64,000 nucleotides of DNA from the NCBI GenBank assembly GCA_010405405.1, contig MU004231.1, forward strand, positions 2,619,860 through 2,683,859, written 5' to 3'. Position numbers and translations under genes: made by a program. The stretch's first letter is position 1. Every line of letters begins with the position of its first letter. Below are positions 1-64,000 of this stretch, piece after piece. Below the pieces are notes generated by a model. It had not been told where the DNA came from and ran no database searches. It worked only from the letters and a program-made list of their open reading frames with translations. The stretch is from Microthyrium microscopicum. Its lineage: Eukaryota.

Positions 1-1672
1 GGATTTTGCGAGCCGGAGGACATGCGATATGCTTCTCCAGAATCGGGTTCAATTTCATAATCTCCTTCTCTTGGTGCGAAAAATTTGCAGACCAAGAAAT
101 CCGAAGTTATGTGTTGGCCGAGTTTGAGTAGATTCCGAATGTACTCATCCAGATTTGCTCTTCGCCCGTTGGAAATATTGTCCGTGACGTATGTGACAGG
201 TCCAGGCATATATGGTAGCGATCGTTCTACTCCTGGCACATTTCCGGCCTCGCGGGGATATGCTTGAATAAGGTTGATCTGGAGGTCGTAGAAATCTTGA
301 TATAGTCTTTGAAGTTCCCAGTGGCGGCCATCTTCCATCTCCACTTCCACTATAAACCAGAAAACATCATCGGCGAAGCAGTATCGGGGAACGGACGCGC
401 GAACGGCAGAGAGCAGGTTTTCGTTTCGGAAAGTCTGGGGTCCATACAGCGGGCCATTACGAGGAGGCTAGAAATGATTATTAGTACTTCTCGCGTTTCG
501 GAAGTTGCATTCAGACTGACCTGGAGTCCATAACCACTTCCATTGACACCTTGCGATTGTTGAGACTTCTCTTGCTGTGACTGTCCAGATCCATTCAAAC
601 TCATTCGTTCCATGCCTTGTTGCATGCCTTGTGCGCCAGGTTCCAGTTTGCCTAGAGCTATGCTTCCATTCTTGTAATCTGCTGCCATTTTTTTCCATTC
701 TTCAACCTTTGGAACACCGGCTCTTCGAACAGCCTCTTGTGGGTCTTCCACTGCTTTGTTGGAGCCCATATCTCTGATTTCGATGAAGGACACTGGAATC
801 AATCCTGGACCCCCCAATCTTGTAATCGGTTTTGCGACGAACCATTCAGGATTGGATTGCGCAATCACAATTATCGCTTCTCCTTCTTTCGCATCCAACT
901 CATCAGGTCTCTCCGCCTTGAAATCATACATAACAACACCGTAAACCATGGCACCAGCATTTCGCAGTGATTTTGACATTCTCATAGGGTTTGGGGGAGT
1001 TGCTGCAGCACCTGCTCCTCCTCCGTACCCTGAATCGTGGGTGCCGACCGGTATGAATTGATCAGACTTTTGCGATCCACCACTATTTCGCGCTTGTTTT
1101 CCGACAATTTCAAAATATTGAGCAGGTACCAGACCTCTTGTTCCTTGCAGGGGATTGCAAGCTTCGTACCAAGTTGGATCGTCTTCGCGCTCTACAACGT
1201 GTAAAAAGTCGCCTTGTGAGAAGCTGAGATAGCGGGCGTCGGGTGCGGAGTAGTCGTATAGAGCTTTGATGACCTAGGGCATTCAAAGAGAAAGTGTTAG
1301 CTGAGTGTGCTTGGGATGTTTGGAAAGAGTTTGGGGAGATTGCGGGAGGGGTGGCGTTCGTGAGCGAACGGGCCAAGAGGCAATGGGTGTTTGCGAGGGT
1401 GAAGTGGCGGACAACAATAGACAACAATAGGACGCACCTTTTTGGGAGGGACGATTGCAATGGCATCTTTAGGCGGAACGGAGGCATGTGAGGATTTGGA
1501 TTCGCCTTTGTCACTCTTCATAGACATGCGAAACTGAGATGATTGTTAGCAGAGTTCTTCAATGTTCTGCAAGGCGCTGAAGGCAGGCACGCGGGTGGGC
1601 GGCAAAAGCCAAAGCCAGAGGCAGAAGCGCGGGCGAGGAAGCTGCAAAGGGCCGAGTTCGTACCTTTACCAT
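1..1672 (-). CDS. bem1: Bem1/Scd2 polarity scaffold (SH3-SH3-PX; PB1 end expected outside the window), 3'-truncated by window edge
   Basis: Spliced model: ATG GTA AAG (1672-1664), exon FRMSMKSDKG...AIVPPKK (1533-1438), exon from 1273 VIKALYDY (SH3-1) through YDFKAERPDEL...WFVAKPITRLGGPGLIPVSFIE (SH3-2), intron near 520-469, then PX domain VPRYCFADDVFWF...LPYMPGPVTYVTDNISNGRRANLDEYIRNLL. GT/AG ends and CTAAC/CTAAT branch sites are visible. Confidence 0.93.
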
Positions 1673-4317
1673 GGCTGAAGAGGAGTGGTGGAGACGCAAA
1701 GTGCGACTCCAAATTGACGAGAGGCTACTCTAGGGTATGGACGAACAAAGCTGTAGTTTGATAGATGCGCGAGTGATGAGAGCGACGACTTGGAAGTGAC
1801 GAGGATCTTTGGGATTTTGTTGGAGTTGTTGTTGTAATTGATGGACGGAACCGGGGCGGAGAGTGGGGAGGTCGGCGATTATAAAGTGCAGGAGCGTATG
1901 CCGAATTGATGTTAGTAGTAGTAGTTGTCGGGAAATTCGAGGTCAGAGTATAAAGTTTGGAAGGTTGGATTCTGGGCTGGGACCTGGGTTGAGGAATGGA
2001 GAAAGGAAGAAAGGAGAAATAGTAGCGGAAGCAGTATGCTTGTATGCTTGTATGGTAGGTTGTAATGCCTACTCTGCCCGAGTACGGTACTTTGTGCGTG
2101 TTATGATACGTCAAAGACTCTCAAAGCAATGTGCCAATGTTCAGGTAGGAACTGATGTACATTATTGTAGGGCAGCCGCCAACCTTATTCTTCTTTAGTA
2201 TTCTTATTGAGCCTCGACTCTGCACCCTCCACCCTCCACTACTCGTTAAATTCTACAGTATTCCACCAAAATCATCCCAGATTGACATTCGGGGCATGCC
2301 ATATGCGCTGCCTAGCTAGGCTACTTCTTGGGCATTGGTATTCTCGCCAAACTCTCTGCAATTCCAACCATTGCGGCTGTGTCTGCGCCGCCTGATATCG
2401 TCCAAAAGCCATTCAATCGGTCAGGCCCGGGCTAACCAGACCAGCTGCGCAGCCTCACAAGAAGCAAAAAGAGGGCAATTGGGTATCAAAAACGGCTTCA
2501 CTAACGTCTATCAGGAGTCATCGACATGGGGGCCAGCTACATTCTATCAATTTTCCCCCGGAGGATCTTCAATCTTTGCAGTTCGCCTCTGCAAGGTACG
2601 GACTCACCACTGCATTCAACAGCACTTCAACGACCTCCAAGCCAGCATTTGATGTAGGGCAGACGGATCCAGTTGAAACTGATGTGGTCTTAAGGAGGCG
2701 ACAAGCTCCAGTGATTGTAGACGCTTGAACAAAGCTAGTCAAGCATCCATGCCTTATGAAGTTATGAAACTGAACGACTCGTTTTGGTACAAGGGCCATC
2801 TTGCATTTCATCAACTGCATGCCACCAAACTTCCTCTCAAGAATTTCAACAATCCACTCTTTAGACTACAGGTGTGACTTGAATCCACCCGACTGCAAGC
2901 AGGTCAGGCCCGTCCCCCCGCATTAGAGGTTCAATTTTTTCTCGTCCCCACTGGCTACTGAATCAATTTGACAGGCCAGCATCTTCTGTTGCCTAGCGCG
3001 CTGTTGAGAACAGCTCAAAGCTCAAACCAACTATATATCAAGCGCATGTGCTTGTAAACGTTTTGATGCGGGTGGACCATCAACTCCGATGCCTGGCTTC
3101 TGGTACGGAACGGTAAATCACTCGTGGCCATGGACGTCATCCCTATCTCGTACACGCATCCATCCAACAGTGTGTCGAAATTATATCTCACCCTTCAACC
3201 CCTTACCAAGTACTCGAGTCCAAATAATTTCCATTTCGGGCTCACAAAGCCCCTATTTCAGCAATCTACCTACTCGTGTTCCACGAACCCCATCTTGAGA
3301 GGCACAGTAAGTCTGTAAGACCACACACGCGCCAGTCCTACCGTGTCTACGTTATCCCTTCCACAAAAGTTTCCCAAGCCAGTTTTGGCTTCTGGAAGGA
3401 TGGGTCATTTCCAACGTCTGCATTTCACTTTACTCTCCAATCAACGCTGTGGTGGCAATGAAAGCTGAGCAAAAATGGCATCTCCAATCATCATTGGTCC
3501 ATTGTAGAAGACCAGGCGCTTGCATCAGTCGACCAAGCCCAACTTTCGTCCTCTATGACTCCCAACTTTTCGCTTCTTGCGCATTATCAACGTTGAAATC
3601 CAGCTATGCACGAGATCACGTTGCGCATCATTGGGCAACATAAATCTTGGAATGAGGAGGGGATATGGTGGAGCAAAAAGAAAGACAGTGGTGGTTACAA
3701 AAAACAAGTAGCCTCAGCACTAAGATATCAGACTATTTTTAGATCAAGGTATTTCTCGTAACGCAATTTCCCAACTTCATCGCTCATTTCGAGTATGATT
3801 TGTGGCAGAATCTTACTTTATGATTTAGACGCGTATCATATATGCGATTGCTCCACATATGAAAGCCACAAACGAAAAGAGTATCATCTGAAATTATGGA
3901 CGCTGTGAGATTATTATGATTATCTTTACATCCTCAGCTGATCTAACTTCAAGATATCAACATTTCTCTGAATTCAAGGACTGAGGTACTTATATTCAAG
4001 TGATAAGCTCTACTGGGGAATTTCAAGTTGAACGAGTGTGATCGAAGATGACATCAAGTGAAATATTTTGGAGTTCCTTGACTGAAATCTGAATACAGAG
4101 ATTATAGCAATATCAAGTTATTGTCTACTAGTATTATCTTCGAAATAACATGTATACAAGCAGAAAGAAAGGAGCCTCAAAGTCAAATTTGCAAAAACCT
4201 CCCTCCAGATAAACACAGAGGGGCAATTCCAACCTACATCAATTTCTTTACTGACCAAGTTCACCAATACAATCTCCTTTCCCCAAACACCAAACCTCTT
4301 TCTCTGTAGTACATCCG

Positions 4318-5136
4318 ATGACGCCCAAAGCCGACGAAGACGCCGCTCTAGCAACCCCAGAATTCTGGGATTCCCGCTATAAAATCGCCGACAACCACGA
4401 AAAGCCCACTCACGAATGGCTATGCACATTCGAGAACCTACACTCCTTCTTTTCACGCAATCTATACCGCGCCAAGGAGTCTGATCAGAATCCACAGATA
4501 CTACATTTGGGATGCGGTGATAGTGTATGTAATACTCTAACATCTGGCATAAATTTTGCTAAGTTATATCTTTAGACGGTCCCACATGATCTTGCCTTGA
4601 TAGGTTATGACAATCAACTATGTCTTGACTTTTCACCTGTTGTTATAGAGTTGATGAAAACTCGCTATCCAGTTTCTGGCATAGAATGGAGATTTGGCGA
4701 TGTGAGAGGTAAGATATTGCTTACGAGCTGAGATTTCTATGGAAAACTGATCTGATAGAGTATAGACATGCACGATGTGCCATCTAGCAGCGTTGATGTT
4801 GCATTCGACAAGAGTACGTTGGACGCGATGGTATATGGAAGTCCATGGAATCCTCCTGATGAGGTCAAGGAAAATGCAGACAAGTACATGGATGAAGTAA
4901 GTTATTTTACAGCTTTAAAGAAAGAGTCTTTACTTAAGCATGAACAGGTATCTAGAGTGTTGAAAGACGATGGTATCTTTCTATTCATCACCTTCAGACA
5001 GCCGCATTTCATGAAACCATTGCTCAAGATTGACACGTTGTGGGATGCCAAGATGGAGACGCTGAAAGGAGATTCCTCTTTTGATTACTTCGGCTTCATC
5101 CTGACGAAGAAAACGGACTGCAAGAAAGAGATCTGA
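4318..5136 (+). CDS. Class I SAM-dependent methyltransferase, EEF1AKMT4/ECE2 (METTL13-N)-like, 4 exons
   Basis: EFWDSRY...HEW, motif I ILHLGCGDS, LDFSPVVIELM, GDVR, VDVAFDKSTLDAM, VSRVLKDDGIFLFITFRQPHF. Introns start at about 4524 (gtatgt), 4709 (gtaaga) and 4897 (gtaagt); stop TGA at 5136. Confidence 0.85.
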
Positions 5137-6498
5137 AGCAAGATAACCTTACGTCCCGGAAGCAAAGGCTAAGTTAAGATTTTGGATCAAGCTTGTATAC
5201 AGGCAATATAAACCCGCCTGCGCCTCAACCCATGCTCATGCCATCGAAATGCCCCCAAGCTAATCTACATTAGCGTTGTGGGGCCAAACGAGAAGATTAT
5301 ATAAACAAAGGTCCATGGACTTTTCCGTCCGGGAGTTTGGAAATCTGATCATGGGTAGCCACGTTAAACTGAGATTGGTCGGACGCGAGCAGCAATTCTA
5401 TTCAGACCTGGAACCGCTTGGGCGAACTTGAAATGGCACACGACACTTGTAAACGTATGCGCCAAGTAGTGTAGATGAACTTGAAATAAGAGTTTTAAGT
5501 TGTTGTAACTTGAGCGGAAGTCAGTCTGGACGCAATTCAAGCACGCCTCGTATGCATGAGCAATTGTGGGCCTTGGGATCCGAAGACCTGGAATACCTCT
5601 GGTCGATCATCTCGGATAAATGCTTGAAGGGAACACATGTACTAATCTCAGGTGTCTAAATAGGTACTGTCTTATGGATTCGAATAGTGACCATGTCAGC
5701 CTCGATGTACTTGCTCGAGCGCAAGATGGCCCAGAACAAGAAGGCACGTTTAGTATGAAAGATGTCCTGATTAACTGTGTAGATCAGTCAGGGACAAAAG
5801 AAAATACCTGTTCGCATATTACCATAGAAGCTGAAGTATCTCAGGGGTTTGGTTCGGAAAGTGATCATTGCCCTTGGAGCACGCGGCTGCTGGGCCCTGA
5901 GATCATTATTTCCCACAATATAATTTATACATCTAATATTACTAGTAAGCTTCTTTGGTCTCGGCGAAATCAAGTTCCTTCCATAGATTAGGCTTTATTT
6001 GGTTCTGGAAGAAGGAAATGTCCAGTAACAGCTGGTCTAGACGACCTTCAGGTTTCTGCGAACATTGTCTGGAATCTGGTCACTACTCAGCCAAACTATA
6101 CAGCACGGGCAAACAAGTTCAATTGTGTCGAAGAATTTCAGGCTGATAACGACCAGAGATAGCATTTCGCACAAGTATCACAATACTTCGAGAATGGCAA
6201 ATTGTCTGAAGCGGAAATTTGGTTGAAATAAGAATAATCTACAGAATGATGTGAAGAACGGCCTCAGACTAACCCAGTGATCAAAATTCAAAGTTTCTTG
6301 GACCAATCTAGGCAATGGAATCGGCCGAATATCTAAAATTGTACCGTTATCTCGGCAGAGCAATATATCGCTTCCGCACTAGGAAACCCGGGGTCAACCT
6401 AGAGTACTTTAACCTTTGTGAAGGCAGCTCGCGGTTCTTAATTTTGCGACTAGTATTGTGTTCTTGGATACTCAGGAAAGAAAGTCGAGGCAAGCAAG

Positions 6499-7976
6499 AT
6501 GCGTGGAATTCTCCTTTTACAGCTCGTGCTGGCTGGGCTGATAGCGGCAGAGCCACAGAAGAAACCTTCAAAGCATGATAATGACAGGAAAAAGAACCCA
6601 AACAAACAGCAACCGAAATTCGACCCCAGGGTCATTCCTATTCCAACTCAAGGTACAGAAGCAGCATTACATGCAAGGTCATGTAATTGTTCTCCAGGCT
6701 TCGTGCCACCAGCATGTGATGGAACAGAAGTGAGCACTCACCATGATACGGGAGGCTGGATATCTGACAGAACCACAGTGCGAATGCAAGAACTCGGCGA
6801 CAATAGCCTGCTGGATGAGCCAAAGAAGTGCCTGCACAGCCAACATAATCGTACGCCCTCATTCCCCCTACGTTCATCCTCCCGATCCTAACATCCGAAG
6901 TCATGTCCAGGTCCTCCAGGCAGCATGGGCGGAGTAAAGTACAACTACTGTGGTCACGGATTCTCAAGCTGTCTCGAGGGAACAACATGCAGAAATCTCG
7001 AAGGACACTGCACAGATGCCACCTGTCTCGGCCTTTGCGTTCCACCTCCTCCAAAATCTCCCACACCCTTGGATCTAGGATCTATGCCGAAGGGTCAGCC
7101 AAGAGGATCACCCAGAGGCCCACTCCCGTCAAGCCCGGCGAGACCCTTCCCATCTGCCGGAGCGTTCCCCAAGAACCCATATGGAGGAACAAGAAGGCCA
7201 AGACCTACGCCTACGCCCACCGTGGAACCACGTCCGGCTGGTCCACCAGTATCACCACCAGGTGGCGCACCAAACGATGCTCCACGACCTCATGTACCTA
7301 CGACCCCAGGCTTTGGCTCCAACGCAGGTAAACCAGATCCTGGAAATCCCAAACCAGAAGCGCCCAAACCAGAGGCGCCTAAGCCGGAAACCAAAAGCGA
7401 AGCGCCAAAGCCAACAATGCGCCCATTCCCCAAGAACACCATCCCAGCCAAAGAAAGCCCAACCCCGAAAGCCGTAGAAGAAGGCGAAGTCGAAGACCCA
7501 AAGAACCCAACCCGCGGCAAAGGCAAGAGCGGTCTCACGCCCAAAGAAAGCAAGCCCAAACCAAAAGCCATTGAAACCGAAGAACCATCCGCCACCTCCG
7601 AACTCACCAAGCCCAGCGCAGCTCACACAGGTCCAGGCTTCATACCTACCACACCGCCCGAGAGTCCCGACCCAGAAGATCCAAAGGCCGCACAACCACT
7701 CGGCGGCTGTCCAAGCCAATTCGTATGTCCAAACAGCTACATGTGCGTGCAAGTGCCAGCAAACGGGAACGGCACAATGGAAGCAGCGTACCGATGTGCG
7801 AGTGATACGGATATTTGTGGAGGATGGAGATATGACAACTGCTTGGAGGATCAGCTTTGTGTGGTGGATCCTCGGAATCACTGGTATGTATCTATTGAAG
7901 CGTTGAGTGAGAATGTGACTAATACGAGTATAGCACCGGACGAGGATGTACGGGCTTGTGTGTATCGTCAATATAA
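6499..7976 (+). CDS. Secreted protein with Cys-rich modules flanking a Pro/Lys/Glu/Thr-rich stalk
   Basis: Signal-peptide-like MRGILLLQLVLAGLIAA. Three introns (gtgagc ~6730, gtacgc ~6851, gtatgt ~7884) join ORFs 6499, 6743 and 6925. The last exon gives CTGRGCTGLCVSSI* with the stop ending at 7976. KPEAP repeats lie in the stalk. Confidence 0.72.
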
Positions 7977-9385
7977 ATACAATTCTTATAGAAACGGCCG
8001 ATATAATATAATCCTAAGTGGAAGGAAGAGGCGAACTATGGTAGCCGACTCTTAGTTTGTAAATTGCATATCAGTTCGCTGTCTGTGGTTGTCTGTAGTG
8101 AATGATAGCATCCTTAATGCAAGCCGGATTATTCTTGGGATTGGAAAAGGTACTCGAGGAATGAGGACGCGTTATGATGGCTGTTGAGCAGCTTCAAGCA
8201 GAGCAGCTGTTGTTACAAATAAGCGCTGTCAAGCAATATGGTAGTACTCACAGAGCGCCTTATGTTGCAGAGATACCAGCTCTAAGGCTTTAAAGCGTTG
8301 GTGTCTACACATAGCATCAGAAGAGGATGAGCATAAATCTTTGATTGAAAGGAAATTAGTTAAGCCGCAACACCATCCTATGCAAATGCAAACACAAAAT
8401 TCTTCAGAAGTCAATAACTGCTGGACCATGAGCAGAATACCGCAAAACATAACGCGCAAAAAACCAGGATGACTGATCAATGTCGAGCACCCATCCAGCC
8501 CCTTCTGCTCCGACAGACAACCCTCGTTATCCCATGGAGTAAATCTTAGGGAATTCAGGTCCAATCCAGCCATCGAGCATTGACGAGTAGTGCTCAATAA
8601 AACACCATTCCGTTGAGAAGGAAAACCAAGGACTCGTAACGAAAGAACACAGAATGTTTGCAATAAGCAACAACGCCGTGCAAATCGTTGTCGACTGTGA
8701 AGTGTCCACGATGAAGAGAAATATCTCAGGAGCCTCGGGAACCCGATTGAGCCCAATCTGGACAGTGTCCAAAACAGCAAACATCATCCATCCACAGTTT
8801 CCCGTGCTGAGATCAGATCGACCAGCCGATTCCACGCTCTTTTCATAGCTCGATGATTGGTACCCTAATCAAGTCCTCTGGTGGACAAAAGATAAGCTTT
8901 AACGGATAAGCCACTGATCGACAGCGAAGGGACGTGGAAACCCGATCATGCAAGATGAAAGACAAGTACGCAAACTCATCGGGCCAGAAGATATGAACAG
9001 GCCGGGTAGGTTTGTTAGTAGATGCTTGATGCTATTCCGAGGCCACTAAGCTGCCAGAAGGTGGTGCAGTGCCGTACATGTCTGTTTGTATGTCTACAGT
9101 ACGGACATGAATTGAGTCGAAACAAAGATTTGCAAAAGGAAGTATAAGAATAGAGGACTTTGACTTTTGGGTATCGATGAAGAATGTGAAACGGGGTATA
9201 AAAGACACGGCCATGGACCGGGGGTATCAAAGCGACGTTCGACCAGAGGAGGTTTGGATAGACTATGGGTACCGGATAAAATGGTAGAGTCCAGGGAAAT
9301 GGAGTTTACTAATGTATCATGACCGTACAATCCAGGAGAGTGTACAATGTGAATAGCTTATTGAATGTTAGTGTAGCCAAGAGGT

Positions 9386-10909
9386 TTATATCTGGCCTTT
9401 GATATCAATTTTTTGAAATGCTGCTTTTTGAGCATGAAGGAAAATGTCCTTTGCTTTCGTGTTCAGCAAGAAGCTGTTGTCTGGCTGCTGAATGAGGTGA
9501 GCTGAAGCACCATTGTCTATGACGAACTGAGCGGCATGATCGTAAGAATCAAAGCCCAATTCCTCAGCAACGAAGGCGACAGGCAAACTCTGGCTATTGT
9601 ATCTAGATCCAGATTAGCAATGAGATTAGAAAAAGGGAAAGGAAACTTACGCTTTGCAAATAGTTGCCAGAGCACGCAGACGCTCTCGATTGATGAACAT
9701 GTCCATGAGCCACGGTCCCATATTCGGACATTCGTGATATAGTTTGAACAACTTGTGATAGTTGCTGAAAGTGATTGCAGACCGCACTTGAAGCGCATGC
9801 TTGATGGCACTTTTCTCCTTGTCTGCTGGAGTCAATTCTGCGAGTAGATTATTCATACTCGATCGATTCGCCGAATAAATCATGTAAAGAATACGATAGG
9901 CCATGAATTCCGAAGGGCGACCGCCCAGTTTCAAGGTGTACAGAGCGCGAAGCTGTGTCTGACACTGGTTATACTCACCCAGATCGCCCTTCTCGAGCGC
10001 AATAAGTGCATGTGTCTCATATACCTTGACGGTGAAAGCGTTCTTGATTCGTTGGACGGTCAAATCTTGGCGGATGGATTTTAGCTGATCACAAACAAAG
10101 TTGTAGTCGCTGTTGAATTTCCACTTCGCCTTGACCATGTCAAGAGCTTGCTCAAGAACGGGTTGAGGACGAACCTCATTTGGTCGAGGTTGGCGGGTCA
10201 AGCGAAAATATCCTTTGACTATTTCGGTGGAGGTTCCGACGACTGGGCCAGTTGAGGCCGTATTGTCGTCGTCGTCTTCTTGACTAGATGAAGATTCGGA
10301 GTGGGCATTCAAATTGAAACGTTTTTGGCGATTTTGCAGTTGTTCCTGGAACTTACTTGATGGTTCAAACACCATGGTCTTTTTCTGCCGTTTTTCCTTG
10401 TTAGTTTTAGCTTTGTTGTTATACATATCGCGATTCTCAAAAGCTCCCTTTCCAGCCTTCTTTCTCCACGGGGGTGTCTCGGGATTGGCTATAGCGTGCT
10501 CCTCGAATGAGCGCTTCCTATTTGGGTTGGGCATGATCGATGAAGGACTAGAATTTGAGTAGATATGGTGAGATGGCGTGGAGTGGTGAGTCCAGGGCTG
10601 TTGTTGGTGTAAGCGTCGTTGCTGAATAGCTTGTTGAGGTAGTGGAAGGGTTGCCCAGTCGATATTGTGGAGATTTCCGCTCTCAGCGGCCGCAGTGATG
10701 GTAGATTTTAGTTCAATGTTCAATTCGTTGCTGTCAATGCCAGGAATTGCGTTCTCTTCGGCAAAGCTTCGTCTTACGTATTCTTTTACTGGTTCAGGGA
10801 AGATTTGACGTGCCTTGGGAGGCGTAGATTCAGAAGGTGTGACGGACATTGGGAGAGCAGTTCTAGGTGACTGCACTGCCGTGAAGGCAGGTGTGAGGGA
10901 GCTGGACAT
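9386..10909 (-). CDS. THP3: SAC3/GANP-family protein, THP3/LENG8-like
   Basis: GPVVGTSTEIVKGYFRLTRQPRPNEVRPQPVLEQAL, CDQLKSIRQDLTVQRIKNAFTVKVYETHALIALEKGDLGEYNQCQTQL. One intron after ATICKA (~9651-9602); C-terminus KIDIKGQI*. Confidence 0.85.
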
Positions 10910-11387
10910 GGTGATGTGGCGCTACAAAGCGAGGTGGAAAAGTTATTCGAGGACAAAGATGGCTACCTTATTTACACGTGAGTAGAGAGAACAAAGAAGA
11001 GAGATAGTCCAGGTTGGCTGGCATATATGATATCGAGAAACCGTTCTCGCGCCCAGGCTGTACAGATGAATTTTGGAGATGGGAGCCAAAGACAGTGGAG
11101 AGAAGAAGTGGTTGGGACTTGAGAGAGAATGCGGTGTGAGGTGAAGTTGAGGTCAACGCGTGGCAACCTAAAGCATTTTTGCCGAACTTTTCCCGATTGG
11201 CTAGTAACCTGACCTCGCATTTCCTATTTGGGCCTCCAATCCAAAATTTGTTTGCTGTTTTAAATATTTTGTCAGTTTGACAGCTGCATGATTTTTACTT
11301 CCATCCCCGTTTGTTCATAGTAACTGATACTTGACTACTCAGGTGGGTTTATACTAATTAGTTACAATCTGCCACCAAGGTTGATAG

Positions 11388-11605
11388 CCAACTGATAGTA
11401 GACAAAATAAATGGCACGGCCCCGCCGACTTCAATGGCTCCCACACGACACGCTCTAGGATTGAGTGCCTTATTTACCACATAGGGCGATCAGACTCGAA
11501 CATTTCATCGAATGAAATAGGAAATACAACACCTCTTGATTAAAAACGTTCGTGGGAGCCAGCGAAGTTGATGGGAGAACGCCAGTTATTTTGTCATCTG
11601 GTTGG
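11388..11605. mobile_element. MITE-like element copy 1 (~215 bp, long imperfect TIRs)
   Basis: Left arm ccaac...gacaaaataaatggcacggccccgccgacttcaatggctcccac pairs imperfectly with right arm gtgggagccagcgaagttgatgggagaacgccagttattttgtc...gttgg. It is similar along its length to copies at 16188 and 16536. Confidence 0.7.
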
Positions 11606-11646
11606 TAGCTTGGGCGCTGAGCCAGTCAGCCACATTTATATGTAGC

Positions 11647-14353
11647 TAGGGCTTCACGTAGGACGCCCTTTTGGAGGTACGACATCTACAACGGTCCTAC
11701 TCGATAATTACGGAGTCCTACTATCTACCTTCTAGTAGGACTGAAGCTGATTGGTGTTTTGATAATATGCTAATAGCGCTAAGCCTAAATAGGCAATATT
11801 TTATAAAATATTTAGCTTTAGATTTATTAGTACAGATTCGTTAATTAGTAGCTAGTACTTAGCTCCCTATATTATTACAATACTAGATATTAAAATACTA
11901 TTAATAAATATAATAGTTTTTAACCTTTACTACTATAACTATTAAAGCTAATAATTATATAAAAATTATATTAGCTTGTTCCTCTTTTCTTGCTCTTTAA
12001 CCTAGTAATTAAAAATTTACACTTTGCCTACTTTTTATAATAGTAACCTACCTTTAGAATTTTTATCTTTTACTATTTGTTACTAAACGATTTCTTTACT
12101 AAAAATGCCTTAATTTATTCCTAGATTATAGCATCGTTGTTAGGCTATCTTATATAACTAGATACGTGTTAAGGGCACTATTCTTACTTATTATTCTTAT
12201 AAATACTATAATAAATCCTACTCTAAGTACCTTAGTTAAATAGAGCTCTATAGTATTCGTAAGGGTTAAATTTAACTTACTAAACGCGTTCTCTAGCTAA
12301 ATCTAATATCTCTACTAATTCTATAGCTAAATCTTAGATAATAGTAGGATCTTTAGTATATAAAGTATATCGTTTAAGAGGGCCTACCGCTAAACACCTT
12401 TAATAAAAGCTACTATCTTACTACCTAGAATAATAAGCGTATCTTAGCTAGTTTAGTAGGAATTGCTTACTATATACTACTAAAGAGGAATTAGATCTTA
12501 CCATTAGTAGAAGAAGTTTATTAGTAAGATCTTCTAAAGCTTGAATTACTACTTAATTAGTAGCCTTATCTTAACTTCTATATAGATAAGAGCTCTAATA
12601 GAGTAGGTCACTATATTACTAACTTTAGCGTCGTTATCCCTAGTTTAGGTGCCTTCTTCCTAGAGAATATTAATCTTTATAGAGCTAACGTAAACGTAGT
12701 ATTCCTAGCTAATCTTATAGTAGAATAGCTTACTTATTAAACCATAGGAGATCTTACTTACGTTAACTCTATTAGCTTTAATACGTATATAGTTATACAT
12801 TTTGCTATAGAATTACTTAAAAAGTATAGCGATTAAGTCCTTAGAAACTACTTTTTTATTCTATATAATTCTTACGGTCTTTAGCTTCTTATAAAGAATA
12901 TTCTGACTAAAATCCCTACTCTAGAAGCTATTCTATTAGATATCTAAGAGGTAGCCGTTTGGTTTAAGATAAGGGACCTCTACTTTGCTTAACTTTAAAC
13001 TATTTAACGCTAAAAGCTAAAGAGGTTTTACGCTCTTAGTTTATTAGTTATTATACGATAGGGGACATAATATAGCCTCATTAATTTGATTCTACGTAGC
13101 TAATTAGCTTTAGAGACCTTTGCTTAAACCACTAGAGTTCTAGGATCCATAGTAGCTACTAGGGCTTTAAATAGCATTATTTTTAATTAAATAAAGAGCC
13201 CTAAATTCTAGGCTAAGGTTTAATTTCTCTCTTATATCCTAGAGCCTATTTATATTACTTAGAAAGCTTTAGAGTCCCTATAATACTATTTAGGTCGTAT
13301 AATTAAAGGCTAGATAGTAGTAAGAGCAGAGTAGGCTAATATTACTACCCTCTACTTTAAGATTAAAGATATAAAGTAGATTTAGGCCTCTCTTCTTTAC
13401 TATCTTAATATACGTTTAAAGCTATAGATTACTAATAATAATTACCTAGTATACGCCTTAAATCTAAATACTATTAGTATTAACCTCTCCCTTGTAGCCT
13501 TTAACGCTACTATCGCTACTATAGAAACTTAACTTACTCCCTCTTCTTTAGCTTTAGATAAGACTAAGAAGGAGGCTAAAAAACTACTTAGTAGCGTTGT
13601 AATCTAATTCTACGCGTTTAGGAATTAATAGGGCTACTTCTTAATATCTAACGTCGCTAGTGGTCCTTAGAAGTATAAAGAATTACTAAATTTCTAGGAA
13701 TTAGTTTGTTTTATAGCGCTAGAGCTTACTAAGATCGCTATTAAGTTGTTTAAAATAATCGCCAACTTTATACTATTAGAAAGAGCATTTTTAGCAGTTA
13801 ATTAGGTTTAGAATCCTTAAAGAACGTCTCTCTCGCAAGACTATTACAATAAGCTCGTTTTTAGCTTTATAAATAGCCTAAAGCTTAATAAACTTAGGCT
13901 AATAATACCGTAGATTTACTATTTAGGAATGTAATATTAACTATAGACGTAGTATATACTAAATATAGTAGAAGAAAACGAACTAGATAATATTTTTTTT
14001 AATTAGTTTACTTCTAAACTTACTATTGCTAGTAATAATAAAGAAGAAGAAGTAATAAATACTATTATTAGTAATTAAGATTAGAATACTTAATAGGCGC
14101 TTTAGAACGTACTAGATTTTGAGACATTCTTATAGTAAGAGACGTAGGAATCTAATATAGAATTATAATGTACGTTTATTTATTTCCTTATATTTAATTT
14201 AACTCTAAAAACTCTATCTCAACATAGATAAAAGCAATAAATTCTACGCGTTCAAAAAGATAGTATTTTTGGCTGTTAGGTAGTGAACGCTGATTAGCTA
14301 AAATCGAGCTAACGATAGATCTATCCTACCACCCTACATTTGGTAAAGCACTA
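11647..14353 (-). mobile_element. RIP-degenerated hAT-like DNA transposon (2707 bp) in the CYP51 promoter
   Basis: Perfect 8-bp TSD TATGTAGC (11639-11646 and 14354-14361). TIRs tagggcttcac / gtaaagcacta match 9/11. The interior is TpA-rich and CpA/TpG-depleted. A weak minus-strand remnant ENAFSKLNLTLT near 12260-12295 resembles the hAT dimerisation motif, so the strand call is tentative. Confidence 0.8.
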
Positions 14354-14470
14354 TATGTAGCCCCCATGATTTGATACATTCATGATAGCGTCTCAAAGCT
14401 TATTGCAAGGTTTTCCTTCTTCCTCAAACTCCCTGAGCTCTCTGGCGAGCTCAGCACCCAGTGGTATACA

Positions 14471-16065
14471 ATGGAGTCATTATACTCAAGCTACAAAGAG
14501 CTATCGCTATTCGCCTCCATTCCACTCACCTTCAGCCTGATCATCCTGTCTGCCATTGTTCAGAATGTGATTCGACAAATATACTTCGCAGAACCTCATC
14601 GGCCACCTGTGGTGTTTCATCTCGTTCCCTTGATAGGAAGCACCATTCAGTATGGAATGGATCCATACAAGTTTTATATCGACTGTCGGGCCAAATACGG
14701 CGATTGCTTCACCTTCATTCTCCTTGGAACACCCACGACAGTATTTCTAGGACCCGCGGGAAACAATTTCATTTTAAATGGCAAACACGCAGACTTGAAT
14801 GCCGAAGACATCTATGGCAAACTTACTACTCCAGTCTTCGGCAAGGGCGTGGTATACGACTGTCCGAACGACAAGCTCATGGATCAGAAGAGATTATGCA
14901 AAGAAGGCTTCACAACAGAAGCTCTGCGTGCCTACATCCCCAAGTTTGTCAGCGAAGTCGAAAACTATATCAAATCCTCGCCTCGATTCAAAGGGAAAAC
15001 GTCGGGCGAATGCAATATCACCGAAGTCATGGGCGAAATCACCATCTATACAGCATCCTCGTCATTGCAAGGCAAAGAAGTCCGCTCCAAGTTCGACGAC
15101 ACCTTTGCTGCTCTATACCGACATCTTGATGATGGGTTTCAGCCCATCAACTTCATCGCGCCGTGGCTTCCACTTCCACAGAACCGCCGTCGTGACCACG
15201 CACAGCGCGTTATGGAGAAGCTGTACGCTGGCATTATTTCTCGACGCCGCGAAGAAGGCAACGTGAACGGAGAGACAGACATGATCTGGAAATTGATGGA
15301 TGCCGAATACAAAGATGGCAGTGTGATGCCAGATGTTCACATTGCTCGCCTCATGATTGCGCTGCTTATGGGCGGACAGCACAATACAGCTGCCAGTGGT
15401 GCGTGGATTCTGTTGAATTTGGCACATCGTCCTGAGCTTCTGGAAGAGTTGTATCAGGAGCAGTTATCGGTGCTTGGTAACCCGCTGCCAGAGTTGACTT
15501 GGGAGAGTTTGCAGCGGCTGACATTAAGTGGGCAAGTGATTAAGGAGACGTTGAGAATACATAGCCCGATTCACTCGATTATGCGGCAGGTAAAAAGTCC
15601 GATGCCAGTTCCAGGAACCAGCTTTGTTGTGCCACCATCACATGTATTGCTTGCGTCACCTGGGGTACAGTCACGCTCTGAAGAGTTCTTTCCACGGCCA
15701 TTGGAATGGGATCCGCATCGGTGGGATAAGATCGACGCTGGAGAGAAGGTGGAGGATGGCTCGGCAAAGGTAGATTATGGTTTTGGCATGGTGTCCAAGG
15801 CAGTGAGCAGTCCGTACCTACCTTTTGGTGCTGGACGGCATCGCTGTGTTGGCGAGGCCTATGCCTACGCTCAACTTGGGGCCATCATCGCGACGTTGGT
15901 CAGGCTGCTCAAACTAGAGCAACGTGATCCAAAGACACCTGTACCCGAAACAGATTACTCGGTAAGTTGCATTCTCTGACCTGTAGAGCGAAGTTCTGAC
16001 ATATATAGTCTATGTTTTCAAGACCCATGAATCCCGCAGTGGTTTGGTGGCGTCTTCGACAGTGA
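14471..16065 (+). CDS. CYP51: Sterol 14-alpha-demethylase family P450 (CYP51), CYP51C-like; 2 exons, 515 aa
   Basis: PPVVFH, YGMDPY, LTTPVFGKGVVYDCPN, I-helix LMGGQHNTA, KETLR, heme motif YLPFGAGRHRCVG. Intron 15962-16008 then SMFSRPMNPAVVWWRLRQ*. The ORF is intact. Confidence 0.95.
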
Positions 16066-16187
16066 TAGATCTTCTCTAATTGCCATACTCCGGCACAAAA
16101 AATGAGGCGCGCATGCCCGTCAGCTGCGAGTTGGCACGAAAGATGGCTGTAGGGCCCGCAGAAAGTTCATGAGCCATTGTTTGAAGT

Positions 16188-16402
16188 CAGTCAACCGATG
16201 GACTTGATAAATGGCGTGCCCCCGTCGGCTTCTTTGGTTCCTATCCACTACAACATGGTACCAATTACTTTTTGCCCATCGAGTATTCAAAAGAGGGTAT
16301 GGATTATTGAATACAATGCCAATTACAGACCATGCTCATTATAAGATGCGGTGGTAGACATCGCATCTGTTAGGGGCACGCCGTTTATTATGTCACCTAG
16401 TC
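16188..16402. mobile_element. MITE-like element copy 2 (most degraded)
   Basis: Starts cagtcaacc. Arms gataaatggcgtgccccc and ggggcacgccgtttatta are reverse complements, and the interior shares ttattgaat-caatg-caa-tacag with copy 3. Confidence 0.62.
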
Positions 16403-16535
16403 GTAAGTCGATCAACATTAGTATCAAGTGTGCAAGAGTGATATGAATTTGACCTTTGAAAGGCTACGAGCTTGCTACAAAGGATAGATCAGAAATGAAC
16501 CGACATGGAGTCAATGAACAGGCTGTCAAGGTGTA

Positions 16536-16754
16536 CACTCAACCGCATGGCAAAATAAATGGCGCGCTCCCATTGATTACGATGGCTACCGTCTCTTACC
16601 CTTGACTATCGAGTACTTTATTTGCCATAGAGGGCGTTTATATTTGGCAGTCTTATTGAATGCAATGGCAAGTACAGCACCTCGTACTTAAGAGGTGATG
16701 GGAGCCATCAGCGTTGATGGGAGCACGCCAGTCGATTTCCCGTGTCGTTGACTA
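16536..16754. mobile_element. MITE-like element copy 3
   Basis: Left arm ta|cactcaac...aaaataaatggcgcgctcccattgattacgatggctacc; right arm gggagccatcagcgttgatgggagcacgcca...gttgacta. It aligns by eye with copy 1. Confidence 0.7.
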
Positions 16755-17234
16755 TCTGCTCTAATTCTTAGTGTGGAAATGAAGATGATTAGGTTAACAT
16801 TGACAAGGTTAGCTTATAGTTCCAGATACATTGCCGGTTGATCGGGCGAGAAGGCATTAATGGATTGTTTGCAAGAGGATTGAACTGATAAACGAACAAT
16901 GTATTTCGATGTCGAAAGGTCCCCGACTTCCAGGAAAGCCAAATATATATCAACCTGTGTCAGTGAACAGATTCGAGATCATATTTTCATCAAAAGGATC
17001 ACTATCGCTCAAAATCTTTGCAGAGCTCTTGCTGGCTCTCATTAGCAAAAGTACCATCGTCCAAATCGGTACAGAATCGCCCCTAACCCTCCTCACTGAA
17101 CAGATCCAAAATCATGTTCTGATCAGGAAAAGCCACATCGCCCAACTCAATGCCTTTGTGCTTCTCTCGTTCCTTTAGTGATCTTGAATGCTTCTACAAT
17201 TCCGTTGGAGGAGTGTTCGTCAAGAACCAAATAA

Positions 17235-17874
17235 GGATGACTTCTTCCACCGCTAATTGTCTACCAAGCACTATCGCTCCATCGAAAGCAATAGTAAAAG
17301 CATTGAGCAGAGAAAGTGATGGGAAGAAAGCCCACCAGACCTAGACTCCATTCTCTCCGCTCAAGGTGGTGCGGTTCATACTAACACGGCTTGGGCCCGG
17401 TCGTCGTGGTCGTTTCTCCCAGTCAAAAAGTCTCCGAGTATGAGAGAGCAGCAAGAAGCCCCATAGTCCGCAACGAATCCATTACAGCTCTATGCGGTCT
17501 TCTCAGTAGTCGAGCTTTGTTGCAAATAAAAGCCCCGGTTGATTTCAGCGTGGCTGGCAAGCCGATATTATGGCCACAGCGCTGCGCTACCAAGTCTTGT
17601 ACGTCTAGATAGTGAGTGAATCGCGACAAGATTGCTGGGCAATTTCGAGAAATGGAGACCAGCTCAGAAGGCAAAGCATATCCCACAAGGATAGACCAAT
17701 ATCATCTTCTTTGTCAGTGAGCCCTTCGATATCCATGGCTACCATTGTCGAACTGTTAAGAACCATTTTGGCCATTTCGAGAGTCGTGATAGGTGTGATG
17801 GATTCCCAACGAGAACCTAAGTTTTTGGTATAATGACCTCCAGGTCTTGGACAACCGCGAGTATTGAGCTTCAT
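17235..17874 (-). pseudogene. Disrupted DEDDh 3'-5' exonuclease (QIP-like), possibly with a C-terminal RRM-like remnant
   Basis: ExoI-like VAMDIEG is in one frame. LVGYALPSEL, YLDVQDLV and ExoIII-like PHRAVMDSLRTMGLL are in another frame, with a frameshift or deletion near 17690. Further stops follow downstream. Confidence 0.5.
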
Positions 17875-18842
17875 TTCGGTGTTGATTGTTCAATATGCTT
17901 TTTCTGGCTAGCGACCAGTTGTAGCAGTCAACTGTAGTCGTTCTTGAGACTTGAGCTTTTGAATGTATAGTCTACCGTAGTGAGAAATATGCGCTTCGAA
18001 GCCACGATATGAAGTTGTGGTTGTATGGTAAAATCGTGATAATCCGATATGTTTGAAGAGAAAAGCTACGTCGAAACCATCTCAAAGGACTTTATAGGAC
18101 TTTTAAGAATTCGTGATGTATCCTGAGATCCTCGTAGAACTGTGCGGAGGCTATAAGTTTAGTATGGGATTTTCAAGATCAAAGATATTAACGGCACCAG
18201 ACTTCTACTTAGCCATAATCGAACCAGAGTGAGGCAAGCCAAAGCTACACGTTGTAAACTACTTCGAGACTACCTGCGATCTCCAGCATAATCGGATAAC
18301 TTCTGGTTACTGCGTCTGTATGCTGAGGTCCTAGTTAGGCGGAAGGTTGAAGCGAAACCAGGCCTCGACTTGAAGCAACCCAGCTTCTATCCGTACCACA
18401 CGCTGCAAACTACAACTCACCAACAAAGCCTAGAAAGCCGAAAGACAGCACAAGTAAGCGACTGTACCATATCATTTAGGAGCAAACGAAAACCTATCCC
18501 ATATCGCTATGTCATCAAACCACAATGATAGCCCAATAAAAAAAACCAGCCTTGCGAACCATAGACCCATCAGTACCACACCCACCAAACGACGCCCGCC
18601 TGATAAAAAAAAGGACCAAGTATTAACAAGCAAAGTTTTCGTTTTGATGTATCTGCGCAAGAACCTTTAAGTGCGGTCCGATTTTGTGAACACAACAAAA
18701 GCACATCAAACAACCCGTCTGTCCCATCGAGTCTTTCCCGATCAGTCGACTAGAACGAGAACTGGAAGCCCTTCATATCCGACTCTATTTTGACCGCAAC
18801 GAAGAGATGCTTTCCCCACAATACTTTATATTCACAGTTCCT

Positions 18843-21683
<2,841 letters not shown>

Positions 21684-24262
21684 GACGGTAGAAGCCAAAA
21701 GATGGTGCAGCGGCCCCGCAGGAGCACCAGGACGAGGAGAGCGGCGATAGCGATCAAGGATGGAGGACGCTCAACAGACGGATGGGAGCAGAGGCTTGTA
21801 AGGAAAAGGGAGAAATAGGAATGAGAAGAACAGGCGAGAGAGAATGCTCAGTTGGGCCAGATTGATGCTTGAGAGAGAAGAGTAGAGTAGAGGTTAGAGG
21901 GCTGACTTGGTGGTAGGTGGTAGGTGGAGGGAAGGATGTTGGTGGTTGAGATGCAGTGGATTTGGTCACAGAAGGTGCAGTGCACACCCCCAGGATGGTT
22001 TGAGCAGCAGCGACCAAACAGCCCAGGAGTGCAGGCAGGAGCCAGTGGTTAGCGGTGCAGAGGGGGCAGTCGCGGCATGGGTAATGGGTGTGGGGACTGG
22101 AGTGGACCAAAAAGGGCAGTGGCCACTGACTACTGAGGCTGTGCAGCTCTTTCCCCAATTTTTCGCCTCTCTCTCATAGGTGCATTTCACGCGCGAAGAA
22201 GTCTCTAGACGACATTTGTAAGGATTCATTTCCCTTTTGAGATGGAAGACCTTGAACATTGAATCTCTGCAATTAATCATATGTACGAATCCTACAATCC
22301 CATGGCGGAAGCAAAACCGCGCTGCTGAGCGACAAAGCGACATCGTTTACACCTCATTTACTACTGTATGTACTCTCTACACCCGTCGGCAATATCAAAA
22401 TGCCAAATCATCATTGATTTCAGTTCAAGCCAGCACTTTACAATTCACTGGCTATCTGTGATCTGCTTGCGTCTGTTGCATTGTTGATATGCAGCAACTA
22501 TATTTAGCTCGCGAATATGATACGAGCAAGGCCAGCAATGTAGCGGCAAAGTACCGTACGGCATCTTGATCGCGAACTCCTTTTGTAACTTTAAGATCAA
22601 ATCTACAAGGCACGACCCAAGTCATATCTAGTAATGGGCTTTAAATGATTTACATGGTTTGCTTTCAATCACACCCGTTATTTCTTTATGCCAAGAGAAG
22701 GATTGATACTATGTAAGCTGGTTGTTTCGGCGCTTTTCTCAACAGAGCAGGAGCTCTGTAGGCTGCGACGTTCGCATCCTGGCTATGCCTTGCAATAGGA
22801 AGCGCGTTTGTTTTGTCGAACCTATCATGTTTGTATAATAATTTATATCAGTTTTGGACAGGCATTGAGTCCTTCTGTTCATTCCGGTAAAGGGTATATC
22901 TTTGTACTGTAGGTACTGATTTAGCTAGTATGCCGTCAGAATGCATGTCTATCCGTGGGTGCAGGTGTCTATCAGAATGCTGCTCTTTGAATGATATCTC
23001 TATAATATTGATTTATACAAGCGCTTTGCACAATTGGTGTCCGGTTTTTTGTTCTGACACACCCACTTTCAGTGCATGGACTTGCTTTGTTAACAACGCA
23101 CTTTAACCTAGTTCAGCAACCCTGAACAGTAACGGCGCTTACCTAACCTTCCAAGTCCTTCCTGTGCCACATAATCGCCTGTGGCTGGAGTCCATTCCAT
23201 TCGGACCATTCCGGCTTTCCGTTTACAACATCGCTACTTCTTACCTCTCTCGAATGAGAAACAAATTTTAATAAGCCACCAGCTTCTCGGGCTGTCAAGC
23301 CTTGCTAGATATAAAGACCTTTCTCCTTAGACGCAACTTAACATGCAGCCATTCCGCAATACCGCTATCTCAGTTTTATTACTCAAGAAGAGCTTGAGTG
23401 TTCATGGTCGCTGATGCTACGATGAAGCTACTCTGTCCAACGATGTACTTCGATGAGCGGCAATGTAACGACCAGAGTGCAACCTTAATTATATACCAAA
23501 GACAGTGTGTGGACAAATCTTGAGCGTACACTTTTACGTCACTGTTTTCATCTAAGGCTGTTTGGCGCGACTACATATCAAGCAGGACTCTGCATCGCCA
23601 TTCGATACTGCCGGAGCTCACTAGCTCCAGCTATCTCCGTCCGGGTTCTCGGTGAAGCTGGGAGTTTTATATACATCTGTATAGTGAGACGAGCGCCCCC
23701 TCACCATGGCTAGACTTATTCACGATTTAGAAAGGCATTGCGCACAGTATCGGATGCCGAAATAGCGCTTATTCGTGAGATCTGTAGCTACGGAACGGAA
23801 TGCAGTGTTGGATGGTCCGCAATGGTCCAATCATCTTGTGGTGTATCGGGGCAACACTGAGCTCTTGATTGAAATGCTCACATACGTTTTTGAGTCAGGC
23901 TACATAGTGTGTTTTCAGTTATATTCTACTACAGTATACTAGAAGTTGTGGGATAATTCCATCTTTCATCGCCTGTACTTCTCCTGTTATGCACCAGGTA
24001 GTTTTCTCCTCCACTGCAAACGCTAATTTCTTAACACTACATAGTAGAGATCGACTTTCTATATCAGTCAAGTGGGATCCGCCTTTTAAGACACAGCATA
24101 AATCACACGGATTGTCGACAAAGAGTTCTTTCTCCACAAAAGGCGTGCATCTCGAAAGCGGCTTCACCAAAACTATCATTGGCGTGGTCTCAAGTCTCAC
24201 TTCTCTTCTTTAACTTGTCTGTTCCTTGTTACCCTCAGGGTATTTGAACGCAAGCCCAAACC

Positions 24263-25246
24263 ATGATTTCTAGCACATGTCTTCGTACGTCAGGAGAACA
24301 AAAAAAGTTAGAATTGCTAACTAATGCCATGTAGCAATAACAGATCCCCAGAACCAATGGAGATATTGTCCTTCTGTGGTCGTCGCTCTCATCTTCGGGA
24401 TCCTCTTTCTTGCAGTGACAATAGCTCATATCGCACAATCCTTACGACCATTCCGTCCTTTCTGCATCGTAATTATCATCGGCGCTCTATGGGAGACGGC
24501 GGCGTTCCTCTTTCGCATTCTATCCGCCAAATCCCCGACAAATAAAGCAGCATATGATGCTTCTTTCCTACTGGTCCTGCTGGCGCCAGTCTGCATAAAT
24601 GCATTCGACTACATGATCGTGTCCAGAATTGTCAAAGCGTTCCTCTTGGATGGCCGTGTTCTTGGTCTGAAAAGATCCATCTTGGGAAAGCTATTCGTCT
24701 GCTCTGACCTTGTGTAAGGTTTCTGTCACGTATCTGAGTACACGTCTAACTTGTTTACGAACTAGTTCGTTTGTCATCCAAATTGCTGGCGGTCTCATGT
24801 CCCTGAGCAAGACTACCAAAACTGCCACACATGGTATACACATCGTGGAAGCAGGATTGATTTTTCAGGGTGCTCTGATAATCTATTTTTTCTGCTTAAC
24901 GATTCGGCTCATCATCATATTGAGACATAGCATGCTTCACAATGCAACATACCGCAGGCTTAGGCTTCAAATTAATGCCGTTCAGTTCTCGCTATTACTC
25001 ATCATGGTAGGGCCCCGGCATTCTATTGCATCAAGTCCTCAGTCGCTAATTCGAGTTCTTGTTTAGTATCGCATCATTTACAGACTTGTAGAATTCACGT
25101 CACCTCCAGGGAGCCCGAGATCGAATTACATAGATGGCCATGAGTGGACTGTTTACGTTTTTGATGCGGGCCCTATGTTTCTCGCCATTATAGTCATGAA
25201 TATTTGGCACCCGGGGAATGCTCTAGTTAAGAACAACGAGATTTGA
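24263..25246 (+). CDS. RTA1-like 7-TM protein (lipid-translocating exporter family)
   Basis: WRYCPSVVVALIFGILF...HIAQ, IIGALWETAAFLFR, LLAPVCINAFDYM, FVCSDL-SFVIQIAGG, RIIYRLVEF, HEWTVYVFDAGPMF...NIWHPG. Three introns; the first exon (24263) is inferred from splice signals. Confidence 0.88.
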
Positions 25247-25620
25247 AGGTCTGTGTTCTTCTTTCCAGGAAATTGAGTCTGGAAGCTGTTCGGAAGCCCT
25301 GTGGGTAGGTGCGACGAGATAGGATGATTGATTCACAAGTCACTATTTCGTTAGTATCAAGGCTATTGTACATTACTGTTTTAGTTATTAGTCTCTAATT
25401 GGTTAAATAGTTTATTATAAGCGTAGCGCTTCGAATAGACTATATATAATAATACTTTGCTCCAGTACTACAGGGGGTTACAAGACTTCTTGCAGAAGAG
25501 AGGTTGAACGACGGCACAAGTCCAGGTACTGCACGCAACTCGAACGAGAGGAGCATCAATCCATTTAGGATGATTAATACCAAGTTCCCTGCCATGGATT
25601 CCCTACCAAACAAGATCTCG

Positions 25621-28125
25621 CTACTGATTTAAGTCCCAAGTAAACCAGTCAAACGTACATTCCAGGGGACGTTTGCTACCGACGCTCCACTTATCAAATG
25701 ATTCAAAGACATTGGATTCAAGATGCTGCGCCATGTCTAAAGCTGGGCCGGGTGCAGACATGTTGCTGCCATCTTCACTTGTCACAAAGCTTTGCGGGCC
25801 ATTGAAATCCAACTGCATCGTGTAGTCCAGGTTCGTGAAATAATTCAAGAGGTCAGAGCCTCGGGAGAAGTCGAAATCAAGATTTGAGGTGGCTCCGCCA
25901 TCGCTTTCCATGCCAAATGAAGTTCCTGGCATCGAGGTCATGATAGCTGGCGCTGATCCGCTTCCTGAGTATCCGCCAATATCACAACTTCCTGCTGTTT
26001 CACCCGAGGTATTCCTAATCATTGTGTTGTGGGTGTACAACTCTGCAAGAGAAGCAAAGACATGAGCAACATCCCCCAGCTTCTTTGCAAGACTGAAATC
26101 CGTCGTGGACATTTCATTGTAATAAGAGACTGTTGAACGCAGAAGTTGGACATCCTGGCGTATATGCTCTGATAACGGTGCGTGGATTATGTTACCAAAG
26201 AGAACGAAGAATGGATTGAACGGATAGTAAAGCAGTTGCCTGATCACGTCAACAGCCATCGAACCTGACCAGGACTCATATACATACCAGATGATACCAT
26301 TGTAAACTTGCTCGGAAGTTGAGACTAACAGCGGGAGGATGTGTAGAGCATTCCGCGCAGCGTCCAAACAGGTGTCCGGGTTCATCTCTTCTTGCCTAGT
26401 GAGAAGCACCTTCAAGTGATAGAACTGGAATGTGAGGGAGTTTAGGCCAATTGTCATTTCTTTTAGCTGACTTTCGTCCATTTCTGTGGAGATCTCGCTA
26501 TCCCGGGCAGCCCGAAGTTTCTTGGATAACTAGGTTAGCAAATATCCCAACTTAGTATGATTACTCACAGGCATTGTTGTCTGATACCATTGCTCCAACT
26601 CGCCCTGGAGAGCATCCTTTTCACTTTCATACGAGGCTTGATTCACAGAGCCCTTGAGGTTCAAAAAGTGAAGTATCTTCCCACTCAATATCGAAAGCAA
26701 TATCGATTGAAGAAAATGGGTTGCACCGAAACTTCGAGCTTGGGCATGGCCACGTCCTTCCTGCCGGTCGACGTGTGGGGTGTATTCAGAAAGCCCATCA
26801 AGGTCTGGAAGTAAAACATTCTGATAGTACGAAGATGGCAACATGGGCGGACGGCCAAAGGCAAGACTGACACCTTTATCAACGGCATACAGCGCCCAAA
26901 ACATGAGAATCTTTCGTGGTTCCTGTGTGGGTAGATGCAGATTGAGAGCCTGCGCCATACGACAAGCATGACTGACAAGTGTCCACGACATACTAGGCGT
27001 TGCGAAACTATCGCCGTGAATGGCAAGGGTAAAAAGAGCTTGCATGTTTATCTCACTGGGCTCCATAAACAAGCCCCCATTGTCTATGGCGATCCATGTA
27101 TTCCAGCGAAGACTCTTCTTTGTAGTAGCGTACTCGGGGGTTTGTAGTGCGCTCGCGGTGGCGGTGAGGCAGTAAAATAAGAGCACCCATCCTCGGGGGA
27201 CATTGGATGGCTCAAAGACGATTTTTCTTGCCAGATCATTAGAAGGCATCAGAAACAGGGGTTGGGATCGTTCCAATATATTCATGAATTCTGTGGGCTA
27301 CAGTCAGTAACAACATAGTGTTGGTTTCGAAATATCAGCTTGGCACACCCTTGATGAGTACCTGGCCTTCTTCCTGTTCTGGAATGATGAACAGTTCATT
27401 GGCCTTACGGGCCCATCTGGCGTCCTCTCTCACTTTGTCGCCTTCGAAGTGAACTGCCAATAGTGCTTGTGAAAGGTCTTGGAGACTGGCAGACCCATCC
27501 AAAACCTCTGGTGGTATTCTGGAACTGACCGAGTCCAAGATACGCGAGGCTTGAGGCAAGGGAGAGAAAGCATCTTGTGTTGGAAGTTCCACGGTACTAT
27601 TGGAATGAAAGGTGGATGTGGTAGTATTCGGGGGCTTCGAGCTGGTCAATTGAGGGCATTCTATTATTTATTCGTCGAGTCAAGGTTAAAAGTTACCTGG
27701 TCAAGTTTTGGCTCCAACAGTCGTGTGAGTGTCTGGACTGCATCTGCTAAAGTACCAATCGTGGTCTCGATCCGACCAAGCCGATCCTCCGTGGAGCTGC
27801 TGGTACTGGCTGAAGGAGCAGAGCTGACGCTATTGCAAGCCGATCTAGACGTAGCTTGTTTCTTACGAGAAGTAGCCATATGCGAGTAGACACAGGGTCC
27901 TGGCCATGGTTTGCAGTTTGTACATTTTGGAAGCTCACGCGTACATCGCAGCTTCCGTTGCCTGCAGGAGTCGCACTTTTGCAGGGTCAGTTCAAAGTTG
28001 GGCTCAATGCCAAATCACTAGGCCTGGGTACTACAGTAGAGAGGGTGGGGACGAACTGCGAATTTGGCAACCGCCACATTTTCCGACGCCGTGCCAGATG
28101 GTTCTAGGTATTCGGAGCTGCTCAT
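25621..28125 (-). CDS. Zn(II)2Cys6 transcription factor with fungal-specific TF middle domain
   Basis: CDSCRQRKLRCTRELPKCTNCKPWPGPCVY at ~27887-27978. SWTLVSHACRMAQALNLH and MFWALYAVDKGVSLAFGRP fit Fungal_trans. C-terminus KRPLECTFDWFTWD. Multi-exon. Confidence 0.92.
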
Positions 28126-29529
28126 ATTTGGGAATTTGGGAATTTGGGAACCTTCGCGCGTTCTTCGAAAACAAAATCGAGTTGTGTAAGCTAAGATGTC
28201 ATTATCGAAGGGCATGTACTAGGAACCAGGGAACACTTCAAAGAAGAGAATGGCATAGTTAAATATTGACAGAAGGATCTTGATCGCTAGCATCCTGATC
28301 CGCGCTAATCCTAAAGCGCGCGATATCTTGGAAACACCAAAATCAACATATTTGATCTTAACCCCTTCCATGCTTTCAAGTTCCTTTGCTCGACACCTTG
28401 CGAATCAGTATTAACTCCTTTTTAATCCTCTTTCCTGTATTTAGGAATTACCCCTTTTCAAAGGGTTTAATTAGGTATAAACAGGGTAGTTTTAGTAGTT
28501 ATAGATTAGACAGAATTATCATCCTATTTTTACCGTTTTATTAGTCAAATATAGATAGGAGCACGATAAATCTCTACTCCGTAAAGGCCTAGAAGAACTA
28601 GGCCTAATAATTAGCTAAAGTAAAAAAAAACGAAAAGTAAAAATTAATAACTACGGGAATTAACCTAATAACCTTTAGAATTAGTAGAAATTAAACTTAT
28701 ATTAATACTTAGTTAAAGTACTACTTTCCTATTAAGCTATAATTCTAATTTCTTTAGGGTTAGGGTTATTATATTTTTATATATATACCTATACTATATA
28801 TACTATATTTCTTTTTTCTAGGTTTTTAGCTATACCTTTATAGTATCTAATTTTCTACTAGTAATAAGCTAACTTTATATAGTTTAAAAAGTATAGAGTA
28901 ACTACTATAATAAAAGCTATTATTTATTTTAGCTATATTATAAGTAATTAATATATAAAGTAATAATATATAAATTTTATTTAATATTATTATTAAACTA
29001 GGTAAGTTTAGTAAAACCCTTTATTATTTCTTATTAAGCTAGATAAAATGTTTACTATTTAGCTATCTAAACCTATTATTACTATTAATTAATTATAATT
29101 AAGTTCTTTACGCTATTATTTAAAGTTAAAATTAGTAAAACTTAGTCTATATATATATTTATATAGGAAGAAGTAAGAGTATTAGCATAAGAATTTATAG
29201 CTACTAAATTAGCTAGTAAACTATAATATCTTATAAACTAACTATTATAAGTATAGACCTTTAAAATTAAAGATATTAGCTTTATAACTCTTTTCTAAAA
29301 GTAATAGATAAGTACTAAGAACTTACTATAATATTACTTAAGAATAGATTATAAATTATTAATATAACTATAATAAATAATAACTTAATATATTAGTAGC
29401 GTAAAAGAATATCTAAAGGGTAGATTAAGAAATAGTAGCTATTATAAAACTAGATAACATTAGTAAACGTATTAAGAAAGAATGTTCTTAGAAAATTTAT
29501 AACATTAAACTATAGAAGGCCTTAGCTAC

Positions 29530-29598
29530 TTTATCTATAGTAAATATAGTAAGATATATAAGTATAGAGGAAGCGTATAATATTACTAATATAGATAC
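29530..29598 (+). pseudogene. RIP-decayed C2H2 zinc-finger remnant
   Basis: Reads FIYSKYSKIYKYRGSV*YY*YRY. Reversing TGT>TAT and CAC>TAC gives F-x-C-x2-C-x3-Y-x5-V-x2-H-x3-H spacing. Confidence 0.45.
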
Positions 29599-32500
29599 TA
29601 ATTTTACTATTATTAGAATTATAGAAAGTAGGGATTAAAGGTATATTACTAATAAAGAAGGTTTTATCTATAGCTTAGATTGCTTCTTTAGTAATATCTA
29701 CTATTCTACGCTATAGATATTATACTTTAATAAAAGAAAAATTTAATAGTATTATAGTAGTTTAAAGTTAGTTAAGTAACTATTAATTTATTAGTTAATA
29801 GGCTTATTTTATTACTATAAATATACTTTATAATAAATATTAAATAGTAACTAAATAATTAAGATATTTCTTATTATGCTAGCACTAGTATAGAAGAATT
29901 AAATAAGAGTAAAGGCTATCTTATTATAGGTACGTAAAGAGTATATAATATTTAAAATTATTATTAAAGTAGTATTTTACTAGCAATAAATTAAGAAAGG
30001 AATAATAGAACTAAAGCCTAAAATTGCCTTATAATTCTACTTAATTCTATCCTATTTAGTATTAAAACTTTAGTATATATAACGTTAATAATAACTAAAT
30101 AGCATCTTAGTGCCTACCTTTCTTAGTAATAGTAACTATAATTTTTTTAAAATAAGCCTATTAAGGTAATTACTTAGAATAAGGATAAGATTTTATTACT
30201 TCTATAAGAAGGGTATAAATAATTTAATAGTACTAATAGATATAACTAAGTTTTTAATATAGAAGGTAAGATATTAAACCTTTTTTATAAGCTACTATTA
30301 ATACTAATAATATTATAATATTTATTAGCTTAGCTTAACTTTCTTACCTTATTATTTTTAGGTAGTTATTCTTTTTAGGTATAATTATAAAGTTCTAAAT
30401 AGGAGATAGTAAGCTTTTACCTATTATAGCTTAATATATATAGGCTATTATGTAATACTTATTTAGCTATCTCTGCTCTTCCTCTTTATACGTTATATTA
30501 ATACTATATTCTATAACTTTACTTCTAAAGTCTAATATTTTTAACTTTATCTTTATTATCTATACTTACTAACTCGTTAAAAGCTTTCTAAGCTTTATTA
30601 GCAAAAAAGCTTACTTAGCTCTTAATAATAATTACGTTATTACTAATTAGAAATAATACTAGATACCTTTTACGTTATATTATATATCTATATAACTAAA
30701 CTCTAATACTTAATACTTATTAGTAAGTCCTAAGTATTATATTTATATCTTTTATATAGAGGTTTAATAATTTTAGGTTATATTTACTTACTTTACTTCC
30801 TTTAATAAAGTTCTTACTGCCCTTTATATAAGTTATAAAACTTCTAATAATAATATTTTCTTTTTAGGATTTACTATCTTTAATTTTCTTTGCGTAGTTA
30901 TATATATCTACTAAGATTCTAACTCTTATTTCTATTTTACTAAAGAGAATCTCTATAATTAGTAAAACCTAATTTAGTTACGTATTTATCTTTTTACTAG
31001 TTATCCTTATTAATAGTATCTAAATTATTTCGTTAATAATATATTATAAGGAAATTTCTTATTTATTTACTTTCTATTTAATACTCTTTTTGCTAAATAT
31101 TATACGAACTTAGTTATAAGTTTTAATTAATATTTACTAGTAAGATATAATAAAATACTTACTATTTTTTTTAGCTATACTTATAATAAATTATTAATAG
31201 CTATCTATTCTTTTAATACGATTTAGTCTTTACTACTATTTCTAATTAGCTTAATAGTTTTTAGTTTTATTACCTAGCTTATTTTTAGGTAAGTATATTT
31301 ATTTATATTTATAAGAATACTAGTTATAGAGATAGAATTCTTATTAGTAATAATAAAAATAATAATATATATATAGTATAAATCTTTAACTTATAAGTTA
31401 TCTTATTTATAAAGTCTTATTTATTATATATTCCTTTAAGATCTTAGAAAGTATTTTAATATACTAAGATTTAAGAAATTAAAAATAGTTTTAATTAAAA
31501 TAAATTATATTAAAAAATCTTTATATATTTTTTTTAAGAATTTAAGAGTAAAAAATCTTACTCTAATTTAAAATAAATAAAATATTTATAAATTTAAATT
31601 ACTCTATAGTTATAGAATAGCTATAAATAATATATCTTATTTTTAACTACTACGCGTCTTTTAATAATTCTTCTAAGAAATAATATCTTTATTCTTATTA
31701 TCTTCTTCTTTAATTACTATAGTATTTCTCTTTTTTAAAGGAGTCTTAGGAGACTTAGCTTATATTATACTATTTAAAGACTCTAAACTAGTTATTATAA
31801 TAGTAGTAGAATTAACTAAAAGAGTAAATTTAGCTTCTTTTATATCTCTTTCTTTTACTATAATTAAAGTATAGTCTCTAGATTTCCTTAGCTCTTTATC
31901 TATATCTATATAGGGTAGGCTTCTATTATTAGTAAGGCTTTTAGTAGTACTTTTAATATCTACTTAGAAAGTAGTAGTAGAAAGTAAAGTTACTCTTATT
32001 CTAATAAATAATCTACTAGTAAATAAATTATCTTTAATTAATATATTATTAGTATTTAAATAAATATAAACTTATAAAAGTATAGAATTATAAGTAATAT
32101 ACTAGTTTAATAAGTAGGAGTTATTTTTTTTTTAGTAAGAGTATTACTTTTAACTACTATAGAAGGTTTAGTAAAGTTTAGCTAAGAACTTAAAAGAGTC
32201 TTTTTACTAAAAGACGTTTTTTTAGCTAGTATAGCTTTCTTAAGAGAAAGAAGAGAGTTATCTTTCTTAAGGCTTACTAAGAAGTTAGTAATAAGAATTA
32301 AACCTTTCTATAGACCTTATTTTAAAAAATTTATTTTGCTAGTATTTAAGGCTATAATAACTAAGATTTAAATACTAGGTTTTAGTATTTATACTATAAT
32401 ATCTAGATTAAGAATTCTAATAATAGTACTAGTAAAAGTAAGATTTTACCTAGTATTAAAAGAGCTAAGATCTTACTTTCCTTTATAAACTAATACTAAT

Positions 32501-33038
32501 ATTATTATAAAGAGAGAAATAGTAAAGTATATAAGATAGATATAGAAGAAGTAAGCTTCTTATTTTAGTATCTTTAAATTATTTTTATCTAGAGTAATAG
32601 TAAAATATTATAATATATAAAGAAACTTAGAGCTTCTATTTTATTTATTAGTTTGCTTAAATTCTAGCTTAATACTATAGGTTATATAGTTAATATCTCT
32701 ATACTTAGAAACCTTAGGTATAAAGTTCTTAAACTCTTTAAGTAGGAAGATATAAGAATAATCTTTATCTAAGTAATTCTTATTAATCTATATTAAAGGA
32801 TAGAGTAGTCTATATTAAGGAATATTTAAGTTAGCATTATACTAAATAGAAAAATAATAGTAATAATACCTAACGATATTATCTATATATTCTCTAATTA
32901 TTATAATAAGATTTTTATAACTTCTATAAGTATCTTAATAGTCTTTAGAGTTATTTAGAGCTTAAATTATTATTAGGTTATAAGAATAGATTAGACCTAA
33001 TAATAATAATAGCTAATTTATAATATTAAGAAGATTCT

Positions 33039-36000
33039 TATTAGAAATAAGTTGTTCTAAGTAGGTAAAGACTATAATTATTATAGTTTAAGTAGATATA
33101 TAAAAATAAGGATAAGAGTAATTACTAAGAAGTTACTTAGACTCTTATAATTTCTTTTCTTTATTACCTAGAGCTATAAGAACTCTACTAAGCTATCTAT
33201 ATTTATAATAAGTTATTATTAGTTAACTTAACTAATAATACTTTATTCTATATAGATATATTCTATTAGTAGTTATCTTAAACTAAAGGTTTCCTAGTTC
33301 TTAATATTATTTTTCTTCTTAAAGCTATTTATCCTAAAGAGTATATTTAAAGGTTCTAATAGATATTTCTTATACTTATATATAGCTTTTAATTATACTC
33401 TATTATACTAAGACTTAAGAGAGAATAAAGCTTAACTAAATATATAGAATTAGGTTATTTATACCTTAAGAAGTCTTTTATAGTCTAGTAATATTCTTAT
33501 TCTTTAGCTTTAGTATATTACTTATTTAAGATAAATAGCCTTCTATTTTTTACTTATTCTAAATAGATAGCTTTCTATTTTCTACTAGTCTTAGGCTATA
33601 ATTAACTATATTAACTTAAACTTAAAGGAGTCTAGTTATTAAGGCCTAATATATTAGTAAAATATTTAATAAGTAGTTATTAGCTTTATTAGGGTCTTAA
33701 TTAGTTAATACTAGCTTTATAAGAGCTAAATTAACCTATTTATAAACGTAGCGTAGTACTACTATTTATATTTAATTAGATCTTATTAAAATACTACTAG
33801 ATAGTTATTCTATATATAGTATAAGTTATCTAGTTATTAAAATATATATAGCTTAACTTAATTAGTTATATTATATTAGATATACTAAATTTATATTAGT
33901 TTAGTATAATTAGCTTTATAGTAGATTAAGTAGCTATAACTTATATATAAAACTACTCTATAAGCCTTATATAGCTCTAGACTAAAGGCGTATTTTAACT
34001 TTATTTTATATTAAAAAGGGTTCTTAAAAGGGTACCCTTTATATATATATCTTAATGCTTCTTATATCTAATTAAGGGTTATTTTATATTATTTATAGTA
34101 AGATATTTAAATTTTTACTTAAAAGTTTAGAGACTCTAAAGCTAAGATTATACTTTCTTATTTAGAAAGTTATAATCTCTTTAAGTACTTACTATACTAT
34201 ATATAACTTTTTTTTACTATAGAAAGCTCTTATAGGTCTTTACTAAGTACTATTATATTAATACTTAGCTATTTTAAGAAAATAGAGAGATTTAGGCATA
34301 AAATAATCCTTTTTACTCTAAATTCTTTATCTTTTATCCTTTATACTCTAAATCTTAAAATAAGTAAAAATTCTATAGTTTTATAAATATATATAAAGAT
34401 TACTATTACTAACCTATTTTACGTTATAGGTTCCTCTTTAATAACTATAAATTTTTTCTTCTTAGTTATTAAGCTATTTAGCGCCTCTTTAGGTTTTTTT
34501 AATCTATTTTAGTATACTTTATATTCTTTTAATCTTTAATAACTTATCTTAACTAATCTATATACTTTTAAACTTATCTTTATTTAAAGTAAGTATTAAT
34601 ATAAATAAGTTACTTAAAGATTTTATTAAAAGTTCTTAAGTCCTTACTAAGAGTAACTTTAATTCTAGTAAGACTATAATAACTATTCCTACTAGTAATA
34701 ATATTATTATATTTTATAATAACTAAATCTTAACTACTAATATTATAGACTTTACTAAAGTAGTTTCTAAAAATAAAATAGAGTAAGAATATACTAATAA
34801 GAGTATTATAGTCTTACTTAGCCTATTATAGTACTACTTAACTCTAAATCCTTATTAGTATTATATAGAGGTCTATACTATATATTTCTTTTCTTCTTTA
34901 ATTACTAAACTTTGCTTTAATCTTAACTTAGAGTATTATTATACTTAGTAAGTTAGTTTAGGTAAATACTTTATTAAATATTTTAATATAAAGTTAACTA
35001 AGGATTATTTAGAAGTAATATCCTATTTTAGCTTATTTTATATTACTTTATATTAATATAGGTAGGTTATTTCTTATTAGAATCTTTATAATAAGGCTAA
35101 GCTTATCTTAGTCTATATTATAATTAATAAGGTTATTTATACCTTTAAGAATAGTTTTTAGAATAAATTATTTTATAAGGATAAGTATATACTTTATAGT
35201 AGTATTTAGTATACTTATAAGTATATAGTAACTTTTTATAAGTTATAAGTACTTATTTTAACTAATTCTAGTCTAGTTTTATATATTTAGATACTAATTA
35301 GTTTATAGTTATATATCTAAGTAGCTAGTAGCTAATTTCTTTTTATTATACTTTAGTATTACTAAGAGTAACTTCTATATAACTTACGTACTTATTAACT
35401 ACTATATAGGTACTAAAGCTATCTAAAAGCTAGTAGATAATAGCTTTTTAGAATTAGAGAAGTATATTATAGCTTATCTAGCTCTCTTAGCTACTAATAT
35501 CTAATTCTATTCTTCTAAGTACTTTAAGTACTATAATATATTATATTTCTAGTGTTAGGACTTCTACTATATTATTAGTCCTTAAGGACCTAACTTATCT
35601 TAGGTAAGTCTTTTTATATCTATACTAAGTTACTTTATATTTAACTATCCTATAGTAACTTACTAATATTAAGAATAATCTAGCTAGTATTCTTTTAAAC
35701 TTTTAAGTACTTCTTAAGCACTATAAGGCTTATTTTAGTACTTTTAAGTACTAAGAAGTTAAGGCCTATATTAAAAAGGCTATTAAGGCTTTTTATAAGA
35801 ATAATTATACTAATAAGAACTATTCTAAGGTTAAGGCTATAGGTCTTATTATAAAGAAGCGTAAGATAAGCTAGGTAGCTTCTTTTTAGGTTAAAATAAG
35901 ATTAGATAAGTTATTTTAAGTCTTTTAAAATTTAGTATTATTTATACTTAGCCTTAATTAGCTAAGTAGAGCTATTTCTTATTATATTAAGTTATTTTAT

Positions 36001-39000
36001 ATTTCTTAAGGATAAATTAGTTAGTAGATACTTTTTTAGGACTTCCTAAGAATAAGTTTATTAGTAGATACTTTTATAGAACTATTATATAGTTAATTTA
36101 ACTCTTAGTTAGAAATTACTTATTTTTTTATATATTTTCTAATATATATTTTAACTTTATTTTATATTAAAAAGAGTTCTTAAAAAAATACTCTTTTTAT
36201 ATATATAGAGACTTATTTTATATATTATTTTAAGTTATTTTATATATTTATAACTTAGTAGTTTTTTTATATACTTATTATCTAGTACTATTTTTAAGTT
36301 ACTTTAGGTTAATTTATTATAATATACGTATAAGAGGGTTAATTTAAGTTCTAATTAGTAAGAAAACTATAAAGTAACTATCTCTCTTCTTTAAAAGCTT
36401 ATCTTAAGTCTTTTAAGTCTTCTTTAACCTTCCTAGTTATCTTTTTAGTCTTATAGGATTAAGATCTATTAATCTATTTATAATATTGTTTAGATATATT
36501 ATTTTATATTTAACTACTTTTCTAATTATACTTATTATTAGTATAATACTTTTCTTAGCTAACTTTACGTAATAGTACTTTAAAGTAGTTAAAGAAAAAT
36601 TAACTATAGGCTCTTAGGTTAATTCTAACTCTAAGTAATCTTTCTATTTTATAAGGTAATAGTATTTACCTCTTTTATTTACTATATACTTTATTATTCT
36701 CTTTATATTATATATATTTAAGTCTTCTAAGTTTAAAGAATCTTATAGTAATATAGACTTCTATAAAAAGTAAGGATTTAGCTTATATAGCTCTAATAGG
36801 AAGATATAAAATATATTATAAACTTATATATTTTTTAAGAGGTTAAGCTAGTAAGTATTAATATTTATAACCTTTATAATCTTAAAGAGGCCTATATACT
36901 TAATATTAAGCTTCTTCTTAATATAAGTAGTCTAAATATTCTTTATATTAAGTAGGACTTAGTTACTAATATTTAAATAAATATCTTTCTTTTCTTTATT
37001 ATACTAGTTAGCTTAATATAATTATACTTTAGCTAATTTATTCCTTATTACGTATTATAAAGATAAGATATAGTTTACTATCTCTTTAGTATTAGGTATA
37101 ATACTTTTTAATAGCGTTTTAGCTAATTTAGAGGTATAGAAGTTCCTTTTAGTATATATAATAAAAGAAGTAACCCTAGTTAATAAGTAAATACTATTAT
37201 TATAGTTAAACTTAGCTAAACTAAGCTATCTTGCTTAATTGTCCTATTCTTAATACTTATAAATTTATAAGTAATACTTAATCTCCTAGTTTAAGCGCTT
37301 TATTTAATTATTAATTTATAAGTAGAATATTATTAAGAGCTTTCTAAGGATAGAAAGGTAATAAAGAAATATTTTTTAGTACTTAAAAATAAAGAGAGGT
37401 CCTTAATTAGATATAATAATATAAGGTACGCTATATAGGTATATAATCTTTTATAAAAAGATCTTAGTAAAGTCTTTTACGTCTATATTTTTTCTTATTA
37501 AGATATAGTAAGCTATTTTAGTTAATTTATTAATAACTACTATAATAGAGTTATAGGTTTAACTATTATAAATACTTAAGAGTAAATCTATAATAAAATC
37601 TATAATAATATTCTCTTATAGCGCTTTTAAGACTAGTAAGGCTATTAGTAATCTTTTTTAAGCTTATCTAATAGATTTATTATATTAGTAATTAAGGTAA
37701 GCTTTATAATAGTCCTTAACGTTCTTCTAGATATAGTTCTAAGTATAGTAGCGCTTAATCTTTTTAAGTATTTTCTTTAACTTCTTATAACTACCTTCTA
37801 TAGCGTCGTTATAGAATCTTTATAGGATTTTCTTCTTTTATAACTCTTCTTTAATAAAAATAAGATTTCTACTTATCTATTTAGCTTTATCTAAGTTATT
37901 CTTAGCTAGAGGAGGTTTATTAATAGCTAAAATTTTACTAGAGCTTATTTTTAGATACTTCTAAGTCTTAGTAAGCTTATCTTAATTTTTCTTAAGTTAG
38001 TTTATAGTAAGATATTACGTATTAATATTAATATATATAATAATAAAGTTTATAAGTTTAATAGCGTTAGTTTTAGCTATAAGAACGTTATTAAGCTATA
38101 ACTTATTATAGAGTAGGTTAAGTAATACTTCTATAGTCTTTTTCTATTCTTTTTAGCTTTTTTTAATATAGTTTAGACGTCTTAAGGATCTATTAGCTAG
38201 ATTTATTTTGCCTAGATAGTACTTAATATTAAAATTATATTCTAAAAGTAAATCTACTTATCTTATATATATTAATAATATTTTTAGTATTATTTTAAGT
38301 AATTTAAGGTTTATATAGTCTATTAAGACCTAAAATTAGTCTAGTAAGCCTTATAAGTACTTTCTAAATACTTTTAAGGAATCTATAATTACTAAGAACT
38401 TCTATTATAAAGTCCTATAGTAGCTCTCTAGTAAAGATAATTTCTAAGAATAAAATATAATAAGTTTCTATAGGCTATTCTAGCCTTTATTACGCTATCT
38501 TTAGCTTAATATCTTATAAATTACCTTTCTAGAGGTATTAGTTTCTAACTATATAAGAAGTATAGAGTTAAAATAGGCTAAAATTAGTATATTTATAAAA
38601 GAATTCTTTAGTTTATTAAAAGAATCTAAGGCGTCTAGTAGTAATTTAATATTTATAGATTCTTTTTACTATAGCTTTAAGCCTTTTAGAGCTTAACCTA
38701 ATTCTTTCTAAGTTAAAGTATTTAGTAGTATAGTAATATAGAAGAATCTAATAATAAATTAATAATAATAGTTTATAAAGCTAATAAATTTTTTTACTTA
38801 GTATATATTATATAATTTTAGCTAATTTAGATATATATTAACTTATAACTAATTTATAGTAGTATTATTTAGAGTTATAATATAACTTAGATATTTTATA
38901 CTACTAGTATAAAACTTATACTTAAATAGTTTTATGTATAGATAGTACTTTATAAGTTATTATAAGACTTCTTAGACGTCTTTAATATATTACTTCTTAG

Positions 39001-41816
39001 TTTTAGAGTAAATAAGGATATTATTAAGGTAAATAATATATATTATGTCTATTAAGCCTCTTAATACTTAATTAATATATACTTAGAAAACTATAAGAGT
39101 ATTTATAAGTCTAAATAGGACTACTATATACTTAAATATTCTATATTTAGTCTTAAATATAGTCTTCTACTTATTATTATCTTTAATACGTAAATAGTAG
39201 TAAGCTTTATATAAGTTAAGGCTAGTAAAGAACTTAGCACTTTAAAATTTATTTAAAGACTTTTTAATAAGAGATAATATATACTAATTCTTAATAATAA
39301 TATTGTTTAGGCCTTAGTAGTCTATATAAAGTTATAATATTTTATCTTTCTTCTTTATAAAGAGAATAGAAGCTTTAGTAAGGAATCTTAACTTCTAAAT
39401 CTAACTTTTTATAAAGTAAGTATCTAAGTACTTACGTAGAATAACTAACTTAGCTTTTAAGAGGCTATAAATAAATCTATATAGTACTATAGCGCTTAGC
39501 TTTAAGTTAATCTTAAGGTTTTATAGACTATATTAAGCTAGTTTAAGTATATCTTATTTACTAAAAGCTTTAGTAAATTATAAATACTTACTTAAGAGCT
39601 CTTTTATAAATAAATTTAGGTTTAGTAACTTAATTAGATAATTAAATAGTTAAAATAAACTATTCTAAGTTAACTTAGAAAACTTATTAGTATTTATAGT
39701 CTCTATCTTATTATAGAAGCTACTAAAAGGTTACTTTTATATAAGGATCTTATTCTTAAAGTCTAAAAGAGGATTCTACTTCTTTAACTAGAGTATTCTT
39801 ATAATAATAAAGTAATATAGAGAGTTTATAATATAAAATAACTTTATTCTAGTCTTAGAGAGGCTATTTAAGTTAACTACTATTACTATAGCTTTTATAA
39901 CTTTATAAATATATATAGGAGTACTATCTAGATATATTATAAGTATCTTAAAAAGAAAAATAATATAGAGCTAAAGTCTTTTAGCTAGCTTAATATCTAT
40001 AATATTAAAGTATAACTTATAATTAACTATAATATCTAAGAATAAGGCCTTTTAGCTTTTATTATTTCTTAGACTTCCTTATAAGTATATTTACTTTAAC
40101 TTTAGTCTTATAAAGTCTACCTTACTAAGTAAGTTATTATTCTTAGTTCTTAATATCTTTAGAATATATATAATAATAGTTTTATAAAGCTATTTAGCGC
40201 TAGGCTAGGCTATTTTATTAATAAAAGAGGCTACTAAGTCTTAGTTTATAACTTTATAGCCTTATTTTTTCTTTATAGCTTAGAGTATTCTATTTTAAAG
40301 TAGAGTTTACTATATTTAAAGTATTTAACCTTTTTTAGGTTAGACTCTAGTAAAATATCTATATTTTAAGTTATTTTAAATATAGCTTATTCTACTTTAC
40401 TATTCTTTAAAGAATAAAAGAACTTTCTAGGTATTCTTAGCTTTTTTAAGCCTTTCTTATGCTTATACTTATTTCTTAAAGAGTATAAGTATTATTTTAG
40501 AAAAAGTTATTCTAGGTTTATTTTTTTAAAGATAGAATAAGCCTTAGCCTCTATAGAACTAAGAATCTAGTATAAGTTAGCCTTTTTAAGAGCTTCTTTA
40601 ACTATAGTAGTAGTAAACTTCTTATTAAAAAGAATCTTTTTTTATATATTCTTAGAGAGGTCCTTATAGAACTAAAAAAGGTAACCCTTCTAGTTATTAT
40701 ACCTTTATTTTTTCTATAACTTAAGAAGGTTATTATAGAGCTCTTAAGAATAGTATTAACCTAATTTAATTATTTAAGACTTCTTAAAAGTAATATATTC
40801 TTATTTTATAAAGTAGCCTAAATAGCCTAACGCATAGTCTTAGACTATTTATTATATTTTTTAGAATTCTAGGTCCTAAGACTTCTTATAGAGAATAAGA
40901 TTATTTAATTTTATTTATAATAGCCCTTTCTTAAGCTAATTACGTCTATAAATATACTAGTAAAGTTATTAGTTATAAGTACTTTCTTAATAAAAAGATT
41001 TAATAAACTTTTATTTAACGTTATTAACTTAGAATATATATTCCTAAAGACTCTTCCTTTTATAAAGCTCTATCTTAGGCTTATCTTAGTTTAAAGGTCC
41101 TAAAAGGATAAGAGCTTAGCTTAAAAGATACTAATTAAGTCTTATTGTATTAACTTAGCTAAAGTTCTTTAATTCTTAGGTAGTTTTAAGTTTACTAAAC
41201 TAAATTATTCTAGCTTTTATTATTAGCTTTTATACCTTAAGCTTTAGCTTCTTTTTATTAATAAGTATATTAAGTTTTTCTTTATAATACGTTATAAAGT
41301 TATTTTAAGTCTTTCTAAGCCTAAGTAAATTAGGGTTAGCTAGTTTAATATTAGATAAGTCTAATAGACCTCTAAATATATTAGTTTAGAGTATAATAGA
41401 TACTAGTAACTCTTAGCCTAATAGTTAAGGCTACCTAAGTCTTATCTAAGTGCTAAGGTCTAAATATTTACTATTAAATATAGTTTCTAATTAGATAAAA
41501 GATAAAAATAATTTCTTTAGGTACTTAAGGATTAAGAAGTAATTACTATATTAGAAATAGGTTATTCTAAGTAGGTAAAGACTATAATTATTATAGTTTA
41601 AGTAGATATATAAAAATAAGAATAAGAGTAATTACTAAAGAGTTACTTAAACTCTTATAATTTCTTTTCTTTATTACTTAGAGCTATAAGGACTCTACTA
41701 AGCTATCTATATTTATAATAGGTTATTATTAGTTAACCTAACTAATAACGCTTTATCCTATATAGATGTATTCTATTAGTAGTTGTCTTAAACTAGAGGT
41801 TTCCTAGTTCCTAATA
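33039..41816 (-). mobile_element. Ty3/Gypsy chromovirus family A, copy A1, full length 8778 bp, RIP-inactivated
   Basis: 268-bp LTRs at 33039-33306 and 41549-41816 (TGTTAG...CCTAACA RIP'd) with 5-bp TSD ATTCT on both sides. Minus-strand remnants: gag knuckle (~40300), RT KTIFKTKYRIFKY...YLNNILIYSK (~39000-39170), integrase LAKFNYNNS...VTSF (~37160-37230), chromodomain YLIK*KDY...T*EP (~36605-36665). Confidence 0.93.
34562..35907 (+). pseudogene. RIP-decayed intron-containing accessory gene inside chromovirus A1, antisense to gag-pol
   Basis: Long codon-like + strand frames in the 3.2-kb spacer between the chromodomain and the 3' LTR. 52-bp intron gtaagt...ttaac...tatag at 35604-35655 and a branch/acceptor ending at 35308. 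C-terminal KKRK. Boundaries are approximate. Confidence 0.55.
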
Positions 41817-43499
41817 ATTCTTATAATAGTTCTTAGTAAGTAATTATATTCTCTAAAATTTATTAGTTATTAAAGCTAAAAGATTTACCTAAAGTAAGTT
41901 ATTTAAATTTTACTAATTAGAAAAGTAGAAATATATTCTAATCTCTAATATATAGTTTATATTATAAATTAGTTCTTAGTAATTATTATATTAGTCTACT
42001 TTATAGTAGCTAGAGGTAATATAAGTTAAAAATAATTTAGACGTATTTAGACGCCTAGTATAACTTAGGTTAGTAGTCTACTTAGGAGTAAAAAACTATT
42101 TCTACTTAGTAGTTAATTAACTATAAGATAGTTATAAGTAAGGCTTACTAGTAAAGGATTAAAATAAAGTTATAATATATATTATAATAGAAGATAGAGA
42201 GATTAGAAATAATAATAAAAGGTTTTAAGACTTAAGGTAGGTATAAATAAAGTTAGCTAGTTATAAAATATTAATTAATTATTATAGTAATGTTAAAATA
42301 ATCTTTACTAAAATTTTGCTTAATTTATATATAAATAAACTACTTTATAGTAATAAAGTTACATTATAGCTTTATAAAGTCTTATTATGCTACTTTTAAT
42401 AAATATTACTACTTATAACTTAATAATAATATCTTTTTTATTAGTTAACCTAAGAGATTTAATATCTTTATAGAAATAACGTTACTAAGAAGCTAATAAA
42501 GCTAATAACTCTTATTTTATATATAAATAACTAGAAAAAAGCTAGTAAATATAAGTTTTATATATATTTATAGAGAAGCTATTAGTTTATATTTATCTAA
42601 ATATTTAGTATATATAATAATTATTTAGTTTTATTAGAAGTATTTAAAAAAAACTTAGCCTAGATTTATTAGACTAGCTATTGCTACTATAATTACTAAA
42701 AAAAAAAATATTATAAATAGGATTTAGTAAAGAAACTAAGTTATAATAAGGTTTAAAGGCCTATAAGATTAAGGTATAGTTAAGGAGTAGTTATTAACTT
42801 ATTAATAGGAGGATTAAGTAATAAGGCTAAAAGTAGAATAGCGTAGCTATTAATTTACCTAAAAAATATAATTAAAGAATTCTAACTTTATCCTATTTTT
42901 AGTATTATTTAATCCTTATCTTTTAAGAATTTTTAGACTTTACGTAGCTACTAATTTAAGCTAAAAAAGATATCTTATAATACTAAGTAATAAGACATTA
43001 TAATTATTCTTAGTAAATGAGTATAAATAATAGTATAAAAGTATTAAAACTATATTTTACTAATCTTACCTCTATATATATATTATTATTTATTAATAAG
43101 TTAAATTTAATAAGGACTAAAATAATTACTAGGAATATTAGACTAAAAAATACCTTAATATATTAAATCGTTAACTAACTTATTATTCCTAATAATAGGT
43201 TATTTACCTTCCTTAGTATATTAGATAAGTTTATCTTTAGTTATTTAGGATATATATACTAAATTCTAAGGATTATTTTTTATAGTAGATTAAAGGATAT
43301 AACCTATAAATTAATATCTTAATACCTAGAAGATTATAAGTATTAATAGTAATATACTTTATTATAATTAGAATTTATATATTACTATTATAATATAGTA
43401 TTATCTACTTTATATATACTTCCTACGTCTATATCCTATTTAGGTAAATCTAAGTATAATTATCTTTAAATAGCTATAACTCTTATACTAAGTTTAAAA

Positions 43500-45371
43500 T
43501 AGTACTTCTAGAAAATAACTAATATATAGGATATTTAAGGAGTTATAGCTAAAGCTAATTAATAAGAGGCTACCTTCTATTAAGAATATATTATAGCCTA
43601 ATCGTAAGATAATATAACTAGTTAAAAAGAGCATAAAACTACGTAAGAAGAAGAATCTAAAAAAAAAAAGGAAGGTAAGATTAGATATAGGTATATTTAG
43701 ACTAAAGATAAAGAAGGCAAGATTAAATATAGGTATATCTAGACTAAAGAAAAAGAAGGTAAAATTAAATATAGGTATATCTAGATTATATAAAAGATAA
43801 ATTAGAAAGTATATAGAATAATATATAACTATTACTAACTTTATTTAATATTAGAACTAGATATAATATTAAAGAAGCTACTCTACTTAAGGAACTAAAC
43901 TATACTAAAGAGAATATAACTTATCTCTCTTAGCTTAATCTTAAAATTAAGTATAAGTTCTAATAAAAGTTTAAACTATTAAAGAGTAAATAATAATATT
44001 AGCTAATACTAAAAGAGATAAAGATCTTAACTATATATATATTTCTTAAAGACCTTTATAATTCTAATATACTCTCTACTAAATACTATTTAACTTACTA
44101 TTAATAAACTACTCTAAAAAAATTAGTACTTACTAACTAAAATACTCTTAAGAGTTAATTTTAGTAGAATATACCTATTATTTAATAACTTTTTAAATAT
44201 TAAAAGTACTTTTTATAATTTAGTAATAAATAAGTCTATATTTATATAATATATAATAAAAAACTTAGTAATAGAAAAATCCCTTTTATATATTCTATAA
44301 GTAATTTATTTATTAAATATAAGTATCTATACCTAAATAAACTATATAACTTAACTCTAGTAGAGGAATAATTAATCTTCTTAAACTATCTATATAGACT
44401 TATTACTTATTAGGTATATAATAAGAAGGATAATACTATAAAGAGAGCTTACTATAAGCTTAAAGGCTAAATTACTATTATCTTAGCTTAGGATCTTGCT
44501 AGTTTAATAATATCTATCTTACTATATAATTTTATTAAACTATAAGAATTAATTTATATATCTTTCTTAAGACTAAATAAACTATAGCTAACTTAACTTA
44601 CTAAACTTGTCTAAGTATAGCCTTAAAAAATACTTATAGCCTTATATTAGCTAAAAGCTAATAATTATTTATATACTAATATTAAAATTAATAAATCTAA
44701 AGTTTCTAAAATGCTTTTAGTACTTAATTTAAATATACTTCTTATCCTTTATAATAATATATTAAATTTAGAACTAACTACGAAAGAGCTTATAAATAAA
44801 GCTATAATTAGCCTTATAAATATAGATAATTTAAGAACTATAGAAGAAGAAATAGAGCATAAAAGGAAAATTATTAATAATCTTTTTTAATTTTACTTAT
44901 TAATTAATACTAACTTTAATAAAGAAGATAATAAGAATCTAAGAATTACGTAATAGCGTTTTAAGACTATTTAACTCTTATAAGATATAAAGGAGTTTTA
45001 AGATAATAAGGATAAGGATAAATTATTACTAATAATATTAAATGTATTTATAGATCTTAATAGAATAGATAAAGAATACTAGCTATTATTATCTCTAGAG
45101 TTTCTATAAAATTTTATTACTAGTAAAGATACTAAAACGCTATTTATTAAGTAAGTATAGCTAATAAATAGTAGCTTTACTAACTTAAAAGACCTAAGTT
45201 ATTACCTAAAAATCTTTTTAATACTATTTTCTTTTAGTCTTAAAAAACCTTATAGATTAAAAAAGTTACCTAGTATTTATATTTATATAATTTATTAGAG
45301 TAAGGTATATAATTACCTTAGTTTAGATACTTTTAAGCTTATAAATCTAGAAGTATATATAAAATATAATA
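43500..45371 (+). mobile_element. Helitron Rep/helicase gene remnant, 5' part (DUF6570 region)
   Basis: LVEE*LIFLN...KLKG*ITII...ALY*LKANNYLYTNIKIN (44355-44700) resembles DUF6570 (..ALxWLKxNNxLYxDIxI). FTNLKDLSYYLK...LFSFSLKKP (~45175-45250) reads as RIP'd ...TLFPFGxGGP. Confidence 0.78.
43671..43787 (+). repeat. 42-bp tandem repeat (~2.8 copies) in the Helitron ORF region
   Basis: Units gaaggyaagattaratataggtatatytagactaaagawaaa start at 43671, 43713 and 43755. Confidence 0.85.
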
Positions 45372-47334
45372 TACTACATTGGCAAAAGTTTGGGTTAGCT
45401 GTAAAACAAGAGATATCCTGGCAGGACGAGCAGATCCTAGTAGGATAAGTAGTTCTAAAAGATATCTTATTATAGTTCTAAAACTATATTTATTATTATT
45501 TAACTTCCTAGTTGGGTTTAGCTTATATTTTATATACCGTTTTGTAGCCCTAGATTAGGGCTACATTATTATGTAATCTATATTACCCTAGCCCTAATAG
45601 CTATCAAGATGTAGCAATTATCATTTTGCCTAAAATGACTTTTATAATAACTTCCTAATTAGGCTAGCTATAGTAATAAAACTAGAACCATTAGATAGAG
45701 CTTATTAAGACGAGTATTATTATATATAGGTTATAGATTATTAAAGCCCTATTGCCGTTTGTAGCCTAGATATAAAAAGTGTGGCTTAATAACCTAAAGT
45801 TTAAGTAGCGTTATTAGAAACGAGTCGTTCTAAGTAGGTAAAGACTATAATTATTATAGTTTAAGTAGATACGTAAAAATAGAGATAAGAGTAATTACTA
45901 GGGAGTTACTTAGACCCTTATAATTCTTCTTCTTTATTACTTAGAGTTATAAAGACTCTATTAAGCTATCTATATTTATAATAAGTTATTATTAGTTAAC
46001 TTAACTAATAATACTTTATTCTACGTAAATATATCCTATTAGTAGTTATCTTAAACTAGAGGTTTCCTAGTTCTTAATATTATTCTTCTTCTTAAGGCTA
46101 TTTATTCTAAAAAGTATATTTAAAGATTCTAATAAATATTTCTTATACTTATATATAACTTTTAACTATACTTTATTATACTAAGACTTAAAAGAGGATA
46201 AAACTTAACTAAATATATAAAATTAGGTTATCTATATCTTAAGGAGTCTTTTATAGTTTAGTAATATTCTTATTCTCTAGCTTTAGTATATTACTTATTT
46301 AAGATAGATAGCTTTCTATTTTTTACTTACTCTAAATAGATAGCTTTTTATTTTCTATTAGTCTTAGGTTATAATTAACTATATTAACTTAAACTTAAAG
46401 AAGTCTAGTTATTAAGGCCTAATATATTAGTAGGATATCTAATAAGTAGTTACTAGCTTTATTAGGGTCTTAATTAGTTAATACTAGCTTTATAAGAGCT
46501 AAATTAACTTATTTATAAATATAGTATAGTACTACTATTTATATTTAATTAGATTTTATTAAAATACTACTAAATAGTTATCTTATATATAGTATAAGTT
46601 ATCTAGTTATTAAAATATATATAGCTTAACTTAATTAGTTATACTATATTAGATATACTAAATTTATATTAATTTAGTATAATTAGCTTTATAGTAGGTT
46701 AAGTAGCTATAACTTATATATAAAACTACTTTATAAGCCTTATATAGCTCTAGACTAGAGGTATATTTTAACTTTATTTTATATTAAAAAGAGTTCTTAA
46801 AGGAGTATTCCTTATATATATATCTTAATGCTTCTTATGTCTAATTAAGAGTTATTTTATATTATTTATAGTAAGGTATTTAAATTTTTACTTAAAAGTT
46901 TAGAGACTTTAAGGCTAGAATTATACTTTCTTATTTAGGAAGTTATAATTTCTCTAAGTACTTACTATATTACGTATAACTTCCTTTTACTATAGAAAGC
47001 TCTTATAGGTCTTTACTAAGTACTATTATATTAATACTTAGCTATTTTAGGAAAGTAGAGAGATTTAGGTATAAAATAACCTTTTTTACTTTAAATTTTC
47101 TATTTCTTATTTTTTATACTCTAAATTTTAAAGTAAGTAGAAATTCTATAGTTTTATAAATATACGTAAAGATTACTATTATTAACTTATTTTATATTAT
47201 AAGTTCCTTTTTAGTAACTATAAATTTTCTCTTTTTAGTTATTAAACTACTTAGTATCTTCTTAAGTTCTCTTAATCTATTTTAATATACTTTATATCTT
47301 TCTAACCTTTAATAACTTATCTTAACTAATCTAT

Positions 47335-48680
47335 ATACTTTTAAACCTATCTTTATTTAAAGTAAGTATTAATATAAATAAGTTACTTAAAGATTCTATT
47401 AAAGGCTCTTAGGTCCTTACTAAAGGTAACTTTAACTTTAGTAAGATTATAGTAACTATTCTTACTAGTAATAATATTATTATATTCTATAATAACTAAA
47501 TCTTAACTACTAATATTATAGATTTTACTAAAGTAGTTTTTAAGAATAAGATAGAGTAAGAATACGCTAATAAAAATATTATAGTCTTACTTAGCTTATT
47601 ATAGTATTACTTAACCTTAAATCCTTATTAGTATTATATAGAGGTCTATGCTACGTATTTCTTTTCTCTTTTAACTACTAAACTTTACCTTATTTCTAAC
47701 TTAGAGTATTATTATACTTAGTAAGTTAGTTTAGGTAAGTACTTTATTAAATACTTTAATATAAAGTTAACTAAGAATTATTTAGAAGTAATATCCTATT
47801 CTAGCTTATTTTATATTATTTTATATTAATATAGATAAGTTATTTTTTATTAGGACCTTTATAATAAGGCTAAGCTTATCTTAATTTACGTTATAATTAA
47901 TAAAGTTATTTATATTTTTAAGAATAATTCTTAGGATAAATTATCTTATAAGGATAAGTATATACTTTATAGTAGTATTTAATATACTTATAAGTATATA
48001 GTAACTCTTTATAAGTTATAAGTACTTATTTTAACTAATTCTAGTCTAGTTTTATATATTTAAATACTAATTAGTTTATAGTCGTATATCTAAGTAGCTA
48101 GTAGCTAATTTCTTCTTATTATATTCTAGTATTATTAAGGGTAGCTTCTATATAACTTATACGTTTATTAACTATTATATAGGTACTAAAGCTACCTAAA
48201 AGCTAGTAGATAATAGCCTTTTAGAATTAAAAAAGCGTATTATAGCTTATTTAGCTCTCTTAGCTACTAATATCTAATTTTATTCTTTTAAGCGCTTTAA
48301 GTACTATAATATACTATATTCTTAGCGTTAAGACTTCTATTATATTATTAGTCTTTAAAAACCTAACTTATTTTAAGTAAGTCTTTTTATATTTATACTA
48401 GGTTACTTTATATTTAACTATTCTATAGTAACTTACTAATACTAAGAATAATCTAGCTAATATTCTTTTAAACTCTTAAGTACTTCTTAAGTATTATAAG
48501 GCCTATCTTAGCGCTTTTAAGTACTAAGAAATTAAGGCCTATATTAAAAAGGCTATTAAGGCTTTCTATAAAGATAGTTATACTAATAAGAACTATTCTA
48601 AGATTAAGGCTATAGGTCTTATTATAAAGAAGCGTAAAATAGGCTAGGTAGCTTCTTCTTAGGTTAAAATAGGGTTAGAT
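47335..48680 (+). pseudogene. Second copy of the antisense intron-containing accessory gene (in A2)
   Basis: Same sequence as 34562-35907 at offset 12773. Intron 48377-48428 joins the best frames in phase 0: ...KPNLF*|*LTNTKNNLAN...AYIKKAIKAF...IIKKRK. Confidence 0.55.
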
Positions 48681-49882
48681 AAGTTATTTTAAGTCTTTTA
48701 GAATTTAGTATTATTTATACTTAGCCTTAATTAGCTAAGTAAGGCTATTTCTTATTATATTAAGTTATTTTACGTCTCTTAAAGATAGGTTAGTTAATAG
48801 ATATTCTTCTAGGACTTCTTAAGAATAGATTTATTAGTAAATACTCTTATAAAACTATTATATAGTTAATTTAACTCTTAGTTAGAAATTACTTATTCTT
48901 TTATATATTTTCTAATATATATTTTAACCTTATTTTACGTTAAAAAGGATTCTTAAAGAAGTACTTCTTCTATATATATAGAAACTTATTTTATATATTA
49001 TTCTAAGTTATTTTATATATTTATAACTTAGTAGTTTTTCTATATACTTATTATCTAGTACTATTTTTAAGTTACTTTAAGTTAATTTATTATAATATAT
49101 ATATAAAAGAGTTAATTTAGATTCTAATTAGTAAGAAAACTATAAAGTAACTATTCTTCTTCTTTAAAAGCTTATTTTAAGTCTTTTAGGTCTTTTTTAG
49201 CCTTCTTAGCTATCTTTTTAGTCTTATAGGGTTAAGATCTATTAACTTATTTATAATATTATTTAGATACGTTATTTTATATTTAATTACTTTTCTAATT
49301 ATATTTATTACTAGTATAATACTCTTCTTAGCTAACTTTACGTAATAGCGCTTTAAAGTAGTTAAAGAAAGGTTAGCTATAAGCTTTTAAGTTAATTCTA
49401 ACTCTAGGTAATTTTTCTATTTTATAAGGTAGTAATATTTATTCCTTTTATTTATTATATACTTTATTACCTTCTCTATATTATATATATCTAGGTTTTT
49501 TAGGTTTAAAGAATCCTATAGTAATATAGACTTTTATAGAAAGTAGAAGTTTAGCTTATATAGCTCTAATAGAGAGATATAAAATATATTATAAACTTAT
49601 ATATTCTTTAGGAGATTAAGCTAGTAAGTATTAATATTTATAACCTCTATAATCTTAAAAAGACTTATATACTTAATATTAAGCTTCTTCTTAACGTAAA
49701 TAGTCTAAATATTCTTTATATTAAGTAGGACTTAGTTACTAACGTTTAAATAAATATTTTTCTTTTCTTTATTATACTAGTTAGCCTAGTATAGCTATAT
49801 TTTAGCTAATTTATTTCTTATTACGTATTATAGGGATAGAATATAGTTTACTATCTCTTTAGCGTTAGGTATAATACTTTTT

Positions 49883-50755
49883 CATCGTGAAAAAATTATT
49901 ATTGATTTGAGTTATCTGATAGCACTAATAATAGCTATAACTATTATACGTAGTGGGTCATCTGAGGAGTTAGAAATAACTTTAAAATAACTGCGATAAC
50001 CTACGATAACCTAAAGATTAATAAATTAGATAAAAGGATTTTACTAAAGTTCTTAAGTCAAATAACTAATTAACTAATCTAGCTATGCGCCTAAAGATCT
50101 TGCTATAGGCTAAAATATAGGGTTTAGTACCTTTGGTTTAATCTAGAAATAAAAAGGTTAAAAAACCATAGAGTTAGCAAGGATTCTAGAAATAAATAAA
50201 AAAAGGAACATCAAAGTCTAAAAAACGTTTTTAGGCTGCAACTAGTAACGGCTTGATAATAAATTCTAATTTAAATTATAACTTACTTATCTAAATGAGG
50301 GCTATCTAATGGTATACTTTTTATAATTATAGCAATTATATTTAAAAAGTTATTAATAGAAATTGAAGAATAAAAAATGTATTTATCTTTGAACAATTAT
50401 AACTTAATCAACTTTTGAGATATAAAAATAATAAAAACATATCTAGATAGAGCTCAATGAGCTCTAAATAGTAATATAAAAATTATACCTTAAAGTTGCC
50501 TATTCGGGTTACGATGTCTCCGATAACCACGATGGATTTTAAATAACTACGATGGATTTTAAATAACTATAATAGATTTTCGATGTATTTAAAATAACTA
50601 CGATAAGTTTAAAATAACTAGAATAACTAGAATTATTTAGTACTTTATTCGATGCATATCCGATGCGCATCTAATGTCTTTAAAATAACTAAAATAACTG
50701 TTTTACCGTTGGATACGTAGTCCAATTTGCGATGCATGATAATTTTTTCACGATG
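49883..50755. mobile_element. 873-bp non-autonomous DNA element with CATCGTG termini and 2-bp TSD (TT)
   Basis: Perfect 17-bp TIR catcgtgaaaaaattat. The empty site in A1 (atactttttaatagcg, 37101-37116) shows only TT duplicated. Many aaataact motifs, including a 20-bp tandem at 50531-50570. Confidence 0.88.
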
Positions 50756-50818
50756 TTAATAGCGTTTTAGCTAATTTAGGGATATAGAGGTTCCTTCTAG
50801 TATATATAATAAAAGAAG

Positions 50819-53800
50819 TGTAATAAGCTATGAAACTTAGAGCGAGCAGATAATTAGATTGTATTCTAGAATCTACAAACGAGAGAGAGAGAGAAGAAGA
50901 TCTAGAAGAGCTATAGATCTATAAGGAAAGTAAGTCTGCTTAGTAGATTCTTAGGCGCGCTAACCCTCCTAAGTTTAGCGCGTAATCTTATAATAAGATC
51001 TCTCTTATAATACTACTATAAAGCCTATAAAAAGGAATTATTATATAATCCCCTCCTTTAGTATAGCTCTCTAGGCTATAGACTACTAATTATATCTACT
51101 TTCCTAATCTATTCTATTCTAATCTAGTCTAGTCTAGTTTAGTTTAGTCTAGTCTAGTCTAGTCTAATAAACTTTTAGTAATAAATAATATTTTAATCCT
51201 TCTATAGTATAATACTAACCTTACTAGTCGTTTAGAGCATCTTAATCTCTAGCTTACTAAGGCAACTATTAAGAAGTATTAACGAACCTTAAGATATCCT
51301 TAGAATACTCTAGTTCTTAAGTCCTAGTAGTCTAGTAGTTAGTAATCTTATTAATATAAGGAAATTAGTAGTATAATTATTTTACTTCTCCTAATTAGTA
51401 GGAATGCTATTAAAGTTATAATTAATACTATTGCTAGTAGGCTCTAGTATTAGTAGTATCTAGGTAGGATATAGGCCTAGCTTACTAGAGTACTAAGCAT
51501 AAAACTTAGTAATAAGCTTTAGCACGTTCTTAGTAACTATCTAATTATACTATTTAGCTTTATTATAACTAGTATACTTAATCTTATATTATAGCTTCTT
51601 ATACTAACTAGTAAAGTAGCTATTAATAATAGCGTTAATAGACTATTTATTATTATTTATAGTCTCTCTAATAACTACTAGTAGTAAGTTAGTATGCTTA
51701 AGTAGCTTAGCGTTATTTATAATATAGTAAAGAACCTAGGCGTAAAAGATATTATATATCTTTATAGAAGTAAGGAGATTAAGTTTATAGGTAATAGTAT
51801 TAATCTTTTTAATTATATAGAAGGGGCCTATATTCTTATCGTCTAGAGTTTTTAAGGAACGTAATATAGAGTAGTTCTATATATCTAAGTAAACCTAGTC
51901 GCCTAGTAATAAGTCTAGAGCTATATAGTAGTAGTAGTTAGTATATTCTACTTACTAAGCTTATACCTAAATTAATTGCTCTATTAGATAATTATATATC
52001 TTAGCGTAACTCTTCTATATTATATCTATATTAATAGCTTCCTTATTAGCTACTATAGAGATATTTATAGGTTTTAGGAGGTGATATAAGGACTTAAGGC
52101 CTAATTAAGGGTTAAATCTATTTTAAGCTTTAAAAGGTATAACTCCTATAGTAGCGTTTATAATAGAATTAACTATAAATTTAGTAAAGGGTAGAAGGGC
52201 TACTTAGTTATCTTAATCCTAGTTAATAAACGCGCGTAAGAACTACTTAAGTATAGTAACTAAGATTTTTATTATACTATTAGTTTTAGGGTAAAATATT
52301 ATACTAAGGTAGAGTATTATACCTATACGTTTATATAAGCGCTTTTAGAATATAGAGGTAAATTAGCTACTATAATCTAAAAGAATTATTAATAGCTAGC
52401 TAATAAGCTTCTATACATAGTTAATAAAGGCTAATACTATTAAGTCTATAGAGAGGTTTAGTAGCAAAATAAAGCATTAAGTCTATATATATTAGTTAAT
52501 AACTACTATAACGTGCTAGTAAATTATACCTTAGTATAAACAATAAGGTAATAAGATAGCGAAATTAATAAAGATATTAGACTATACGCGCTTAAGGAGA
52601 GGAAATTATTATAAGAAGCCTTACTTCTTTTAGCAAACTAGTTTAGTAAATACGTACTTATAGCCCTTAATAAAGCTCTTAATATTCTATAATATCTTAG
52701 GCTATTAGTAATTCTCTTATAAGTAGTAGTAAGTTATTACTACTCTACTATAGCTTATAGCTTTATAGCTATATACGCTTTATATAGCGTGACACTAAAG
52801 CTTTCCTTAAGAAATAAAGATTTAGTTATAATAAAGGATTATTTTATTAGTAGCTATTATATAGTCTCTAAGCTTAATCTACTCTTATTTTAGAGTATTA
52901 AAGGATAAAAAGAGCTAGTAGTTAGTTTTAGCGTAGTAAATAATAATTATTATTTTATTATACTCTATTATGTTTATAATATTTTATAAAAACTAGTTGC
53001 TATTAAAATCTAGGAATAAGTTATCTCTTAAGAGATTAAGTAGCTTACTCTTAGGCATCTTATTATTACTAAGAGACTCTTCTATAGAATTAAGTAGCTT
53101 ACTTATAAGATTAGAAATATCTAATTTATTCTAAGTAATAGTAGCTAGGTATAGTATTAAGAGGCAAGTAGGTTTAATAAGTAATATAGCTAGCTTTACT
53201 ATATAGTCTATATTAAATTAGTATAGGAATAGTAAAGGTTAGACTTATTAAGAGACGTAAGGGTTATTATTACTTTATAGGATATTTTATAACTAATAAG
53301 TAAAGGCATCTACCTTTCTATTAGCTATACTTAGTTAGTACTTTATCTTAAAGTAAAACTAAGAAAGAAACTTAGCCTATCTAGCTTATTATTAAGAGAG
53401 ACGTTTTATTATTATAAACGTCTAAAAGTTATAGTAATTAGAGAATACTTAAATAGAGTTAATAGAGCTAAATAGCTCTAGTTCCTATTCCTTAAATATA
53501 TAGATAATAGCTAGAAGTTCTTTATTATAAATATTATAATTATATTCTACTAGAGTTATCTTCTTTAAGAGGTATATAACTAGGTAAAGCTTCCTATTAT
53601 TACCCTTTTAAGAGAGAACTATAGCATAAACTTAATCTAAGGTATTTATTTCTAGCTATATTTCTTTAGTATAGTTAAAGTAGCATAATATCTTAGTAGA
53701 TATAAAGTTTATTTTTAGCTTCTTAAACGCGTATTCCTCTAGCCTATTAAGGTTTTAAAGGAAAATTACTATAGCGTCCTTCTTTATAAATACTATTAGT

Positions 53801-56800
53801 AGTGCTATAGTCTTTAAATATTTAAGAATAAATTAGTAATAGAAGTTAGTAAAGCTAAGAAAAGCTTAAACGTCTTTAACTAAAGAGGAACGTTACTAGT
53901 TAACTATACTTTAAACCTTCTCTAGGTCTATCTTAATGCCTTTAGTAGTAATAATTAAGCTAAGGTATTTAACTTATTAAGTATTAAATTTATACTTCTA
54001 GATATCTAAGTATAATCCTACTTTACTTATTGCTTCTAAGACTAGATAGGTATAAGTAGTATAGCTAGCTTTAGTATTACTAAAGATTAATAGATTATCT
54101 ATATAGCCTATAATGAAGTTATTAAGGTAATTAATTAGAATATAGTTAAAATAAGCTTAGAAAGTTTTTAGGGCTTTAATAAAGCTAAAGGGCATAACTT
54201 TAAATTTATATAACCTATAGTAAGTTAGGAATATAGTTTTATATTTATTACTAGGTTTAATATAGATATATATAAAGGTAGTAATAACGTTAAACTTAGA
54301 GAAGTATTTTGCGTAATAGATATAGGTTAAAGTTTCTAGTAGCTATAAAGAAATATTATAATTCTTTTATATAATCTTATTAAGTCTATAGTAATTAATA
54401 TAAACTTAAATTTCTTTTCCTAGTTTGTATGTATATAGTATTAGTATAGTGTAATGTAATTTGCTAGCTTAAACTTAATCTTAACTAAGTATTTAATTAA
54501 TATATTATTTAATAATAAGGAATTCCTAGTAACCTAGGCTATTATAGTAGCGTTTAGGGATTATAGCGTTTAGGATAATATTAATAGAGTAATCTTATTT
54601 GCTATAATATAGTATAAGTTTATTGCCTAATTTTAGGTTAAAGATATCTATATAATAGTAATATTCTTTTAGTAAGTATTTAAGAATCTCTTCTCGTAAG
54701 AAGGAAGGTTTATTATATTTTTCTTGCTACTTTTTAAAGTCCTTAGGTAAGATTTTACCTAAATTAATAGTAATATCTTCTTTTAGTATAGGATTTAGAT
54801 TTAGAGGTTTCTTATCCTTTTTGTTTTTAAAATTATTAGGCTAGATTTTACTAAATTACTAGCCTTATTCTAGTAGTTTAATAAAGGTAATAGCACTAAC
54901 TATAGTAACATTCTTAAAGTAAGAATTAGTTAGATTAACTAAATAGCCTTTATAATCTATAAAGATTAGGTAACTAGCTAGTAGGTAATATACTAAGTAG
55001 TAGTCTAAATTAAAGAGGATTTACTTCTTTCCTTCTTTAAGAGTAACCTTATAGAGGTTAATCTATAGGTTACTAAGAATAATATTATAACTAGCTACGT
55101 CTATAATAAAGTAGTAGATTTGTTTAATATGCCTTCCTAAATAAACGTTAACTATAGTAGCTTTATTAACCTTTATAATAGCTTTACTATTAGCTAATTA
55201 TATAATTTAGAGAGTAGAGAGATTAATAGTAAGAATCTTGTATTATTTAATAAAGTTAGGGTAAATAATTCTTATTACTCTACTCTCTATATCTATAAGG
55301 ATATTAATTTTTAAGTAGTAGTCTTACTTTAGAAAGAATATAGTACTATAAGTAGTCTACTAATTACTTACTATAGGTATAGTAGCTACTTCTTAAGGGT
55401 AGAAATTGTATACTATAGAGGTAAGGAATATCTTAATAATAGCTAACTTAGTATTATTAAATATAATAGGCTCTAGGGATAATACTTATTAAAGGTTAAC
55501 TTCTAGGCACTAGATAGTCTTATTAACCTTATATTAGATTTATTCTTTTATAAGAACTAGCTTAGAGTTAGGTTTATCCTTCTTTTATTACTAATTATAT
55601 GCTTTTTACTTATTTAGCTTCTTCGCGCGTCTCTATAGAGAAGCTTTTAGTTTTTTATATTATTACTATAATTATATTTATTATAATTATCCTTTATGGT
55701 TAGGAACTAAGGAGATTAAGTAGTAATTTAATTATAGATAGTAGTAAACTCTATAATAATAGCTATAACCTTTAGTTAGATTTTAGTATCTAATAAGGTA
55801 TCTCTATTCTTATATAGTGCTAAGTTATACTAATAGCTATAGCCTTTCTCTTTATACTTTATATAATAGTTATTAGCCTTTAAGGCATTATAAATGTCTA
55901 AAGGGTAGTTAAACTTAAGTTTTTATTTACTACTCTTAGCTATTAGATAATTATTATTATTATAGCTTTATAGATTAGTAGAGAGGACGTATTTAATATA
56001 ATAAGTAATAGTATATAGGCTCTTAAGGAAATTCGTAAATATTTTTAATTCTATAAAGAGTACTCTCTCTACGAATTTTAGGAGTAGAAAGGGATATATT
56101 TTAATAATTTTATCTTAATTACTAAGCTTAGCTTTTCGTAAGTTCTCTAAGAAATAAGCTAGAAATTATTTAAGCTTCTTAGTAGGCTTTATTATAGCTT
56201 CTTAACTTTTAAGCTAGGTCTTAGTAGTAATATAGCTATCTTTAATACTATACTTATAATCTAGATTAGACTATATTTCTACTATAGATAAATATAGGTT
56301 AGTTAACTTATAATTACTTTATTTATTAATAGTACTAAATACCTAATTCTCTATTACTCCTTAGATAACTTAGATTTTAGAGGCTTTTATAAGATAGACT
56401 TATATATTATTATTAAGATAGTCTAATACTTTGCCTTTCTAAGTATAATACTTCTACTTATTCTTTCCTAAGAAGAGTAAAGGTTTATTACTTTATACTT
56501 TAAGGAGAAAGGCGCTACTAATTAAGTTAAAGTTAAAGAAAGGAGTAGTTTAATGCAAGTCTAATACCTCTAAGGGTATATTTAAGTTAGGTTAGTCTAT
56601 ATCCTAAGTTAGAGAGGTTTAGTAGAATAGATTATTATCTACTAACTTATTATAATTAAGATAGAGATTAGTTACCTTAATAGCTAAGAGTTTCTTTTAG
56701 AGAGCGTTAACCTAAGCTTAAAGGATAGTAGCTTCGTCTACTTTCTTCTATAGAGCTTTATAATATTTACTAATCTTATTAACGTAAGTAGTAAGTATTT

Positions 56801-58473
56801 CCTTAAGTAAATTATTATTATATTATAGCTCTTATACTTTTTAGCAAGTAGTTACTACTTCCTTAAGGGTAATAGTATTATCTTAAATCTACGCTTTAAA
56901 GTAAGTAATCTACTTTGTACGTTTATTATTAGTTTTAGCTAAGTTCTATATCTCTCTCTAAGCTTCTAAAGCTTCTTCCTAGAGAGTATAGATTAAGTCT
57001 ATATTATAAGCGTTTATATTTTGCTTAATTTTAAAGAAGTAGGCTATAGTTTAAGAGGCTAATAATAAGGTATAGAGCTATATAACTAAGTTGTCTAATA
57101 TAATCTCTTCTTTTAATAGATATTCTAAGTCTATACTTAATTTAATTAAGTAGTAAGAGTAATAGTAAAGGTCTAATTACTTCTTTTTATAATAGAGGTA
57201 TATTCTTACGTCTTTTAGCTTATTACCTTCTTTGTTAGGTATCTTTTGTACCTAAGTAGCTTAAAAGATTAGAAGATTCTTATTAATAGTTAGAGTAACT
57301 AGTTAATTAAAGTTTACTACTATAGGGTAGTAAGATATTAATATAGGTAGTACTCTAGGGCCTTTAGCTTACTAGCGTAGTTCTATTAGCTATTTATATA
57401 TTTTAAAAGAAAGTCTAGTATTATTATTAGGTTAGAAAAGAGCTAGTAATTAGTTATCTCTTATATTTATTTAGTTTAGTAAAGTTATTTAACTAGTATT
57501 TTAAGGGGCATCTTCTAACGCTTTAGTCTTTTTGCTTTTACGGCCTTATTCTAATAGATAATTATTTTTTAACTTATCTTTATCTTTTAATAACGCTTTT
57601 AAGTCTAGCTCTAGTAGTTTTAATAATCTTAAGACGCTCTCTACTAAATCTACTACTTTCTAGGTAGTATCTAGTTATACTATATTCTAAGTATTAAGTC
57701 TACTTTAATACTTAGTACGTATAGCAAAAGGATAACATAATAAAGATAGATAACGTAAGCATATAGGAGATAAGAATAGGTACTAATTATTAAGCTAAGT
57801 ATAAGTAATTAGGGATAGTAAGTAGGCTATATAGCTATTAACTTAAGTCTATTAGTTAGGAGCCTTATTAGCTATAGTTATAAATAATAAAGAAGGATAC
57901 TAGGAGGAAATACTTATTTATTTAGCGCGTTTTAATAATAAGCATATTAAGTATAATTATAAATATTTAGTAGTAGTATAGAAGATAAACTTTAGTATTC
58001 TATAGAACTAAGGATAAGAGGTAATTAACGCTTAGACTATTAATAGGTTAAAGAGTATTAGAGAATCCTAATACTTTAATTAGATAAGGAATTAGTAAGG
58101 CTAATAGATTTAGTAAATCTATAAAGGATCTTTAATAAGGTCTAAGACTATACGTATAGAATATTAATCTATATAGGCGCTTCTTTAGAAGTAAATTCTA
58201 GAGTATATAGTATAAATATGTAGGTAGTTAAACAGTTTATAGATTATATAACGAGCTATAGAACTTAGAGTAAGTAGATAATTAGATTATATTCTAGAAT
58301 CTATAAATAGGAGAGAAAGAGAAGAAGATCTAGAAGAGCTATAGATCTATAAGGAAAGTAAGTCTACTTAGTAGATCCTTAGGCATACTAATCCTCTTAG
58401 GTCTAGCGCGTAATTTTATAATAAGATCTCTCTTATAATACTACTATAAAGCTTATAAAGAGGAATTATTATA
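50819..58473 (-). mobile_element. Ty3/Gypsy LTR retrotransposon family B, full length 7655 bp, nested in the A2 integrase
   Basis: 227-bp LTRs at 50819-51045 and 58247-58473; TSD AGAAG on both sides; PPT (rc aaaggaggggatta) next to the left LTR. RT remnants FKVMPFSF...YIDNLLIFS at ~54060-54240. Confidence 0.92.
51123..51166. repeat. (CTAGT)n pentanucleotide repeat in the 3' region of element B
   Basis: tctagtctagtctagtttagtttagtctagtctagtctagtcta. Confidence 0.8.
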
Positions 58474-61400
58474 AGAAGTAACCCTAGTTAATAAGTAAAT
58501 ACTATTATTATAGTTAAACTTAGCTAAACTAAGCTATCTTACCTAATTATCCTATTCTTAATACTTATAAATTTATAAGTAGTACTTAACCTCCTAGTTT
58601 AAGCGCTCTATTTAACTATTAGTCTATAAGTAAAATATCATTAAAAGCTTTCTAAGGATAGAAAGGTAATAAAGGAACGTTTTTTAGTACTTAGAAATAA
58701 AGAGAGGTCCTTAATTAGATATAATAGTATAAGGTATACTATATAGGTATATAACCTTTTATAAAAAGATCTTAGTAAGGTCTTTTATATCTATATCCTT
58801 TCTTATTAAGATATAGTAAGCTATTTTAGTTAATTTATTAATAACTACTATAATAAAGTTATAGGTTTAACTATTATAAATACTTAAGAGCAAATCTATA
58901 ATAAAATCTATAGTAATATCTTTCTATAACGCTTTTAAGACTAGTAAGGCTATTAGTAACTCTTTCTAAGCTTATCTAATAGATTTATTACGTTAATAGT
59001 TAAGGCAAGCCTTATAATAGTCCTTAATATCCTTCTAAACATAGTCCTAAGTATAGTAGCGCTTAATCTTCTTAAGTATCTTCTTTAACTTTTTATAACT
59101 ACCTTCTATAGCGTTATTATAGAACCTTTATAGAATTTTTTTCTTTTATAACTCTTTCTTAATAAAAATAAGATTTTTACTTATTTATTTAGCTTTATTT
59201 AAGTTATTCTTAGCTAGAGGAGGTTTATTAATAGCTAAAATTTTACTAAAGCTTATTTTTAGATATTTTTAAGTCTTAGTAGGCTTATCTTAACTTCTCT
59301 TAAGTTAGTTTATAGTAGAATACTACGTATTAATACTAACGTATGTAATAATAAAGTCTATAAGTCTAATAGCGTTAATTTTAGCTATAAGAACGTTATT
59401 AAGCTATAATTTATTATAGAGTAGGTTAAGTAATACTTCTATAGTCTTTTTCTATTCTCTTTAGCTCTCTTTAACGTAGTTTAGACGTCTTAAGGGTTTA
59501 TTAACTAGATTTATCTTATCTAGGTAGTGCTTAATATTAAAATTATATTCTAAGAGTAAATCTATCTACTTTACGTATATTAATAATATTTTTAGTATTA
59601 TTTTAAGTAATTTAAGGTTTATATAGTCTATTAAGATCTAAAATTAGTTTAGTAAGCCTTATAAGTACTTTCTAAATATTTTTAAGGAATCTATAATTAC
59701 TAAGAACTTCTATTATAAAGTCCTATAGTAGCTTTTTAGTAAAGATAATTTCTAAAAATAGAATATAATAGGTTTCTATAGGCTATCCTAGTCCTTATTA
59801 TACTATCTTTAGCTTAATATTCTATAAATTACTCTTTTAGAAGTATTAGTTTCTAACTATATAGGAAGCATAGAGTTAAAATAGGCTAAAATTAGTATAT
59901 TTATAAAAGAATCTTTTAGTTTATTAAAAGAATTTAAAGCGTTTAGTAGTAATTTAATATTTATAGACTTCTCCTACTATAGCTTTAAGCCTTTTAGGGC
60001 TTAACCTAGTTCTTTTTAAGTTAAAGTATTTAGTAATATAGTAATATAGAAGAATTTAGTAATAAATTAATAATAGTAGTTTATAAAGCTAATAAATTTC
60101 CTTACTTAGTATATATTATATAGTTTTAGCTAATCTAGGTATATATTAACTTATAACTAATCTATAGTAGTACTATCTAAGGTTATAATATAACTTAGAT
60201 ACTTTATACTACTAGTATAAAACTTATACTTAAATAGTTTTATATATAGATAGTACTCTATAAGTTACTATAAGACTTTTTAGATGTCTTTAATATATTA
60301 CTTTTTAATTTTAGAGTAAATAAGGATATTATTAAAGTAAATAATATATATTATATCTACTAAGCTTCTTAATACTTAGTTAATATATACTTAGAAAGCT
60401 ATAAAAGTATTTATAAGTCTAAATAAGACTACTATATACTTAAATATTCTATATTTAGTTCTAAATATAGTTTTCTACTTATTATTATCTTTAATACGTA
60501 AATAGTAGTAAGCTTTATATAAGTTAAAGCTAATAAAGAACTTAGTGTCTTAAAGTCTATCTAAAGACTTTTTAATAAGAAGTAATACGTACTAATTCTT
60601 AATAGTAATATTATTTAGGCCTTAATAGTCTATATAGAGTTATAATATCCTATCTTTCTTCTTTATAAAAAGAATAGAAGCTTTAGTAAGGAATCTTAAC
60701 TTCTAAATCTAACCTTTTATAAAATAAGTATCTAAGTACTTATATAGAATAATTAACTTAGTCTCTAAGAGACTATAAATAGGTTTATATAGTACTATAG
60801 TGCCTAGCTCTAGGTTAATCTTAAAGTCTTATAGACTATATTAGGCTAGTTTAAGCATATTTTATTTACTAAAGGCTTTAGTAAACTATAAATACTTACT
60901 TAAGAGCTCTTTTATAGATAAATTTAGGTTTAGTAACCTAACTAAATAATTAAATAGTTAAGATAAACTATTCTAAGCTAACTTAGAAAACTTATTAATA
61001 TTTATAATCCTTATCTTACTATAGAAGCTACTAAAAGATTACTTTTACGTAAGAGTCTTATTCTTAAAGTCTAGAAGAAGATTCTACTCTTCTAACTAGA
61101 GTATTCCTATAATAATAAAGTAATATAAGAAGTCTATAATATAAAATAATTCTATTTTAGTCTTAGAAAGGCTATTTAAGTTAATTATTATTATTATAGC
61201 TTTTATAACTCTATAAATATATATAAGAGTACTATCTAAGTACGTTATAAGTATCTTAAGAAGAAGAGTAATATAGAGCTAAAGTCTTTTAGCTAGTTTA
61301 ATATTTATAACGTTAAAGTATAATTTATAATTAACTATAATGTCTAAGAATAGAGCTTTTTAGCTCTTATTATTTCTTAGACTTCTTTATAAGTATATTT

Positions 61401-63490
61401 ATTTTAACTTTAGTCTTATAAAGTCTACTTTACTAAGTAAGTTATTATTCTTAGCCCTTAATATCTTTAAGACGTATATAATAATAGTTTTATAGAGCTA
61501 TTTAGCACTAAGCTAAGCTATTTTATTAATAAGAAAAGCTACTAAGTCTTAGTCTATAACTTTATAGCCTTATTTTTTCTTTATAGCTTAGAGTATTTTA
61601 TTTTAAAATAGAGTTTACTATATTTAAAGTATTTAACCTTTTTTAAGTTAGACTCTAGTAGAATATCTACGTTCTAAGTTATTTTAAGTATAGCTTATTC
61701 TATTTTATTATTTTTTAAAGAGTAGAAAAACTTTTTAGGTATTCTTAGCTTTTTTAAGCCTTTCTTATACTTATACTTATTTCCTAAAGAGTATAAGTAT
61801 TATTTTAAGAAAGATTATCTTAAGTTTACTTTTTTAGAAGTAGAATAGACCTTAGTTTCTATAGAACTAGGAGTCTAGTATAAGTTAGTCTTTTTAAGGG
61901 CTTCTTTAACTATAGTAATAGCAAATTTCTTATTAAAAAGAATCTTTTCTTATATATTTCTAAAAAAGCTCTTATAGAACTAAAAGAAGTAACCCTTTTA
62001 GTTATTATATCCTTATTTTTTCTATAACCTAAGGAAGTTATTATAAAGCTTCTAAGAATAGTATTAACTTAATTTAATTATCTAAAACTTCTTAAAAGTA
62101 ATATATTCTTACTTTATAAAGTAGCCTAAATAGCCTAGTATGTAGTTTTAGACTACTTACTATATCTTTTAGAATCTTAAGTCTTAAGACTTCTTATAAA
62201 GGATAAGATTATTTAATCCTATTTATAATAGCTCTTTCTTAAGCTAATTATATCTATAAATATACTAGTAGAATTATTAATTATAGGTACTCTTCTAATA
62301 AAAGGGTTTAATAAACTTCTATTTAATATTATTAACTTAGAATATATATTCTTAGAGACTCTTCCTCTTATAAGGCTTTATTTTAGGCTTATCTTAGTTT
62401 AAAGGTCCTAAGAGGGTAAAAGCTTAGCTTAAAAGATACTAATTAAGTCTTATTACGTTAACTTAGCTAAAGTTCTTTAACTCTTAGGTAGTTTTAAGCT
62501 TACTAAACTAAATTGCCCTAGTTTTTACTATTAGCTCTTATACTTTAAGCTCTAGCTTCTTTTTATTAATAAACGTATTAAGTTTCTTTTTATAACGTAT
62601 TATAAAGTTATTTTAAGTCTTTTTAGGCCTAAGTAGGTTAGGGTTAGCTAGTTTAATATTAAATAGATCTAATAGACTTCTAAATATATTAATTTAGGAT
62701 ATAATAAGTACTAGTAACTCTTAGCCTAATAATTAAGGCTACCTAAGTTCTATCTAGGCGTTAAGGTCTAAATATCTATTATTAGATATAGTTTCTAATT
62801 AAATAAAAGATAAAAATAATTTCTTTAAGTACTTAAGGGTTAAGAAGTAATTACTATATTAGAAATAGGTTATTCTAAGTAGGTAAAGACTATAATTATT
62901 ATAGTTTAAGTAGATATATAAAAATAGAGATAAGAGTAATTACTAGGAAGTTACTTAGATCTCTATAATTCTTCTTCTTTATTACCTAGAGCTATAAGGA
63001 CTTTATTAAGCTATTTATATTTATAATAGGTCGTTATTAGTTAATCTAACTAATAACGCTTTATTCTACATAGATATATCCTATTAGTAGTTATCTTAAA
63101 CTAGAGGTTTCCTAGTTCCTAACAGGCGTTTTATATCTTCTACCCTTACTAACTCTATAAAACCTTAACGGATTTAGCTAGTTCTTTTAAAATACCTATG
63201 AAACCTATAATTTATACGTATAGGCGATATGGTAATAGCTACATTAGGCTAGATAGCTAGTAATCTATAAGGGAAGGTTAGACTTAGAGAATCTTATTGT
63301 TAGTTTTAATGTTCCTTGCTAAGCTAAGATCCCTATTAACTCCTACTAAAATTTGGCTCCCATCTAAGTAGTCCTAGCAGTCCTGGCAGTAAAGTACAAT
63401 CCGATAAGATTAGAGATAGACTAACGTCCAACGGTCCTAGTAGGGTCCTAGTAGGACTGCTAGCTAACCTAAACTTTTACCGATGTAGTT

Positions 63491-64000
63491 TAGTTAAAAT
63501 TTTAACTTTAGTTTAAACTATAAGTAAAAGGTCTTATTCTTTACTATAGAGGCAAATTTATTTATTATCCTATTTTTTTCTTCTTAATTTTTAATACTAT
63601 CTAAAAAGATTTAGTTAATACTATTACTTTTTAGAAGTTATCCTTATTAAGCCTATAAAAAATTAAAAATATTTTTTAAGATTTAATACTAGAATAACTT
63701 AAAGTAGTAAAGACTAAACTTATAGACTTATATATTATTAGTAATTTAACTATTTTATTATTACTTTAAGAAGTATTAAGTTATTTTAATAAATAACTAT
63801 TATCTAATAAAAGTTATATTTATATATATAAATAAATTAAAGTAATCTATATAAAAAATAATTTTCTAGGCATCTAGTTTACTATTAACCTAAATAATAT
63901 TAATAATATTATAAAATTATAGCTAGTAATATTCTAAGATTAAATATTATAATAAGTAAATAAATTTATAAAGAAATTAGAGACTAGTATAGAATAATTC
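63491..64000 (+). mobile_element. Helitron Rep remnant continued (Helitron_like_N), runs off the window
   Basis: LYYRGKFIYYPIFFFLIFN...YK*IKVIYIKNNFLGI*FTINLNNINN reads as RIP'd LRHGGKFAxHPxFxFLxFN...PGIWFTINPND, the motif order expected after TLFPFGxGGP on the other side of the insertion. Confidence 0.82.

Follow-up and report, generated by a model that had tools for sequence, protein, structure and literature searches.

Azole drugs and fungicides act on CYP51, and intrinsic sensitivity to them is shaped by additional paralogues. CYP51B is the housekeeping eburicol/lanosterol 14-alpha-demethylase of the Pezizomycotina. CYP51C was long regarded as a marker gene of Fusarium, and Fusarium-specific PCR and RNA-silencing constructs continue to rely on it. 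[quoted passage not shown] 2013, as quoted elsewhere); in the available text of the literature, it is disputed whether Fusarium CYP51C lacks demethylase activity. Genes from Cercospora, Chaetothyriales and Orbiliomycetes have already been assigned to a wider CYP51C group (available text of Spanner et al. preprint 2020; Celia-Sanchez et al. G3 2022), and C-group genes have been reported in about ten further genera, one Dothideomycete among them (available text of the C. beticola preprint; G3 2022, Supplementary Table 2). The C. beticola member, described as a CYP51-like gene, was deleted in 7 of 190 isolates (available text of Spanner et al. preprint 2020). A preliminary description of the locus presented here had noted that CYP51C is usually described as Fusarium-specific, a view that was out of date given the wider group published between 2020 and 2022.

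The locus lies in a window of 64,000 nucleotides (the whole stretch of DNA that was analysed) from Microthyrium microscopicum, a member of the Dothideomycetes (Microthyriales); beforehand, the flanking Bem1 had been described as Dothideomycete-like in look and the genome as apparently not that of a Fusarium, and the identity of the host bears this out. A frame running from stop to stop at 14375..15979 (+) includes an ATG at 14471, giving a protein that begins MESLY. The gene has two exons (14471..16065, +). Exon 1 (14471..15961, +) comprises 497 codons, Met1 to Ser497, and is supported by the open frame, a Pfam match and identity with an NCBI protein. It is followed by a phase 0 intron of 47 nt (15962..16008, +; GT..AG, after ...TDYS), which was recognized in the sequence and is skipped by an RNA-type contig of the public run X1. 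Exon 2 (16009..16065, +) consists of 18 codons and TGA, and its translation is SMFSRPMNPAVVWWRLRQ. The product of 515 amino acids is 100% identical to KAF2673403.1 (NCBI, Microthyrium microscopicum, 515 aa), the contig of which is given as 4.5 Mb. The motifs from which the gene had been recognized beforehand (ILNGKHADLNAED, YRHLDDGFQPINF, LMGGQHNTA, LLNLAH, RSEEFFPRPLEWDPHRWDKI and SMFSRPMNPA) are all present in the translation, and the start and end of the gene agree exactly with those given beforehand.

The protein matches the Pfam p450 family (PF00067, E 3e-62), and its closest solved structure is A. fumigatus CYP51B (5FRB, E 1.3e-188), with which residues 44-497 align and large gaps are absent; given these two values and the identical NCBI protein, the match is not due to chance. 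The P450 motifs are FGAGRHRCVG at 452 (the heme-thiolate cysteine loop), ETLR at 359 (EXXR) and PHRW at 415 (PxRW). CYP51 enzymes are characterized by a B'-C loop of the form Yxx(L/F)xTPxFGxxVxYD and by GQH in the I-helix. The corresponding segments here are YGKLTTPVFG at 115 (YGKLTTPVFGKGVVYD from residue 115) and GGQH at 301, and both line up with the same segments in solved fungal CYP51s. Residues Y115, F123, Y129, K140 and H304 also align with residues conserved in those structures. R141 was considered as the counterpart of Candida K143, presuming the yeast residue numbering behind the comparison, and was dropped: the equivalent lysine is conserved in the alignment as K140, and R141 lies one residue further. 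Members of a P450 family are more than 40% identical (nomenclature rule quoted in the available text of Spanner et al. preprint 2020), and the protein is 55.4% identical to the CYP51B of its host and 75.1% identical to one Fusarium CYP51C. These observations confirm that the gene is a real P450 of family CYP51, complete and, as had been claimed, intact.

Only one public run, X1, was found. Its kind was guessed in its listing; the analysis drew on its spliced contigs, which mark it as RNA. The minimum transcript spans 14333..16403 (+) and is represented by X1 record 2 (2024 nt, no other letters, intron removed), so that the 5' and 3' UTRs are at least 138 and 338 nt long, respectively. The contig joins 15960 to 16008 (GT..AG) with 0 mismatches and so provides independent support for the 47-nt intron, one of 10 canonical splice joints that X1 contigs contain across three genes. 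CYP51C and both of its neighbours are represented in X1 at 100% identity. X1 contig cover is absent over 11604..14207 and 17246..18547, and both stretches were left out as evidence. The CYP51C gene is transcribed and correctly spliced.

A separate CYP51B was sought in the same genome and was found on another contig: KAF2663098.1, entered in the protein database as ‘Cyp51B [Microthyrium microscopicum]’ on a contig of 146 kb. Its closest grouping is with Tothia and Venturia (SH-aLRT 96), joined next by Trichodelitschia (98), which matches the taxonomy. Microthyrium keeps its housekeeping CYP51B elsewhere, and CYP51C is an extra copy.

The position of this extra copy within CYP51 was examined in a main tree (IQ-TREE, LG+C20 PMSF, 56 selected rows) and a second tree (FastTree, 150 rows), both of which were built without named CYP51A references and without Sordariomycete CYP51B. 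None of the proteins retrieved for the trees was a named CYP51A; a search of 50%-representative proteins, in which the Pezizomycotina CYP51 paralogues are merged, yielded outgroups and fragments and no CYP51A. In the main tree the C group was split from the CYP51B rows at 100/100, and the Microthyrium protein fell in a clade of 17 rows with support of 100/100. The 14 other named rows of this clade are all from Sordariomycetes (Nectriaceae, a Xylariales species, two Thozetella, Plectosphaerella and Sarocladium). Microthyrium lies inside a subclade of 14 rows (89/85), with Sarocladium and Plectosphaerella outside it; its placement beside Xylariales and Thozetella is weak (82/78) and was lost in a further, quick tree. 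In the FastTree the same narrow clade comprised 20 rows with support of 100. The stem of the narrow clade in the main tree is long, at 0.30 changes per site, and the Microthyrium copy shares the whole of it.

Pairwise identities were consistent with this placement. The Microthyrium protein is on average 73.2% identical to eight Nectriaceae copies (range 69.3-75.1%) and 71.7% identical to 13 Sordariomycete copies, compared with 58.6-64.0% for Chaetothyriales-type proteins of the C group and 59.2-62.0% for Orbiliomycete ones. Identities between classes in the C group are otherwise 54-65%, and those between Nectriaceae and other Sordariomycete orders are 61-74%; the Microthyrium copy therefore falls within Sordariomycete diversity. 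Its nearest relative is 77-80% identical at the protein level, a distance at which synonymous sites would be saturated. Diagnostic residues were defined at 23 alignment columns, as those common to at least 12 of the 13 Sordariomycete C proteins and present in 0 of 21 CYP51B proteins. The Microthyrium protein carries 21 of the 23, deviating at F385 (W in the clade) and T489 (A in the clade), and carries all eight of the strictest set, i.e., residues that the other C subclades lack too. It did not group with CYP51B, and has 0 of 14 CYP51B-diagnostic residues.

An ordinary demethylase (CYP51A or CYP51B) with Fusarium-like motifs acquired by convergence would also have its catalytic CYP51 motifs all intact and a CYP51B as its best solved structure, and CYP51A references were absent from the trees. 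Such a protein would not be expected to lack every CYP51B-diagnostic residue, to share only 55.4% identity with the host CYP51B as against 75% with proteins named CYP51C, or to sit in a group set off from the CYP51B rows with full support; moreover, the host has a bona fide CYP51B, and members of the same clades are filed as Cyp51C in the available part of Supplementary Table 2 of the G3 2022 paper. Convergence is extremely improbable on this evidence, although CYP51A membership is excluded only indirectly, through protein names and published grouping. It is close to certain that the Microthyrium protein belongs to CYP51C as narrowly understood (the Fusarium/Nectriaceae type); the earlier assignment to Fusarium-type CYP51C rather than CYP51B is upheld by the fully supported clade and by the two sets of diagnostic residues.

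Intron positions, which had also been proposed for comparison, were examined in a small sample composed of the window and metagenome loci. The 3' intron, after ...DYS and before SMFSRPMNPA, is common to all four genomic sequences of the narrow clade (the window and loci L001, L004 and L005), among which L005 shows 94% identity to a CYP51C of Fusarium. The sole non-C CYP51 locus inspected, L002, has no intron after ...DYS. The nearest metagenomic relative, L001, has an intron after MDQKR that the window gene lacks.

Two housekeeping genes, each supported by a spliced X1 contig, bound the 7.9-kb interval in which CYP51C lies. The upstream neighbour is a SAC3/GANP-family (THP3-like) gene (main exon 9647..10921, -; PF03399, E 2.3e-20), and the downstream neighbour is an Rsp5-type HECT/WW ubiquitin ligase of several exons (18785..21170, -; Pfam HECT E 7.6e-42, WW E 1.5e-36). 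Both of the Bem1 motifs previously quoted from the flank were located in minus-strand frames at 350..1273 and 3..467; in the ESM Atlas the fragment was confirmed as Bem1 and could be placed at the level of phylum only, with no class. The nearest relatives of CYP51C come from another class and the only public run found is RNA by its spliced contigs, so an assembly artefact (a contaminating Sordariomycete or a chimeric join) has to be weighed. It is very unlikely. The gene lies in a continuous window between the Bem1, SAC3-family and Rsp5 genes, on the 4.5-Mb contig; X1 contains it and both neighbours without a mismatch; its base composition at third codon positions is host-like; and no named Sordariomycete protein exceeds 75% identity to its product, so it does not stem from a recent contaminant.

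Directly upstream of CYP51C is an AT-rich block with RIP-like dinucleotide bias (11600..14300, unstranded), delimited by composition indices. Over 12001..14000, GC is 0.28-0.30, TpA/ApT is 1.86-2.0 and (CpA+TpG)/(ApC+GpT) is 0.20-0.23, whereas inside CYP51C the two dinucleotide indices are 0.38-0.71 and 1.26-1.56, respectively. A blastn comparison of the block (11.7-14.4 kb) with the large AT-rich region beyond 28.5 kb gave no match except one of 23 nt, and that region (28.5-64 kb) contains just one ORF of at least 90 aa. A direct repeat of about 350 bp is present as one upstream copy (11330..11700, +; repeat families D1 and D2; blastn E 1e-12 to 16551..16732) and as two tandem copies in the 3' UTR and downstream of CYP51C (16130..16900, +; found by repeat search, alignment and blastn), with a mean column identity of 69% in the alignment. 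Loose ends of other X1 contigs fall at 11547..11597, in the upstream copy, and the tandem copies are covered by X1 contigs at 16008..16403 and 16463..16846. A tRNA scan of 1..29000 and an Rfam scan of 10.9-18.8 kb each returned 0 matches, and the repeat is therefore not a recognizable tRNA-derived or known RNA element. The earlier statement that the gene is surrounded by mobile DNA is at most partly supported, by the RIP-like composition and the short repeat family; no gene for a transposase, a reverse transcriptase or any other mobile-element protein was recognized in the vicinity of CYP51C.

Two accounts of how a narrow-sense CYP51C came to be in a Dothideomycete were compared. In the first, the gene was ancestral to Dothideomycetes and Sordariomycetes and was kept by vertical descent, with Microthyrium a rare retainer; this requires losses in nearly all Dothideomycetes, all sampled Leotiomycetes and Lecanoromycetes, and most Sordariomycetes. 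CYP51C is indeed regarded in the literature, including the available text of the G3 2022 paper, as an ancient paralogue of the Pezizomycotina that was lost many times. A tree constrained to keep Microthyrium outside a group of all 14 named Sordariomycetes survived the AU test (delta lnL 9.73, p-AU 0.279), i.e., a sister position to all named Sordariomycete copies is compatible with the data. The crown-to-tip depths of the narrow clade (0.23-0.73) are of the same order as the depths of CYP51B since the class radiation (about 0.27-0.6; both as sums of branch lengths), and so distance alone would allow an old origin. A search for foreign base composition at the locus likewise found none: GC3 is 0.541 in CYP51C against 0.407-0.525 in seven neighbouring coding stretches, a value at the top end of those of the neighbours that was counted as host-like and not anomalous.

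The second account, horizontal transfer from a Sordariomycete, is favoured by the distribution of the C types. Monophyly of the four Dothideomycete C-group rows was rejected (delta lnL 408.8, p-AU 1.5e-8), which answers the earlier suggestion of a species-tree check by placing these copies off the species tree. The C copies of Tothia (P0098, a C-group protein and not a CYP51B), Cercospora/Pseudocercospora and Microthyrium belong to three different class-level clades, each at 100/100. Vertical descent would require three separate ancient C lineages, yet no species among the 53 C-group rows has two C types, and each type is otherwise limited to one class. The Microthyrium copy also shares the entire stem of the narrow clade with Sordariomycetes, though Dothideomycetes are not their sister class, and its mean identity to Sordariomycete copies is far above the values seen between classes elsewhere in the C group. 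Among the best 120 database matches, Microthyrium is the only Dothideomycete with identity above 63% and the single one in the narrow clade, while its CYP51B follows the taxonomy. Retention by vertical descent is unlikely in view of these observations.

Horizontal transfer is the best reading of the origin of the Microthyrium gene, a probable one that is not proven. The preliminary description had left a choice between horizontal transfer and an unrecognized wider distribution; transfer is the better explanation, and is kept short of demonstration by the AU test of the Sordariomycete constraint and the host-like GC3. Taken as a whole, i.e., as an accessory narrow-sense CYP51C that came to Microthyrium from a Sordariomycete by transfer, the explanation is still rather likely, if slightly less so than horizontal origin by itself. 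The Microthyrium lineage would have gained the gene at a time roughly comparable with the divergence of the Sordariomycete orders, and the gene would then have taken on the base composition of its host.

Together with the Tothia and Cercospora copies, the Microthyrium gene suggests that these paralogues have spread horizontally. The Tothia copy is 77-78% identical to the Orbiliomycete type, across the deepest split in the Pezizomycotina. A broader proposal, tentative and with a little less than even chances, is that accessory CYP51 genes move between fungal classes, with at least three gains in Dothideomycetes (the donor being a Sordariomycete for Microthyrium, an Orbiliomycete-like fungus for Tothia and Chaetothyriales for Cercospora/Pseudocercospora), and that the Microthyrium copy may have come in within a now RIP-degraded, repeat-bracketed insertion. 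Horizontal spread, if confirmed, bears on the origin of target-site diversity and on the off-target range of controls based on CYP51C sequence.

The protein is predicted to work as a membrane-anchored heme-thiolate monooxygenase, with a 14-alpha-methyl sterol or a closely related compound as its putative substrate. By analogy with F. graminearum CYP51C and the C. beticola CYP51-like gene, its role is probably auxiliary and dispensable, and not that of the main ergosterol demethylase. An orthologue that is expressed and 75% identical, in a harmless fungus of leaf litter, extends narrow CYP51C to a second host class, the Dothideomycetes, and offers a non-pathogenic system for studying the function of CYP51C; virulence cannot be its whole role.

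Compared with CYP51B (A. fumigatus 5FRB, 4UYL and 6CR2), the Microthyrium protein has the fold family and catalytic motifs in common and differs in its low identity to the host copy, its lack of B-diagnostic residues and its separate clade. With CYP51C in the wide sense (the C. beticola CYP51-like gene and the ‘Cyp51C’ of Chaetothyriales and Orbiliomycetes) it shares a super-clade apart from CYP51B at 100/100, and 9 of the 23 diagnostic residues (R141, L142, R217, D221 and N305 among them) occur in every one of the six Orbiliomycete-type rows and in 12 or more of the 14 rows of Chaetothyriales type. Those genes, too, are accessory copies alongside a CYP51B; they belong to other subclades, at 58-64% identity, and the C. 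beticola gene is without introns (available text of Spanner et al. preprint 2020), whereas the Microthyrium gene has its 3' intron. The closest likeness in clade and full-length identity (72.5-75.1%) is to Fusarium/Nectriaceae CYP51C (‘Sterol 14-alpha demethylase cyp51c’ of F. piperis, F. torreyae and F. falciforme; ‘Lanosterol 14 alpha-demethylase C’ of Calonectria pseudonaviculata). The Microthyrium gene has a different kind of host, a saprobic Dothideomycete and not a Hypocrealean plant pathogen, and the virulence role known from Fusarium is inapplicable to it as such, but the Microthyrium gene resembles its Fusarium counterparts in 21 of the 23 diagnostic residues (among them the I-helix GGQHNTA), in a 3' intron at the same position as in L005, and in coexisting with a separate CYP51B.

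The ATG at 14471, within the open frame 14375..15979 (+), begins a gene of two exons on the forward strand (14471..16065). Exon 1 (14471..15961) translates without a stop into 497 residues, a 47-nt GT..AG intron follows (15962..16008), and exon 2 (16009..16065) encodes SMFSRPMNPAVVWWRLRQ and then TGA, giving a product of 515 residues. The database protein KAF2673403.1, 'cytochrome P450 [Microthyrium microscopicum]' (515 aa, contig of 4,495,203 bases), is 100% identical to this product, and the host was assigned by its name; NCBI taxonomy places the species in the Dothideomycetes, Microthyriales. The protein carries a P450 domain (PF00067, E 3e-62). Among solved structures it is most similar to fungal CYP51 enzymes (A. 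fumigatus CYP51B, E 1.3e-188), whose catalytic and signature segments it matches on alignment. It retains the heme loop FGAGRHRCVG, ETLR, PHRW, the B'-C loop YGKLTTPVFGKGVVYD and the I-helix GGQH in intact form, and all of the motifs quoted in the preliminary description were found in the translations of this gene and of the Bem1 frames.

A public run (its kind was guessed) contains 94% of the words sampled from the gene. Its contigs, placed on 9000..22000, gave 10 canonical splice joints over the neighbouring SAC3-family gene, the CYP51 gene and the Rsp5 gene. One 2024-nt contig spans 14333..16403 with 15961/2..16008 spliced out and 0 mismatches; the run therefore holds spliced RNA, and the CYP51C gene is transcribed and processed as the gene model predicts. 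A possible 60-nt GT..AG intron was also seen in the 3' UTR of this transcript (16403-16462), from one contig joint whose shorter side has only 29 letters.

The identity of the protein was sought by database search, which returned 2735 proteins at E <= 1e-50. Among the best 120 of these, the top match after self was a Calonectria 'lanosterol 14 alpha-demethylase C' (74%). Fusarium/Neocosmospora proteins matched at 68-75%, several bearing the name cyp51c; next in ranking were Dactylonectria, Cylindrodendrum and Xylariales sp. PMI_506 (73%), with two copies from Thozetella sp. PMI_491 (72% and 69%), Plectosphaerella (68%) and Sarocladium (64%), and lower matches to Chaetothyriales proteins (61-64%) and CYP51B proteins (56-62%). 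A FastTree phylogeny of 150 rows, comprising every retrieved protein of at least 450 aa and 6 outgroups (3 fragments were omitted), split the ingroup into a CYP51B-like side (91 rows, support 97) and a C group, CYP51C in the wide sense (53 rows, 100). The C group comprised three subclades, each with support 100: Orbiliomycetes with Tothia (6 rows), Chaetothyriales with Cercospora and Pseudocercospora (27 rows), and a narrow, Fusarium/Nectriaceae-type clade of 20 rows (18 Sordariomycete, one unnamed, and Microthyrium).

An IQ-TREE analysis (LG+C20 PMSF, ultrafast bootstrap/SH-aLRT) used 56 rows picked by hand: 16 of the 20 narrow-clade rows, four near-identical Nectriaceae being left out, the 386-aa fragment P0067, subsets of the other clades, 14 CYP51B and 4 outgroups. 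It recovered the C group (100/100) and the narrow clade (17 rows, 100/100, stem 0.30). Microthyrium fell in a 14-row subclade (89/85) that leaves Sarocladium and Plectosphaerella outside, with Xylariales and Thozetella as weak neighbours (82/78). C-diagnostic columns were defined as those with a residue common to at least 12 of 13 named Sordariomycete C proteins and found in 0 of 21 CYP51B. The Microthyrium copy has the C residue at 21 of 23 such columns, including all eight whose residue is also missing from both other C subclades, and 0 of 14 CYP51B-diagnostic residues. The earlier reading of a Fusarium-type CYP51C rather than a CYP51B was thus borne out; the comparison set contained no named CYP51A, so CYP51A is excluded only indirectly.

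The host also has its own CYP51B. Trichodelitschia CYP51B as query retrieved KAF2663098.1, '14-alpha sterol demethylase Cyp51B [Microthyrium microscopicum]' (527 aa), on a separate, 146-kb contig; the same query also brought up the CYP51B proteins of Tothia and of Venturia. The Microthyrium CYP51B groups, in a 58-row quick tree, with Tothia and Venturia (SH-aLRT 96), and Trichodelitschia joins next (98), the position expected from taxonomy. The CYP51C-type copy is 55.4% identical to it.

The preliminary description had proposed horizontal transfer or a wider distribution of CYP51C. Several observations favour transfer. Among the best 120 of 2735 matches Microthyrium alone of the Dothideomycetes exceeded 63% identity, and the four Dothideomycete C rows (Microthyrium, Tothia, Cercospora, Pseudocercospora) are spread over three different 100/100 clades. 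Forcing their monophyly cost 408.8 lnL (p-AU 1.5e-8). Between-class identity in the C group is 54-65% (means 58.8-60.9), whereas the Microthyrium copy is 63.4-75.1% identical to 13 Sordariomycete copies (mean 71.7), a range comparable to that of Nectriaceae against other Sordariomycete orders (61-74%); the CYP51B of Microthyrium reaches merely 63.0-68.8% against that of eight other Dothideomycetes. In the IQ-TREE analysis the copy also shares the long stem of the Sordariomycete copies over its full length, and an intron after ...DYS is common to it and three metagenomic narrow-clade loci, one of them 94% identical to a Fusarium CYP51C. One non-C CYP51 locus is without this intron, as is the C. 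beticola gene, which the accessible text of the C. beticola preprint gives as intron-free.

Other observations count against transfer. Placing Microthyrium outside 14 named Sordariomycetes kept together was not rejected by the AU test (delta lnL 9.73, p 0.279), and the base of the narrow clade is a polytomy in the quick tree. Crown-to-tip depths in the narrow clade (summed branch lengths, 0.23-0.73) are similar to what CYP51B shows from the class radiation onward (~0.27-0.6), and the gene's GC3 (0.541) lies just at the upper edge of its neighbours' range (0.407-0.525). On balance the Microthyrium copy was probably acquired from a Sordariomycete, and ancient retention is unlikely. Such a transfer would be old, since identity to any named donor candidate is <=75% and the composition is host-like.

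Separately, the nearest metagenomic relative (locus L001, 77-80% identical) has an additional intron (335-391, after MDQKR) missing in the Microthyrium gene; intron content is therefore variable inside the narrow clade. The gene tree of that clade also departs from taxonomy within the Sordariomycetes, Sarocladium (Hypocreales) and Plectosphaerella (Glomerellales) joining at 99/98 apart from Nectriaceae (Hypocreales), and its distribution is patchy there too. Against five Orbiliomycete proteins, a C-group CYP51 of Tothia fuscella (P0098, KAF2437055.1) shows 77.1-78.3% identity, compared with just 58% against the Microthyrium copy. It clusters with the Orbiliomycetes at 100/100, and Tothia also has a normal CYP51B (P0305). 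This likeness to Orbiliomycete proteins over the deepest Pezizomycotina split suggests another inter-class transfer. The Mycosphaerellaceae C copies of Cercospora beticola (P0076) and Pseudocercospora fuligena (P0105) pair with an unnamed JGI protein (98/90) inside an 11-row clade (96/87), nested in the Chaetothyriales clade; the C. beticola gene is already published, and a Chaetothyriales origin is not raised in the accessible part of that preprint. A C-group protein of Fonsecaea monophora (P0029, 825 aa) is annotated with fused acetyltransferase domains (PF13508, PF00583); available sections of G3 2022 describe two Cyp51C-acetyltransferase models, with synteny used to check for annotation merger.

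A SAC3/GANP-family gene (9647..10921, -) and an Rsp5-type ligase (18785..21170, -) enclose the 7.9-kb stretch that contains the gene, with Bem1, an RTA1-like gene and a Zn2Cys6 factor farther out. A 2.6-kb block immediately upstream has GC 0.28-0.30 and a strong RIP-type dinucleotide bias. The same bias, at GC 0.17-0.28, runs from 28.5 kb to the window end, 35.5 kb in which a single ORF reaches 90 aa; by composition, 28500-64000 appears to be an AT-rich isochore of degraded repeats adjoining a gene-dense region. Three copies of a ~350-bp repeat (69-75% identity; one at 11330..11700, two in tandem at 16130..16900) flank the AT-rich block and the gene on both sides. The repeat had no tRNA or Rfam match, and loose contig ends at 11547..11597 suggest that the genome has more, transcribed copies at other places. 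No gene of a mobile element was seen near the CYP51C gene, so the mobile DNA earlier said to surround it is read from the RIP-type, AT-rich composition.

Microthyrium CYP51C is an intact, expressed CYP51-family P450 with every catalytic motif. It would act as a membrane-bound heme-thiolate monooxygenase with a 14-methyl sterol or near relative as substrate, probably in a role auxiliary to CYP51B, as judged from data on two other fungi. According to passages citing Fan et al. 2013, F. graminearum CYP51C did not rescue yeast ERG11, and its deletion changed sterols and virulence; the available C. beticola preprint text reports partial deletion of the CYP51-like gene in 7/190 isolates, unlinked to fungicide sensitivity. 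A counter-view, in the accessible portion of one paper, is that the missing demethylase activity is unproven. Beside the catalytic I-helix His, the sequence is GGQHNTA clade-wide vs AGQHSSS in CYP51B, and R141/L142 are also clade-wide changes; speculatively, these may alter the substrate or proton path.

Hawkins 2014, in the passages available, confined CYP51C to Fusarium. That restriction, repeated in the preliminary description, had already been lifted: the accessible parts of the C. beticola preprint and G3 2022 extend the group beyond Fusarium, and the 'Cyp51C' class of G3 2022 (Supplementary Table 2) spans all three subclades, with A. oligospora, Cladophialophora, Exophiala, Fonsecaea, Cyphellophora, C. 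beticola, Fusarium and Nectria. A term search of five G3 2022 supplementary text files found neither 'Microthyrium' nor 'Tothia', a literature search found no paper pairing 'Microthyrium microscopicum' with 'CYP51', and of the papers matching both 'CYP51C' and 'horizontal gene transfer', neither of the two with accessible passages claims CYP51C transfer, while the other listed titles give no hint of one. Compared with these accounts, Microthyrium represents a new host class for the narrow, Fusarium-type CYP51C, for which a horizontal origin is plausible but unproven.

Follow-up and report, generated by a model that had tools for sequence, protein, structure and literature searches.

Antisense genes situated between pol and the 3' LTR are already known in both fungal and plant Gypsy elements, and form the class of additional ORFs designated aORF-3R (PMC7264820). 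Those reported include brtn of Boty and the antisense extra ORFs of Grande, RIRE2 and Retand (PMC8365987, PMC7264820, PMC11963269). Boty, from Botrytis and Sclerotinia, is an ascomycete Ty3/Gypsy element with a chromodomain-bearing pol, and its brtn gene is reported from the opposite strand, in the interval separating pol from the 3' LTR (Zhao 2011, Virology 417:248, as described in PMC7264820, PMC8365987, PMC4227169 and PMC5987419); RIP-mutated copies with a GC content of 12-20% are also recorded in its host genomes (Table S2, PMC8365987). The plant Tat-type elements (Grande with its gene 23, RIRE2 and Retand) combine a long pol-to-3'-LTR region, of 2.9-6.6 kb in Retand, with antisense coding and frequent tandem repeats, and the Grande protein is described as nuclear and made from its own promoter (PMC11963269, PMC7264820). 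A comparable layout is seen in the retroviral antisense genes HBZ of HTLV-1 and asp of HIV-1 (mentioned in PMC11963269), which lie opposite gag-pol toward the proviral 3' end, though these belong to another host kingdom, have no sequence relation to the present locus and provide an analogy of layout only.

The locus considered here lies in a 64,000-nucleotide stretch of the Microthyrium microscopicum genome (the window), which contains two full-length, LTR- and TSD-bounded copies of one element, A1 and A2 (Table 1). On the minus strand, the domains recovered with Pfam follow the order RVT_1 (1e-8), RT_RNaseH_2 (3e-9), SH3_Tf2-1 (2.9e-7) and Integrase_H2C2 (only E 0.1), i.e., RT, RNase H and integrase, with the rve core absent among the matches; when read through its stops, pol retrieves Gypsy polyproteins with E-values down to 3e-89. 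The Chromo match (PF00385) is weak in both copies (A1, 36599-36712: E 0.0029, 17.9 bits; A2: E 0.052, 13.9 bits; cut-off 25.1), being correctly positioned in a sequence damaged by RIP. A1 and A2 are best explained as members of an 8.8-kb chromovirus-type Ty3/Gypsy family, with the proviso of this weak chromodomain match. The part of the window from 28.5 to 64 kb is saturated with RIP (GC 0.19-0.27), with a TpA/ApT index of 1.70 and a (CpA+TpG)/(ApC+GpT) index of 0.085, compared with 0.85 and 1.22 over the initial 27 kb, and the two elements, including their pol-to-3'-LTR regions, have a GC content of about 20%. The tails of the two copies (33025-37112 and 45798-49885) align without gaps, and 369 of their 377 differences are transitions. 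The two copies do not count as independent witnesses.

Table 1. Positions in the window of the features of the two elements and of the region between pol and the 3' LTR
Feature	Position	Strand	Basis or remark
Element A1	33039-41816	-	Full-length Ty3/Gypsy, 8,778 bp
3' LTR of A1, 268 bp	33039-33306	-	Alignment of the four LTRs, with motif coordinates; TSD ATTCT flanking A1 on either side
Purine-rich, PPT-like tract adjoining the 3' LTR	33307-33325	-	A/G run directly upstream of the LTR start, read from sequence; putative function
Spacer lacking coding signal; short tandem repeats with units of 32-34 nt (33518-33586, 33835-33913)	33326-34450		Periodicity, TRF
Direct repeat R1, about 62 nt, with G+C palindrome core	33991-34050	+	60 nt, 90% identical to 36147-36206
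Coding-relic block 1, frame 2 (coordinate mod 3 = 2)	34562-35290	+	Periodicity, stop asymmetry, codon score
Weak candidate block 2, frame 0	35271-35603	+	LLR -2.2 and -1.6
Candidate intron-like motif, 52 nt, GTAAGT...TTAAC...TATAG	35604-35655	+	In both copies
Coding-relic block 3, frame 1, ending ..IIKKRKIS, then TAG	35656-35871	+	Codon score, periodicity
Direct repeat R2, partner of R1	36147-36206	+	Alignment, in both copies
pol: RT, RNase H, integrase, SH3, chromodomain; many RIP stops	36440-40294	-	Pfam
gag-like coding block	40300-40914	-	Codon-score segment 22.9 (model A), 15.3 (model B); no match in Pfam search
5' LTR of A1, 268 bp	41549-41816	-	LTR alignment
Element A2	45812-63124	-	Full-length Ty3/Gypsy, split by 8.6-kb insertion (49886-58466)
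3' LTR of A2, 268 bp	45812-46079	-	5-bp TSD AGCGT/GGCGT
A2: 3' LTR, same 3.2-kb region and pol end	45812-49885	-	91.0% identity to A1 over 4077 bp, 0 gaps
Repeats of A2	46764-46823, 48920-48979		Core-motif matches 46786-46813 and 48942-48969
Gene-like part of A2	47335-48644	+	Codon-score segments 47368-47958 (15.6) and 48435-48644 (17.4)
5' portion of A2 (pol, gag and 5' LTR)	58467-63124	-	After the insertion
5' LTR of A2, 268 bp	62857-63124	-	LTR alignment

In each copy about 3.2 kb (33307 to about 36500 in A1) separates the end of pol (about 36440-36560 in A1) from the 3' LTR, as the initial annotation had stated and as the LTRs, TSDs and pol domains bear out. Other copies of the family are represented among the contigs from three DNA runs (X1-X3), with more than 1,000 contig pieces per run falling on 33025-37500. 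All 30 depth bins of this interval are covered in every run, spacer and pol alike; the summed depth in X1, a poor measure of copy number, is 550-1020 over the spacer versus 690-1170 over pol. At the listed variant sites the other letter is found in 3 to 19 contigs, in the spacer as in pol. The location of the region between pol and the purine-rich tract, its presence in both TSD-flanked copies and its pol-like cover by many other family contigs support the view that it belongs to the interior of the element as an integral component. One family contig is a deletion variant, from 35256 to 36893.

Within this region a coding-type signal lies between the end of pol and the LTR edge at 33306, at 34562-35871. 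Three-base periodicity is pronounced in block 1 (729 nt; chi2 34.8, p 5e-6) and block 3 (216 nt; chi2 33.3, p 9e-6), and not detected in two controls, 33326-34300 (chi2 6.7, p 0.35) and the LTR (chi2 6.3, p 0.39). In a scan with 300-nt windows, both copies give chi2 values mostly of 13-23 for window starts at 34450-35050 and 35500-35725, while at the end of pol A1 gives 14-20 (36625-36925) and A2 21-26 (36625-36775), with a value of 27 in the top pol window listed for A1; hence, the periodicity of 34450-35350 and 35500-35900 is at the level of pol. The base pattern by codon position is likewise that of pol, with the first position A-rich, G lowest at the second and the third T-rich. For codon usage we employed a model trained on the pol of a different, unrelated element, with 500 simulations as the null. 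Its three top-scoring segments in the region, in frames 2, 0 and 1, all fall on the plus strand. The best segment of block 3 scores 14.1, above both the 99th percentile (11.6) and the maximum (12.9) of the 500 simulations. That of block 2 (35358-35537) scores 9.2, under the 95th percentile of 10.7, and the LLR of this block is 3-7 bits above that of any minus-strand frame; the codon score of block 1 is about zero or negative.

Such signals could conceivably arise from a long non-coding stretch, 3' untranslated or regulatory, in which short cryptic repeats together with a local enrichment in purines mimic periodicity and codon bias. Short tandem or near-tandem repeats do occur across the 3.2 kb, and block 3 itself holds a weak 10-nt one (35699-35752) as well as the repeated word AAGGCT; in plant Retand, tandem repeats are reported to be common in the long region between pol and the 3' LTR (PMC11963269), and the homology searches described below were all negative. 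Yet TRF finds 33913 to 35188 free of repeats although block 1 is periodic over about 900 nt, the repeat periods of 10, 19, 27, 32, 34 and 40 nt would not yield a clean three-base signal, and the positional base pattern shared with pol also speaks against a spacer. We therefore regard a purely non-coding origin as quite improbable.

With respect to the strand, codon usage and stop density favor the plus strand, opposite gag-pol, clearly for 35656-35871 and moderately for 34562-35290. When tested on known coding sequence, the true strand won in 28/30 and 25/25 cases with 216-nt windows and in 8/8 and 6/6 with 729-nt windows. In block 3 the plus strand is ahead by 8.5-14.5 bits; in block 1 it is ahead by only 1.5-2.5 bits, compared to at least 13.6 in real coding windows of that length. 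The stops of block 1 point in the same direction, with 14 on the plus strand versus 23 in the codon-for-codon antisense frame. Control windows had on average 18.2 stops versus 26.9 in antisense, the antisense frame having fewer in only 2 of 26; the asymmetry of block 1 thus agrees with 24 of the 26.

The narrow margin in block 1 bears on whether the relic could instead belong to the gag-pol strand, be it a third ORF (env-like or otherwise) or an extension of pol: the runner-up there is minus-strand frame 1, which is the frame of pol, and two minus-strand segments (35066-35374, score 10.8; 35659-36042, score 9.3) come near the noise ceiling. However, apart from the stop counts in block 1, in block 3 the scores are -15.6 and -10.1 for minus frame 1 but +15.2 and +12.2 for plus frame 1. 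Over 35875-36325, minus frame 1 has 12-14 stops per 100 codons and is hence not continuous with pol. The interval 35800-36250 is also without periodicity. We consider a sense-strand ORF very unlikely.

Taken together, the pol-level periodicity, and the codon usage and stop density that favor the plus strand, make a relic of an antisense coding gene the best reading of the region. Specifically, we would give an even chance to a RIP-killed gene of about 1.3 kb in the pol-to-3'-LTR region of this 8.8-kb chromovirus-type family. The initial annotation had placed an antisense gene-like region here: its position coincides with the periodic block and its strand is the favored one, but no open frame survives. 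The frame of block 1 contains 14 stops in 243 codons, and the minimum stop count among all 243-codon windows reaches a p of only 0.046 against simulations. As RIP can explain every stop, the openness of the frames is uninformative; de-RIP from A1 and A2 removed none of the displayed stops. All copies seen are mutated beyond function, so that the relic is too decayed to be read as a protein and the region is today only AT-rich repeat DNA.

The coding-like part is bracketed by the direct repeats R1 and R2, which can be aligned in A1 as well as A2 and whose core motif occurs four times in the window, only at these positions, versus none expected. This bracketing raises the possibility that a master copy took up, in reverse orientation, part of a host gene or of some other mobile element, which was then co-copied, with no role in the life cycle and with the 62-nt repeats as scars of capture. 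The block has no known retroelement domain in Pfam, and such regions may originate by transduction of cellular sequences, a possibility named in PMC11963269. On the other hand, blastn and tblastx against other repeats in the window gave only short low-complexity matches, no target-site duplication is visible flanking the repeat ends, and depth, albeit a poor measure of copy number, has no step at the repeat boundaries and gives no sign of an independent high-copy family with this module. Sequence alone cannot separate a passenger from a gene of the element, since both predict an antisense coding relic; we deem a passenger unlikely.

Searches for homologues were negative throughout. Nine translations (six plus-strand, three minus-strand) listed no Pfam family at E-values up to 5, PF04195 included. 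No homologue was found by word-index searches with frame 2 and the C-terminal 72 residues, or by phmmer with the 243-residue block against 1.84 billion protein representatives, the sensitivity of both being lowered by RIP damage; in contrast, the RIP-affected pol still recovers relatives, as noted above. A BLAST match to BRTN of B. cinerea has been reported in PMC5987419, which indicates that this protein is publicly available. Our plus-strand translations returned nothing from large protein libraries, which may or may not include BRTN and against which RIP lowers sensitivity.

These results, together with the anatomy of the element, set it apart from the described carriers. Copies of BcGypsy1 (Boty) are 6.4-7.0 kb, with little room behind pol (Table S2, PMC8365987), versus 8,778 bp with 268-bp LTRs and the 3.2-kb region here, and none of the B. 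cinerea families in that table is of this length; hence, in length the carrier does not fit the Boty/BcGypsy1 type. Grande, RIRE2 and Retand are plant elements, Retand being of a non-chromovirus lineage (PMC11963269), in contrast to the weak chromodomain match and RIP-active fungal host in the present case. A Retand-type TRP28 antisense ORF (Transposase_28, PF04195) likewise found no counterpart among the nine RIP-damaged translations. Nevertheless, the relic is probably a dead member of the antisense additional ORF class between pol and the 3' LTR. As brtn of Boty is reported between pol and the 3' LTR in antisense, the novelty suggested for an antisense gene in a fungal chromovirus does not hold.

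While the family was active, the gene would have had a promoter of its own within the element, with transcription running counter to the genomic RNA, and its product would have been a protein serving the element. By analogy with the nuclear protein of Grande, this may have been a factor that bound nucleic acids or acted in regulation. The ..KKRK end, rich in lysine, is consistent with this but proves nothing, because lysine codons arise from RIP itself. A nuclear role in anti-silencing or targeting and a domain-level de-RIP reading of the protein as acidic, Cys-rich and helical with an NLS, both suggested earlier, gain no support, with no homologue or domain found, and as the gene is dead in the genome studied its function is not learnable from this locus alone. 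It is conceivable, if unlikely, that it was an independently acquired, intron-bearing accessory gene unrelated to brtn, borne on a 2.1-kb module with the palindrome-bearing 62-nt direct repeats and encoding a nuclear product that acted on the expression or targeting of the element. Were this so, fungal Gypsy elements, like those of plants, would have invented antisense accessory genes repeatedly. More generally, if the relic is real, the combination of a long region behind pol with an antisense gene extends beyond the plant Tat/Retand elements and Boty, and a second, unrelated fungal case would suggest that such genes offer retrotransposons a repeatable advantage. The relic would also show that, even in RIP-saturated DNA, periodicity and stop asymmetry can reveal former coding sequence.

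The initial annotation also proposed a 52-bp GTAAGT...AG intron. The arithmetic of its junction is right, with frame 0 ending at 35603 and frame 1 starting at 35656, and the donor, branch and acceptor motifs are at fungal spacing. However, the motif is no rarer than chance in RIP DNA: GTAAGT occurs 31 times on the plus and 20 times on the minus strand of 35.5 kb of such DNA (three on each in the region), and 16 of the 31 plus and 7 of the 20 minus donors, 23 in total, are followed by a branch motif and YAG within 45-110 nt. As an antisense gene could retain introns through retrotransposition, 35604-35655 may have been a short intron. The second plus-strand motif of the region, at 34948-35012, would leave the low-stop frame by shifting.

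The first part of the window (1-28 kb) is gene-bearing and of normal composition (GC 0.43-0.51), and the interval 28.5-64 kb is filled with repeats at GC 0.19-0.27. This repeat part shows a saturated signature of repeat-induced point mutation (RIP), with TpA/ApT at 1.70 and (CpA+TpG)/(ApC+GpT) at 0.085, the corresponding values for the first 27 kb being 0.85 and 1.22. Self-comparison revealed that 33038-37112 is collinear with 45811-49885 (91.0% over 4077 bp) and 37159-41814 with 58467-63122 (90.3% over 4657 bp), and that a short terminal repeat is present in four copies. A four-copy alignment delimited these repeats as LTRs (see table), with 5-bp target-site duplications reading ATTCT/ATTCT for the first copy of the element, A1, and AGCGT/GGCGT for the second, A2, the latter pair being one transition apart. 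These boundaries and duplications therefore give A1 a length of 8,778 bp; A2 is a second copy of this element, broken by 8.6 kb at 49886-58466.

When six-frame translations were searched against Pfam, with RIP stops read through as X, matches were confined to a single one of the six frames, that of pol on the minus strand (RT_RNaseH_2, 3e-9; SH3_Tf2-1, 2.9e-7; RVT_1, 1e-8), with no match in any other frame of the element. A Chromo match at 36599-36712 was sub-threshold (E 0.0029; 17.9 bits versus a cut-off of 25.1). The read-through pol translation matched Gypsy polyproteins with E-values down to 3e-89, showing that, for a conserved protein, homology search remains effective despite RIP damage to the coding sequence. 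The layout proposed in the initial annotation is borne out: in both copies pol ends near 36.44-36.56 kb (A1 positions) and is followed by about 3.2 kb of internal sequence up to the 3' LTR. The closest pol relative found was P0001, an ENA protein of 1411 aa (E 3e-89; 31% identity over 36% of the query) that is rich in Lys, Asn and Ile and is encoded on a 10.6-kb contig; P0001 loci were looked for in metagenome and viral contigs and none was found.

Features of the two Gypsy-element copies and of the spacer between pol and the 3' LTR (window positions)
Feature	A1	A2	Remark
LTRs, 268 bp each	33039-33306, 41549-41816	45812-46079, 62857-63124	from four-copy alignment
Purine-rich tract	33307-33325		abuts the 3' LTR
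62-nt direct repeat	33991-34050, 36147-36206	46764-46823, 48920-48979	lies on either side of the gene-like part in each copy
Block 1	34562-35290		plus strand, frame 2
Block 2	35271-35603		plus strand, frame 0; weak candidate
Block 3	35656-35871		plus strand, frame 1

The A1 and A2 tails align without a gap, and 369 of their 377 differences are transitions. Each of three DNA sequencing runs from one sample (X1-X3) yielded more than 1,000 contig pieces over 33025-37500, with 30 of 30 depth bins covered and a summed depth over the spacer similar to that over pol. Differences among the mapped contigs in this interval are almost all transitions, and at the listed variant sites the other letter is carried by 3 to 19 contigs, in spacer and pol alike. 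With gap-free tails and pol-like contig coverage, the spacer is therefore part of a family with many copies rather than an insertion private to these two. The variant positions listed from these runs (40 of 902) are too few for a consensus, and de-RIPing from the two window copies raised GC from 0.20 to 0.247 only, removing none of the stops shown, because the mutations are common to A1 and A2. We also observed one X2 contig that joins 35256 to 36893, with 10 other letters between them; this variant is a family copy from which the end of pol and the 3' portion of the gene-like block are both missing.

Since any TAA, TAG or TGA may be a product of RIP, the openness of a frame is uninformative, and we relied on three RIP-robust measures, each calibrated on an unrelated element of the window as well as on pol and gag of this one. 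The three-base periodicity (chi-square of base versus position modulo 3) reached 34.8 in block 1 (p 5e-6) and 33.3 in block 3 (p 9e-6), as compared to 6.7 in the spacer interval 33326-34300 (p 0.35) and 6.3 in the LTR (p 0.39). A sliding 300-nt scan gave values mostly of 13-23 for window starts 34450-35050 and 35500-35725 in both copies, which are not independent witnesses, and was flat elsewhere in the spacer; over the end of pol it gave 14-20 in A1 and 21-26 in A2. A codon-usage log-odds model for which pol of the other element was the sole training set ranked three plus-strand segments highest in the spacer, which occupy frames 2, 0 and 1 successively. Compared with 500 null simulations, the last of these (35662-35865) scored 14.1, beyond both the 99th percentile (11.6) and the maximum (12.9); the first scored 10.2, above the 95th percentile but below the 99th, and the middle one, at 9.1, was not significant. 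Finally, stops were counted in 26 windows of known coding sequence damaged by RIP, as controls: the true frame averaged 18.2 and its codon-for-codon antisense 26.9, the antisense having the fewer in just two windows. The counts for block 1 are 14 on the plus strand and 23 on the minus strand.

By periodicity, codon usage and stop asymmetry, a coding-type block does lie where the initial annotation had placed an antisense gene-like region. The spacer thus likely contains former coding sequence, and in every copy seen the gene is defunct. Its assignment to the plus strand is well supported in the last 216 nt and moderately so in the first 730 nt, where the plus-over-minus lead in codon score is just 1.5-2.5 bits, equal-length control windows leading by at least 13.6 bits. 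The minimum number of stops over all 243-codon windows gives a p of 0.046 only. That the relic was instead a sense-strand ORF is favored by the narrow codon-score lead and opposed by the stop asymmetry, and we consider it highly improbable. An antisense coding relic is the reading that we favor, with middling confidence.

The initial annotation had also called a 52-bp intron. The motif itself is present, with GTAAGT at 35604, TTAAC, and TATAG ending at 35655 in A1; it is kept in A2, and removal of 35604-35655 joins frame 0 to frame 1. What does not stand out is its frequency: GTAAGT occurs 31 times on the plus and 20 times on the minus strand of the RIP-affected DNA, and a complete donor, branch and acceptor motif (45-110 nt) extends from 16 and 7 of these, respectively. 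This amounts to about one complete motif per 2.2 kb of plus strand, and hence two in the 3.25-kb region are the chance expectation. The segment 35604-35655 is at most a possible intron. A second intron-like motif on the plus strand (34948-35012) was rejected, as splicing it leaves the low-stop frame.

The spacer translations searched are without detectable similarity to known proteins. Six plus-strand and three minus-strand translations matched no Pfam family at E-values up to 5; a word-index protein search returned nothing for the 243-residue frame-2 block or the C-terminal 72 residues; a phmmer search of 1.84 billion representatives with the 243-residue block as sole query gave no match, and the region matched no other repeat in the window. 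That the spacer is non-coding sequence with cryptic repeats sits well with these empty searches and poorly with the periodicity of blocks 1 and 3; we regard it as quite unlikely. As for the product of an antisense gene, its reading as acidic, Cys-rich and helical with a nuclear localization signal is unconfirmed, because the ancestral codons were freely chosen. A real ..KKRK ending is present in the plus-strand translation, and RIP could equally have produced its Lys codons out of ones that specified Glu, Arg or Gly. The function proposed for the product, as a nuclear accessory factor, is speculative.

The 62-nt direct repeat occurs at its four places in the window only, and with transitions reverted its core forms a G+C palindrome of 14 nt, next to which stands a TA run. 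The repeat may be the mark of a regulatory unit or of a module that was captured. The related view that the spacer block is a passenger or captured fragment draws on this bracketing; we find this view doubtful. As LTRs of a nested element the repeats were rejected, being short and with no target-site duplication seen.

Antisense genes between pol and the 3' LTR are already known, fungi included, as the brtn and Retand precedents indicate. PMC8365987 uses for BcGypsy1 the sequence of brtn, an antisense gene that Boty elements of Botrytis and Sclerotinia are reported to carry (Zhao 2011, through citing papers). It also mentions that other Botrytis families have extra ORFs of their own, and lists RIP-mutated copies at 12-20% GC; none of the B. 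cinerea families tabulated there matches the present element in size. A Monilinia transcript similar to the BRTN protein is reported in PMC5987419, and PMC11963269 describes, for plant Retand, pol-to-3'-LTR regions of 2.9-6.6 kb in which tandem repeats accompany antisense TRP28 ORFs. The suggestion that such a gene would be new to fungal elements of this type is thus wrong, given the brtn precedent; among the papers listed by a literature search for antisense ORFs in LTR retrotransposons, there was no fungal case beyond Boty.

Other parts of the window were also noted. The insert in A2 (49886-58466) contains another LTR element, with 220-bp repeats at 50826-51045 and 58254-58473 and a minus-strand coding-like signal over 51364-57620, behind which there is no long spacer. 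Between A1 and A2, the plus strand of 43537-45433 looks coding, with RIP damage (a codon score of 30 across 1650 nt), and probably belongs to a further mobile element. An AT-rich, RIP-like block of 2.5 kb (11750-14250; GC 0.22-0.33, TpA/ApT 1.9), which has a single 80-nt match and nothing else among the other window repeats, immediately precedes a long ORF of the plus strand (14375-15979) that we take, by eye, to be a CYP51-type sterol demethylase.
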